Below the pieces are notes generated by a model that was given only the letters and a program-made list of their open reading frames with translations, was not told the DNA's origin and did no database searches. DNA of 58,579 nucleotides, counting the filler, from Dugesia japonica (taxonomy: Eukaryota), in the NCBI GenBank assembly GCA_001938525.1. It is 5 parts of 5 records of this genome, joined end to end, with 100 filler letters (N's around TTAATTAATTAA, not from the genome) between each part and the next. Parts side by side here need not be neighbours in the genome. Positions count along the whole stretch, not along the records: positions 14,297 to 23,294 come from MQRL01355837.1; 4 more parts are not named here. One strand, 5' to 3'. Made by a program: the position numbers and the translations under genes. This document shows positions 1 to 58,579 of this stretch, in pieces. Within the stretch, counting starts at the first letter, position 1; each line of letters opens with the position of its first letter.

Positions 1-109
1 TATTTAAATTATTATTCTTTTATTGATTTGCCACAAAAAATTCCCCGAATCAATCTGTCTATTTAATTTACCTCGCAGAAATGAACTACAATGAATTACA
101 ATTTTAACT

Positions 110-385
110 TAAACTCTGTCGTAGAAAAATTCGAAGACAAAAATAAAGGGTAGTAAATATAAGGAATGGATATTATTAAGACCTAACCTTTACAGCCTAC
201 TTAGTGATAAAGAGAGCATAAAATCTAAAGTTTTAACATTACAAAATACAAACATAACAAACCAGTCGTATGTTGATTGTTACAACAGCAATAAAAATGA
301 TAGAGTTGAACAATTTCGAATAGGAACGAAAAACCATTAATTATACAGCTTTCAGAGTTCCAAAGTCGAGTTGTCAAATAATGCA
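110..385 (+). pseudogene. Polinton/Maverick protein-primed DNA polymerase B, C-terminal fragment (degenerate)
   Basis: Collinear nucleotide similarity to 49518-49780, e.g. aaatataaggaatggatattattaagacct vs aaatataaagaatgggtttttctaagacca, and aacaatttcgaataggaacgaaaaacca vs aacaatttagaataggaacgaataacca. Contains stops. Confidence 0.7.
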
Positions 386-654
386 TTAATAATGCATTTT
401 ATTTTAAGACTATCAAAAAAATTGACTTGGCTAATATTCTACGTAAAAAATAAACGATTCATGACAATACACTTGATCAAAAGAATAAAATTATACAAGT
501 ATATTATTTAATTTTTTACAATAATTTAATGTGTTTTCAGACTATTAATGCAAACCATCCTAAATGCGACCAAGGAAAATATGTATAATAAAGAAAATTT
601 ATTTGTTTTGAAATAATTTGTACTTATCTCCCTTGTTCGGAAAATAGTTCACTT

Positions 655-2690
655 GTTCAGATTGCAATTAGAGATGAAAGCATTCCTAAACTCTTAAATA
701 AGGATTCTTATCGTTATCTTGGGGTTGATTTCGGACGTGGTCAGTATCANACTCNATCAGACATGCTTGNAAAATCNGTCANAGATTTGGAGAAGATCAC
801 TAAATCTATTCTCCATCCTTGGCAGAAGATCCAGGCATATAAAACCTTCATTCATTCGAGGTTTACTTTTGCCTTTATGAACTTCAAAATTCCAGTCTGT
901 AAGTTTGATGCTTCGGCCTACACTGAAAATGGAGTGGTGCTTAGATCTAAAGGGATTGATAGACGTATCAGGNNNNNNNNNNNNNNNNNNNNNNNNNNNN
1001 NNNNNNNNNNNNNNNNNNNNNNTAAATAAGGATTCTTATCGTTATCTTGGGGTTGATTTCGGACGTGGTCAGTATCAGACTCCATCAGACATGCTTGGAA
1101 AATCAGTCAGAGATTTGGAGAAGATCACTAAATCTATTCTCCATCCTTGGCAGAAGATCCAGGCATATAAAACCTTCATTCATTCGAGGTTTACTTTTGC
1201 CTTTATGAACTTCAAAATTCCAGTCTGTAAGTTTGATGCTTCGGCCTACACTGAAAATGGAGTGGTGCTTAGATCTAAAGGGATTGATAGACGTATCAGG
1301 GAACAGGTTAGATCAATTCTATCCATCCCACTGAACACTGCTTCTGAATACATATACAGCGCCAAAAAACATGAAGGAGTTGGGTTAACTGAAGCCAGGG
1401 ATGAGTATGCTATACAATCAATCATTCAGGGGTTCAAGATGCTTGTTTGCCGAGATGTAATAATTGGGTATATAGCTAAAAATGACCTAATTCATGCTGA
1501 ATCTAAGCAGCTTAATCATCCAAAGCTATGTTCACTTGATGAGGCGCTCAACTAGCTTCAGAAACATGTCACCCGCACAAATTCGAATTGCTGGTGGTCA
1601 AAAGTTCAGATGTCAATAACTTATCTAAAGAAGAAATTTGATTTTCATGTTAAATCTCAGCGCAATGAGCTCGGAATCTGCCTTTAAATTGTTGATAATC
1701 TGTCTACAGGAAATTATCTTGTTTTTTTTTAAGGATAATGGAACAGTGACTAAACTCTTACATAACATTCTGTCTTGGTCACATACTAGAAAGTGGAACG
1801 CTGAACTTAAAATTCCATTTCCACTTCAGTCCCCACTCTCAAATAGGTCTCTCTAGGACGGGTCTATCTCTCAAGATTGTTGGCGTTTCATACATAGGGC
1901 GCGAACATGCACTCTTCCTGTAGGATCTAATCTCGGTCTAGGAAATAAAGTCTGCAGAAAATGTTCCCTTCATGTTGAAACCCAAGCTCATGTCCTTTGT
2001 CACTGCGGTTCATCTTCGACTTTTTGCATTGGGCGTCACAATGATGTTCTTGAACTTCTTGCGGACGTTGTTCGCCATAATACGAGTTTCAGAGTTATTG
2101 TTGACCGATTATGCGAATTAATTTATTTTTTTTTCTTCTTTTTTAATTTACAACTAATCAATGTGGAAAGGAGAAAGATTTTATTGCTGGATGTAAAAGT
2201 TCCTTATGACACTTCTACACACCACTCAAGGAAGACATCAGACGAAATCTTCCAAATTGGAATGTTTACCTTGAGACGAGCTCAGTTGGATGTCTGGGAT
2301 CATGGTGTGTTGAAAATGAGTCTGTCCTGAAACACGTTGGTCTCAAAGTCAATGTTATAAGGAAATTTGCACTTGCCAGCATAAGAATCTGCATTNNNNN
2401 NNNNNNNNNNNNNNNNNNNNNNNNNNNNNNNNNNNNNNNNNNNNNNNNNNNNNNNNNNNNNNNNNNNNNNNNNNNNNNNNNNNNNNNNNNNNNNNNNNNN
2501 NNNNNNNNNNNNNNNNNNNNNNNNNNNNNNNNNNNNNNNNNNNNNNNNNNNNNNNNNNNNNNNNNNNNNNNNNNNNNNNNNNNNNNNNNNNNNNNNNNNN
2601 NNNNNNNNNNNNNNNNNNNNGGAGGACTTTCCGGCTTGAAAGACAGCCTTTGTTTATCTTGGCGCAATTTGCGTGTAGTCCCCTAAAATC
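655..2690 (+). mobile_element. 5'-truncated RLE-type non-LTR retrotransposon (NeSL/Utopia/R5-like): RT thumb, zinc knuckle, restriction-like endonuclease
   Basis: YRYLG, LHPWQKIQAYKTFI, GVGL and WRFIHRAR motifs; CRKC..ETQAHVLCHC knuckle at ~1953-2006; RHNDV at ~2034; LLDVKVPYD at ~2185. In-frame TAG at 1553 and frameshifts. Confidence 0.85.
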
Positions 2691-4554
2691 ATGTTTTTAT
2701 TTTGTATTTCAATTTTATTTATTGCTGGTTACTATTTTATAAATTTGAATTTGAATTGGAAGTGTTATTGTTAGCAATAATGATATTTTAATATTTTATA
2801 TTTTTATCAATGTAATTTTATTATTATTTTAGATTTTTCAGTGTAAATGGTTTATAAAATTTTTAACTATTTATATTATAAGTTTATGAAAACTAATTAA
2901 AATTCAAAATTATACTGTAAAAATCGATTATTTAAATTAACGTGTAAAATTTTTAGAATTACAATTATTGCAAGAATAAATTTTGGACTTGATCATTGAA
3001 TTTTTCACTATTGTATTCTTCAGTAAAATCATATCAGGAATATGATATCAAATTAAAAGTCATGTTCATTTTTACTGAGAAAATGTTAGAGAAAAAATTT
3101 TTTCGCAACCCCACTTTTCTTGCACTATGGTATATAAACCCTATATGAAATATATTACGTTTGTAATTCCAAGTGTAATGATTCCAAATTTATGAGCATA
3201 AGACCATTTTATTTTGAGAAATTTATTAGGTATTTTTAGAAAAGCGTAAATTTCTTAATATTTCAAAATTTTATATCAGTAAGATTTACTTTTTTTTAAC
3301 CATTTTTTAACGGTATTCATATAATTCATTTGTATCTAATTTTATTTAAACGTGTTTCCCTTTTTATATGATTTTAATATTATGCCTTTCAAGATTTTCT
3401 TTAATAATGTTTTTTTTCAATTTATGGATGCATATTTGATTTCCGATGTGACTCATTTTATCTGTTAATATTTTAAATTAACAATCATTATTTGGGCCAA
3501 TAAGTTCTTCGATATTTTCTTTATCACAATTGACCTTGTGTTTTTGCAAACTTATATTTTAATTCTATACCGCATTTGTCGCATATAAAATTATCTCTAC
3601 TGGCCAATTTATGATTGACATTTTTTTCGAGTGAGATATATGACTAGACTTCGACGATTTGCTAAAATTGTCACTGCGTTTTCACGAGGGCATCTATGTG
3701 TTGTAATCCGTGTAGGTTAGCGGTGAAAAGTTTATTAAAGTAGGCTAAATGTCAAAAGATATTTCACGAATAGAAAAATCAATATAATATATCAAATAAT
3801 CAGTAGTAAATTGCTTCGTAAAGAGAATTTCATATGTGAGGATGAAATTTGTATTAGGAGGAGAGGGCTGTTTTGTACTTTTTAAGCAAGGTTTAAATAG
3901 TAAATTTTAGTAATTTTGTTAATGCAAAAATCATGATTTTAGTAATAAAATTACGTTTTTTCGTAAATCTATGGAACTTCTTTGCAGTTTATGAAAAAAG
4001 TGAAAAATGATACTGCTTTCAGTAATAAATGTCTAGTGATTGACTTCTTTTGACCCGTTCAGTATGGTACCGAAGTTTTACAATTACTAATAATTTTAAA
4101 TTGGTATTATTTATTGGTCTTTTATTTGATAAAATATATTTTAGAATGTAACCAGTGAAAAAATTGTTGTAGAAGTAAATTATTTTCATTATTAATTTTC
4201 AATTTAAATTTTCCTAGGCAATTTCTCTTTTCTCGGAGAAATTGATTGTTGTGATGAGTACTCTACCAACACAAAAGTCTTATGAAACACAGGTGAATTG
4301 TTTGAATTAAAATTTTATTATTTTTAAGCCTATATTTAATAATAATTTTAATAATCGTTTGTAAATTGTAATTGCTTGTAAATTTATAATTCTTAATTGA
4401 TAATTTTTTTTAAGTTTAATTGCGTATTTCTTAATAGTTCAAATAAATGTTAAAAGTTAAAATAAACGCTACAATTTTTTTAAGTTAATTTAAATATTTT
4501 TATTAAAATTTTTTATTTTTACGTAATATGTGCAGATTTTATGGTTTCAATGTA

Positions 4555-4805
4555 TTTATGAAATATTATCATTATATATAACTATTATCCTTATATATTA
4601 TCTCGAGAAAAATACATTTTTCAATAGTAGTCCTTTAGACAATGTATAGGTAATTTTTTATTCTCAGTCGAATGGTAACAAAATATCATTATATTATTAT
4701 ATATAACTATTGTCATTATATATTATCTCGTAAAGGAAGCATTTTTTAAATAGTAATCATTTAGACAGTGTATAGGTAACTTTCTATTCTGAGTTGAATC
4801 GTATA
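4555..4805. repeat. Two diverged tandem copies of a ~120-bp unit
   Basis: tatataactatt...tattatctcg...tttagaca.tgtataggtaa.ttt.tattct occurs at ~4575-4670 and ~4700-4795. Confidence 0.6.
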
Positions 4806-5457
4806 AAATTCATCATATTAATAAACCAAATCAAAATTATACTGAATTATAGCGTTAATATTGCTCGAGAAGTAGCTATATTTTAATAAATTAATTAAAT
4901 TTATTGGGGTTTTACAGGGTTTAAATGTGATTGTTTAGAGTTTTAAAGGAATACGAGAAATTTGTCAGAAATTTACTAGAAATTTAGATAGATAGTAGCG
5001 CACTGGAACATCCATATGCTGACGTAATAATGTATGTGAATTCGAAAATTATTTGTGGATACTATATATTTTTAGGAATCTTATTATGCAATGCTGTATG
5101 TTTTCCGGAAATTATTAAGTAATAATGTATATTTTGTCACTTTTTTGTCAAATCACTTGTTTTAATAAATTATTACCTAATAAGGTATGTGTTTTAGATA
5201 AACTGGATGTGTTCCATATTGCTTATGTCTTGGTTTTGAGATAAGTGTGCTTTATTTCTATTAAAATTGTATAATTATAATTTTTGGCTTTTTATTTAGT
5301 AATTTAATTACAGGTTTTTTAGTCCAATAACAACTTTTTACATTTCATTATTTTCTTATAATTATAAATGTTCTTCCGTTGATGTACATTTTAAAGTTAT
5401 TTTTAATGTTTAATGCATTGCTAATAGTTGCTAAACATAAATCTACTTGTTCCATTT

Positions 5458-5976
5458 CTAACATTTGTTCCGAATCATTTTCAATGTTATTGTTGGATTT
5501 TCCGCTAATATTTGTATAATTTTATTTAATATTCTTTCATTTCGTTTTTCTTGAACTACCACTCCTTTTCCCTCCATCAAAACATTACTATCTTTTTGAA
5601 ATTTGTTAAAATAATTTTTTAGCTGAACTTTCATTAATTTCAACAATGCTTGCTGATTCTTTATAAACAACTTTATTTATAAACAATTCTTCATAAACAA
5701 CTGCAGTATTCCCGTGACAAATTGAATTATTTTCAGAAAATTTAAACAAATATGATTTTCTACCGCATTTCCATGAGAATTTAACCGATTACGTAAAACC
5801 TGTATGAGAAAGGGAACACTCATGTAATTAATTACCACATGTTAAGTAAAAAATATCGTCCCAACAAAGTAAATTGGAAAAAAATTGAACAGTCACCTTA
5901 TATGCCATAATAAAAAGTCCCCTCTAAATGCTCAGGGAATAGTTAATCCTCTTATACAATCCTGGGGATTACTGTA
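5458..5976 (-). mobile_element. Probable Tc1/pogo-type DNA transposon remnant
   Basis: Minus-strand terminus TA-CAGTAATCCCC at 5976, and a downstream HTH-like peptide IIQILAENPTITLKMIR (5458-5670). Confidence 0.35.
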
Positions 5977-6339
5977 CCTGTACACCACTATCTCTCTGCT
6001 TACATTTACAAATCTTATCAATTTTAGACATACAGTTATTAAAAAATAAAAAGTTGTTAATGAAATGTAAAAGTTGTTAATGAAATGTAAAAGGTTGTTA
6101 TTGGGGTAAAAAAACTTGTATTTTAGTAATATTTGTTATAAGAAAATAAATATGCAGAATTTAAACCAATAGAAATGGATTAAAATAATTAATAATGTAC
6201 ATTAATTCTATTTAACATATATTTATAGAGTTATGCATTAATATAAATGAAAATTTCAAAAATATATATAAAAATTGCAACAAATATATACGAAAATTTC
6301 AATAATATATATAAAATGTTAAAACATATAAATTAGGAA

Positions 6340-8620
6340 TATACAAAATGTAGCTAGTAGACAAAAAAAGTGGTAATGTTGGACTTGTCTTAAAAAATGA
6401 AATATGAATCAAGTTTTCGTTCGTCGCATTAGAGGTTTATGTCAACAGGTTAGATGTAAACAGTGTTGAAATGGTGGACATAGTTCACAGGAGTACTACG
6501 CCAATTTGAAAAGGAAAAGAACAACTGAGAAATTTGTGACTACTAAAAGGACAGGGAACCGATATATACAAATATATGTGATTGCAGATGCAGAGGTTAC
6601 TACAAACGATAGATATCAAGAAGTATATGAAAGTGATTTCGGATGGCAGTACCCAAAAGACATGCTCCACCAGTAGAGGAGTTGGTTGGAGTTATACATT
6701 GTTAAATGAATTCATTGATTATACTTAAGAGGTTGGAAAGTGATATGATATTGGGAAAGGTACAGAAAAAGTATACAAGTTCTTTAAAAGAGGAAATTTC
6801 GGGTATAATAGTAAAATAGAATGGATTTGAACAATTGAAGCAGGAAAGAAAAAAATTATTTCTGACCACAGTATTACGGTATCAAGTCAGGAGCTCAAAT
6901 TAACGTTATGAGTTTGAGTTGCTTTAGTAAATTACGAGATCTACATTTAGAAATGAGTGATGAAATATTGCGTTGTGAAATAATAGTACACTTGAAATTG
7001 ATGGGAAAGTTAGAACCGGAGTGATAATTGGTGAAGTTTGCAAAGAGATTACTTTCTTAGTTGCTGAAAGAGTGACACCAGATCTGATAGGTGATGCAGA
7101 GAATTTTTAGATACCAGCTTATGCAAAAGGTCGATAGAAAACGGATGAAAAAGTCGAAAATTACATTTGTAATATTGAAGCGAAATTTGGATAGTGATTA
7201 ATTAGAGCCTTAAATACTTTGAAGATTAAAGAAGATCAATGGTTATTAAAAATAATTGGAAGTAAAGAAGATGCTTTATTGCCAGAAAAATGGGATGTAG
7301 GATGCACACATGACAAGACACAAAATAATCACAAGTGGTGAACCAATCAATTAAAAACCTTACAGGCAGCCAATTAATTTAGAATCTAAAATTGAAGAAG
7401 CTAACCAAATACTTTTTGAAAATAATATTATCCTGAAATGCAACTCTCCATAGAATACGCTACTGATTTGTGTTTGGAAAAAGAAAAAGAAGGACATAAA
7501 AATATGTTTGGATTTTGGACAATTGAATGGAGTAACAAAAAAACAAGCCTTTCCGATGCCTAATGTCGATGAAATGTTGGACAAGTTAGATGGAGCCAAA
7601 TATTTCAGTTCAATAGATTTGTGAAATGCATACTATCAAGTAGAGCTCGAAAAAGAATCTCAAGAAAAAATGGCGTTTTCAACAAAGCACGGACAATATT
7701 GTTTTAATAGAATGCCATTTGGCATTGCAGCGGCACCGGGGACATTTCAAGAGATGATGACAAAAGTGGAAGTCGGAATCAAGAGGGCCTTGGTTTATCT
7801 TGATGACATCCTGATATTTACGAACAATAAAGATCAACACTATGAAGTAAATGAAAAATTATTGACGGAAATAATGAAGGCTCGTCCAAAACTAATTCCA
7901 GAAAAATGTCAGTTTCTTCAAAGCGAAATCAGATTTCTTGGACACATAATTAGAAGAGAGGGTGTCAGAACTGATCTGTCAAAAATAGAAGTAATAAGAA
8001 CATTTGGCAAACCTAATTGTGGGAAAAAGATACGAAGTTTCTTAGGAATATGTAATTATTACAGAAAGTTTGTAGAAAGTTTAAGAAAGTCAAAGATCTT
8101 AGAGTAATTGTCTAGTAGACCAAGCAACAAGAAATTAGAATGGACAGGTGAAATAAACTATACTTGCATAAATTGCAAGATAGACCAAGTGGTACGGTAT
8201 CGTTTCAAGGAAATAAACATAAATGTCTATTAGATACAGTGGGTAGAATTAACGTTATAAGTTTGAGTTTTTTTTAATAAATTTCGAGAAGTACATTCAG
8301 AAATGATTGATGAAAGATTGCGGTGTGCAAACGATAGTAAACTTAAATTGTTGGGAAAGTTAGAACTGGAGTAACAATTGATGAAGTTTGCAAAGATGTT
8401 TCTTTCTTAGTTGCAGAAAGAGTGATACCAGATCTGATTAGAAGAAAACTTGGGTTTTTACGGAAAGTAGACGATAAAACTGACGATATAGTCGAAAATG
8501 AAATTTGTAATACTGAAGCAAAATTTGGGAGAAAAATAAAAAAGAAAAGCGACTGAAAATACTCTAAAGATTAAAGACAATGAACAGTTTTTGAAAAGAA
8601 ATTGAAAATAAAGGATGGTT
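6340..8620 (+). mobile_element. Degenerate Ty3/Gypsy LTR retrotransposon (gag knuckle, protease, RT), followed by a second protease-region fragment
   Basis: FNRMPFGIAAAPGTFQ, VYLDDILIF, KCQF..FLGH and RSFLGICNYYRKF (7670-8107). Protease-region sequence is repeated at ~8170-8620. Many stops. Confidence 0.92.
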
Positions 8621-8684
8621 GTTTCAAGTCGAAAAATTTTAGTCGTCCACTGTAGAATCAATTGTTAATTGATGACCATTTCTT

Positions 8685-9085
8685 GCATTACAAAACCTTA
8701 TGATGGGCCATTTCAAATCATTAAAACCCTTTATTGTAACCAAAATGAAATGGGTATCATTAAAACCGTAATGAGTCGATGGAACTTTCTAGAATGATTA
8801 CAAAACCTTTTGGTGGACCATTTAAGATCCTTTAGAATTTAATCATATTAGATTAGGCATTGTTTGAATCGAAATAAGACAGTAAATAGTTTTAGAATGA
8901 CTACAAGCTCCATGGTGAACCATTCAAATTCTCGAAAACTCTTCAATTTATATGTCAATATGGATATGATTGGAACTGCTGATAACCATATCTAACATGA
9001 TCACAAAACCTTATAGTGAACTATTCCAAATCATGAAAANTTTTTAAAATATAAATAAATCAAAATGGGTATCGTTCAAATCGTA
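8685..9085. repeat. Degenerate tandem repeat, ~105-110 bp unit, about 4 copies
   Basis: The motif t.acaaaacctt.t.gtg.accatt..aaatc recurs near 8689, 8799, 8902 and 9002. Confidence 0.5.
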
Positions 9086-9479
9086 TTTAAATGACAAACA
9101 TTTGTATATAGTTTCAACACAATCAGATCTACACATATAATAATACACATGATATCGCACACTTTTATAACACTACATATAAACCTAAATTTCTATCGTT
9201 TTGCATTTCAAAATGCAAGGAAATATTATAACAACGTATAATATTTCGACAATTAATACTAATTGAGGAAAAACACTTTTTCTTTCAATATCATGACTTT
9301 CTTCAAGAAATCTATTATGTATATTCTTCAAATAATTATTATTTATTAAGATAAACAGAAGCCTTTTATTCCCGGGGTTAAAAGAGTAAGCCATAAAATG
9401 TGTTTAGAATCTGTAACCGATAAATTTTTGAATGGAAAATTAATGGTGAGTTAAGTACTCACGGGTCATTAAATTCGAT

Positions 9480-10030
9480 TGAAAACTTAAAATGCAGTTT
9501 ATCCAATAAGAATCAAAGAAATTGTAGCTTATGCAATCAGGAAAGATAGTATTTCATTTCATAAAGAACAAATCTTCGGCAATCGTCAATTACCCAACCT
9601 TATTCTGGTAAAGTTTTAAAGTGGAAACTATTGTAATGGAAGCTGTAAAACATCTAGTTCAAAATTCAATCATTTAAATGTCCAATTTATAACTATATCA
9701 AAAAACAGTAATTATCGCGAAGCATATACTCAAGACTTTGAAAATGATAATTATAGCATATTATATATGTAATCTATAATTAAAAATATGGGATATCTAA
9801 GAAAGAATATGACTTGTGGAATAACACTTGATGAATTCAAAAACAAATATTCATTCTTTACGTTTTGCTTGCTCCAGATTTTGATATTAATCAGAATCAA
9901 TTGCCCCAACAAGGAAATTCGAGATTTGATATCAAGTTTGGGTACGCTTTACTTAAACCAGCATATGTAATTATTTATGGAGTATTTAGAAGTGAAATCT
10001 AAGTTACTTCCAAATTATTAATATTAGTTT
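9480..10030 (+). pseudogene. Polinton/Maverick major capsid protein, C-terminal half
   Basis: Manual translation across frameshifts: QIFGNRQLPNLILV..FNHLNVQFITI..QDFENDNY..CGITLDEFKNKYSFFTF.LAPDFD..QQGNSRFDIKFGYALLKPAYVIIYGVFRSEI. This fits the Polinton MCP C-terminal pattern (F.FDL.PD..G.LRL..KF..AL...VIVY). Confidence 0.75.
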
Positions 10031-10139
10031 AAACAATCTTGTTGTCATGACTTATCAAAATAAAGTAAGTTTTGACAAGAATATATAAATTTCTTTAATT
10101 AGTTCAATTCAAATTAATAAAATTGGAATTAAATGACTT

Positions 10140-10276
10140 GGATCAAAGTTTTTCGGTGAGTATCCATTGGACAAGTTTCTATTCATACCAGTTAATAAAG
10201 TCCTAATTCTCAATACTCAATCATCATATCTCGGTGGAGAACATTGGTTAGCAGTTTACAACAAGCCAGAAAATAT
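10140..10276 (+). pseudogene. Polinton/adenovirus-type cysteine protease (adenain) fragment
   Basis: GSKFFGEYPLDK..LILNTQSSYLGGEHWLAVYNKPENILVFDSF carries the catalytic His (GEHW) and FDSF motifs. It lies directly after the capsid fragment and is truncated before the catalytic Cys. Confidence 0.8.
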
Positions 10277-10885
10277 ACTTGTATTTGATTCATTTGTTTT
10301 TAATATCCGTAAATTGGGGTCTCGCATCTCTCAAAAATGTTGAAGTCAATTGTGTACAACAACAATTCGTTATCAAGAATGGTTGACAACTACTTGTGAA
10401 AAGCCCTGCTAATTATGGTTGAAATCCCAACATTATGTATAATTTTTGTATGAAAAATAAATGTATTTCTACGTAATTATTGTTTTGTATTTACGTATTT
10501 GTATGTATAATTTAATAACTGTTATTTTTATGTTAACTTTATAATTATATTTTACAATTGCAATTATTGCGAGAATAATTATTGGACATAACCATTGATC
10601 GTTTTATAGAATTCATTTCATTTTGGTTTTTTTATTTATATTGAATAACAATTCCAATTGTTGTCCGAATTGTTATGCAATATCAATAAAAAAAACTAAA
10701 ATTTTGATCAAAGCTTTTATATTAAATGAATTTTATAATTATAATTTATATAATTATAATGATAATTTGAGAATTTATTTATTGTTACTAACATAATTTT
10801 TTATCGAAGTTAACTAATTTTTAATAAAGTTCCTTTTTTAAATTAATTTATTATTAATTAATGATGTAATAATTTTGTAAAAAGT

Positions 10886-10922
10886 CAATTCCTGACGAAG
10901 ACAAGGTCGAAATATCGAATTG
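10886..10922 (+). ncRNA. Minimal type I hammerhead ribozyme (Penelope/retrozyme type), intact core
   Basis: caattc-CTGACGA-a-gac(aag)gtc-GAAA-TATC-gaattg: stem I caattc/gaattg, 3-bp stem II, palindromic ATAT stem III. Predicted cleavage after C10916. Confidence 0.8.
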
Positions 10923-13389
10923 TTATCAATAAAAAACAAAAAATTTTGATCGAAGATTTTATTTTATTTTAAATGAATTATGTAATAATTTATTTAATTT
11001 CATAATTAATTTTTATACTTTTTTACATTAATAATAAGTTATAATATTTAAATTATGATACTTATAGCTATTGATGCAAATAATAACTTATGTTATATTT
11101 TATAATTCCAATAATTTTTATAATAATATTGATAATATATCTAGTTTTTTTATTTCTTTTCATATTAATAATACTTTTTACTTATATTTTTTAATGATAA
11201 TATCAATTTTATCCTANATTACCTTTACTATCACTGTTAATTTGATATATTATTATAATAATAAAAATGAAACTGTTTATAAAATATCTAATTTTAATGA
11301 TAATAACCACTAATTTGGTGAAACTGTTAAATGATGCTGGTAATATTTTAAATAATAAACAAAAAAAAATAAATAAATAATATTTTTTAGAATTTTAATA
11401 ATATTTTTTTTAATAGTGATAATTTTCAATTGTTATTCTAATAATAATANNNNNNNNNNNNNNNNNNNNNNNNNNNNNNNNNNNNNNNNNNNNNNNNNNT
11501 AATAATAATACAATTCCCTTTTTAAATTAATTTATTTAATTTGTTAATTAACTTTAAAATAATAATTAATACACAATTTTAAACTGTTGAATACATTTTA
11601 TTAATTATAATTTTTAAAAACATTGGTTATATTTAGAATATATTTTTTAATATTTTGATATTTTTTTATATTTTCATGATAACATTTATTTTACACATAG
11701 TATTTAACAACTGCCAAGCTGAATCTTGGCTATGCTGCAAATCTGTGTCTAGTTCACCCTTGGCAAGCAAAAAGGACAAAGTATTAATTTTGTACGATAA
11801 CACGTGAACCGATGAACTGATGGTTCAGTGCGCTAGCTTCCCCTAACTTATATTATTAAATTTTATTTTTTTAAATTAAAAAAAATATATTTTCTGTTTT
11901 TATTTGAATAAAAGTAATGTAGTTTATGAAGATTATAATTGAAATTTTATAAATTGAAAAAAGTTTTAAAACAATTCAATTTAATTAAAATTTGATTAAA
12001 ATTATCCAATAAAGTTTTAATGAAATACGTAAAACTTTTCTAATATCGTTTAAATCTATCAAAAAGTTATATTCCTGAAAAGTAATATATCGTCGAAAAT
12101 TCGAATATCTATAAAACAACAATTGAATTTTATCGAACCTATTATTTCAATGAAATCTCAAATGTGATCAATGGTTAAGTTCAACAATTATTTACGCAAT
12201 AATTGTAATTGGATAAGTAATTATTTTAAATATCCAATATTTTTTTATACACACATTACACATTAATTACCATGCATTCTGATTAGTGCATACTTAAGCA
12301 CTAAAAAATTTAGACCTGATGAAGCGATACAATGCAGTACTATCTAAATACTTGNNNNNNNNNNNNNNNNNNNNNNNNNNNNNNNNNNNNNNNNNNNNNN
12401 NNNNNNNNNNNNNNNNNNNNNNNNNNNNNNNNNNNNNNNNNNNNAAGTTTGGTTCTAAACATTTAATAAATTTTGTCCTAACATGTTTCATAACATCTTG
12501 TAAGGATACTGAAGACATACAGAAGCCAATTTTACTCACAGTCACAATAAATGAAATATTGGGAATAGATTTTTTGATTTCCAGTAAGATTGTGTTAAAT
12601 GTTTTTTTTATTTTTATTTTTATTATTATTATTATTTATCATGAACTATTCTTTACATAACCTTTCAATTTAAATTTTTATAATTTTTTATTAGACAGAG
12701 TAATGAATAAAATTCAAATATTGATTAGAATTTGATGTCTATCACTGTAAAAATACTATAATTAGATACTTTCTATTTTATTTCCAAAGCAATTTTTTAA
12801 AAAAATTAAAATATTGTGTGTTGAATCAAAGTGGTTAATTTTGTGAACAAGTTATTATAGGTTATATTAAAACAATGTTCGTTTTTAAATTTTAAATATT
12901 TCAAAGTAAAATTGTGTTCAATTAGTTGAATAGATAAGCGTAANNNNNNNNNNNNNNNNNNNNNNNNNNNNNNNNNNNNNNNNNNNNNNNNNNTATTTAT
13001 CATGAACTATTCTTTACATAACCTTTCAATTTAAATTTTTATAATTTTTTATTAGACAGAGTAATGATTAAAATTCAAATATTGATTAGAATTTGATGTC
13101 TATCACTGTAAAAATACTATAATTAGATACTTTCTTTTTTATTTCCAAAGCAATTTTTTAAAAAAATTAAAATATTTTGTGTTGAATCAAAGTGGTTAAT
13201 TTTGTGAACAAGTTATTATAGGCTATATTAAAACAATGTTCGTTTTTAAATTTTAAATATTTCAAAGTAAAATTGTGCTCAATTAGTTGAATAGATAAGC
13301 GTAACTTTAAATCTAAGTTTTATAAAATAATTTCAGATTATTATCGAATGCACAAAANGTAAAATTTATTTCTTCATTGAAACTCCTAG

Positions 13390-13640
13390 ACGTAATAACG
13401 TGAATCCTAGTGAGGTTTATGAGGTCATTCATAAAGCATGGCCGCAGGAATATATAATTGTTATTCAAATTAGAAGACTTGTGAGACAATTTCGTACTGG
13501 AGAAAGACAAACATTTCAGCACCAGAAAGGAAGTGGAAGAAGAAAAAGCAAAGAATTTTTACTTAACATTGATTATGTTAAAATATGTATAGAAGAATAT
13601 GGGGTACCAATACTTTCAAATATTAGAACGGTATGAAATG
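13390..13640 (+). mobile_element. Mariner-like transposase N-terminal HTH fragment
   Basis: PSEVYEVIHKAW..QIRRLVRQFRTGE..QHQKGSGRRKS resembles the mariner F..G....D..RSGRP region. Confidence 0.5.
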
Positions 13641-14049
13641 ATAAATACTGATAGATATATTTAGTTTCTTCAAAATCTCATTAATTTTTCTCAAAAAAGA
13701 CATTAAAGTTTTCTCCCACAAAATATGTATCTTATGCATGACAACGCTCGATCACATATTCCTCAAGATTTTTAGACTCTAAAAACGTAAAACTTCTTCA
13801 CCAGAGAAATATTTATGCCAATTATCTTTTTAAAAGATTGAAGAGAAGTCGTACAGATTTTAAACATATTGATGAAAAAGAACAATTCTACATAGTGAGA
13901 TACCAAAATTAACAAATATTCGTATGGATAAATCATCGATGTATCTATTGAAACAATCAAGAAAATTATTGAGTATGGTGCCTGCTATGTATAAAAAAAC
14001 ATTTTACAGCGATTATTTTTTTTATAATACAGATTATATATATATATAT

Positions 14050-14196
14050 AGTAGATGTATAGTAGTGCACTGGAACACCTCCTCCCCCCGAAGGAAAATT
14101 TTTTTTTGGTCATTTTTTTGGACTTTATTTTTGTAGTTTTTAAAATTTGTGCTTGGGCAGTTGACCTTTTTGTTTAAATAACGTACAATTTATTAT
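14050..14196 (+). mobile_element. Polinton-type terminal inverted repeat end
   Basis: AGTAGATGTATAGTAGTGCACTGGAACA. Related ends at ~4986(+), 23720(-), 29685(-) and 54788(-). Confidence 0.45.
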
Positions 14197-14296
14197 NNNN
14201 NNNNNNNNNNNNNNNNNNNNNNNNNNNNNNNNNNNNNNNNTTAATTAATTAANNNNNNNNNNNNNNNNNNNNNNNNNNNNNNNNNNNNNNNNNNNN
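14197..14296. other. Artificial contig linker N44-TTAATTAATTAA-N44
   Basis: Exactly 100 bp with stops in all six frames; four identical copies in the window. Confidence 0.95.
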
Positions 14297-15090
14297 TCTG
14301 AAATAATCAATAAACATTTTCAGAAAAGAAATTCATTCATGATTAAAAAAATCAATAATGATGAATTATTATTGAATTACTTCATAATAATGGGTATTCT
14401 AAATTGTTTATTGACAAATTAGTTTATGAAACTTTGAATAAATTAAATAGTAATTTTTCTCTTGCTGACGTCTCTGTTNNNNNNNNNNNNNNNNNNNNNN
14501 NNNNNNNNNNNNNNNNNNNNNNNNNNNNNNNNNAAACATTTAAATTTTCAATTGAAAATGCTCTTAAGGATATTTTAAATGTAAACGTTGTATCTCCATC
14601 TCATAATGTTATAAATATGTTCAATAATAAATCTATAACTCCTTTAGGCCTGTGCTCTGATCTGGTATATCAATTTAAATGTAATGGTTGTAATACCACA
14701 TACATTAGAGAGACTTCCCATAATCTCTGCACCAGAGTTCTAATAGTAATATTGTTGAGCATCGGAGAAAATGTATAAAATCAATAGGGTTGTCTGATTT
14801 TGAAATCTTGTGTAGTGAATTTAATAATTATTGGGAGAGAGTAATTTGTGAATCTTTGTTGATAAGATTGTTGTTAAATTCTAAAATTAATGTTTAGTTG
14901 ACGGATTCAACATCGCTTTTAAAATTATTTTATCGATTATTTATTGAGATTGCATAATTGAAATTATATAATCATTTAAACTTTATAAATAGTTTGTTTG
15001 AATATTCTTTAATTCCCTGATAATGATGGTAATTCCGTCGAAATTAATTGCAGCAAATAAATAATTTGTTAAATGGCGTTCTTTTATTTT
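14297..15090 (+). mobile_element. Penelope-like element 3' part: GIY-YIG endonuclease and pLTR with a degenerate hammerhead
   Basis: SDLVYQFKCNGCNTTYIRETSHNLCTRV..EH..FEIL..R.ICESLLI is a GIY-YIG pattern. Followed by ctgataa-t-gatgg(taatt)ccgtc-gaaa at 15017-15043. Confidence 0.85.
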
Positions 15091-16379
15091 TATAAAAAGG
15101 GTGGCGATGTTTATTGAGTTTTTAAATAATAAATTAATTTCCAGAATTTTTTAAAAAAAATTCGCATCGATAATTTAATTTCATTAAATTAAAAGGTTCG
15201 ATCAAAATATGGTTTTATTTATTATATTTTATAATTTCTTGCTAGTTGAAATACGATCAATTGTTAAGTCTAACAATTATTCTCTGAATAATAATATAAA
15301 TACTGGTTTGAAATTTTTTTTATAAACATTGATTATTACCTTTAAACTAATCAATAGTACCAAAACGAAGTTATCAATGAATTTTAGTCGGATTTGAAAT
15401 CTGAAGAATTAGTAAATTTCTGTTGTTTATTTCATTTTTTGTGAAAAAATAGGAGTTAGAACAAATTTAAAAAATTATTTATAAGAATAGAGCTGAACAC
15501 AAAATTTGATTTGTTAAATATCAAATGCAAGTAGTAAATACAATAAATTGTGAATCTCTTTTTAATTAGTTGTGAAACGATCTTGAATATGTTTATTAGA
15601 GTTTCATTCAGTAAAACAAAATGTTTACTTTATTATTTAAGGAAGAACTGAGGAAACTCTTGAGGAAACTCCGTTTTTTCCGTTTAATCCTTTTCAAAAA
15701 ATACTAAAACCAGAACAAAAACGAATATTAAAATATTTATTTGAACAAATATCTAAAAATATTTTCTTTCCGTGGCTTTGATAACTGAATCAGCTTATTT
15801 TCTAGCAAATATATCTAATTTTACTGATCAGGACAGTACCTTGCTTTTATACTGCACATGAATCAAATCTTTCACGGCTTATATCTTTTGGTGGCTGTTT
15901 TAGTAACACTTCATTCTTCTGTCAATTTCCTCGGTGACTTTCCTTTCGTCAAAAATTTTGAAAAAATCTCTTATTTCTGGTTTCCTGTTAATTTTGATTT
16001 CAAATTTTAAATTGAAACTAAATAGTTCATGCCTTAGGAAATGTTTAACTTTTATAGAGTGTATTGAAATCATTATAACCTATTAAAATTCATCCTTAAA
16101 AGTATTTAGTATATTTTTATTTGAAAATCTAATTAAATGTATCAATTACAATTATTGCGAGAATAATTGTTGGAAGTAAGCATTGATCGTTTTACAGAAT
16201 TCATTAAAATAAAAGCTTTGATCAAAATTTGTTTTTTTTTTGGTTTTTTTAGATCAGAAAAAAAGATCAGAAAAGACCCTAATAAGAAAAATCAAAAAGA
16301 AAATCAATCGGTGCAACTAGGACCCTACAAAGAAAAAGCGTACCACCTTCCAGAGGGGTATGGTAGGGATCCTAAAATC

Positions 16380-16610
16380 CAACCAATAGGCGACCAGGAA
16401 ATAAAAATAAAACAAAGAATAAAAACTCACCTGGCTCTCTAAAAATAGTTGCCAATCATGGCACTGAAATTCTTAGAAAATTTCAGAAAATTGGTGCTAG
16501 CAACAATAAAATTGGAGAAACACCAGTCTAAAAATACTGGCAAATCTAAAACCCAGTAGTGGTGTACACAAAATCCTATAAAAGGACCCCCAGTTTTACA
16601 GAAAAAACAC
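16380..16610 (+). promoter_or_regulatory. Putative RNA polymerase II promoter (4 CCAAT boxes and a TATA box)
   Basis: CCAAT at 16383 and 16452, ATTGG at 16490 and 16511, TATAAAAG at 16577-16584, and a CACTC initiator-like sequence ~30 nt downstream. Confidence 0.5.
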
Positions 16611-18270
16611 ACTCAAAAAACAACGAAATTCTCATTTACCAAGTTGTGAAACTACGTTCAAACAAGCTACTTTTGCTAGGAAAAGAAACTGTTACGACAA
16701 AACTAGTTACAGAGGTCTCAGTATAAATTTATTAGAAATCAGTGGTAAGGTTCAACGTAAAATATTCATTTGATCAACACTTACATTTCTAGAAAAGAGA
16801 GATAGAAACCGAAGCTCCGCACGTTGCCAAATTAAACTAACCTCAATCCAATTGGGCTCTATACAAATCCTCCAACTCATTGCAGAACTCCCTCATTCAG
16901 TTAATTCTAGTTGTTATTTCCGAATTTTAGGATCATATTTTTCAAGTAATTATTTTTATTAGTTTTGTTTTATGTAAAACGTTATATTTTGAAAATAAAA
17001 TATATATATATATATATATCTATGTGTTATAAAAATAATGAATTATATTTTCATCGATTTGATTTTAATAAAATAATGCTTCTATTTTGATTGAAAGTTA
17101 GAACCTGTTAACCACAACCATATTAGAATAATAGTTATTAAACTAAACTAAGTATAAATAAACGAACCGATAACATTTTTTGGGGTTATTTTTAGACCAT
17201 CGAGTCTTATGCTTTATAATGCCGTTATTAAAATTATAAATGAAGATGCACAGCTAGTATAGAACTAATCGGAAATTTATATCCCAAAAATAACAACATT
17301 ACAACGCACAATAATATTTTTTTTTGCCAACTTATTAATTCTGATTGTCGAACTGAGTAATTATCCATTGAAATTCACGAATCATCAATTATGAAATGAA
17401 TGAACAAATACAGGGCAAATTTATTAAATTCCATAACATTGAGATGAAAAACATATCCATATCCAATCAAATTATAAGTTAGCTCCCATATATAAATTTT
17501 GTGCACGATCCCAATCTCTAATGTTATGCGTTTGGGGTACCATATTAATTCATATATTTGATAATTATTGCACACGTGGATAGAATTGGAATTTTAAGGA
17601 AAACTGGCTATCGAGGAAAATCAATAATTCTGACAACATTAAGTAGTAACTAGGAAAGTGTAGGATTCTCCAAAATCGCCATTGCTACATCGATAAGAAT
17701 TATGATTCAATTATGTCACAAACAACTCTAACATACTTGCATGTCGAGTTTGTATATAACAAAAAGTTAAGCACACACCAACGCAAGATTTTACTAACCT
17801 GATTCAGTCGGTATAATTGTGACCTTGAGAGTAACCAAGGCAATTTAAATTTTGCGGTAAATTCAATGCGCCTAAAATTTTCTTTTGGGATGTAAATCCC
17901 TAAGATTGAATCAAGTAAAACTCACAGATCGTTTTCTCATCAATTAGGTCCAATTCATATGTGACTGGATTCCACCGGTCACTAACAAACCAAGTTCCTT
18001 TTAAACTTACTACATAAATAATAATAATAATATCGGTGATATTAATAAATTGTAGGGATAATAATCAGCGCGGTAATAAATAATAATAGTAATCATGGTA
18101 GTAATAACGATGATATCCACCAACACCACTCCTACTAACAACGATAGTAATAATGCTAATAATAATCATCATATGGTTAATGAACAATACCTACCACAAA
18201 GATAATGATAAAATGTTGGTTGACCACGATAAATCTAAGCATTAGGAACATAATAATAATATTAATTCAG

Positions 18271-18537
18271 TATAATGATGACTTGTTCATCGATTCACCA
18301 TGTCGTCCCATGCTTACGATTTTGTAATTTTGCAGTAACGATTTCGGTCCCGCAATGACGGCTAGATTGAGGAATATGTTAAGATGGATCGCGAAACAAC
18401 GACAAATAGCTAGGAGGAAACAGTTGATTGCCCACCTTCTGACAAATGGGGTGGTGGAACATCCAGATGAAACTGATTAAGCATGTTTTGTTGAGATGTT
18501 CCCACTAAACTATCCGGTAGATTTGGATGCCGATTGA
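18271..18537 (+). pseudogene. Orphan cassette ORF A (88 codons, two internal TAA)
   Basis: GC-richer island after attcag. Reads YNDDLFIDSPCRPMLTIL*FCSNDFGPAMTARLRNMLRWIAKQRQIARRKQLIAHLL..ETD*ACFVEMFPLNYPVDLDAD*. Confidence 0.4.
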
Positions 18538-18645
18538 TTACACTTCTTAACAAAACATTTTCCATTGATTATGATAAATAGAATACTTGTCTTAATATCT
18601 TTTGTTCTTTATTTATAATCGCTAATTTTCTATATTGTTAAGTTA

Positions 18646-18990
18646 ATGGAATATAAGTGGGAGATTTTACAGGATCGTTATACCGGAGAAATCGTCGTCA
18701 AACAATATCACAACCCATATGACCGCAACGCGGGTGATTCCGTTGATTTTTCTGTGCTAACGCCTGAAGAGGCAGAACAGGAACGAAAACAGGCGGCCAT
18801 CGCACGTCAGGCATATTATGATTGGAATGGTCTCGACCGGTCACGCGAAGTGATGCACCGCGTCATGACGGTTGACCCAATAACCAATCACGTCTACACA
18901 CAATGGCGGGAAGGGCCATCTTTGATTCCAATTACCCTCGGACAATTGTCTCAATGCACTCATTTCAGCATTGAGAGAGGAGATAACTAG
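18646..18990 (+). CDS. Orphan cassette ORF B, 114 aa hypothetical protein
   Basis: Intact GC-richer ORF. Branch-like gctaat and acceptor AG at 18641-18642; AATAAA at 19044 followed by a GT-rich tract. Paralogous to ORF C. Confidence 0.65.
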   Translation: MEYKWEILQDRYTGEIVVKQYHNPYDRNAGDSVDFSVLTPEEAEQERKQAAIARQAYYDWNGLDRSREVMHRVMTVDPITNHVYTQWREGPSLIPITLGQLSQCTHFSIERGDN

Positions 18991-19169
18991 AAAGACCCTC
19001 ATTTCTTTGGCATGTGTGTCTCTTTTGTATTGAAAGAAAATCCAATAAATTCTATGTTTTGTTAGTGTTTTCGTTAAGATCCTTGAATTGATTGTATAAT
19101 TTATTTTTTTTGTTTTACTCATTTCTGTTAGCAGCTAATGAAACGTAATTCTCTTGTAGTTTTACGATA

Positions 19170-19586
19170 ATGGAACACATTTGGAACGTGACCATCGACG
19201 TACGGACCGGATTATCAACATTTTGAAAATTCCGGAATCCCCATAATCGTGATGCTGGGGTATTGATCGATAATTCCAATATATCCTCCGAATTGGCCGA
19301 GGAGTATCGTAGTTGGGACGCAGAAGAGCGGGAAGCTTATTACCGATGGCGTGGTCCCATGCAAGACCGCCCATATTATTCTCCGTCTCCTCGCACTGAT
19401 TTTACTTCGCCTCTCTTGCCACGAATTGAACGGGTGTGGACAGAGAGTCCTACGGTGTTCGGGTTAGCCACCGCTCAGCTGCCCCTTTATGAACACCTAT
19501 CCTTTTTCATTCAAAGTAACTTATGGAATGTGCGGGACTCCTTAAGTCAAGTCAATGATGAAAATACGGCACAAGAGAACTCTTGA
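19170..19586 (+). pseudogene. Orphan cassette ORF C, paralogue of ORF B (one stop, one frameshift)
   Basis: MEHIWNVTIDVRTGLSTF*KFRNPHNRDAG/IDNSNISSELAEEYRSWDAEEREAYYRWRG aligns with ORF B. Acceptor ctcttgtag ends at 19159. Confidence 0.65.
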
Positions 19587-19725
19587 TAATTGTAGTGTGT
19601 GTAATATTCGAATTATATTTCATGTTCCTTTCTGATATTGAATTTTGATTAGTATTCTTATTATATCTAATACGTTCTTATTAATATCAATTCATTAAGT
19701 ACAAGTTATATTACTCTTTTTATAG

Positions 19726-20060
19726 TGCATTCATCACTAAACCGTACACCCGCTCCGACTAAAAAAATCTGAGAAGATAGCGAGGACATCGAGATGTCCT
19801 GGAGCCTTTACCGATTGGCCAAGCGACGGTGGGAAGCCGACGTGGCTACCGCAGATGCCAAGGTAAAGCGATATAAAATCAAATGCTCCGCTGTCCGAGA
19901 GGAATTAAGACTTGCGCGAGAACAAGAGCGCGCATGGAAAGCGCAAGTTGAATCCTTTGCCGAGATTATCCGGTCCAGCCATGACCGAGAAAATAAACTG
20001 GTTAAGAAAATCCTCTTATTGAAGGAAAAATCATACGTGGAGTGCCCTTATGATCGATAA
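19726..20060 (+). CDS. Orphan cassette ORF D, basic coiled-coil-like protein
   Basis: Acceptor ctctttttatag|TG at 19725/19726. The frame reads HSSLNRTPAPTKKI*EDSEDIE into MSWSLYRL (ATG 19794); charged helical pattern. AATAAA at 20111. Confidence 0.55.
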
Positions 20061-20231
20061 GGGTACGCAGACCAAAATTCCTTCACGCAATTAATCATGT
20101 AGTTAGTACAAATAAATGTTATTATCCGTNTAATCTCTCTTATCTTTACTTCTAAGTTTGTTAATAATCTGAGAATTAATAATCAGTGTATTATATGTTT
20201 TACAACTCAATTAATTGATTCTCTTTTTCAG

Positions 20232-20614
20232 TGCCTAGGATACACTTTCCTAATAGCTTAAAACGTTGCCATCAATTCCCACGCCGACTCCTCATCGAGC
20301 GACACCTGAAAAAGAAGGCGGATAAAGCCTTGTTGAGACATCTCAAGCAACGAGATCGTTTAATAAAGAAATTAGATTTAGTAATAAAGAAACAAGCTTA
20401 CTTGGCCGCACAAACTAAAGCCCTGGAGGTAGAGAACAAACTTTTGCTGCAACGCAAGGTGGATTTTCTGAAGCAGTACATCGCTGACTTATTACATCAA
20501 TTAGGAAATCCGAATACCACACAATGGGACGATGATGACGACATTGCTGCTTTCAACTTTGTCATCACCTCCCCAGATCAGTGGTTAGACCCTGACGCCT
20601 TGAACCTAATCTAG
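20232..20614 (+). CDS. Orphan cassette ORF E, 127 aa coiled-coil-like protein with an acidic tail and no in-frame ATG
   Basis: Acceptor ctctttttcag|TG CCT AGG. Open for 127 codons with no Met. AATAAA at 20627. Confidence 0.6.
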
Positions 20615-21121
20615 ATGTTGATTATTAATAAATGTTTAATTAATAGAAATGATTTAATTCTCTTAATAATATTAAATGTTTTAATTAATAGAAATGGTTT
20701 AATTCTCTCAAATATTACTAGGGAAAATATAGAACCCGAATAAAAGGTTTATTGGTGAGCACTTTCCATCAAGAGAAAAGTCAACCGCAATAAACTGAAA
20801 ACATAACCATAGGGGCAGTAGGGTAAATTCTTGAAAGGATTCTCCTGAGGGCTGTTTTTCCCCGGCCACTTTTCCTAACTCAGGTAGAACCCCAACAAAT
20901 GTATAAATATTAAAATATTAAATTATAAATATTTTTGAATTTCAAAGGCAAAAGTTATTTTAAATTCATTGTTTTATTGAAATATTGACATGGTTTCATT
21001 TAAATTTAAAATTTATTTTCTAAAAGTTAACTTTACCATTGATCTGTATATTAAACAAATATTTTGAAAAACAAACATTTTCAATTGCAAAGATCAAAAC
21101 GATGTTCTTCTTTTTAAATAG

Positions 21122-21160
21122 ATAGTTCAATATTTCGGCTATGCTTTCTTTAGGAACTAT
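21122..21160 (-). ncRNA. Degenerate minimal hammerhead ribozyme
   Basis: Minus strand: atagttc-CTAAAGA-a-agc(ata)gcc-GAAA-TATT-gaactat. Perfect 7-bp stem I, but the core has G5>A. Confidence 0.55.
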
Positions 21161-21489
21161 TACTCAATTCATTCTGGTTATAAACGTTTAAATAGAAACA
21201 CAATTTACATTAATCTAGTTAAAATTAATTTTCATTGGTCATTAATTATAATATTAAATTTCTAATTTATTGAACATATTCTCGGAAATATGGTGCAAAC
21301 CATTAAAAAATTTCATTTTAGAAATTTTAATTTTCAAATTTTCCTTTTAAAATATATTTTTTTAAAAATTAACTTTTCCACTGATCTGTATGGGTTGATT
21401 TGTTGGAATATTACGAATATTTATTTGTCTATCTTTTAACAAAAACGAAATCAACTTAAAATTGAATAAATTTATTATGAAGACTTGAG

Positions 21490-21800
21490 ATATTGTTAAT
21501 CAAATTAATAATGACAACGCTAGATCTCACGTCGTAATGGCTACACGGGAAAAAATTTTAAAACTTGGTTAGGAAGTTCTTTTACATTCAATGTAGAGTG
21601 CGGATATTGCCTTATCAGATTTTCGCATATTGCGTTCAATACAAAGTTTGTTGAAATAAAGATCATTTCCTGCAGAGGAGGATTTTGAAATTTTATTGCA
21701 GAATTCTTTTTTGTTCAAAAACTAAGTAGTTCTATTCCAAGAAAATCGAGTTTCTGCTTGAGAGATGGTCACAAGTAGTTTTATTGAAATTATTTTTATG
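21490..21800 (+). mobile_element. Degenerate mariner transposase C-terminal fragment
   Basis: NDNARSHVVMATREKILKLG*EVLLHSM*SADIALSDFRILRS..FYSKKIEFLLERW corresponds to HDNARPH..WEVLPHPPYSPDLAPSD..ERW. Confidence 0.75.
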
Positions 21801-21839
21801 ATTAACATGTTTTTTTACAAAAATTTGATTAATAAATTT

Positions 21840-21930
21840 TAGAATTCATTAAAATAAAAGCTTTGATAATTTTTTTTGTTTCTGATAATAATTCTAATTT
21901 TGGACTTTGTCTTCGTTGGGAATTGACTTG
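21840..21930 (-). repeat. Inverted, mutated copy of the hammerhead-bearing repeat at 10880-10980
   Basis: Minus strand aagtcaattcccaacgaagacaaagtccaaaattagaatt..caaagcttttattttaatgaatt. Other pieces of the repeat lie at 10560-10735, 16148-16240 and ~43560-43600. Confidence 0.65.
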
Positions 21931-22386
21931 TTTTAGTCAAAATCTTCGTTTAAAATACGACACTACTTTCTTGCCATTTTAATACGAATCAAAGTTTTTA
22001 TTAGTATAATTTATTACATTTTTAAAAATAGTTTTCTCTGGATGAATGGTTTATAGTTTTCGCTTTTATTTAAAAATTTATACGAAGTCAATGATCAATT
22101 TTAATTATGATTTCATAAATATTCTTAACATTTAAGAATCGCGATTCGCCTGTGATTTCTCAAACTTTTTTGGAATTTAAATCGTTGCAGCACTGCCAGG
22201 TATGTGATGAAGCTTTCACATATTTCTGAAAAACACTTTACAAGATAATAAGTTTAGCAAGAGTATAGAAAAAATGTTGAAAATAAAATAAAATAATTAT
22301 AGAATCGAAATTTAATATGCCTTGAGCAAAATGATTTTAAAAAGTTGTAGATTTTATTAAATAAAATATACGATTCCCATCTTCAG

Positions 22387-23259
22387 GTAATCGAATGGAA
22401 TGAAACTCATAAAATGATGAAAGTAAAAATTCCTACTGTGGTAAATACGAATGAAGCACAACATTGTACCCAAACTGGGTATCTTTCTAGACCAACACAC
22501 CGTAATACATCGTGGGATTCTGCGAAATTTGAAGTTTGTGGTCATAGTTGGATTCATATTGGTGAAAATAATTGGGGAGTCAGTGTGTTGAAGGAAGCTA
22601 TTTTCGGTTCATCTGTACTGGATGGGACTGTCTATTTATCTCTGTAAATACTAATGACATTTTGCTATAATAATATTATTGATGTGTTATTAGCCTGCGA
22701 TCGCCTAATAGTCCTGATGCCACGGCTGACAAGAAACACATTCCTCATGTTTTCAATTATTCAATTTTTCCTTATGATTCATCGTTAACAAATAATAGAT
22801 TTGGCACAATTTCTCGTCTTGCCATTCAGTATAATTGGCTGTGCGCTTTGAATACGAATCTATCTGACTGTTTCTCGACGCATATTCATCAATCATCTTT
22901 ACACAATATCAAACTATTTCCAATTTCAATTGTCGAGCCTAACAATGGAGAACTATCAATCGATTGGGTTAAACCAGTAAATTAATATTTATATAATAAG
23001 TATTGTTTGAATATTTGGATTTTAGACGTGTGATAATCCTCGCCAATTCCTATTGCGACTACATGAGATTTCCGGAGGAAGGTATGTTGTAAAGTTAGCA
23101 AGTTCTGTAGCGATAAAGCACGTCTCTATTACAAATATATTGGAAGAATGTAAAGAGGATACAAATAATGATCGTGGCGATATAAATTTTACCAATAATG
23201 CGATTCGTTTATTTATACTGCCATTCGCACTTATTTCTATCGTTGTTGAATTCACTTAA
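22387..23259 (+). CDS. MAN2C1: Cytosolic alpha-mannosidase 2C1 (GH38), last three exons join(22387..22643,22694..22976,23026..23259)
   Basis: WNETHKMMKVKIP..RPTHRNTSWDSAKFEVCGH..LSL|LRSPNSPDATAD..IDWVKP|..LLRLHEISGG. GT-AG introns of 50 and 49 nt keep the frame. Confidence 0.9.
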
Positions 23260-23294
23260 TTATAGTTTTCAAATATAGCATTTTTAGTTGATAT

Positions 23295-23394
23295 NNNNNN
23301 NNNNNNNNNNNNNNNNNNNNNNNNNNNNNNNNNNNNNNTTAATTAATTAANNNNNNNNNNNNNNNNNNNNNNNNNNNNNNNNNNNNNNNNNNNN
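23295..23394. other. Artificial contig linker N44-TTAATTAATTAA-N44
   Basis: Identical 100-bp spacer. Confidence 0.95.
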
Positions 23395-23720
23395 TAAAAA
23401 AAAGATTAAAAAAATTGATCCGATCAAAAATTTTTTGATCCCAAAAATTTGATCCGATCAAAAAAAAAATTTATCCCAAAAATCTGATCTGATCAAAAAA
23501 AAATTTGATCCCAAAAATCTGATCTGATCAAAAAAAAATTTGATCCNNNNNNNNNNNNNNNNNNNNNNNNNNNNNNNNNNNNNNNNNNNNNNNNNNNNNN
23601 NNNNNNNNNNNNNNNNNNNNNNNNNNNNNNNNNNNNNNNNNNNNNNCCCCCCCCCCTCCTGGGCGGGGGGGTCCGCTCAGCGCCATGCATGTTGTGACCG
23701 TGCGCTACTATCCCCCTACT
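23395..23720 (-). mobile_element. Polinton-type terminus with GATC-rich subrepeats, nested against the left arm of the next element
   Basis: The minus strand starts AGTAGGGGGATAGTAGCGCACGG at 23720, followed by a GC hairpin and (gatc.gatcaaaaaaatttgatcc) tandem repeats. Confidence 0.5.
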
Positions 23721-26700
23721 ATTGTTTAAAGGACTTATGTTGTGTGATGGATGGTTTTCGCTTAAAGGGTAGTGGCTCCACGCCACAGTCTTATGAGTTT
23801 TATGATGCGAGTTTTTTGCGAGGTTTAAGGTTTGTAAAGGATTATTGGATTTGAATGGGATATATATTGTTGGAAAGGTAATGTGATGGATAAGGTTTTG
23901 TATGTTGAATGTGCTTTGTTTATTTGTTTAAAGGGCTTTAATTTGATTAGTTGATTTTTGTAAGTAGTGTAAGTGTGTTAAAAACATTTTTCGGGACAGA
24001 GAGAGTGGTATGTATTGAAAGAGAATTAATTATCAGATTTTTTAATAATTATTCGAAATGTTTTTGTTAGGAGCGTATGACGTCATAATCTTTTCATAAT
24101 ATATTAATTAAAAATGCTGTTATTTGCTTAAATTGATGAATTTATTGAAAGTAATGGCATTTTTGAGTATTTTTAACTGGGTAATGAGTGTTTTCATATT
24201 TTTCGAATCGGGGGGTAATTCAAAATTTTATTTTTGCATTGGAAATAAAAATGTTTTTGAGCAGACATTATATTTTGCATGGTATGGGGCAGTCTTAATA
24301 TTTTGTATAAGCAGTCTCTTTATTTAGCATGGTATGGGCAGTCTTGATATTTCGCATGGTATAGTTGTCTCTATATTTTGCATAGAATGGGACAGACTTG
24401 ATATTTTTCAGTTAATGGGTCAGTCTTGATATTTTTGTAAGATATTGAATAGTCTTGATTGAAGCATTATTGATAATTTTTCTTTATATTTTACTTTAGA
24501 TAGGTCAGTTTTGACATTATTGCAGGATATTGGGTAGTCTTGATACTTTTAAGAGATTGAGGCATTATTGATGACTTTTTTTTATATTTTGCTTTAGATG
24601 GGACAGTCTAAAATTTATTGACATGTGATTTTTAGTGTATGTGTTTTGCATTCTCATGGCATCTGCATTTATTAAAAAAAATCATTAAAAATTCAAAATG
24701 TTGAGTTTTAAAAACTTTTTTTGGTTGGAAATTTATTAAAATTCTCAGACGCATGATTTTCAGTGTGTGTGTTGCATTCTTGTGGTATCTGAGTTGCATA
24801 CCTAATTCATTTATTAATAAAAATCCCCAGGCACGTGATTTTCAGTGTATGTGTGTTGCATTCTCATGTCATCCGAGTTGCATACCTATTGCATTTATTA
24901 AAAAAATCAACATGGCGACTATGTAGAGTTTTATTTAGAGTTTATGAGTATATTATTTACATATTAGCCGTGTAATATAAGGTTTACAAGTGTAATAAAT
25001 CTTTTTTGTGTCTATTATTTATAAAGTAATTGTGTATTATAGGTTTTTTGAGTCAATTATTTGCATAGTTACCTTGTATTATTTACATAGCAAACATGAA
25101 ATATAAGGCTTAAGTACATTATTTGTATAGCAAATTTGTATTATTTACATATCATCCATGTTATACTAAAATTATGAGTGTATTATTACAAAGTAACCCT
25201 GTATAATAGAGTTTATGAGTATATTATTTTCATAGTTACCTTGTATTATTTACATAGCAACCCTATATTATAGCTTATATGAGTATATTATATACATTTT
25301 AACCATGTAATATAAGGTCATCATGCACAATGCATGCTCGCGTCATGTTCATGCCAATTTTAGATAACAAATAAGTAATAAGTCTATATAAAAACTTATT
25401 TTTATGATTGTATATGGTTAATGAGTGTATTATTTGCATAATTAATTTGTATTATTTAAATAGCAAGTAATTTTTATTTACATAGTAACCCTGAAATATA
25501 AGGTTTATGAAATATAAGGCTTATGAGGAAATTATATTACAAACAAAACGTGTAATATAAGGTTTATGAAGGTACGTTTTACAAATAAAAAATGTAATAT
25601 ACAGTTTATGAGAATATAATTTACATATAAGTCGTGTAATATAAGGTTTCCAAATGTATTATTTGCTTAAGTACCATGTAATATTTAAATAACAACCGTT
25701 TAATATATGATTTTTGTGTGTTTTATTTACATACTAACCGTGTATTATAGGGTTTATAAGTCTGTTATATACATAGTTACCTTGTATAATTTACATAGCA
25801 ACGATGTATTATAATGTTTATGAGTGTTTTAATACATATTAACCCGGTAATATAATGTTTACGAGTATATTGTTTGCTTAGGTATCATGTAGTATTTATA
25901 TAGCAGCCGTTTAATATATGGTTTTTGTAAGTATTAGTTGCATAGTTAGCTTGTATTATTTACATAGTAACCATTTATTATAAGGCTTATTAGTGTATTA
26001 TTTACATATTAACCGTGTAATATTAGGCTCACGGGTATATTATTTACAAAACAACCTTTTAATATATAGTTCTTGTGTGTATTATTTACATATTAACTCT
26101 GTATTATAGGGTTTATGAGTATATTATTTTCATAATAACTGTGTAATATCTGGTTTATGAATGCATTATTTGCATAGTTGATTTATATTATTTAAATGAG
26201 AAAGGTTTAATATAAGATTTGAGTGTGGAAGATTCTTATATATAACTTATAAGTAATAATTTACCTTGTGTGTTGCGCAAATATCAAATTTAAAAGTAAA
26301 TTAATTTAATAAATTAAATAAATAAAGAGAATTCAAAAAGAAATCATGTATTATTAATTAAACAAAACAAAAAAACCACAATATACATAAAAAACATTAA
26401 GCCTTCCCAACTTGTCCAATAAAAAATTTTTCTGGTGTTGTATTTGAAAAGTCTACCGATAGTTCAATGGAATCGAGATCCACTGGAACATTAGGTAATC
26501 CTTTAATATAATTATCTATATTATCTATAAAGAAATTAGATATCATAGCTATACTATCCTATATCTCATAAGGTTGTATTAGAGATTGAATTACAGATAC
26601 ATCANTTTATATTTCAGTGTGTTCTCTTGATAAGCAAGATTNAATCGTGGGATGATTCAATGCATACGTTTGTAAATCCTTTTCTTTTAAAAAGTTCATA

Positions 26701-29685
26701 GCGTCTTCTTTACCATCAAAACTAAGTAATTTACGTTGAAGATCTTTAAATATAGGTAATTTAATGGGACGACAACCGATAGCAATAATTTCTTCCCAAT
26801 CGACAAGAATATCTTCTTTTCTAAAATAGTTCACTTCACGTTCCAAATCTTGAGCATTAACACCACAGAAATGATGTAGATCAAATTGACGATTTAAGGA
26901 TTTAACCATCATACTATTTTTGTGTTGATGTATCATTCAAAGTGCTGATAGTCTTCGTCAGATCGTTCCTGATGTGCATAAAAATAATTAGCTAGTTCTG
27001 GTACAAGATGTATTATAGTTTTACATTTGTTCATGAATATTTGATATGGAATCGAAAACCTAAAGTTTCGGTTTCTACCAAATGTTACTATTCGTCTAGC
27101 TGTAATATTATCTAAATAGATGTTATAATATATATAAAAAAAAAGTAATAATATTTACTTTCTTGAGAATTTTGTGAAGCCATTTTAAAATTATAAGAAA
27201 TAATAATGAAATTCAATATATGTATTCAAAATAAAAAAACCACAACGTAATATATTAATTATTTGAAATATATATATCTAAATTTAAATTGATATTTTTT
27301 GTACTTGAATTGTATAAGGTTTGCCTTTGCGTTGCTAATTTTCTTAAGTTTTCAATCAAATTTTATAAATCTGAAGTAATGTTATTCAGATATCCTTAAA
27401 AATTCAAATTTTAGAGACCAAGCATCACTATCTTTCCGGTTGAGAACACTTTTACACATATAGGGTCATATTTTTACAAGTCATAGAGCTGGAAATAACT
27501 TTGGTTTAAACCAACAGTTGACTATTCTTGATAATTTTTACAAATTTATTGAAACTCTCATATTTAAAAAAATTGCTAATAACTGTAATTGTAAATTTTT
27601 TACATTATAGGGTTCAAATCATGGGGTTCCAATAGTTTCTTACAACTCCTTATTTTACAGTTTCCTGATCTGAGGCCAATAATTGTAAAACTATCACTTT
27701 TGACTTTAAATTGACATGACTTGTCTGTAAGAAAGATCATTTTCTTTGTTACTACCTACAGCACTTCATTGCTGTAATTAATATTGGTTATCTTAATTAA
27801 TGAAGTAAGAGTAAACATTGGGTTTTTTATGATATTAATTTAATGTATTCGTTAAAACAAATATATCAAATGTAATAAATTAACTAAAACTAAGATAATC
27901 AAATGATAATCAAATTATTCTATGTAAAGAATACCTCATAGGTGTTATATTGCACAGTTTCTTTGAAACAAATACATATTAACTAATCAAATAATACACT
28001 CATACACCATAAGTTAGAAGGTTGCTATGTAAATAATATACTCATAAACCCTATTATACAGGGTTAATTTAATAATGATAATACAATAATGATCCTTATA
28101 ATACATATTATAATCCTTATAATCCTATATTACAATTTTACTATGTAAAAAGTACCTTCATAAACCTTATATTACACGTTTGTTATGTAAAATAATTTCC
28201 TCATAAGCCTTATATTTCATAAACCTTATATTTCAGGGTTACTATGTAAATAATACAAGGTAACTTTGCAAATAAATCATGTTTGCTATTTAAATAATAC
28301 AAATTAATTATGCAAATAATACACTCATTAACCATATACAATCATAAAAATATTTTCGTATAAGTTTTTATATAGACTTATTACTTATTTGTTATCTAAA
28401 ATTGGCATGAACATGACGCGAGCATGCATTGTACATGATGACCTTATATTACATGGTTAAAATGTAACTAATATACTCATAAACCTTACAATTTATTAAT
28501 ACACTCCTTATAATATATGGTTGCTATGCAACTAATGTACTCATAAACCTTATATTTTATGGTTGCTCTGTAAATAATACAAGGTAACTATGCAAATAAT
28601 AGACTCAAAAACCCTATAATACACAGTCACTATGTAAACAATACACACAGAAAAAAGATATTTTTAAAATTCAACATAGCCGTCATTTTGGTTTTTTTAA
28701 AACTCAACATAACCGCCAATTTGAATTTTTATTGATTTTTTTAATAAATGCAATTGATATGCAACTCAGATGCCATGAGAATGCAACACACATACACTGA
28801 AAATCACATACATACAAAAACTTTTGAATATCTCTCCAAATTTTTTTACATTTCCGGCCATAAAATAACAAGACTCTCCTCTTCCCGGTTTAAAAAATAT
28901 GAAAACACAATCCCCATTCACAAATACTCAAAAAATACTCAAAAATACATCAAATACTCAAAAATGCCATTACTTTCAATAAAATCATCAATTTAAGCAA
29001 ATTAAAGCATTTTTAATTAAAATATTATGAACAGATTATGACGTCATACACTCCCAACAGAAAAATTTCAAATAATTATAAAAAAAAATCTGATAATTAA
29101 TTCTCTTTCAATACATTCCACTCTTTAGCCCTTTAAATAAATAAACAAAGCACATTCGACATACAAAACCTTCTCCATCACATTACCTTTCCAACAACAT
29201 ATATCCCATTCAAATCCAATAACCCTCTACAAACATTAAATCTCGCAATAAACACGCCACGATAACTCATACGACTGTGTCGTGGAGCCACTACTCTTTA
29301 AGCGAAAACCATTCATCACACAACATAAGTCCTTTAAACAATGTATAGACCAAAGTTTTGTCCAACAACAAAAAAAATCTTAAAAACTCCAAAATAATTA
29401 TTTCCAAAATCTCCAGCGCCTCTTCGATTCACAAACCATTCTTTCACACACAACCACACAAAAACTCAACTTGACCTACTTTTTTCAAAAGCTCTAAAAA
29501 AAACCAAACACACACAAATTTTAAAATTTAAAAATACACACACACAGCCACAGAATCAAAAAAACCAGATCTGATCAAAAAATAATTTGATCCGATTAAA
29601 AGACTTTTGTTCCTAAAAATCTTAGAAAAAAAACTAACTAAAAAATCACAGCACACTTGTGTCGAAGAGCCACTATCTACCTACT
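23721..29685. mobile_element. Non-autonomous element with kb-long inverted arms (Polinton/foldback-like) around a ~1.7-kb core
   Basis: Collinear reverse-complement matches: 23721-23940/29128-29342, 24020-24200/28955-29122, 24835-24900/28740-28808, 25300-25560/28160-28460. The arms contain many tattatttacatag/taatataaggtttatga subrepeats. Right terminus AGTAGGTAGATAGTGGC (minus strand, 29685). Confidence 0.8.
26397..27183 (-). pseudogene. Orphan ~240-codon gene with a 47-nt intron (27112-27158), disrupted
   Basis: ATG GCT TCA..GAA A|gtaaat..atttag|AT AAT gives MASQNSQENNITARRIVTFGRNRNFRFSIPYQIF... A frameshift near 26940 leads into MIHQHK..EHTEI; further disruptions follow, ending FFIGQVGKA* at 26397. 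Confidence 0.55.
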
Positions 29686-30625
29686 GAAATCAAGTTTCTT
29701 GGACACATAATTAGCAGGGATAGTGTTAGAACTTATCCATCTAAAATAGAAGCTATAAGAACATTTGGGAAAGCTAACTGTGTGACGAAGTTACAAAGTT
29801 TTTTGGGAATTTGTAATTATTACAGGAAGTTTAAAGAAAACTTCGCAAGAAAGTCAAAAATATTGGAGCAGATGTGTAGAGGACCAAGCAACAAGAAATT
29901 AGAATGGACAGATGAAATAAACGATACATTAGAGGGTCTGAAAAAATATCTAATTACGGCATCAATATTGTGTTTTCCGGACATAAACAAAGAATTTATA
30001 TTAGATACAGATGCCAGTTTCGATACAATTAGAGCAGTATTGTCACAGAGAGATAAAGAAGGAAGAGAAAGAGTTGTTGCCTATGGTAAACACTCAATGA
30101 CAAGTTGTGAAAAGGGATACTGCATTACACGAAAGGCGTTATCGGCTGTTTAATATTTCTGCATGCATTTCAGACATTACTTTTTTTTAATTTACTCTTA
30201 GAACATATCACAAAACTCTACCTTTCATGATGACGGCAAAGAAACTAATTACATCGCAATTCCAGACATGGATTAATTATCTGAGCAGTTTAGACGTGGT
30301 TTCGGAATATAGAAAAGCAATTCAACATAGTAATGCAGACATGTTATCTAGACCAAGATGTGAGATATGTGTACAGTCACATGAAGAAGCCAAGAAAGGG
30401 AAGATTAAAAAGAGAATACTGAATATAATCAAAAACAAAAAATAAGATCAGTTAAGCATTTCTAAAGAAGCAGATTTTATCAAGAAAATGAAAATTCCGG
30501 ATGACAAACTACATGAAACAATAGAAGAAATACATAAATCATTATGCAATGAAGGAGATGAATAGGTGTACGATTATATGAGAAACAAATATATTGCAAA
30601 GAATTTGTGGAATCGTCACATGTCA
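29686..30625 (+). mobile_element. Ty3/Gypsy pol fragment (RT end, RNase H, start of integrase)
   Basis: EIKFLGH, SFLGICNYYRKF, FILDTDAS, YCITRKAL and HSNADMLSR. Confidence 0.9.
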
Positions 30626-30910
30626 CGTGTGAACCAAAATGGTATGAGTCCTCAATGCTACATTCAAACCAAATATCAGAAAACATCTGCAAATCTTTGC
30701 CAGACTACCAGTATCAACATATACGGGTTCATTTTCAATTCTTCAACGTTTGAAACTTATCTACGAAAACCTACCAGTAAAACACAACTCAATGGACAGG
30801 CCCTTCTAAATATCCATGGCGCACATACCTCAACTACTGATGAAATAATCAATGAATTTATCAAAAAACAGGCGTTTGGACTTTACATTATAGCATAAAA
30901 TGTGTTCTAT

Positions 30911-31700
30911 GATAAAAACCCACATCATAAAAGCCCACATACATAAATGCCCACACTGACAAAACCCCACACAGACAAAACCCCACATGAAAAAAAGCTC
31001 ACACATGGGCAAAACCCCACATGGACGAAAGCTCACATGGATAAAACCTCACAAGGACGAAACCTTACATGGACCAAACCCTACACGGACAAAACCCAAC
31101 ATTTTTGTATTTATTGAAAATATTTATTATATTTTCTCCGGGATATTTTTTTATCGAGTTGATGTATATTAAAATTATTATAATTTATTATTTTGAAAAT
31201 TATTTTCTTTATTTATTTTGAAATTTTTAAAAGATAATTTTATTACTTTTGAAGGCACAGCATCTAGTTTTCAAATAGTCAAAATGGCAATAGAATTTTG
31301 ATTTATTTGGGTTTTGAATACCTATTATTTCGCTTTATAAACGAAGTGCTGACATGTAGAGGCAAGCAAAGTCGTTCTTTAAAGTGCCATGCAAAAATGA
31401 AGACTAAAGATAAGGAAATAGTACAACAACCAACGAAGAATTGCCATGATTCCTGTCCTCAAAAAGCTGAAGCAAATATTACCGGAAACAAAATGAAGAA
31501 ATATATGGGAGTAGTGTCGGCTACTTCTCCAAATGTAATGGGAAATATTTTATCAAAATTAAGTAACGATGTACTGGTTCATATGCCAAAGCAATCATCA
31601 CTTGCCAGAAATCTTTATCACAAAAAATGTGGTATTTTACCAAATCCAACAACGGCAAATTTTTTCTTTTTGAAGAATTTAACTTTTTGGTTGATTTAAC
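30911..31700 (+). mobile_element. MULE (Mutator-like) 5' end: tandem-repeat TIR and FLYWCH zinc-finger fragment
   Basis: The unit (ggac.aaacccc acat) is repeated about 10 times at 30911-31100. ORF LIYLGFEY..LTCRGKQSRSLKCHAKMKT..NCHD fits the FLYWCH pattern. Confidence 0.65.
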
Positions 31701-33386
31701 CAATATTAGAAAATTTTACAAATTTTTTTGAATTTTATTTAATTTTTTATTCGAGGATAAATATTTAGATATAAGTTTATTTGGATAGCCATTATTTAAG
31801 AATTTATTTAAACCTGTGGGAAATCAATGTTTTTCTTCATTTTGAAGTAATTGAGAAATAATAAATTAAAAAATTAATAAAATAAAACAAAATAAAGCTA
31901 GGAATTGAAAACCACAAAAGCTCAAATAAAAAGACATCATGTAGAATTAAAATGTAAATAAAATTATTAATGTAAATTTAAAATGTATATATTATAGCAA
32001 ATACAATTTTACAAAGTAAAAATCAATAATAAGGGGTTTGATCGCAAACCCTATGTTAATAGCGAGAATTAAAGGTTGTGTGCTTGAAGCATTATTCGTT
32101 GTTGTAAATTTATTGGAAATTTTTGATAATTGAGAAGAATTTTGATTCAATTCAAAATTATTCAACAGTAATAATTATTTATTTCAAAAAAAAAACCAAT
32201 TTACAGAGACTCACCTTATCTGAACTCAGTCAGATTTCAAACACAACCCCCCTGGAGCGGGGGCTTGATAACTAATAACCCTATGCTATGATTTCTGCTG
32301 TGTTATCGTAGATCGCAATAACTAATCAAACTGTGCTATGATTCTGCTTTAGGTTATCGCGAATCATTTATAAAAAAAGAAGGAAAAAATTTTTAAAAAA
32401 ATTTTAAAATAATTTGAAAATTTTTTTTTAAATAATTTGGAAACGAAAAGATTTTCAAAAAATTTTCAAAAGAAAAGAAAAAGAGAAAAGAAAAAATTAA
32501 CTTTCAAAATCTGATCTGATAAGAAATTTGATCTGATCTGATATCCCATCAAAATTCTTAAATCCAAGATGACTAGTAACGTATACGGTTGATGTGAGCA
32601 CACAAGCACAATGATCCTTGCTAAAAATTGAATTTTTTGTTTTAATCAATAAAAATAAATTTTAACTTTTCGTGTCAAAATATTTGCAAATTAAAACAAA
32701 ACTATATCTTCCTGCAACTAATCAACCAATCAAATCAAACACAAGTTCAAACACGAATTCAAACACAACCCTCCTCCCGAAGGGATGGCTTAATAATACA
32801 TTTGTGTTTGTGCCCTCACATCAGTCTACTCCCACTAAAATCCATCATCTACCCACAAATTTATTAAGATTCAAAAAATGAACGCGAGATAACTCATCAG
32901 ATGTGCTAGTTGTATGTTTTTTATTGAGGTTTTGTCCAACGAGTTCAATTCATGTTGACCATGGATTTTTATCATCAAATTTCCAAGATTCGATAAAAAT
33001 ATTGAAATTAATTTAAATTTTTTATAATAAAAAATATATTTTTTCCAATTCTAGTAAATATGTATTCTGTAAATATTCTTTGGAAATTTTAAATAAATTG
33101 TTTATATAAGCTAGAAAATTAAATTTAATTTAAATATTTTAGAAGAAAAAATTGAAGCAATCATAAATAAAAGTAATTTATTATTAAATCAAGAATTTCT
33201 TTTTATCGATTATCTATTATGTTTTAATCGACAGGTAAATCATCACTCGACGAAATGAAATCAATGAAAAAAGAAAACGGTAAATCTAATCATTAAAAAA
33301 TAAATAATAATTAGTAAAACAATATAAATCTTTGATATAATTAGAAAATTTTACAAATGTGTTTGAATTTAATTGAACACTTGGTA

Positions 33387-33486
33387 NNNNNNNNNNNNNN
33401 NNNNNNNNNNNNNNNNNNNNNNNNNNNNNNTTAATTAATTAANNNNNNNNNNNNNNNNNNNNNNNNNNNNNNNNNNNNNNNNNNNN
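33387..33486. other. Artificial contig linker N44-TTAATTAATTAA-N44
   Basis: Identical 100-bp spacer. Confidence 0.95.
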
Positions 33487-33859
33487 TAATTAATAATTAA
33501 TCAATTATAATTAATAATTGGCTTATTTCCAATAAACAAATCAATCTTTTCCTCAATATTCGACAAATAGAGAAGCTAAAGTTAACTCCAGGATTAGTTA
33601 AGCAAGGGATTAACTCCGTCAACTTGTTTGTACTATTTATCATTAAACAAAAAATGTATATTAGACGTAGCAAAGTCCAAAAGTTCCCCAAAGGCAGTCA
33701 CACTTAACAAATTATGCTCAGACAGATTTTTCTCCTATTATTCACAACAAAGATTAATAGTTTCATCTAATGGAGCATTTGTAACTAAAAAACAGTTTTC
33801 GCAGAGAGAAATATAACAAGAAAGCTAATACCGAGGAAAAATTTACATAGATGAAATTG

Positions 33860-34500
33860 AAATAATCAATTGTAATTAATNNNNNNNNNNNNNNNNNNNN
33901 NNNNTAATCAATTGTAATTAATAAATAATTAATCAATTATAAAACATAATTAATCAATTATAAAACATAATTAATCAATTGTAATTAATAATTAATCAAT
34001 TATAATTAATAATTAATTAATCAATTGTAAAACATAATTAGTCAATTATAATTAATCAATGGTAATTAATAATTAATCAATTATAATAAATATTAATTAA
34101 TCAATTGTAAAACATAATTAGTCAATTGCAAATAATAATTAATCAATTATAATTAATTAATCAATTATAAAACCTAATTAGTCAATTGTAATTAATAAAT
34201 AATCAATTATAATTAATAAATAATTAATCAATTATAAAACATAATTAATAAATAATTAATCAATTGTAAAACATAATTAGTCAATTGTAATTAATAATTA
34301 ATCAATTGTAATTAATAATTAATTAATCAATTGTAATNNNNNNNNNNNNNNNNNNNNNNNNNNNNNNNNNNNNNNNNNNNNNNNNNNNNNNNNNNNNNNN
34401 NNNNNNNNNNNNNNNTAATTAATTAATCAATTGTAATTAATAATTAATTAATCAATTGTAATTAATAATGAATAAATTGTAGCTAAATAATTAATTAATT
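33860..34500. repeat. AT-rich minisatellite (taattaatcaatt[a/g]taa)n
   Basis: Dozens of taattaatcaatt units; lies in the DOP1 intron. Confidence 0.85.
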
Positions 34501-34605
34501 GATTTAAGATGAATTGATTAATTTAAATTGATGTTAAAAAAATTAATATTTTAATGAAAAAATCTGTTATTTATCGATTGTAATTAATTTCCAGTTAAAA
34601 TTTAC

Positions 34606-35106
34606 CTGCAATAATCCAACAAAAGCCGGCCGAATCGCATTTCCAAGAGTAACGAAATACTTTTCATAGAGATTAAACAACGGGGTTTTAATATGCATGG
34701 CAGATGGAGACAACAGCGGGAAAATACCGTTACAATAAATGAAAAGATCATCGGCAAGTTTACGAGGACCAATAATTGAAAAGATAACATCAAAACACTC
34801 TAGTGCTTTTATATGAACTCCTGCAGGCAAAGCTGGATGGAGACATTGAGATAATCTTTTACCAACTAAATGTTTTCGTGGAATAACTCCAAATTTAATA
34901 TTTGCTTGAAGTAACTAGTAAATATATAAAGTATTTCTCATTTCTATTATAAATACTTTAATTAATTTTCCTATGTTTGTAATTAAATCTGCCCATTCTG
35001 AGGAGTATTCAAATCCCTTCAAACATCTGTCTAATTGGCCGGCAAAGTTACGATACTTGTTATCATTCGAAAAATCAGGTTCGTCCATGTTCTTTTTTCT
35101 ATTCAT
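34606..35106 (-). CDS. DOP1: Dopey/DOP1 family protein, first two coding exons complement(join(34606..34914,34957..35106))
   Basis: KYRNFAGQLDRCLKGFEYSSEWADLI..K|LLQ..KRLSQCLHPALPAGVHIKALE..GIFPLL..LYEKYF is the Dopey_N domain. 42-nt GT-AG intron; donor CAG|gtaaat after 34606. Confidence 0.93.
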
Positions 35107-37489
35107 TGAGGATAAATATTTTAATTTTGAAGCAAATTATTTTAATTAAATANAAAAGTTTTCGCAAATTAATTAGATTAAATTTAAATATTCAGTACAA
35201 ACAATGATATAATAATAAAATACAATTGCTTTACGAAAAATGAATGAATTAAAATGAAAATATATTGAGGAAACTTGAAAAGTAAATAATGAAAAAAATT
35301 TATAAATATTAAAATAATAAAATATTAATTAGCAAAATTTAATTTTACTTAAAAATATTAAAAATGAGAGTTTAAAATAATCTCGCTATAGAATTCTTTT
35401 GTGGTTTATTATAACAAATTTAATTTTTATACAGATTTTTGATTTTACTTGGAATTCTGAAATATTATATGATTTTAAGCACTAAAGGTAATGGAAAATA
35501 TTTTACTAAAAAATAACTTTAATAAAACATAAAATGAATACTTAGAAAGGAATTTTTACAATATGAAAATTTGAGCGTTATAAGAAATCATGTATTTATT
35601 GTTACAAAAAAAATATTTCTTAGACTAAATTAAACGCAAGATTATTAGTAAGTTTATATTCAAAAATTGGCATTATTATTTTCATTAAAGATTTTTAAAG
35701 CAATTTAATTACACGAATTAATTTATTCTCATTCGTTCCAAACTACTAAGTTTTTTAGCATTTGATTATATAGTTTACATAAATAGTCTTCAAACTTTGT
35801 CTAGTATTGAAACCCTTAAAACTTTAAGGTCTATATACCTAAAGAAGTACCATTGAATTTTTATTGTTGCACGACTTTTACCTTGTACATCTCTTGAAAA
35901 TACATATTCTAAAAATTAAAAATTAATCTCGAAGCTCTTATATTTGTTAAATGGACTGGTAGAAACTTTTTAAGTAAACCTCAAGTTTCTAAAACTCAAT
36001 GAGTACGAAATTGGTTTATTAAAAATGGTATATCATTTTATGGTAATGAATAATAAAGGTTAATAGTTTTAGCAACCATTTTATACTATAAAAGATAATT
36101 TAGAGCTATTTCATATTGTGTGTACGTACAAATTTGATACTAATTTTGTTAGGCAAGACCATATAAATTAAAAAATCTGCTATGAGTAAATCGATATGGA
36201 AATAATAAATTCATGTTAATAAATCTCAGAATCAAAGAGTATGAAATAAAAAAATCAAATTTAAGATAATCAGTAATCAAATTGGAAAAATCCGAAATGA
36301 ATAAATATTAAAAGATAATAATCAATATATATTTAGCTTAGATGTTTTAGTTACTCGCACTTCTCAAGTCTTTAAAATGTTTACTTAGTGCAAATCTTTA
36401 GAGATTTTTACTCTAAGGGCAGATACCTGAAGCCGGCTGAAATTTGATGATACTTCCAGTATCATTCGTTTATCTTGGTTCATGCGGGTCTTCATCGTCT
36501 TTTGAAAATCGCTTTCGATGTTAAATGCTCAGTCATTCTCTTTTTTAAAACGAGGACAATTTCTTGACGATATATAATTATTACATTACACATTATTCGA
36601 AAATGTCTTCTTCCTTGATGAGGCATTCTGAGTCTGCGGTTACCTGTTTCATGTGATGAGCCTTCTACAGTGTCCTCACGTTGACCAAAACTGCAGCTTC
36701 TCTAGTTGCATAGCTCTTGATAACCTACACTATCATTCGGTTGTTGGATATGAGAGTAAGCTCTATGTTAAAGCTGTTACTTTTTTCAATTTTACATCTT
36801 CGTCGTTAGTAGGTTTTAACTCTTGATGTAGTTTCTTCAGTTTTGCCCATCTTGATGGTGGCTCCAAGACCAACTTTTTGGGCTTGTTTTGTTAGCATTT
36901 AATTACTTTGTAAAAATTAGAGTTAATATTACCGTTCATTGTATTGGAATCATAAGCAAAAGAAATATCCAAATCATGATTGTTTTATTTATCTGTTCGT
37001 TTTAATTTAATTATGATCGACTTAAAGCTTTTTAATTTTAGTTTAGTCAGATTATTTTTTATATAAATAAATCACATTATCACAATACAAGTGTGACCAA
37101 AAAGTAAATGAAAATTTTATTTAACGAAATTTGAGAGACTTCAACTATGAATTAGTGACACTTCAATTATCAATTGCATCTCTACAGTCAGAAAATTGTT
37201 TTTTGTGTATAATTGTTTTGTTTCTCGTTATTAAAGTATGGAACCAGAGCAGGCATAGTCGTTTCAATCTTCGCTACTTGGTGTTTCACCCTCCCCCGCT
37301 GCTCGGCTATAAGACGTCTCTTCTTTCCACTTCTTTCAACCGGAGGCGGTTCTAGAGCATTTATAAGTGTTCATAATATATTCCGAGATTCTCTATAGAA
37401 CCCTAGAAGTTTAGAATCTCTAGAGAAAAACGGGTATTAAAACTCTATTTATCTACTCACAAAGATTTTGTGGCTTTCAAATCAAGCAA

Positions 37490-39530
37490 ATTGTATGTAG
37501 AATGTTGTAGTACTCTAATACAAAGAAAGTAGTCAAATGTTAGACTTTTAATAAAAAACCAACAATATGTTTTGGTTGTGGAAAGGTGGGACACATTAGA
37601 AGGTTATGTCAAGAACTGAGGTGTAAAAAATTTGGATATCGTGGACATAAGACCAAAGAGTGTTACACAAAAAAACCGAGAAATTTGTGAATATTGAAAG
37701 GCCAAGAAACCCATGTAATGTTTAGAGCCATTCATTGATAAGTGAAGTGAGTGATTATCCTCAAGGGGTAGAAAAGTGGGATCATATTGGAAAAGTTATA
37801 AAAAATAGTACTCAGGTTCTAAAAGAGGAAAGATTTTACGGATGATAGAAAAGTGTAATGGGTTGGAATAATTGAAACAGAACGGAAAACAAATATTTCG
37901 TACCATAAATTACAAAGCAGATCACGTGTCACTGTATTAATAAAGTTGAATATCTTTTAGACACAGGGGGTCGAATTAACGTTATGCGTTTGTTATTTGA
38001 ATAATTTACGAGATCTGCATTTAGAAATGAGCGATGAAAGATTGCATTGTGCAAACGATAGTACACTTGAAATTCATGAGAAAATTAGAACTAGAGTGAC
38101 AATTGATGACATTTGCAAAGTGGCTACTTTCTTAGTTGCAGAAAGAGTGACACCAGATCTAATAAGAGAAATAGATATGCAGAAGACCTTTGGATACCAG
38201 CTTGTACGGAAATTGAACAGTAAAACTAATGAAAAGTCTACAATAACATTTATAATATTGAAACAGAATTTCGAAGGCAAATAAAAAGGAAGAGCGATTG
38301 AAAAGAGTTTTAAGTATTCTGAAGATTAAAGACAATGAACAATTATTAAAGATAATTGAAAATAAAGAAGCTGTTTTCATGGAAGATTAATTAGATAAAT
38401 CTGATAAAACACAAAATAATCACAAATGGAGAACCAATCAACGTTAATTCGTGTAGATAACCAATGCATTTAGAAACTAAAATTGAAGAGGCTATCCAGA
38501 ATCTGTTTGAGAATAATATTATCCGGAAATGGAACTCACTATAAAATACTCCACTGATTTGTGTTTGTAAAAAGGAAACTAAAGACACAAAGAATATGTT
38601 TGAATTTCAGGCAATTGAATGCAGTAACGAAAAGACAAAACATTCCGATATCTAACATTGATGAAATGCTGGAAAAGTTAGATTAAGCAAATTTTTTCAG
38701 TTCAATAGATATGGGAAATGCGTATTATCAGGTAGAACTCGGAGAAGAATCTCAAGAAAAAAAGGCATTTTCAACAGAACACAGATAATATTGTTTTAAT
38801 AGAATGCTTTTAAGGATCGCAGCGACACCGGGAACATTTCAGGCGGTGATGACAAAATTGGTTGGCAAAATTAATGGAGCCATAGTATATCTTGATGACA
38901 TCCTGATATTTATGAACAATAAAGATAAACAATATGAAGTAATTGAAAGAGTATTGACGGAAATAATAAAAGCTGGTTTAAGAATTAATCTAGAGAAGTG
39001 TCAGTTTCTACAAAGCGACATCAAATTTCTTGGGCACATAATTAGCAGAGATGGTGTTAAAACTGATCCGTCTAAAATAGAAGCAATAAGAACATTTGGC
39101 TAATTACTACAGGAAATTTATAGAAAACTACGCAAGAAACTTTACAGACAAGACGAAGAAACAATACGAAAAACTATTTTTGAGCAGGGGACTTTGAGAT
39201 TTTGTTGTCCAAGAGAAATAAGGTTAGATTGTTGGAAAGCCTTTGAATTCAAAGTTATGAAAGAGTTTGCACAGAAGTTAGACTTTAAGCTGTGCTTTTA
39301 GAGTACTTATCATTACAATGCAAATTGAAAAATTGAAAGACAGTTCACGAAAGTTTGAGATTTGATTAATTCAACACTTCAGGAGAGAAAGACAACAGAT
39401 TGAGCAGATTTTTTACCGGAAATAGAATTTACAATGAACGCGGCAAAGCAGAGATGACTGGAAAGAGTCTCGCTGAGATTTTATTTGAAAAGAAAATTAG
39501 TCGAGAAAATTAGTACAAGTCAGAAGTGAC
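37490..39530 (+). mobile_element. Degenerate Ty3/Gypsy element (gag knuckles, protease, RT, integrase fragment)
   Basis: CFGCGKVGHIRRLC at ~37568, LDTG, VYLDDILIF, KCQF..FLGH, and integrase-like YHYNAN..IERQ at ~39308. Confidence 0.9.
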
Positions 39531-39539
39531 TACTAATAG

Positions 39540-40711
39540 TAACTACTAGATAAGGTCTTACACCATCTATCATCTGACTTTTAGATTCTTTTCTAATACC
39601 ATTCTGGTGGCTTGGACTGGAAAAACTCGAGAACGCCACTTTCGAAATCTGCTACTGAATTAAATTTCTTGTCAATCAGAAATTGTCTCATCAAACGGAA
39701 TAAGTGATAATCTGATGTAGCTAAATCTGAGCTATAAGTTGGATGAGGTAGTCTTTCGATTCCATTGATCTTTTCTAACTTAAACTTTAACACTTTAGAG
39801 TTATGATCTGGAGCATTATCATGCTGCAAATATACCAGTTTTCTATTGAGTAAAGCTGGATAACAAGTGGCTAGAACATCATAAAGTCGTTCTAATTGTT
39901 CAACATACAGGTTTACATACAAAGCCCGGCCTTCTGAAATTAACTCCCATAATACAGAACCCTCAAAATTCCATCATATGGATAACATCACCTTGTGTTC
40001 GAACCTTCGCTTTTTAGCTACCGATAATGCTTTCTTATCTGACTGAAGTCACTGCCTTTTGATAAAAGAGTTTTTGAGACATATCCACTTTTCATCGCCA
40101 GTTATGATTCATCTCCAGAACCTGTCATCTTTAAGATTATCCAACCATTTCTTGCAAATCTTTTCTCTTCTTTGTGTTTGTTGATCAGAAAGTACATGGC
40201 AAACAAATCTAGGTTTCTTATTTGCAAAACCAAGTTCGTGAAGGTGTCGAACAATGGTTGATTGAGACGTCCCAAGTTGAGTTGCCAGTATGCGAGTGCT
40301 GGTGTCTGGCCTTTGTTGAATACCTTGCAACAAAGCTTCATTTATCAGGACCGATGGCCTTCCAGAACGTGATTTGTCATGCAGACTGATATGGCCTTCA
40401 TTAAATCCACGAAACCATTCTCCTACGGTTGCTTTTGAGACTATCCCATGATCTTCAATTTTGCATATTTTGGTGGCTGTTGCTCTTACGCTTAGACCAT
40501 GTTTCCAATAATGACGCAGAATACCGTGAATTATGATTTTTTGTCTGCCATTTTGTGAGATTTTATGCTAAATATTTTTTTGAAATTAAATCTATAATAA
40601 CTGATTTACTATATAAAAATAGATAATACAATTTTTTTAAAATAACGCTGCTTTTTTTAATTAAAATAAATAAAATACAAAGTCTCCAGGAACTTTTGAC
40701 CCAACCTAGTA
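39540..40711 (-). mobile_element. Mariner (DD34D) transposon, near full-length pseudogenised transposase with 5' TIR
   Basis: TIR TA-CTAGGTTGGGTCAAAAGTTCC at 40711; ATG at 40551; WFRGF..RSGRP, ITGDEKW, LQHDNAPDH and HPTYSSDLATSDYHLF. Several stops; no 3' TIR seen. Confidence 0.93.
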
Positions 40712-43700
40712 TATATATATAGAATCACTAGTTTCCGTATTACATATTTTGAGTTTAAAATGATTTTAAAATATCGTACAATCCAAAAATATGTCTGGTT
40801 ATATGAATGACCTTATATGTATCCTAATATCGTTAGTATATATAACTTATATTTTTTTAAATAAACTATATGGTCAGCTATTTAATCAAAAGTAAAATTA
40901 CTTTTAAATAATATTATTATATCAAAAAAAACTGTTATTGCAAGTAATGAGTTAATATTTTTATTGCTGAGTGACAACTCTTGTAAATTTAAGCTCTTTT
41001 TGCAATGTTAAAAATAGATGAATTGGACTAATTAAAATTTCCAAATCACACAATTAAATGAAAATTTCTAGAATTCTTAAATAAATTTCAAAATATGGAA
41101 ATCCCATATCAAAATATTTCCATAAATCATTTTACAATTCATAATTTAATCAATAAATCGTTAATAATCGAACCATTTTGTATTCTGTAATCGATAAATT
41201 AGAAAATGACAAAAATAAAATAATAGTGATCAAATAAAAAAATATATACAATGATCAAGATTTGCTTCACAATAGTCAAGGAATTAATCATATCAGATAG
41301 ATAGTTAATCAAATTTATTCTGATGTGGTTTTGAAATGACCATTGAGCAAAATTCAAATCATTAGATCACATAAAAACAGATATCAGATTCAGTTGATAT
41401 ATTTGGTGGGGATTGATCAGTTAACGGGGACATTCTGCTCTGAATTTGAATGATTGGATTGATGTATTTTTGTGTGTTTGTTGTATTTGTGTATTTAATA
41501 TTGGGTTTCGTTTGCCTTAACACACTATTGAATAGGTTTTCTCAGTTTTCTTTCATAGTGTATTCATGGCTTACCCAGTAGAACTCGTGAAGACTTAGAT
41601 CTGGTGCCGTTGTCCAAACATTAGGAATGGAGCCAGTGACTCACTTCATGCTGAGTGTTTAGAAGCATTTCCTTCATCCGGGTTATTTCACTTATAATAC
41701 TTGTTTTCGATATTGCAATCGTTTACTCAATCTCCTTGGTAAATATACAGTTATGTTAACTGTTATTTATCTCTCTTTGGCTCAGGTAATAACTTAACTG
41801 ATTCGCATTCCATTATCAATTCCCGCCTCATTAATATCACAAGCATTTTCATTTTAATACTCGGTAATCTTCATTCTCGTAATATTAATTACTCATTTCA
41901 TCAATAATGTTAAGGGTATGATAATCTAATTTATCATAGTTAAAATTGTTGTAACTACTACCTTATCATTAAAAATGTTAAAGGATTATTTATTATCATT
42001 ATTAATAGTTGGGAATTGAAAAATCAATTAAACTTGGAAACTTACAGATTAATTAGAAAACATCGGAATTAATATAAATGCTATTCAATAGTATACAATT
42101 AACTAGCATAGATTATAACAGTCGAAAATCAACAGACAATACATTGACTACTGCTGCTGTTGCTGACGAATATACTGAAACCAGCACTGAAAAAACAGAA
42201 GAAATAATTAATAATATTTATGCATGTTTATACTGGGAAAAGTACGCATAAGTAAGTACACATAGGGGGGGGTCGATCGAGATGCAACTGGAGTATGGAA
42301 GGTGTTTCAAAATCTAGAGGTTATTGTGTAAATAATAATATTATACAAATAGATGACTCTTAATTTTGGTAGGACGCCAATAATACTAAAATTTTTAAAA
42401 TATTTATTATATAAATCAATGCCTGAAACTGTTACCTTCTAGTTTGTAAATAAAGAGTTTTCGATTAAAAGTATAAGCCAAGAAACTTAATTGAGAAAGA
42501 AGTTCTTCATCCACACTGTCATTTAAACTTAATACAAATCCACGTCATATCTCATCTTTGTAAGATATTGCCATCGGTTGGTTATAATACAAGAATACAG
42601 GCGGCTTTGTCAAATAATTAAACATTTAAAGACCTCCGAAATACGGAACTAGTTTAGTATAATCAACTTCATTGTCACCCAGCGTAATAAATTTTATATA
42701 GAGATTTGATGGTTTATTATCAAATAAATTTCTTGAAATTTAATTTTGGATACTATTTTTAACATTTTTAAATTTTTTATCATTCAAATTTAAAATCATA
42801 AATAATAAATATAATTTATTGTTAGAACACTAACATTCGTGTTAAATGGCGCAGTCAAAATTAAGCTTGTGAAAAATAATTTATAGGATTTCAGACTCCT
42901 TGCTATAAATATAGGAATAATTCAGATAAAACGAAAATAATAATCAATTATTACGTATAGAGAAATAATTTAATACATATCATGTGTTACCAAAAATAAA
43001 TTTCGTTTAATTAAAAATTTATTCTGTGCAATTGCAGGAAATTTCGCTACAGTTCCAATTAAACAAATATTTTTCAAGAAAATTAAACGTAAATATTAAA
43101 TACTTCAGTTATTTTTCATAACTATTGCCATTTGTTCCGATATTGTTACATAAAACAATGCAAATTATAAATAATCGACTTGGTCTTAATAAAACAAGTA
43201 ATTGTCAGTTGTGTAAAAACACTAATTAATACAAATATCCGATTTTAACAGCCTGTTTTGATGTAATTTGAAAAAGTGTACTTCTAGGACTGTTCATATA
43301 TTAAGTTAACAATGAGGGGAGGGTACTTGGATTTAGGGGAGAGGTCTCAACTGAATGCATACGTATGTATAAATTTTAAAATATTGGGTTTTTAAATAAA
43401 ATTCAAACAATCTGCTGAAAAGTAGTGCAAAATTACTTTGGTATAAATTTCATTGGATTAAAAGCTTCAATCAAATTGTTGTTTTTTATATTGTCTTTTC
43501 AGGATTATGAAGAGAATAGCCAAAAATTTGAAATACTAAACTGAAAAATAATAGAAAATATAAAAAAAACATTTTGATCGAAGCTTTTAATTGAATGAAA
43601 TATTGGGATAATTTCGATGAAATCGCTGAACATTTATTTTTTCATATTTTACTTTAACATATTCTTAGTAAATATATATTCATATTGTATTAAAATGAAG

Positions 43701-44207
43701 ATTTCTAACCATGTAAATGTAAATAATCGTAGGTGTTAAATATCCGATCTGAAATCTATATTGTAACAAAATATCCAGAATAAATAGAAACCTGGAAATT
43801 CTAATTTTAATTTAGCTAAATATCGATTTCTCAAACATGGATCAGATAGAGAATCTAATTTGTATATGCAGACATGGAGTCCAGAAAACGTGCGGGGTGC
43901 AACAAGGGAGGGGGCATTAAGACATGAAATTTTATTCGTTCGTAATGTATGAATGCCTCCTCGGATAAAATACCTAAAGCTCCGACAAATAAAATAATTT
44001 GTATATTTATGATTTAACCTATGAAAACTTGTTAAATAGAATTTCAAAAAAATTGTATAACATCTTATCATCCATGGAATCTTGATAAATAATCACAGTT
44101 ACAAGCAAAGAAAAAATAACATGTACACATGAAACGATATTAAATCGAATTAAAAATAAATTCATGTGAATTTATACACCACCAAACAACACAAAAAATC
44201 GATTTTA

Positions 44208-44444
44208 TTATAAGTCATTATTTCGATCAAGATGTTTTGGTGCATCGGCAAATAAACTCTGCCATTTGAATGCGTCTGCTAGAATTACATTCATGTCTTC
44301 ATCAGTCCAATGAAATGTGGGTAAATTCTGCAACAATAACATTAGACCTTGGAAATCTTTTTCACGTTTCAAATCGGCCGCAAATCTTAGCATGAATGCT
44401 GCACAAACGTAAACGTGAAATTCTGAAAAGAAATTTGGCACCGA
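44208..44444 (-). CDS. TBC1D22: TBC1 domain family member 22 (Rab-GAP), terminal exon
   Basis: FSEFHVYVCAAF..EKDFQGLMLLLQNLPTFHWTDED..LADAF..FADAPKH is the conserved TBC1D22A/B C-terminus. Acceptor ttttag|TCG. Confidence 0.92.
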   Translation of the reverse strand, partial: SVPNFFSEFHVYVCAAFMLRFAADLKREKDFQGLMLLLQNLPTFHWTDEDMNVILADAFKWQSLFADAPKHLDRNNDL

Positions 44445-45659
44445 CTAAAAAAAGATAAATCCAAGTTAAAATTAGAAACTAATTTAAATCTGGCAAAAAT
44501 AATTCTCCAATATGTAAATTTAGATTTCATTGATTTACACTAAAATTTAAAAATACAAATATTAATTTGTGCAAAGCATTAAAATTTTTGGATAAAAATA
44601 CATGAAACTCTTTTTCACAGATATAAAGTTGTACGAATGTACTTTAATACACTTATTTTTTGGCTTAATTAAGAAATATTATGTAAAAAGGTAACAGGAC
44701 TATTTTAATAATGGATTAAATCAGTGTTTGCTAACCTTTTTTTAATCTATACCCCACCTAATCTTCTATAAAATTCAAATTCCCTCGTTGTGGGACCCAT
44801 GCGCAACATTAAGAAACACTGGCCTAGAAAGTTAAACAAATAATTCGTCTATCTTGTCTATCTATGAGGCTACTCTGCAACAGGACGCAGAAGTTATTAT
44901 ATTTTAGGCATAGAAAACTCTAGTAGCGACTGAGAGGGTATAAAAAACTTAAACTTAAAAACAATGGTTCTCGACCTTACTAATTACTCTTTAATGTAGC
45001 TTTTTATGTTGTGATGACCTCAAACAAAAAATATTTTCTTTGCCCCTTTATAACAGTAATTTTGCTACTTTAATGAACTGGAATATAAATATCTGATATA
45101 CTACATTAACCGTGTTACGTACTTATAACTCTAATCTTATAAAACTATTGCAAATTATTTTTTGGGAAGATGTCGCTACAGACTCATTTGAAGGTAATTG
45201 TGTTGCCAGTTAAAATATTCCAGCAAGTACTACCAATAGCAGGGCAATAAAAGTCGCGTACCCCAAATGGGGATCATGGCAGGAAACGGGTTAAAGGCAT
45301 GATCGAAATATACCTTCTTTTGCATCACATCAAATAATTTCGCAATATTTTCATTAGTTTGATTAAATAATTTGCTATTTATCCACTGTTTTTTAATTAT
45401 TATTTACGAATAATTTTAAGGTTTTTGCAATTTCCTTTGGTGTAATTTTGTCCTTTAGCATGTATATTAAAACAACTAAAATTTCTTTACTCAGCACTTA
45501 ATTAGACTTTTTAGGATTTAACATTCTTTTCTTTTAATTTCTTCAATATCCATTGCGCCATTAAATACAATAACGACTAAAAAACTTTCTTTTAATTTTG
45601 GTATATTTTCTACTAATTTTGGAATAATGGTATATAGGTACATTATTATTAGGAACGTT

Positions 45660-46950
45660 GAGTAACATGTATGCTTCATGAGGATTTAATGGAAGCATAT
45701 GTAAAGACATTGAAGAAAGCTGATGGATATCGAGAGAGATTGCGTTTAGCTTTTGAGAACAAGAGAGACATAATAAAAGATTTACAGAATTTCGTTAGCT
45801 ATTAACGTGGTGATGAAGAACTTGGGGTGTTTTTTAATAAAATGGAAGATTTGGTCGATAAATTTTTAGCAAATGAAGAGTTGACGAAAGAAAAACTTAT
45901 AAAAAATGCTAATAATTTGTGCAAATAGTAAAAAGGCAGAAGAAGTGATTATAATGCGAAAATTGGAGAAAGTAGAAGACATAAAAGAAACGTTATCTCC
46001 ACCACATCTAATTGGTGGAGTGGAATTTCAGAATACTTTTGGGTATCATCTTCAGAAAAAGTGCAAAGTAGACATTAATAATCATCGAGGAAGATTTGCT
46101 TGCAGCATCAAGGCAAAATTTGGAAGGCAGATACCGACAGGTGAACGATTGAGACATGCAATGGAGATTCTAGATATAAAAAAAGATCATAAATTGGCTG
46201 CGATTATTCAGAATAATGAGGATGTTTTTATGGTGGATAAATGGGACACTGGATGTACACACTTAATGAAGCATCGAATAATCACTAAAGAGGTCCAATC
46301 AACATAAAACCGTATCGCAAACCAATGAATCTAGAGAAGATTGAAGAGGCCATCAAGAATCTATATGATAATGGTATCATCCGGAAGTGTAATTCACAAT
46401 GGAATACGCCATTAATCTGTGTTTGGAAAAAGGAAATACGATTATGTTTAGACTTTAGANAGTTCAATGCAATAACAAAAATACAAGCGTTTCCTATGNN
46501 AAACGTGGACGAAATGCTAGATGCTTTGGAAGGTACGCAGTATTTTAGCTCAATAGACTTGGGAAATACATACTACCAAGTGCAACTCAGTGAAGATTCT
46601 CAAGAAAAGACCGCTTTTTCGACCAAACAAGGGCAATTTTGTTTCAAAAGAATGCCTTTTGGAATTGCAGCAGCACCAGGTACGTTCCAGGAAATGATGA
46701 ATAAAGTAATCGGAAAAATAAAAGAAGTAATGGTTTATCTAGATGATATTCTCATATTTACCGAAATAAAGGAGCAACACTATGAAATAATCAATAGAGT
46801 ATTAACAGAAATTAAGAAGGCTGGTCTTAGAGTTATCCGGAAAAATGCCAATTCATGCGAAAGGAGATCAAATTTTTGGGACACGTTATCAGAAAAGAAG
46901 GTGTCAAAACAGATCCAACTAAAATAGAAGCAATTAAGAACTTCGGTAAA
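45660..46950 (+). mobile_element. Internally deleted Ty3/Gypsy element (gag and RT)
   Basis: gag similar to 55200-55520; RLCLDFR, FSSIDL, RMPFGIAAAPGTFQ and VYLDDILIF. Confidence 0.92.
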
Positions 46951-48055
46951 CCATTATTTTAAATTATTACCTTTTAAACGTATAAAACATTGTATCATTA
47001 CATTAGATGTTTATAGGAATATGTTTAGGAGTGTGGATATCATTTAACTCAAAGAAGCGCTTATAAATGGAAATATAAAACAAAAAGCATAACGGATTTA
47101 TGCATAACTACGCATGTTAGATTCTGTTCTATTTTATCAAAAAAAAAAAATTTCGTTTTTCTAACGAATTTTTATGGAATGTATATACCGTGCAAAAATA
47201 GTTGGGTGTATATTAAGATCTGACAAAAATCTATTTTAAAAAAGAGTATAACTTTCCTAACACTGTTTTTGATTTAAAAAATCTATAGATCACAATAAAA
47301 ATTAGAATGACTTATAAAAACGAGATTTTTTCTGTAATTAAAATTATATTAAAGAAATAAAAATTGATTAGTTTAAAATATTTTTGTTATTAAACCATAA
47401 AATCATGTGTAGAAATAAATATCAATAAAAAATAGAAATTATATTGAAAAAAACGTTTCAAGTTATTAACCACATTGCTTTTTTAATGAGTAACAAATTA
47501 TTAAAGTAATAATAATTTCAATCGAAAAATATTTATTTTCAGCACAAATCACATACATTAAGTTTACATTTAATTATTCAATAGAATTTTATGTTAATTT
47601 ATAAAATCAATAGTATTGATGTTATATTTTCATTCAAAACAAAAAATACTATTTTAAACTGACAGGTTAGTTTGACATTTAATATTAAAGAAATTTAATA
47701 ACATTGCATATTTAAAATATTTTTCTTGCTGATTAAAAATAACAAATTGTTTTCACAAAATTCAAGAATTTGTAAATTAAAAGAGTAATTTTTAGAAATC
47801 GATAATAAAATTTTTTAAATCTTTCAATTAAAAATACATAAGTTGACAAATCATTTGGCTTGAATTAGAATTTCACCTCTAAAAATCCACTTATTACCGA
47901 TTATGTTATATATTAATGAATTTGTTGCATTGGAACGATGCGCTTTTAACCCTTTGTGCAATAATCACGAGTCTGACTCGTGTAAAATTAAATTTCTACT
48001 TAAATATTGAATATGAACATTTATATTTAAATGTAAGAATAATGTTATTGTAGAA

Positions 48056-48155
48056 NNNNNNNNNNNNNNNNNNNNNNNNNNNNNNNNNNNNNNNNNNNNT
48101 TAATTAATTAANNNNNNNNNNNNNNNNNNNNNNNNNNNNNNNNNNNNNNNNNNNN
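48056..48155. other. Artificial contig linker N44-TTAATTAATTAA-N44
   Basis: Identical 100-bp spacer. Confidence 0.95.
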
Positions 48156-49820
48156 AGAATTTATCGACAGCAGAATTAAAAGTACAAAGTGGATTTTCCC
48201 ATACAATCACGCTACCAGTTTACAAGTACTGGTTAATACAAAGGAAATGCCGCTAAAATGGGATGGAGTTAGTGATGAGGAACATGAAAAAGCGGTGGAT
48301 ATATGGAAAATCTTGAAATGCAAAAACATTCTGGACTATATGCTTGTGTACATGAAGTTTGACGTCTTTCTCTTAGCAGACGTTTTCAGCAATTTCGAGC
48401 TAGGTCATTAGCTCACAACCGTCTGGAACCCTTAAATCTCTTTGGCATTCAAGGTATGAGCTGGGCATCGGCTCTGATGACTTTAAACGAACCCATCAAG
48501 CTTTTGACTGATNNNNNNNNNNNNNNNNNNNNNNNNNNNNNNNNNNNNNNNNNNNNNNNNNNNNNNNNNNNNNNNNACCATGTTATGTCAGATGAAAACA
48601 CAGAGTTGTTATACATCGATATAAATAACCTGTACGGATGGGCTTTGAGCTAAAAGTTACCATACAAAGATTTAGAATGGGTATATTGAAGATTAGAAGT
48701 AGTTTTAGAAAAATGTAAACATGCAGATCTCAAGTCGTTACAATATGGATAAACTCTAGAGGTTGACATTGAGATTCCCAACGAACTTCACAATTATCTC
48801 AATGACTTACCCATTGCAGTCGAACATCAATATGCTCCAGGAAGCAAGGTCAAGAAACTAATGTTGACTCATTATTCAAAGTTCAATTATGTAGTACACT
48901 GGAGATTACTACAAATGTACTTGTAATTAGGTGTGCAAGTTACAAATGTCCACAGGGCAGTTAGATTTTTCACAAGATCATGTTTTCAAGCAATAAATCG
49001 ACGAAAACACCAAATTAAGGCCTGAAAGTGTGAATGAATTGGATAAAATTACTATAAGCTCATGAACAACAGCTTGTATGGTAAATCAGTTGAAAATNNN
49101 NNNNNNNNNNNNNNNNNNAGAATATGTAATTCAGCAAAGAAGTTATTAACCTATACCTCAAAACCAGAGTTTAAGATAACTATTAAGATCGATAAAAATT
49201 TAATAGCCGTACAATTAAATAAAGACCTTGTGTGTCTCATAAGGCCGAGTTACATAGGATAGACAGTTCTTGATTTAAGCAAATTACGAATGTATCGACT
49301 TCAATACATTGAGCTAGAGAAGTATAGAAAACAAGAAAATTGNNNNNNNNNNNNNNNNNNNNNNNNNNCCGATAGCTTTTTCTTAGAAGTTAGAAACATT
49401 AGGTTGGAAAAGTTATTACCACTGATGGTAGAAGACCAACTATTAGATACTTCAAATTACTCACCANNNNNNNNNNNNNNNNNNNNNNNNNNNNNNNNNN
49501 NNNNNNNNNNNNNNNNGGTAGGAAAGTTTAATGACGAAAATAAAGGAAGGAAATATAAAGAATGGGTTTTTCTAAGACCAAAGTGCTATAGCCTACTCAG
49601 CGAGAAGGAATCGATGAAGGCTAAAGGCAAAACATTAATAGGTACGGACATAAATCATCAGTCGTGCCTTAATTGTTACAATAACAGTCAATCGGTCTCA
49701 GTAAAACAATTTAGAATAGGAACGAATAACCACCAGTTGTACAGTTTCTTAGGACCAAAAGTCGCATTAACTAATAATGATGACAAAAGAGTGTGAATTG
49801 ACAAAAACATAAGCATTCTA
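48156..49820 (+). pseudogene. Polinton/Maverick protein-primed DNA polymerase B (lineage 1), fragmented
   Basis: FPY, YMKFDVFLLADVF (ExoIII), YIDINNLYGWALS (motif A), YYKLMNNSLYGK (motif B), DSFF, GKFNDE..LRPKCYS, KAKG and DDKR. Stops, frameshifts and gaps. Confidence 0.9.
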
Positions 49821-49909
49821 TCTTGTAATAAATAAGACTTAGATGAAAAGAAGCGCATGTACAGGTTAATTATTTTATTATTTGTAATTATTAATTTGTA
49901 CTATTAAGA

Positions 49910-50065
49910 TCCAATTTGCAATAAAGATCAAGATTGAAATAACTNNNNNNNNNNNNNNNNNNNNNNNNNGACTATGATTATTTGTGTGTTATAAACAATA
50001 CATTTTGTGTTTTGATGTCTTTTGAATTTTTCATTATTATTATTGTTGTTATTAATATTGCTCGA
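49910..50065 (+). repeat. 156-bp direct repeat, copy 1 (copy 2 at 54323-54478)
   Basis: tccaatttgcaataaagatcaag...attaatattgctcga is near identical in both places. Confidence 0.9.
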
Positions 50066-50232
50066 ATTTTAATAAACATTATTTAGAAGAAATTAAAAAT
50101 ATATACGCATGCAACTATTAATTGTTGAATCAGATCTAAAACATTATACTCTTGGAAAATTACAGTATTTGATTAGAGATAAAAATAAAGAAATAAATAA
50201 ATTGTAAGTAATATATAATATGCGTTTTACAT

Positions 50233-50510
50233 AGTAGGGAGCACCCTTTACCATACTGGATTTTAAATATAAAATGTAAGACAAACAATGAGAGATGTAA
50301 GATACACGAAATGACTTATAAAATGTAAGACAAACAATGAGAGATGTAAGATACACGAAGTGACTTATAAAATGTAAGATACACGAAGTGACTTATAAAA
50401 TGTAAGATGCACGATGTGACTTAAAAAATGTGACTTGTCCTTTTTGCGCGATAAAATACCACGCATTTAAGAGGAAACATTTAAGAGGAAACATTTAAGA
50501 GGAAATATAA
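50233..50510 (+). repeat. Putative Polinton left terminus with short tandem subrepeats
   Basis: AGTAGGGAGCACCC at 50233, then (atgtaagatacacgaagtgacttataaa)n and three copies of catttaagaggaaa upstream of pPolB. Confidence 0.5.
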
Positions 50511-50591
50511 AAAATAAAAATAAAAAGAGGAATAACATTTTATTTGCGGCCCCACTTTTAAGTGTTTGTGATTAAATTAATTCTTTACGAA

Positions 50592-53055
50592 ATGAGTGAC
50601 ATAAGATGTACTTATTGTAATAAAGTATTTAAAAATAGAGCAGGATTAATGGGGCATATTAATTCAAGAATTTGTTATAGAACAAATGAAACATTTCAAT
50701 GTGAATATTATGAATTTTCAGGCAAAAACATTTATGATGACTTCTTTGAATTTTTAGAAGAAACTAATAATAAATTAAAAGATATAAAAGAAAATAAATT
50801 AATAAAAACATATACTGGTAATGAAAATTTGTCCAACGGCCAGCTTCGCGATTTCACATCTGACACAAAATGTAGGTATTGTGAAAATGTTATATGTGGC
50901 ACTCCTGTTAAAGATCATAACCATTTTAATGGAGAATTTCGAGGATATTCATGTAATGATTGTAATTTAAATGATCTTTCTGTAAAGAATTTATTTATAC
51001 CATTTTATTTTCATAACGCATCTGGATATGATAACCATTTATTTTTTAGGGAACTATTAACAAAATTTCCAGGAAATGTAAAAAATATAATTCCACATTC
51101 ATCAGATGTATTTTATGTATTTTATATTTCATTTGAATTTGGAAATATTAGATTTCTTGATTCAGCAAGATTACTTCCATTTACATCAATTGAAGTTATG
51201 GGAAAATTACTTACACAATCTAATAATTATTCAATATTAAATTCTTTTAATTTAAAACCAAAGAAAGCTTTATTTCCTTACGAATGTGTTAAAGGAAATA
51301 ATGTAACAGAAGTCATGCAATTATTAAAATCAGATCAAATTCCAACAAAAGATGATTTCTTTANNNNNNNNNATCAAAAAGAAATATCTGATGAAGATTA
51401 TGCGGCATTTCTAATTGACTTTACTTCAGGTGAATTTGATAGTATGTGAAATTACATGTTACATTATATGAAGTTAGATGTATTAACCCTTACAGATTTT
51501 TTAGAAAACTTTAGAGATTCATGTTTAAATAATATTCTTAAAATAGATCCATCTTATTCATATACAGCACCAGGATATTCATGGGAAACTGGAATGTTAA
51601 ATACAAATGTAAAATTGAAATATGCTAAACCTGAAACTTACGATATTTTCTTAATGACTGAAGAAGGAATTAGAGGTGGATATTCTGGTGTATTAGGTGA
51701 AAGACAAGTGTTTAGTTATAATAAATCAAAACCTTACAGAGTAATAAATAAAGCACAAAGAGAAGATCTCCTTAATTTATTAAAAGAAAAGAAAAATATT
51801 CCAGATCATTATTTCACAGAAACATTTATAAAATATATTGATGAAAATTTTTTATATGCAATTTGCATGACTAGACCATTACCAACAGGTGAAATGAGCG
51901 AGTGTAACGAGCTGACGTACGAAATGTCAACTGATAACATTAATTACATTTATGAAGTTGATCTTGAATATCCACCAGAAATACATGATAAAACAAAATA
52001 TTTCCCATTATGTCCAGAAAGAATAAATATTAGACCTGAAATGTTAAGTAATTACCAAAAAGGTTTTAATAAGAAAATTGGAAAGGAAAATATTAAACTT
52101 ACACTAAATCAATTTGACAAGAAAAATTATGTAGTTCTAGGATCAACACTAGATTTATATTTAAAACTTGGAATGAAACTAATACAAATTCACAAGAAAA
52201 TATTAATGGAAACATCTACATGGTTTAAAGAACATGTTCATAAATTAGTAGCATTAAGAAAAGAAGCTAAAAGAAATAAAGATGTCTTCGGAGATTACAT
52301 TTATAAATTAATGTTAAATGCTTTCTATGGAAAAACCTTAGAAAATATTAGAAATAGGTGCAATATAGAAATTGTAGATAGTGACAGAGATTATCAAAAG
52401 TTCGCATCTAAAATAAATTTTAAATCAAGTAAAATCTTCACAGTAAATGTTGTGGCAATGAATATGATAAAAGGTAATTTAAAATATAACAAATTTCCAT
52501 ATATAGGTTTTACTATTTTAGAACACGCAAAAGAAGTAATGTATAATTTTATATATGAACAAATGGATCCATTAATTGGAAATGATAATTATAAAATTCA
52601 TTACAGTGATACGGACTGCGTCTTTGTTAAGATAAAAGGTAGAGATAATTTAAACAAATTAGAAAGCATACTAGGAAATGATTTATTTCAGATGAAAGAT
52701 GAAATGCCTGATTCTGAAATAACTCAAGGTAATTTTATAAAAGCAAAATCTTATGCTTACCAATATGATAGCGCAGGTTTCGATTGTAGAAATAAAGGTG
52801 TTAAGAAAAATAATAAATTACTGATGAAAGATTTTGATGAAGTTTTAAAAGATCTTAGTAAAATAATTTATGGAACAAATTATTTATTAAGATCTAACTT
52901 ACACGAAATTGAAATAACAAAACAAAAAAGATTACATTAATGGCCTTTGATGATAAAAGAATAGAAAATAATGGTTCAACAACTTGGCCTCATGGAAATA
53001 AATGTTATTGTGAAGAATGTATAATGTGGCATTTTAGATTAGACATGATAAATAA
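50592..53055 (+). pseudogene. Polinton/adintovirus protein-primed DNA polymerase B (lineage 2) with an N-terminal C2H2 finger and an endonuclease VII/HNH-like insert; near intact
   Basis: CTYCNKVF..H; CRYC..KDHNHFNGEFRGYSCNDCNL; FHNASGYD; YMKLDVL; GIRGG; YIDENFLY; YKLMLNAFYGK; YSDTDC; KGV; AFDDKR. One in-frame TGA (51447) and one frameshift near 52925. Confidence 0.93.
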
Positions 53056-53157
53056 NNNNNNNNNNNNNNNNNNNNNNNNNNNNNNNNNNNNNNNNNNNNN
53101 NNNNNNNNNNNNNNNNNNNNNNNNNNNNNNNNNNNNNNNGAAGAATTAGAAAAAATA

Positions 53158-53605
53158 GTGAATTCAAAGAAATGTAAATCTGTAAAGATAAATGGTAAAA
53201 ATTATTATATTAGTAAAAAAGTAAAAGATGAACTTGAAAAGAAAAGTAGCGAAGCCCATAAAGGAAGTAAAGATGGAGGTTTTGCATTTCTAGCTGCAAT
53301 ACCAGCAACTATCGGTGCTTTAGCTGGAACTGCTAGTATTGCATCTGAAATTGTATCAACAGTAGCTAGTTTAAAAGAAGCAATTAAACATCAAAAAGAG
53401 ACTGAACAACTTGAACAACTAAAAGGACTGGTTTATATCTAAATCCATGGCAAAGCTCTGCAATACATAAATATTTAAAAAACATTATTGAAGATCCTAA
53501 CTTAAAAGATATTACTAAAAAATTTAAAGATGGAATACAAATAAAAATGGAAATGGTCTTTATTTAAATCCTTATAACCCAAACCAAAATGATAAATCAT
53601 TACTA
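53158..53605 (+). pseudogene. Adintovirus pX-like core/membrane-active protein
   Basis: Basic N-terminus; KDGGFAFLAAIPATIGALAGTASIAS hydrophobic segment after a GG-F site; frameshifted GLYLNPW (53430) and GLYLNPY (53555) motifs. Confidence 0.65.
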
Positions 53606-53624
53606 TAAAAAATAGCGAAGCCTC

Positions 53625-54322
53625 ATGAACACAAAAGAAGTTGAAGAAAGAATTAAAGAATTAAAAGCATTAGTAAAATCTCAAGCAAAATATAATGATT
53701 TTTTCTGTGGTAATGTTATTGACTCAAGAAACTTACAAAGTGAATTATCTATTATGCAACAACCATTAATTTCAGCAATCAAAAACAGAAACGAGAGATA
53801 TAACAAAATTCTTTTTAAATGAAAAAGTAATTCCATTTATTCCCGAATACNNNNNNNNNNNNNNNNNNNNNNNNNNNNNNNNNNNNNNNNNNNNNNNNNN
53901 NNNNNNNNNNNNNNNNNNNNNNNNNNNNNNNNNNNNNNNNNNNNNNNNNNNNNNNNNNNNNNNNNNNNNNNNNNNNNNNNNNNNNNNNNNNNNNNNNNNN
54001 NNNNNNNNNNNNNNNNNNNNAATCAGAAGTTATACCATACACTGATGGAATATTTAGAATCATTTTAGGAAATCTAGATGGAACAGAAACACCCAAAGAT
54101 ATTGAAGTTTATTTAAATAAATTTATTTCGCCAATTCCAACCAATAGTGATTATTGTAATAAATTAAAGAAAAAATTTAGAAGGGTAGATATTGAAAAAA
54201 GAAAAAAAGAAAAAGTTATATTAAAGAAACCTGAATCAGAATCAGAGAAGTCAGAATCAGAAAAATCTAAATCAGAATATTTAACAGAAACAGAAAGAGA
54301 TGCTCTTTTGACTTCACCGACT
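53625..54322 (+). pseudogene. Unknown Polinton-associated ORF, gapped and frameshifted, Glu/Ser/Lys-rich end
   Basis: Follows the pX-like ORF on the same strand with similar composition; no recognisable motif. Confidence 0.35.
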
Positions 54323-54478
54323 TCCAATTTGCAATAAAGATCAAGATTGAAATAACTTTGAAATGATTGTAACTAATGTAACGACTATGATTATTTGTGT
54401 GTTATAAACAATACATTTTGTGTTTTGATGTCTTTTGATTTTTTCATTATTATTATTGTTGTTATTAATATTGCTCGA
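54323..54478 (+). repeat. 156-bp direct repeat, copy 2
   Basis: Near identical to 49910-50065. Confidence 0.9.
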
Positions 54479-55060
54479 GACTGACTTATGTTAAATTTGT
54501 CCAGAGATGATCGTTTTACTAAATAAAATTTGAAAATTTTGGTTAATTTAGACAAGAAATCATAAAAATCAACTAATTTATACAAAAGCAATTTTTTTCA
54601 CTAATTTTAAACAAAAATAATAAATTGCGCGTTATTTAAAAAAAAACAATGACGTCAGCCGCCCACGCTCAGAATTTGAATTCTTAAAAAAATTGAGAAA
54701 AAAAATTGAGAAAAATAAATCTACCAAAAACATCGACCGAAAAAAAATTTTCCCTTGGCTGGAATGTTCCCGCCACTATCCATCTGCTTATGTTTTTTAA
54801 AATCAAATATATTTTAAAAAGAATAAAATATAAAATTAAATGAAGAAAATATGATTATTTTAATATTTTCTTTTAAAATCAAATATAATTTTAATATAAT
54901 AAAATATAAAATTAAATAATTAGTATTTTCCATTTTTAACTTTGAATTTTTAAATTTGTTTGTTTAAATAATTAATGATGTTATAGTTTTTATTTTAATA
55001 AATTTATGGAGTTGAATTCTGANGTTAATGATTCGATGAGTTTTCCAAACTCACCTATCA

Positions 55061-56895
55061 TAGTGGCAGCGGTAAACACAGAAAGATTGTTGCCAAAAAT
55101 ATTTGGCAGAGGCGATGATCTAGAAAAGTTAATTAAACGGCGTGAAATATACTTTGAGGCAAAGAACATCATTGTTAAAGAAGATCAGGAACATTTTTAA
55201 CATGTCTGTTTCATGAAGATTTAATGGAAGCAAATATGAAGACAATAAAGAAAGCGGATGAATATCGAGAGAGATTGCGATTAGCTTTTGAGAGCGAGAG
55301 AGACACCATAAAAGATTTACAGAATCTTGTAAGCTATCAACGTGGTGATGAAGAACGTGAGGTGTTTTTTAAAAAAGCGGAAGATTTGGTCTATAAATGT
55401 TTAGCAAATGGAGAGTTGACGAAAGAAAAACTCTGTGAAAATAGTAAAAAGGCAGAAAAAGAGATTATCATGCGAAAATTGAAGAAAGTAGAAGATATAA
55501 AAGGAACCTTATCATTAATTGAAAAAATAGAAAGAATAGAACCTATTAATGTAGTAAAAAATAGAAAGAAGAGAACCCATTAATGCAGTAAAGAGTTACG
55601 CTAGTGTAACACATGGAGAACGTTTCGGAGAAAAGAGACAAAATATTGAGAGAGTTACAAAAAGAACAGAACCACAGTGTTGGACATGCCGGAGTATGGG
55701 CACATTTCAGTGATGATCAAGAATGAAAAATTTGATTCTTTGTTGGATACAGGAGCAAGACTAAATGTGATGAGCATGAAACGATTTAATAGACTCAGAG
55801 AAACAATGTTAGACAAAAGCGAGGAACGATTGCATTGCGCAAATAACAGCTCATTGGAGACAATAGGAAAGATACTTGTAGAAGTTGTAGCTTCAGAAGT
55901 GTACTAGGAAGTAACATTTATAATAGTTGAGAAATTAATACCAGATCTAATTGGTGGGATGGAATTTCAGAATACGTTTTCGTATCATCTTTAAAAAACG
56001 CAAAAAGTGGACATTAATAATCATCAAGGCAAAATTTTGAAGGTAAATACAGGCGAGTTAACGATTGAGAGATGCAATGGTGATTCTAGAAATTAACAAA
56101 GATCATAGATTGACTACATTTATTTAGAAAAATGAGAATGTATTTATGGAAAACAAATAAGACATTGTATGCAAACAATTAAGAAAGCATCGAAACATCA
56201 CTAAAGGAGGTCCAATAAATATAAAACCGTATCGTCTACCAATAAATTTAGAAGAGAAAATTAAAGAGGCCATCAAAAACCTGTATGATAATGGTATTAT
56301 CCAAAAGTGTGATTCCCAATGGAATGCGCCATTAATCTGAGTTTGTAAAGAGGAAAAAAGAATATACGATTATGCTTAGACTTTAGACAGTTCAATGCAA
56401 TAACAGAAAGACAAGCTTTTCCTATGCCAAATGTGGACGAAATACTGGATGTTTTGGAAGGTACACAGTATTGAAGCTCAATAGACCTGAGAAATGCATA
56501 TTATCAAGTGAAATTCAGTGAAGATTCTCAAGAAACTACGGCTTTTTTGACAAAACAAGAGCAATTTTACTTTAATAGAATACCTTTTTGGAATTGCGGC
56601 AGCACCACGTACGTGCCAGTAAATGATGAACAAAGTGATCTGGAAAAATGGTTTATCTAGACAATATTCAAATATTTCCCTAAAAAAGGAGCCACACTAT
56701 GGAATAGTCAATAAATTATTGACAGAAATTAAGAAGACTGGTCTAAGAGTTAATCCGGAGGAATGTCAATTCATGCAAAAAGTGATCAAATTTTTGGGAC
56801 CATTTATTAGTATAGAAGGTTTCAAAACAGATCCAACTAAAATAGAAGCCATTAAGNACTTTGATCAAACAAAATGCGTTAAGAGAATGAGTAGC
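55061..56895 (+). mobile_element. Degenerate Ty3/Gypsy element from PBS through gag, protease and RT
   Basis: ..CA-TAGTGGCAGCGGT tRNA-Leu-like PBS at 55061; LLDTGA protease; RLCLDFR; IKFLG. Many stops. Confidence 0.9.
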
Positions 56896-57420
56896 TTGCA
56901 TCCGTATCCAGTATGAATTCTCTCCTGTCATCTGGAAATATTAAAATTGGTGGCTTTGTTAACCTATTTTTCATATATCTGTATGATTGATTACAGCTCT
57001 CTCTCCATATTAACTTATTTTTATTTACATTGTACAGATTTTCTAGTTCTCTAGCCTTTATTGCGTGATTCTTTATGAATATTCTGTAATAGCAACCTAT
57101 CTTCAAGAAACTCCTTAACCTTTTCACAAATTTTGGCTTTTCGTAAACCTGTATTGCAGCCAATTTTGGTGGATCAGTTTGTACTTATTTATCACTTATA
57201 TGCCCCAAAAATTTGATCACCTTTCTTAGCAATTGACATTTTGACAGGCTCAAACTTAGTCTTGTTAGATGTATTTTACTAAATACTTCATCCAGTGTTT
57301 TGTAATGCTCTTCCAAATGTTCTGAATATATATTGAAATATCGTTTAAATACACAGTTGTTCCATTTGTTGTATTAAAAACCTTTGTTATGAGTTCCTGG
57401 AATATCTCAGGTGCTACAGT
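56896..57420 (-). mobile_element. Ty3/Gypsy RT-RNase H fragment in the opposite orientation
   Basis: APEIFQ..VYLNDI, KFLGHI, LRSFL..YYRIFI and PPILIFPD..FILDTDAS. Confidence 0.85.
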
Positions 57421-58579
57421 ATGATATGTTGAGGTACAGTTGTACACAGTAGTAACACACAAAACACAGCATGCACAACACGCAAACATAACATCACATT
57501 ATTCCTCAATCAGTTCGTCAAATACAATTAGATCATTCAAATTCTCAATCAGTTCAGCAAGTACAATTCAATCATCCAGCCTCAATGATGTCAATCCAAA
57601 TATTAGTTATGAACATTTATATTGCAATTTGTTTTTATGGCATTATTGACTTCGATTATTTTATTTTCATGAATTATACAGTGTTGATTTTTTTATAGTG
57701 TTTCAATTATTTGTTTTGTACAGTTTTTAATTTTATGCTGAAATTTACTGATTCCGTTTTAATTGGTAAAATTTTTAATAGTCTGAATTTATTATTTAAC
57801 ATTATTTTATTATTGAACATTATTTTTATGCAGAAATTTATTGAGTTTGTTTTAATATGTAAAAATTTNNNNNNNNNNNNNNNNNNNNNNNNNNNNNNNN
57901 NNNNNNNNNNNNNNNNNNNNNNNNNNNNNNNNNNNNNNNNNNNNNNNNNNNNNNNNNNNNNNNNNNNNNNNNNNNNNNNNNNNNNNNNNNNNNNNNNNNN
58001 NNNNNNNNNNNNNNNNNNNNNNNNNNNNGAAGCAGTATTCTGTCAAATTAAATTAAGCTGATAAGTTGTGAATATATAAGCATATTTCTGTATACATAAA
58101 AAATAAAAGGGTACTTTTAAAAGTGTTTATTTGTTTATTTATATAAGTTGATTTACACCATATAACTCTATTTACATCATCAAATATTGATTATATAATA
58201 TAGTATTGACATATACACAGGGATAAAATCAACACCCATAAAATCACGAATCAATTATCTTTTTTTATAATTAGCATCAAGTACAAACCATAAAATCTTT
58301 TGTTGAGTTGAAATACCCAACAGATAAATGGTATTCTATTGAAGCAGTATTTATCTGTCATTTATAGATCCTTCTTTTGTTACTATTTTATGTTTGACCA
58401 GTTTTGTGCATCCTATGTCTCACTTATCTGCCATAAAGATATTTGAATGTTTCCTTATGAACTCTTTGATCGTGCCATTTCACAATGTATTTATCTCACT
58501 CAAAGCTTTTTGACATCTTTCTTCATCGGTATTAATCCTTCAAAATGCGGCTCAATATTGCAAATCCGATCTTAATTAT

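Follow-up and report, generated by a model that had tools for sequence, protein, structure and literature searches.

A high-copy 4.6-kb repeat of Dugesia japonica with a predicted spliced leader and an array of small ORFs: a possible LTR module of a giant Gypsy-type element

Background

Several described systems resemble the locus considered here. Burro (GYPSM1), a giant Ty3/Gypsy element of dugesiid planarians, is longer than 30 kb with an internal region of up to 25 kb, is present in thousands of copies, and carries accessory ORFs and env homology; multi-kb LTRs are implied by its published lengths (PMC6431247). An accessory domain of Burro is reported to support planarian regeneration (as cited in PMC13465017). 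In the adenovirus major late and E3 units one promoter drives a spliced non-coding leader, and an acceptor precedes each ORF (PMC5429599). MMTV sag/rem and HIV-1 nef are accessory coding sequences that lie in U3, inside the LTR, and are reached by splicing, with extra U3 promoters; in retroviruses an R region is already regarded as long above 200 nt (PMC12789967). In the Terminon/Athena giant Penelope-like elements, accessory ORFs are arranged in arrays and encode coiled-coil and transmembrane proteins (PMC6431247).

The locus occupies positions 16250..20897 of a 58,579-nt stretch of Dugesia japonica DNA (assembly GCA_001938525.1), which is the window referred to throughout and whose GC content per kb ranges from 15 to 41%. 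A sequence-only reading had proposed a virus-like transcription unit, with one promoter, an ATG-free spliced leader and alternative terminal ORF exons; this was followed up by computational analysis.

Repeat family and copy depth

The 4.6-kb stretch 16250..20897 is almost certainly a decaying copy of a multi-copy mobile element; the initial suggestion of a decaying mobile-element module is borne out by the high-copy signal of the family and by the private decay of this copy. The depth evidence comes from X4, a DNA-like run, in which summed contig depth is a pointer to abundance rather than a copy number; X1-X3 contain 6-8% of the words. Summed depth at the promoter end is 64,000-113,000 per bin (a flanking repeat contributes to the upper value), 55,000-66,000 per bin at the 3' end, and ~50,000-76,000 at 16503-16552 versus 14-19 for identical contigs. 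Dispersed high copy number is supported by this excess, both ends being thousands-fold deeper in summed depth than identical contigs. Over 16635-17876 the depth is 140-600; bins covering the ORF islands reach 1,200-15,700, with 79,000 at the end of island D. The islands are 10-100x deeper in X4 than the long intron, and depth is greatest in the promoter and 3' modules, in the latter unevenly (198 at 20805 versus 266,805 at 20843). No second copy of the element occurs within the window.

The order of islands A-B, B-C and D-E is kept in X4 contigs despite differing spacers, as seen at the joints 18539-18623, 18906-19154 and 20077/20105-20226. Near-unanimous differences of other copies from this one in the frames of B-E fall at codon positions 1-2 in 10 of the 10 listed cases (P 0.017), a count taken from the 40 rows listed out of 1046, with row 20090 (third position) excluded as lying beyond the break in D. 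Such a bias is as expected if the other copies are constrained while this copy decays. RNA coverage is minimal: in all three RNA runs (6-25% of each read) the first leader bin has zero depth and the islands do not exceed ~4. These runs, which barely cover the unit, contain no spliced reads across it; RNA support is absent for the 15 of 90 joints listed, and no read ends marking poly(A) sites are listed for this nearly uncovered unit.

Ends and flanks

The left flank, 16143..16249, is the terminal part of a MITE-like repeat of very high copy number. This repeat is unrelated to the element and lies outside it, the element being fused to it. In X4 hundreds of loose ends occur before 16143 and behind 16238-16241, and the flank repeat has further copies in the window. 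The left end of the element near 16250 looks truncated, and comparisons that depend on that uncertain, possibly truncated end gave little: no candidate 5' start in TG matched a short inverted copy of the 3' end at more than 10/15 positions, no exact target duplication was found for a TG...CA placement (the best has 3/4 bases at 16230/20897), and no terminal inverted repeat was found between the left end and the reverse complement of the right end (P 0.43).

A 3' terminal module resembling R/U5 (20615..20897, plus strand) contains AATAAA at 20739 and 20789 and a very high-copy motif near 20843-20851, and closes at 20897 with CCAACA, a CA-type, LTR-like end at which GC drops from 46% to 15%. Joints in X4 to 20896/20898 near this end are weak, with sides of 21-24 letters. 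The two flanks are different repeats, and neither flank of this copy is PBS- or PPT-like. The idea that a hairpin occludes the poly(A) signal at 20739 was considered and found unsupported (z 0.39). An Rfam scan of 15900-21300 yielded no hammerhead ribozyme and only 2 chance miRNA matches, and the 136 short ORFs of the window include neither a MAN2C1 exon upstream nor an additional one of Dopey.

Promoter module and two-exon leader

The element begins with a predicted promoter module resembling U3 (16250..16606, plus strand). Of the four CCAAT boxes first described, all four boxes are present but only two read CCAAT (16383, 16452), the others being reverse ATTGG (16490, 16511); comparable four-box clustering occurs in 20/5034 windows of 200 nt, in three clusters, one of them within ORF B. 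The TATA-like TATAAAAG is indeed at 16577, but with 10 occurrences in the window it is at chance level by itself.

Downstream on the same strand are a predicted ATG-free leader exon 1 (16607..16744, start site approximate), a predicted 48-nt intron (16745..16792) and a predicted ATG-free leader exon 2 (16793..16945), whose last base, A, would be the first base of the start codons of D and E. The donors at 16745 and 16946 and the 48-nt GT-AG intron are present as the sequence-only reading had them, and the window has three host introns of the same size class, at 42, ~49 and ~50 nt. The claim of an ATG-free leader likewise holds, there being no ATG from 16600 to 16971 (mononucleotide-shuffle P 0.011); 27/1917 segments of 291 nt in the window are ATG-free.

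The array of ORF islands

Five same-strand, GC-richer ORF islands (40-48% GC) lie downstream where they had been placed, although only B and E are open. The AT-rich spacers between them (21-26% GC) measure 82-139 nt. A CTCTT tract does precede three acceptors, those of C, D and E, and a crude pyrimidine score ranks the acceptors of E, D, C, B and A at 3, 4, 12, 29 and 45 among 186 AGs. AATAAA follows B (19044), D (20111) and E (20627) as claimed, but at chance level (459/1462 AT-rich 100-nt windows contain it, or 31%), and A and C are without a canonical AATAAA. Stops per frame are 1/138 codons in C, 2/125 in D and 3/115 in A, and none in B (114 aa) and E (127 aa). Behind the single predicted promoter there are probably four or five small genes without a recognised family.

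ORF B (18646..18990, plus strand; intact, 114 aa) has its own ATG 4 nt past the acceptor at 18642. ORF C (19170..19586, plus strand; 138 codons, acceptor 19159) is its paralogue, with 30% identity and E 2e-16; its single stop, at codon 19, is at a site where nearly all other copies differ in X4. A B+C profile run against 1.84 billion proteins gave 3 matches at E <= 0.001. One of them, P0005 (94 aa, E 2e-15), is a true outside relative that shares the start Met; the other two, P0006 and P0007, were set aside as chance matches driven by repeats. A profile of B, C and P0005 matched only P0005 among 242 candidates of near length, and a word-index search of proteins of near length found no homologue of B. 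Nothing was found in the ESM Atlas for B or P0005 or by tblastn of B in phages, and scans of viral and metagenome contigs gave no relative. The model of B is a predicted beta-hairpin plus helix (mean pLDDT 62), and Foldseek with this B/C-family model (pLDDT 62) gave no match at E <= 0.001 in either PDB or BFVD; the best VIA score was Z 3.0. B and C likely form a small family of predicted beta-hairpin/helix proteins.

Island A (18271..18615, plus strand; 115 codons, 40% GC) is weak: its best frame has 3 stops, a count not significantly low (P 0.57), and no clear start in this copy, and comparison rejected it as a B/C paralogue. Within the predicted long intron lies a decayed antisense ORF (17237..18190, minus strand; 318 codons, 8 stops), a predicted membrane protein with hydrophobic segments near both ends, 10 Cys and 3 N-glycosylation motifs. 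Its frame has 8 stops versus 24-32 in the other five (shuffle P 0.0007 with ends chosen post hoc; P 0.045 on fixed ends 17200-18260), and it matched nothing in Pfam or PDB. Searches of Pfam, PHROG and NCBIfam gave no above-cut-off match for A-E or the antisense ORF. No known family or fold was found for the ORFs of the unit.

Splice-made start codons of D and E

Exon D (19726..20102, plus strand; stops at codons 16 and 112) is coiled-coil-like, with a weak Pfam coiled-coil similarity below cut-off, and exon E (20232..20614, plus strand) is intact over 127 codons, with a predicted single helix at residues 18-92 in its model. Both begin with TG in frame. The last base A of leader exon 2 plus the first TG of D or of E makes an in-frame ATG, and this holds for the exon 2 donor only, as the donor of exon 1 would yield GTG. 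A splice-made ATG explains the absent or late Met of these frames: E has no Met at all in its frame, and the first ATG of D itself is 69 nt in. TG follows 12/192 strong YAG acceptors in the window (6%), and of the frames behind these 12 those of D and E are the longest; a post-hoc estimate places coincidence at ~1 in 1000. D and E are not alignable with one another (E 1.1), and a word-index search for E among proteins of near length found no homologue in 10 candidates.

A trans-spliced leader of flatworms ends in AUG. Trans-splicing of such a leader onto D and E was rejected, since it would leave both out of frame.

Proposed expression and competing explanations

Splicing of the leader to alternative acceptors is quite probable on the sequence signals. 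The original idea of a common leader with alternative terminal exons has gained the in-frame A|TG at D and E and the start Met shared by B, C and P0005, with the splicing itself still a prediction. Transcription by RNA polymerase II would start from the CCAAT/TATA module, the 48-nt leader intron would be removed, and the donor at 16946 would be joined competitively to the acceptors of A-E, with 3' end formation behind each terminal exon. One protein of 110-140 aa would be made per mRNA, those of D and E being translatable only from correctly spliced RNA.

The explanation placed first, at close to an even chance, is a solo LTR or LTR-linked accessory module of a giant Gypsy-type, Burro-like element with the leader spliced to alternative terminal exons. 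Taken separately, LTR identity is somewhat favoured: a multi-kb LTR, which the sequence-only reading held as its alternative, best fits the ends and the depth profile, from which the identity is predicted. Against it count the lack of a clean 5' TG and of a target duplication in this possibly truncated copy, the different repeats on its two sides, and an R region that would be ~4 kb if the TATA at 16577 were the genomic promoter. It is conceivable, though doubtful, that the array is further set antisense to the packaged RNA of the element; this would explain the survival of introns and internal poly(A) sites through reverse transcription, and the minus-strand membrane-protein-like ORF would then sit on the sense strand of the element.

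It is unlikely that the unit is what is left of an integrated DNA virus, or of a giant element like Polintons, with the same leader and alternative-exon expression. Introns and internal poly(A) sites should carry no cost for a DNA element, the architecture is like that of the adenoviral late unit (PMC5429599), and the window contains a relic of a protein-primed DNA polymerase at 51450-52940 (PF03175). That relic, however, is 30 kb off with host genes in between; the right end is CA-type, the ends share no terminal inverted repeat, and the ORFs gave no domain match above cut-off in the three databases and no viral-contig relative. An identity of adenovirus or Polinton type finds no support: no hallmark gene (pPolB, integrase, capsid, protease) was matched above cut-off in the unit, and its ends, the left of which may be truncated, showed no terminal inverted repeat.

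Improbable, too, is a composite or non-autonomous element made of nested high-copy modules (promoter end, ORF array, 3' end), with an inner unit 17173-20902 bounded by a 15-nt inverted repeat. The inverted match of 17173-17187 with 20888-20902 is 14/15 (P 0.012), with the trinucleotide ATA at either side; a duplication of 8 nt brackets 16143-20896, and depth is very uneven among modules. Several candidate ends were tried, however, hence such matches are near chance; the bin with 17173 is among the shallowest (143), so that no high-copy end is there, and the splice-made ATGs need a leader that sits outside the inner unit.

It is still harder to regard C, D, E and perhaps more islands as consecutive coding exons of one transposon-carried multi-exon gene. 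From a phase-1 GTA donor at 19516, C could be spliced to D in frame; the phase of a GT within D, at 20063, is set by the break near 20044; and D and E are both predicted coiled coils. But a GTA turns up in the islands roughly every 100 nt, B is without a late donor of the phase needed by C, and the TG starts of both D and E (6% each) would be left unaccounted for; moreover B, C and P0005 have a start Met in common, and each of B, D and E closes with a stop that has AATAAA behind it. The chance-level TATA and AATAAA would suit an ordinary cluster of host genes, or signals arisen by chance in AT-rich sequence, but this reading is largely refuted by the high-copy signal, private decay and near-zero RNA depth together with the B/C paralogy and the outside homologue.

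Significance

The products of the unit are likely accessory host-interaction factors, and D and E could be coiled coils able to dimerise with host helices. If the LTR reading is true, an LTR would be a gene-array expression cassette beyond a promoter and terminator, and solo LTRs, usually deemed inert leftovers, could go on making several proteins. D and E would be overlooked by gene callers, their ATG being split by an intron, and this may be why databases hold almost nothing of the family (a single true relative in 1.84 billion representatives). A bolder and speculative form is that the LTR of a giant retroelement is a portable mini-operon, with an internal promoter, a two-exon leader and an expandable array of terminal exons, some with splice-made starts, and with the array running opposite to the RNA that is packaged; solo copies in their thousands would in that case spread through the genome of the host as cassettes able to express new protein families unaided. 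In view of the regeneration role reported for the Burro domain, new families of accessory proteins in elements of this kind can be put to the test as candidate manipulators of the host.

Comparison with known systems

The unit resembles Burro in that Burro has thousands of copies and accessory ORFs in an AT-rich, TE-rich host with decayed copies (PMC6431247, PMC11410931), and the unit is 4.6 kb long, high-copy and CA-ended. The likeness is one of description: BIR, MATH, BCL2 and env domains were not detected in the unit, and the accessible parts of the published accounts mention no ORF array inside the LTR. No description of such an array in any Gypsy LTR was found in the literature as far as accessible, and Grohme 2018, Lee 2026 and their supplements may describe Burro LTR transcripts. 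Unlike Terminon/Athena elements, the unit has no hammerhead ribozyme (by Rfam), telomeric-repeat end or reverse transcriptase. MMTV and HIV-1 have one ORF in this position, whereas here there are four or five plus an antisense ORF, and a separate two-exon leader lies within the repeat. The unit is predicted to work like the adenoviral units; it differs in being without adenoviral genes or inverted termini, in its 4.6-kb size and many integrated copies, and in that its leader would itself supply the A of the start codon.

Repeat family and island proteins

The unit (16250-20897, plus strand) is a real, multi-copy, decaying element. Reads from 4 of 24 listed runs (X4, X5, X6, X9) were used, among which X4, without a library record, covers introns and flanks and thus behaves as DNA. 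X4 contigs identical to the window have a depth of 14-19. Summed X4 depth, which serves for ranking only and gives no copy number, is ~50,000-76,000 at the promoter. Bins of the 3' end have 55,000-66,000, with single positions ranging from 198 to 266,805. The islands have 1,200-15,700 per bin, apart from 79,000 in the bin where D ends, and the leader and long intron 140-600. X4 contigs connect islands A-B, B-C and D-E over other spacers, showing that gene order has been kept while the spacers diverged. At the C stop site 18 X4 contigs, with nearly all of the depth, carry another letter, and near 20044 in D one contig differs by an indel; these breaks therefore look private to the window copy. 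Among 40 of 1046 rows listed, all ten near-unanimous differences in the B-E frames lie at codon positions 1-2 (P 0.017), a count that leaves out row 20090, a third-position difference beyond the D break.

The ORFs are real genes. B (18646) and E (20232) are open, and C (19170), D (19726) and A (18271) have one, two and three stops, the count in A being indistinguishable from shuffles (P 0.57). B and C are paralogs (30% identity over 112 residues, E 2e-16) and constitute a new small-protein family. A B+C profile gave three matches at E <= 0.001 among 1.84 billion representative proteins: P0005, a singleton of 94 aa from a 512-bp contig (E 2e-15), is a true relative that begins at the same Met, and the other two, long repeat proteins scoring at threshold, were rejected. 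A second search with B, C and P0005 recovered P0005 alone among 242 candidates. No Pfam, PHROG or NCBIfam family scored above cut-off for the ORFs. The predicted model of B, a beta-hairpin plus helix (mean pLDDT 62), had no structural match; E is predicted to fold as a single 75-residue helix, and D has a weak coiled-coil similarity.

Leader, splice signals and start codons

The sequence-only reading of a leader joined to alternative terminal exons placed its promoter words, donors, 48-nt intron, GC-rich islands and acceptors correctly. However, the promoter word TATAAAAG (16577; 10 occurrences in the window) and AATAAA (in 459/1462 AT-rich windows), although located as it said, do not exceed chance. 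An ATG-free stretch like the predicted leader (exons 16607-16744 and 16793-16945) is uncommon (27/1917 window segments), and its 48-nt intron is of the host size class (42-50 nt introns in the window). Among 186 AGs the acceptors of E, D, C, B and A rank 3, 4, 12, 29 and 45. Upstream of the CCAAT boxes, 16309-16384 forms a stable hairpin (z -3.15; 1/200 shuffles; one of five segments folded).

ORF E is without any Met in frame, which at first seems fatal to a non-coding leader. The last base of leader exon 2 is A; D and E each open with TG in the frame of their own ORF, so that the predicted junction is ATG; the exon 1 donor (16745) joined to D or E would yield GTG instead. TG directly follows 12/192 strong YAG acceptors on both strands, and D and E have the two longest frames among these 12. 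Chance occurrence of in-frame junction ATGs is estimated at ~1/1000, a figure that takes account of frame, donor base and the choice, made after looking, of two of five islands. B and C have their own ATG, 4 and 11 nt past the acceptor. Nothing else speaks as strongly for the leader-to-alternative-exon model as the junction ATGs; this evidence is purely from sequence, and as such it makes a good case for a shared leader that would supply start codons. Beyond the repeat family, conserved islands, paralogy and in-frame junction ATGs demonstrated for the unit, Pol II would start near 16607, the small 48-nt leader intron would be removed, the donor at 16946 would select one island acceptor, and cleavage past the chosen exon would give a one-ORF mRNA.

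Reads on the unit and flanks number 87, 2259 and 209 in the RNA runs X5, X6 and X9, and 97-99% of them continue into unlike sequence, most coming from flanking repeats. In all three, RNA depth is zero in bin 16635-16841 and at most ~4 on the islands, and no RNA reads cross joints among 15 listed of 90. The unit is silent or nearly silent in these samples, which thus neither show nor refute leader splicing; if the host is a planarian, this would fit the PIWI silencing of planarian Gypsy elements outlined in PMC8532177.

Genomic setting

The window is AT-rich animal genome DNA (GC 15-41% per kb) with abundant transposable element relics (Gypsy RT/RNase H, mariner, Polinton-type polymerase) and host exons from two genes, one MAN2C1-like and one of the Dopey family. 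A planarian host may be guessed from the composition, the 42-50 nt introns and the mix of transposable elements. The MAN2C1-like exons, at 22351-23259 (+), code for the C-terminal part of a cytosolic alpha-mannosidase (MAN2C1/Ams1-like; PF07748, PF17677), with introns of ~50 nt and no upstream exons found within the window; the others are exons 1 and 2 of the Dopey-family gene (PF04118; 35136-34567, minus strand; intron 42 nt). A relic of a Polinton-type protein-primed DNA polymerase (PF03175, PF02945) at 50562-53442 (+) is interrupted by a stop and N runs, with an additional piece at 49263-49796. One Gypsy-type RT/RNase H family has five decayed copies (7300-8400, 29640-30450, 38000-39100, 45660-46950, 55180-57180), mutually 63-86% alike, and no link was seen between these and the studied element. 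A foldback-like element (23700-29350), whose 42/64-nt tandem units form long inverted arms, encloses decayed minus-strand ORF pieces (26400-27150) without a Pfam match. Also seen are a mariner transposase relic (39593-40567, minus strand; Pfam matches to HTH), an R2-like non-LTR relic judged by eye (592-2330, plus strand; no Pfam match), and a short ORF (10137-10343, plus strand; no Pfam match) whose motif by eye resembles that of a Polinton/adenovirus-type cysteine protease fragment.

Antisense ORF and ends of the element

On the minus strand of the long intron, frame 18190-17237 (318 codons) has 8 stops, compared to 24-32 in the other frames of the same stretch (P 0.0007 with ends picked post hoc; P 0.045 with fixed ends). 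With stops read as X, residues 1-25, 42-63 and 291-314 are hydrophobic, and the sequence contains ten Cys and three N-glycosylation motifs; it is predicted to be a decayed membrane protein; Pfam, PDB and viral contigs gave no match. Just beyond its end, 17176-17199 is similar to the sequence of the left junction (16233-16256; P 0.048) and, when inverted, to that of the right end (P 0.012); it may be the trace of a former terminus, nested or duplicated.

On the right the element ends in CCAACA at 20897, where GC drops, with weak X4 joints to 20896/20898. On the left, near 16250, it borders on a MITE-like repeat of high copy number; this end, which may be truncated, shows neither a TG start nor a clean target duplication. 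No inverted repeat relates the two ends (P 0.43), and the flanks are neither PBS-like nor PPT-like. A duplication of 8 nt surrounds 16143-20896, and an inverted match of 15 nt lies at 17173; with several placements tried, both are near chance, and 17173 is not a high-copy end.

Comparison with known systems

The unit probably is a solo LTR left by a Burro-like Gypsy element, the best fit although the class is not proven, since it shares the CA end, high copy number and a fitting length with such LTRs as portrayed in PMC6431247, PMC11410931 and PMC13465017. Were the packaged RNA to run in the same direction as the array, introns would tend to be lost, internal poly(A) sites would tend to stop it, and R would be ~4 kb, where the account in PMC12789967 already counts >200 nt as long; a putative array antisense to the packaged RNA, or within a giant U3 like MMTV sag, is therefore favoured. 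The literature searched gave no account of an ORF array inside an LTR, and an earlier description in the Burro literature is possible. Adenovirus identity is rejected because the unit has neither inverted termini nor hallmark genes, and Terminon membership because an Rfam scan gave no hammerhead ribozyme. It is in its predicted working that this probable solo LTR would resemble the adenoviral late/E3 unit, as sketched in PMC5429599.

Follow-up and report, generated by a model that had tools for sequence, protein, structure and literature searches.

A candidate start codon assembled by splicing in a multicopy, probably mobile element of Dugesia japonica

The element and its surroundings

The stretch of Dugesia japonica DNA analysed here, referred to as the window (58,579 nucleotides, filler included; GCA_001938525.1, five parts of five records of this genome joined end to end and not necessarily neighbours in it), is AT-rich, with a GC content of 0.16-0.41 per kb, and filled with repeats that include gypsy-type reverse transcriptase pieces, a PolB-bearing element and tandem arrays. 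Among these lies a multicopy element of 4,754 bp (16143-20896) with an exact 8-bp direct repeat at both sides, carrying five small orphan ORFs, A to E, whose GC content of 0.43-0.48 is set off against that of the AT-rich spacers between them (105-171 nt, GC 0.19-0.28; Table 1). The only exons of an alpha-mannosidase 2C1-like host gene identified in the window lie downstream of the element; residues 1-835 of the closest relative match no exon within the window, so the earlier exons fall outside it and the element probably sits in a long intron of this gene.

Table 1. Features of the element and its neighbourhood, in positions of the window
Feature	Position	Strand	Remarks
Left copy of 8-bp direct repeat, likely target-site duplication	16135..16142		Exact repeat; loose ends before 16143 in all four runs
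High-copy left end, 98 bp	16143..16240		9-bp stem at 16148-16170; also occurs alone elsewhere
ATG-free stretch (510-nt), candidate non-coding leader region	16461..16971	+	ATG count compared with shuffles
TATA-like box, candidate promoter	16575..16585	+	Putative, from sequence only
Candidate leader intron, 48 nt	16745..16792	+	GTAAGG...TTCTAG; best-scoring donor; host introns 50 and 49 nt
Candidate last leader exon, A-ending	16793..16945	+	Suggested by GC step
Donor-like GTAATT	16946..16951	+	Named in the sequence-only reading; rank 16/189
ORF A	18355..18480	+	Own ATG 19 nt past weak acceptor (AG 18334-35); stop particular to this copy
ORF B, 114 aa	18646..18990	+	Own ATG; AATAAA at 19044; paralogue of C
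ORF C	19170..19586	+	Own ATG; broken by stop 19224-26 particular to this copy
Exon D	19726..20060	+	AG|TG, 14 codons, TGA 19770-72, ATG 19794, 88 codons; AATAAA at 20111
Exon E	20232..20614	+	AG|TG, then 126 open codons without ATG; AATAAA at 20627
Right copy of 8-bp direct repeat	20897..20904		Exact repeat; contig joints enter at 20896-20898
Last three exons of host alpha-mannosidase 2C1-like gene	22384..23256	+	Element lies upstream

The left edge of the element, before 16143, is sharp in all four read and contig sets compared with the window. The right limit is marked by several contig joints (20896-20898) but is less sure than the left one, since the listed loose ends include none behind 20896 and coverage continues at high depth into the right flank. 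An exact flanking 8-mer is also shared by 594 of 184,467 random boundary pairs. The left end itself is a very high-copy repeat of 98 bp with a sharp end and a terminal stem, found alone at 10555-10617, 12113-12211 and 2957-3008, and the fold of the stem is not significant against shuffles (z -0.56). Terminal inverted repeats were not detected, there being no inverted match of at least 7 nt to the right end within 15501-17000. Pfam searches of the five ORFs and of the six frames of 16143-18343 revealed no transposase (DDE) family in this copy and no gag, pol or env family, and no HUH Rep gene was found in this copy; an autonomous partner with a transposase could sit elsewhere. LTRs end in TG...CA and are flanked by a short duplication. 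A solo LTR of a giant gypsy element of the Burro type was considered and rejected: a left end other than TG and a repeat of 8 bp speak against it, although CA is a possible reading of the right end. The element is repeated, probably mobile DNA whose likeness to the named families compared below is partial at most, and a literature search covering mainly open-access papers and a few subscription papers, with Repbase outside its scope, found no description of it.

Searches for relatives of the ORF products were largely negative. ORFs B and E have no relative of near length in a set of 5.8 billion sequences, exact look-up retrieved 0 of 9, and no relative was found of E or B in the ESM Atlas, of D, B or E among viral contigs, or of D in prokaryote genomes; the sensitive HMMER search was run without D, A and C. 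Pfam and PHROGs yielded only sub-threshold matches of coiled-coil type, and Rfam a single match (E 0.86). Two candidate relatives were rejected as chance, a bacterial ABC-transporter gene (L001) and a bacterial repeat protein (P0070) whose score was summed over repeats. ORF B gave a poor fold (pLDDT 58.6; best Z 4.3, no viral match at E 0.001). For B, D and E these sets therefore contain no detected homologue that would confirm an N-terminus. Within the element, B and C are paralogues (E 5e-13), and A weakly resembles the C-terminal half of E, a score reached by 37 of 5,000 shuffles and with no alignment in BLASTP. ORF D (19794-20057) aligns weakly with a helical ORF at 55179-55580 beside a gypsy-type fragment (E 0.018; 10 of 5,000 shuffles), a likeness which may reflect coiled-coil composition alone. 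An AATAAA stands behind B, D and E and a variant of it behind A, whereas C has no such signal. Two segments at 17396-17660 and 18010-18260, one of them Asn-rich, may be what is left of further cargo ORFs; they are broken by several stops and have no Pfam match.

Other repeats are scattered over the window. A protein-primed-type DNA polymerase B (PF03175, E 6e-15) and an endonuclease VII/zinc-finger ORF, with stops and gaps, mark 49263-54337 as probably a Maverick/Polinton-like element; a large inverted-repeat, foldback-like structure whose arms hold 42/64-nt tandem arrays spans 23400-29400, and a tandem array of a 21-nt AT-rich unit lies at 33848-34486. Five related gypsy-type fragments occur at 7300-8100, 29600-30150, 38400-39200, 45900-46950 and 55200-56900, reverse transcriptase or RNase H being confirmed in three. 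Two ORFs at 39593-40567 on the minus strand resemble a mariner transposase in two pieces, and the fragments at 592-2330, without a Pfam match, resemble the 3' part of a non-LTR retrotransposon. Direct repeats of 98% identity that flank 50-N gaps (695-1300 and 12633-13293) and 44N-12nt-44N pads are both assembly artefacts.

Exons D and E and the candidate leader

A sequence-only reading of the window had proposed that exons D and E obtain their start codons by splicing, an upstream leader ending in A being joined to acceptors directly followed by TG to give A|UG (the bar marking the junction). All three motifs on which it relied were recovered where it had placed them: the donor-like TTTTCAA|GTAATT, with final exon base 16945, the exon D acceptor ctctttttatag|TG CAT (AG at 19724-25, 19725 being its last base) and the exon E acceptor ctctttttcag|TG CCT (AG at 20230-31), the TG being in frame in both exons. 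ORF E indeed has no in-frame ATG, remaining open for 126 codons after the TG up to a stop at 20612-14; the earliest ATG in any frame lies 292 nt inside the exon, is out of frame and opens 3 codons. The lack of Met is real and yet not odd per se, with P ~0.26 at the Met rate of the other ORFs (4/377), so that it is the missing start, rather than the absence of Met, that matters in ORF E. Having no usable ATG, this ORF requires an upstream start. It is the longest open frame in the element, and its make-up looks coding-like: overall GC is 0.43 and the three codon positions have 0.53/0.28/0.48, whereas the flanks have 0.27 and 0.14. The modelled protein is dominated by one long predicted helix (residues 17-91).

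The position of the TG was evaluated with a simple acceptor filter made for this analysis and run over both strands of the window. TG directly follows the acceptor at 6 of 68 filter-passing sites, or 4 of 66 without D and E, and E alone in the window continues for at least 60 open codons in the TG phase. Five sites pass within the element, D and E among them, and the acceptors read for A, B and C fail. That two strong acceptors are both followed by an in-frame TG, against a background of 4 in 66, counts for start codons split by an intron. The D and E acceptors had been described as near-identical, which applies to about 12 nt, whereas over the wider regions the alignment is at chance level, its score being equalled or exceeded by 84 of 200 shuffles; since no kinship of D and E was detected in protein or flanking DNA either, they represent independent cases rather than a duplication. 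They differ in what follows. Behind its acceptor E carries the rest of an AUG and 126 codons, and D, also in frame, meets a stop at codon 16 in this copy. The reservation already expressed about D holds, TGA 19770-72 preceding the internal ATG after 14 open codons; this ATG, at 19794 in an A/G-rich context (gagATGt), opens 88 codons. The 68 nt from the acceptor to this ATG are coding-like in GC (0.43), with the TGA as sole in-frame stop.

What the upstream exon would look like is suggested by the composition of the left part of the element. No ATG occurs in 16462-16945, as compared with a mean of 4.4 in 2000 dinucleotide shuffles, 0.5% of which had none, the limits of this stretch being set post hoc; two other N-free ATG gaps above 500 nt on the two strands of the window argue against the region being special. 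GC falls from 0.37 in 16793-16945 to 0.14 over the following 155 nt, and an ATG-free leader ending at this step speaks for the split-start model, as does the local partner of the donor at 16744, with which it forms an intron of host-like size (48 nt). No AG lies 18-150 nt downstream of 16945, which would thus be unable to close a short intron, and A also stands at -1 in one of two host donors (A|GTAAAT). Scored with a rough generic matrix, which is our own prior, 16945 ranks a middling 16th of 189 GT sites, which counts against it, and 16744 first. There are 13 further A-ending donor-like sites upstream of E, which argue against 16945 as unique: an exon that ends here in the first base of AUG without an earlier AUG fits, with several candidates besides. 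The context before A|UG is weak by the Kozak rule (C at -3, T at -4 to -7), a point against the model. Weighing these elements, we put a start of E assembled by splicing as A|UG at somewhat less than an even chance, and regard the use of the donor at 16945 itself as distinctly more doubtful.

Two other origins of the first codon of E have to be considered at this point. D and E could be terminal exons onto which a short coding exon is spliced in phase 1, so that TG completes a Val, Leu or Met codon, and eight donor-like sites upstream of E with an in-frame phase-1 ATG (e.g. 17477 and 17747) could provide one. We consider this unlikely: it leaves the TG unexplained twice over (background ~6%), the candidate exons lie in AT-rich, poorly covered DNA or within other ORFs, and the upstream intron of the host is phase 0. 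Moreover, with a phase-1 leader carrying its own ATG, the frame entering at acceptors A, B and C would close after 6, 3 and 2 codons, respectively, and the ORFs found there have an ATG of their own 19, 3 and 10 nt past the acceptor; a shared leader should therefore be non-coding, and such a leader, to start E, would have to end in A, giving AUG, or, weakly, in G, C or U. In-frame splicing from the host gene itself was rejected for phase mismatch, its upstream intron being phase 0.

The G-ending variant is the second of these origins. G is the usual donor base at -1, the G-ending 16744 is the top donor of the 189, and the spacers of 105-171 nt with their poly(A) signals resemble trans-spliced operons; E could thus start at GUG through this donor, through a G-ending trans-spliced leader or, unspliced, at GTG 20231-33, with D using ATG 19794. 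GUG is a weak start, 16744 fits the local 48-nt intron, and no leader-like loose end appears among those listed, though RNA depth was nil. NUG starts supplied by a leader have been reported (PMC9851317, in the available portion of that source), whereas a flatworm-type AUG-ended leader would be read first and stop after 9 codons in E. Altogether the GUG start seems to us improbable. An AUG-ended trans-spliced leader fits poorly as a source of the start, being out of frame with both ORFs and reading only 9 codons for E and 4 for D. Joining of A to UG from a non-coding leader remains, in our view, the most economical of the plausible models for ORF E.

Copies of the element and RNA coverage

Reads and contigs were compared with the window at 80% likeness in two contig sets, X7 and X4, and in two of seven raw RNA runs, X9 and X12, of each of which about a quarter was read (1.9 and 1.7 billion letters). 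Of 24 runs listed in a search with the stretch, 7 contained part of it, and no RNA run was listed among these. X4 was rejected as an RNA run and treated as DNA, for it tracks the depth profile of X7 at ~0.007 in most bins. The DNA-like X7 contains a 694-nt piece identical to this copy at depth 14.4, and its summed depth, which is no measure of copy number, amounts to 119-630 over 16624-17890, to 894 and 970 in two spacers and to 3,669-7,186 over B and C. This profile shows many related copies, more alike in the ORFs than between them. A part of ORF D (19882-20062) reaches a summed depth of 91,392, far above the rest of the interior and like the ends of the element. The stop of ORF A (18479) is carried by 24 of 2,695 depth units and that of ORF C (19224) by 16 of 3,169; a one-base length difference near 20044, at the end of D, is likewise particular to this copy (~24 of 352). 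With the stops of A and C confined to ~1% of depth, this copy is decayed and the frames of the family are open, and the greater depth of ORFs over spacers adds that the ORFs have been kept open in the family.

Differences to other copies number 1,815, and the 40 of them listed include none at the donor, at either AG|TG, at the stop of D or in 20091-20708, which includes all of E. There is thus a hint of AG|TG being shared between copies, and of E lacking an ATG for some reason other than simple loss in this one. It bears on the reading of E as a frame that lost its ATG in this copy, or that is dead or never translated, with AG|TG sites there by chance, for which the at least three lesions of this copy's own, the lack of expression in X9 and X12 and the lack of homologues in the sets searched can be adduced. 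Its probability appears low to us, given that the differences listed spare 20091-20708 with no near-unanimous alternative in the first codons of E, and that E is the longest open frame of the element.

The same differences are less favourable to D. Its TGA at 19770 may be shared by other copies, a hint that counts against extending the split start to this exon. D might then be an unremarkable exon whose first 68 nt are untranslated and whose TG is there by chance, E alone needing the junction; the ATG at 19794 in gagATGt and the absence of the 19770 stop from the 40 listed of 1,815 differences, where the stops of A and C do appear, point in this direction. Nonetheless, these 68 nt are GC-rich (0.43) and coding-like with a single in-frame stop, A to C have their ATG at most 19 nt past the acceptor, and the absence from the 40 listed of 1,815 differences is a hint only; we give this variant the lowest probability among the alternatives. 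The proposal of spliced A|UG starts thus fits the sequence in the case of E, where the exon has no other usable AUG and neither an AUG-ended trans-spliced leader nor the phase-0 host intron suits the frame, and is weaker for D, which has an ATG of its own.

Few bins in X7 have as little coverage as that of the leader (359), and X4 does not cover it at all, which counts against the split-start model; at 80% identity most copies may be without a leader like this one. A further point against the model is that depth in X9 and X12 is 0 over 20063-20605 (E), as it is over ORF C; in X9, both strands of D are covered at 0.6-4.8 and the leader bin at 0.2-0.65. In the RNA runs 97-98% of the matched reads continue into other sequence. 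None of the 15 joints listed, out of 77, starts at 16945 or stems from X9 or X12; a leader-D junction backed by one or two reads would stay below the listing threshold. With little or no expression of the element in these libraries, the junction is neither seen nor excluded by them.

A putative transcription unit and its precedents

From the observed motifs, reading frames, element limits, many copies and decay of this copy, we infer the transcription, splicing, donor choice and translation of the unit as follows. The locus would be one decayed member of a multicopy family of non-autonomous mobile elements, with its cargo organised as one transcription unit. A promoter near the left end would yield an ATG-free leader, probably of two exons around the 48-nt intron and A-ending at 16945, to be spliced to one of several downstream acceptors, each product being polyadenylated at a signal close by. 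Products of A, B and C would each start at an ATG of the ORF itself, 3-19 nt past the acceptor, and E, probably also D in intact copies, would start with UG, the AUG being completed only at the junction.

One non-coding leader, alternative acceptors, several poly(A) sites and many small proteins are features of the adenovirus major late unit and of the accessory genes of complex retroviruses. If the model holds, the element would share this multi-acceptor working; unlike those systems, it is a genomic repeat of 4.7 kb, and neither a viral hallmark gene nor a viral fold was detected in it.

As to the start codon, a split one in a mobile element is already in print. The env gene of the springer subclade of insect endogenous retroviruses is spliced to an AU dinucleotide, AU|G, and according to the accessible part of that report (10.1101/2023.08.03.551782) it is likewise the downstream ORF of a mobile element joined to part of a start codon, protein being made only after the splice. 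There, AU|G was mapped experimentally and concerns the single env of an LTR element. The A|UG proposed here is deduced from sequence and would serve one ORF or two out of five orphans, in an element where no gag, pol or env was found. Flatworm spliced leaders can supply a 3'-terminal AUG, and the start codon thus also comes from splicing to a leader, but as described in the available portion of PMC9851317 the whole AUG is given in trans and in phase 0, which here would yield 4 (D) and 9 (E) codons.

With respect to the class of the element, hAT and P DNA transposons generate duplications of ~8 bp (PMC3706591, available portion); the 8-bp direct repeat is shared, whereas terminal inverted repeats and, in this copy, a transposase were not found here. 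The likeness to Replitrons and Helitrons is loose: these also lack inverted ends and carry a terminal hairpin, with short direct end repeats in Replitrons, whose hosts are algae, plants and protists in the portion of PMC10288648 available; by contrast, no HUH/Rep gene was found here and the hairpin is not above shuffles. Nothing fitting was found for Burro elements in the accessible parts of PMC6431247 and PMC8532177. The same parts describe planarian transposons as normally silenced by piRNAs, which, if this host is similar, could explain the lack of reads.

A split start is plausible here on present sequence grounds. It is tempting to go further and see in the element an undescribed animal class (8-bp duplication, no inverted ends) in which one promoter serves at least five orphan proteins in the manner of a viral late unit, two of them gated by a junction-made AUG so that neither unspliced RNA nor host read-through makes them; taken as a whole, this broader proposal is possible but rather unlikely. 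Since the split-start mechanism has a precedent, what the proposal would add, if true, is a class of elements and a set of proteins that are new, rather than a new principle. It would then show, on a compact scale and in nature, how a selfish element gates translation by splicing, and would point to a family of small cargo proteins, apparently open across many copies, that gene finders would miss for want of a genomic ATG.
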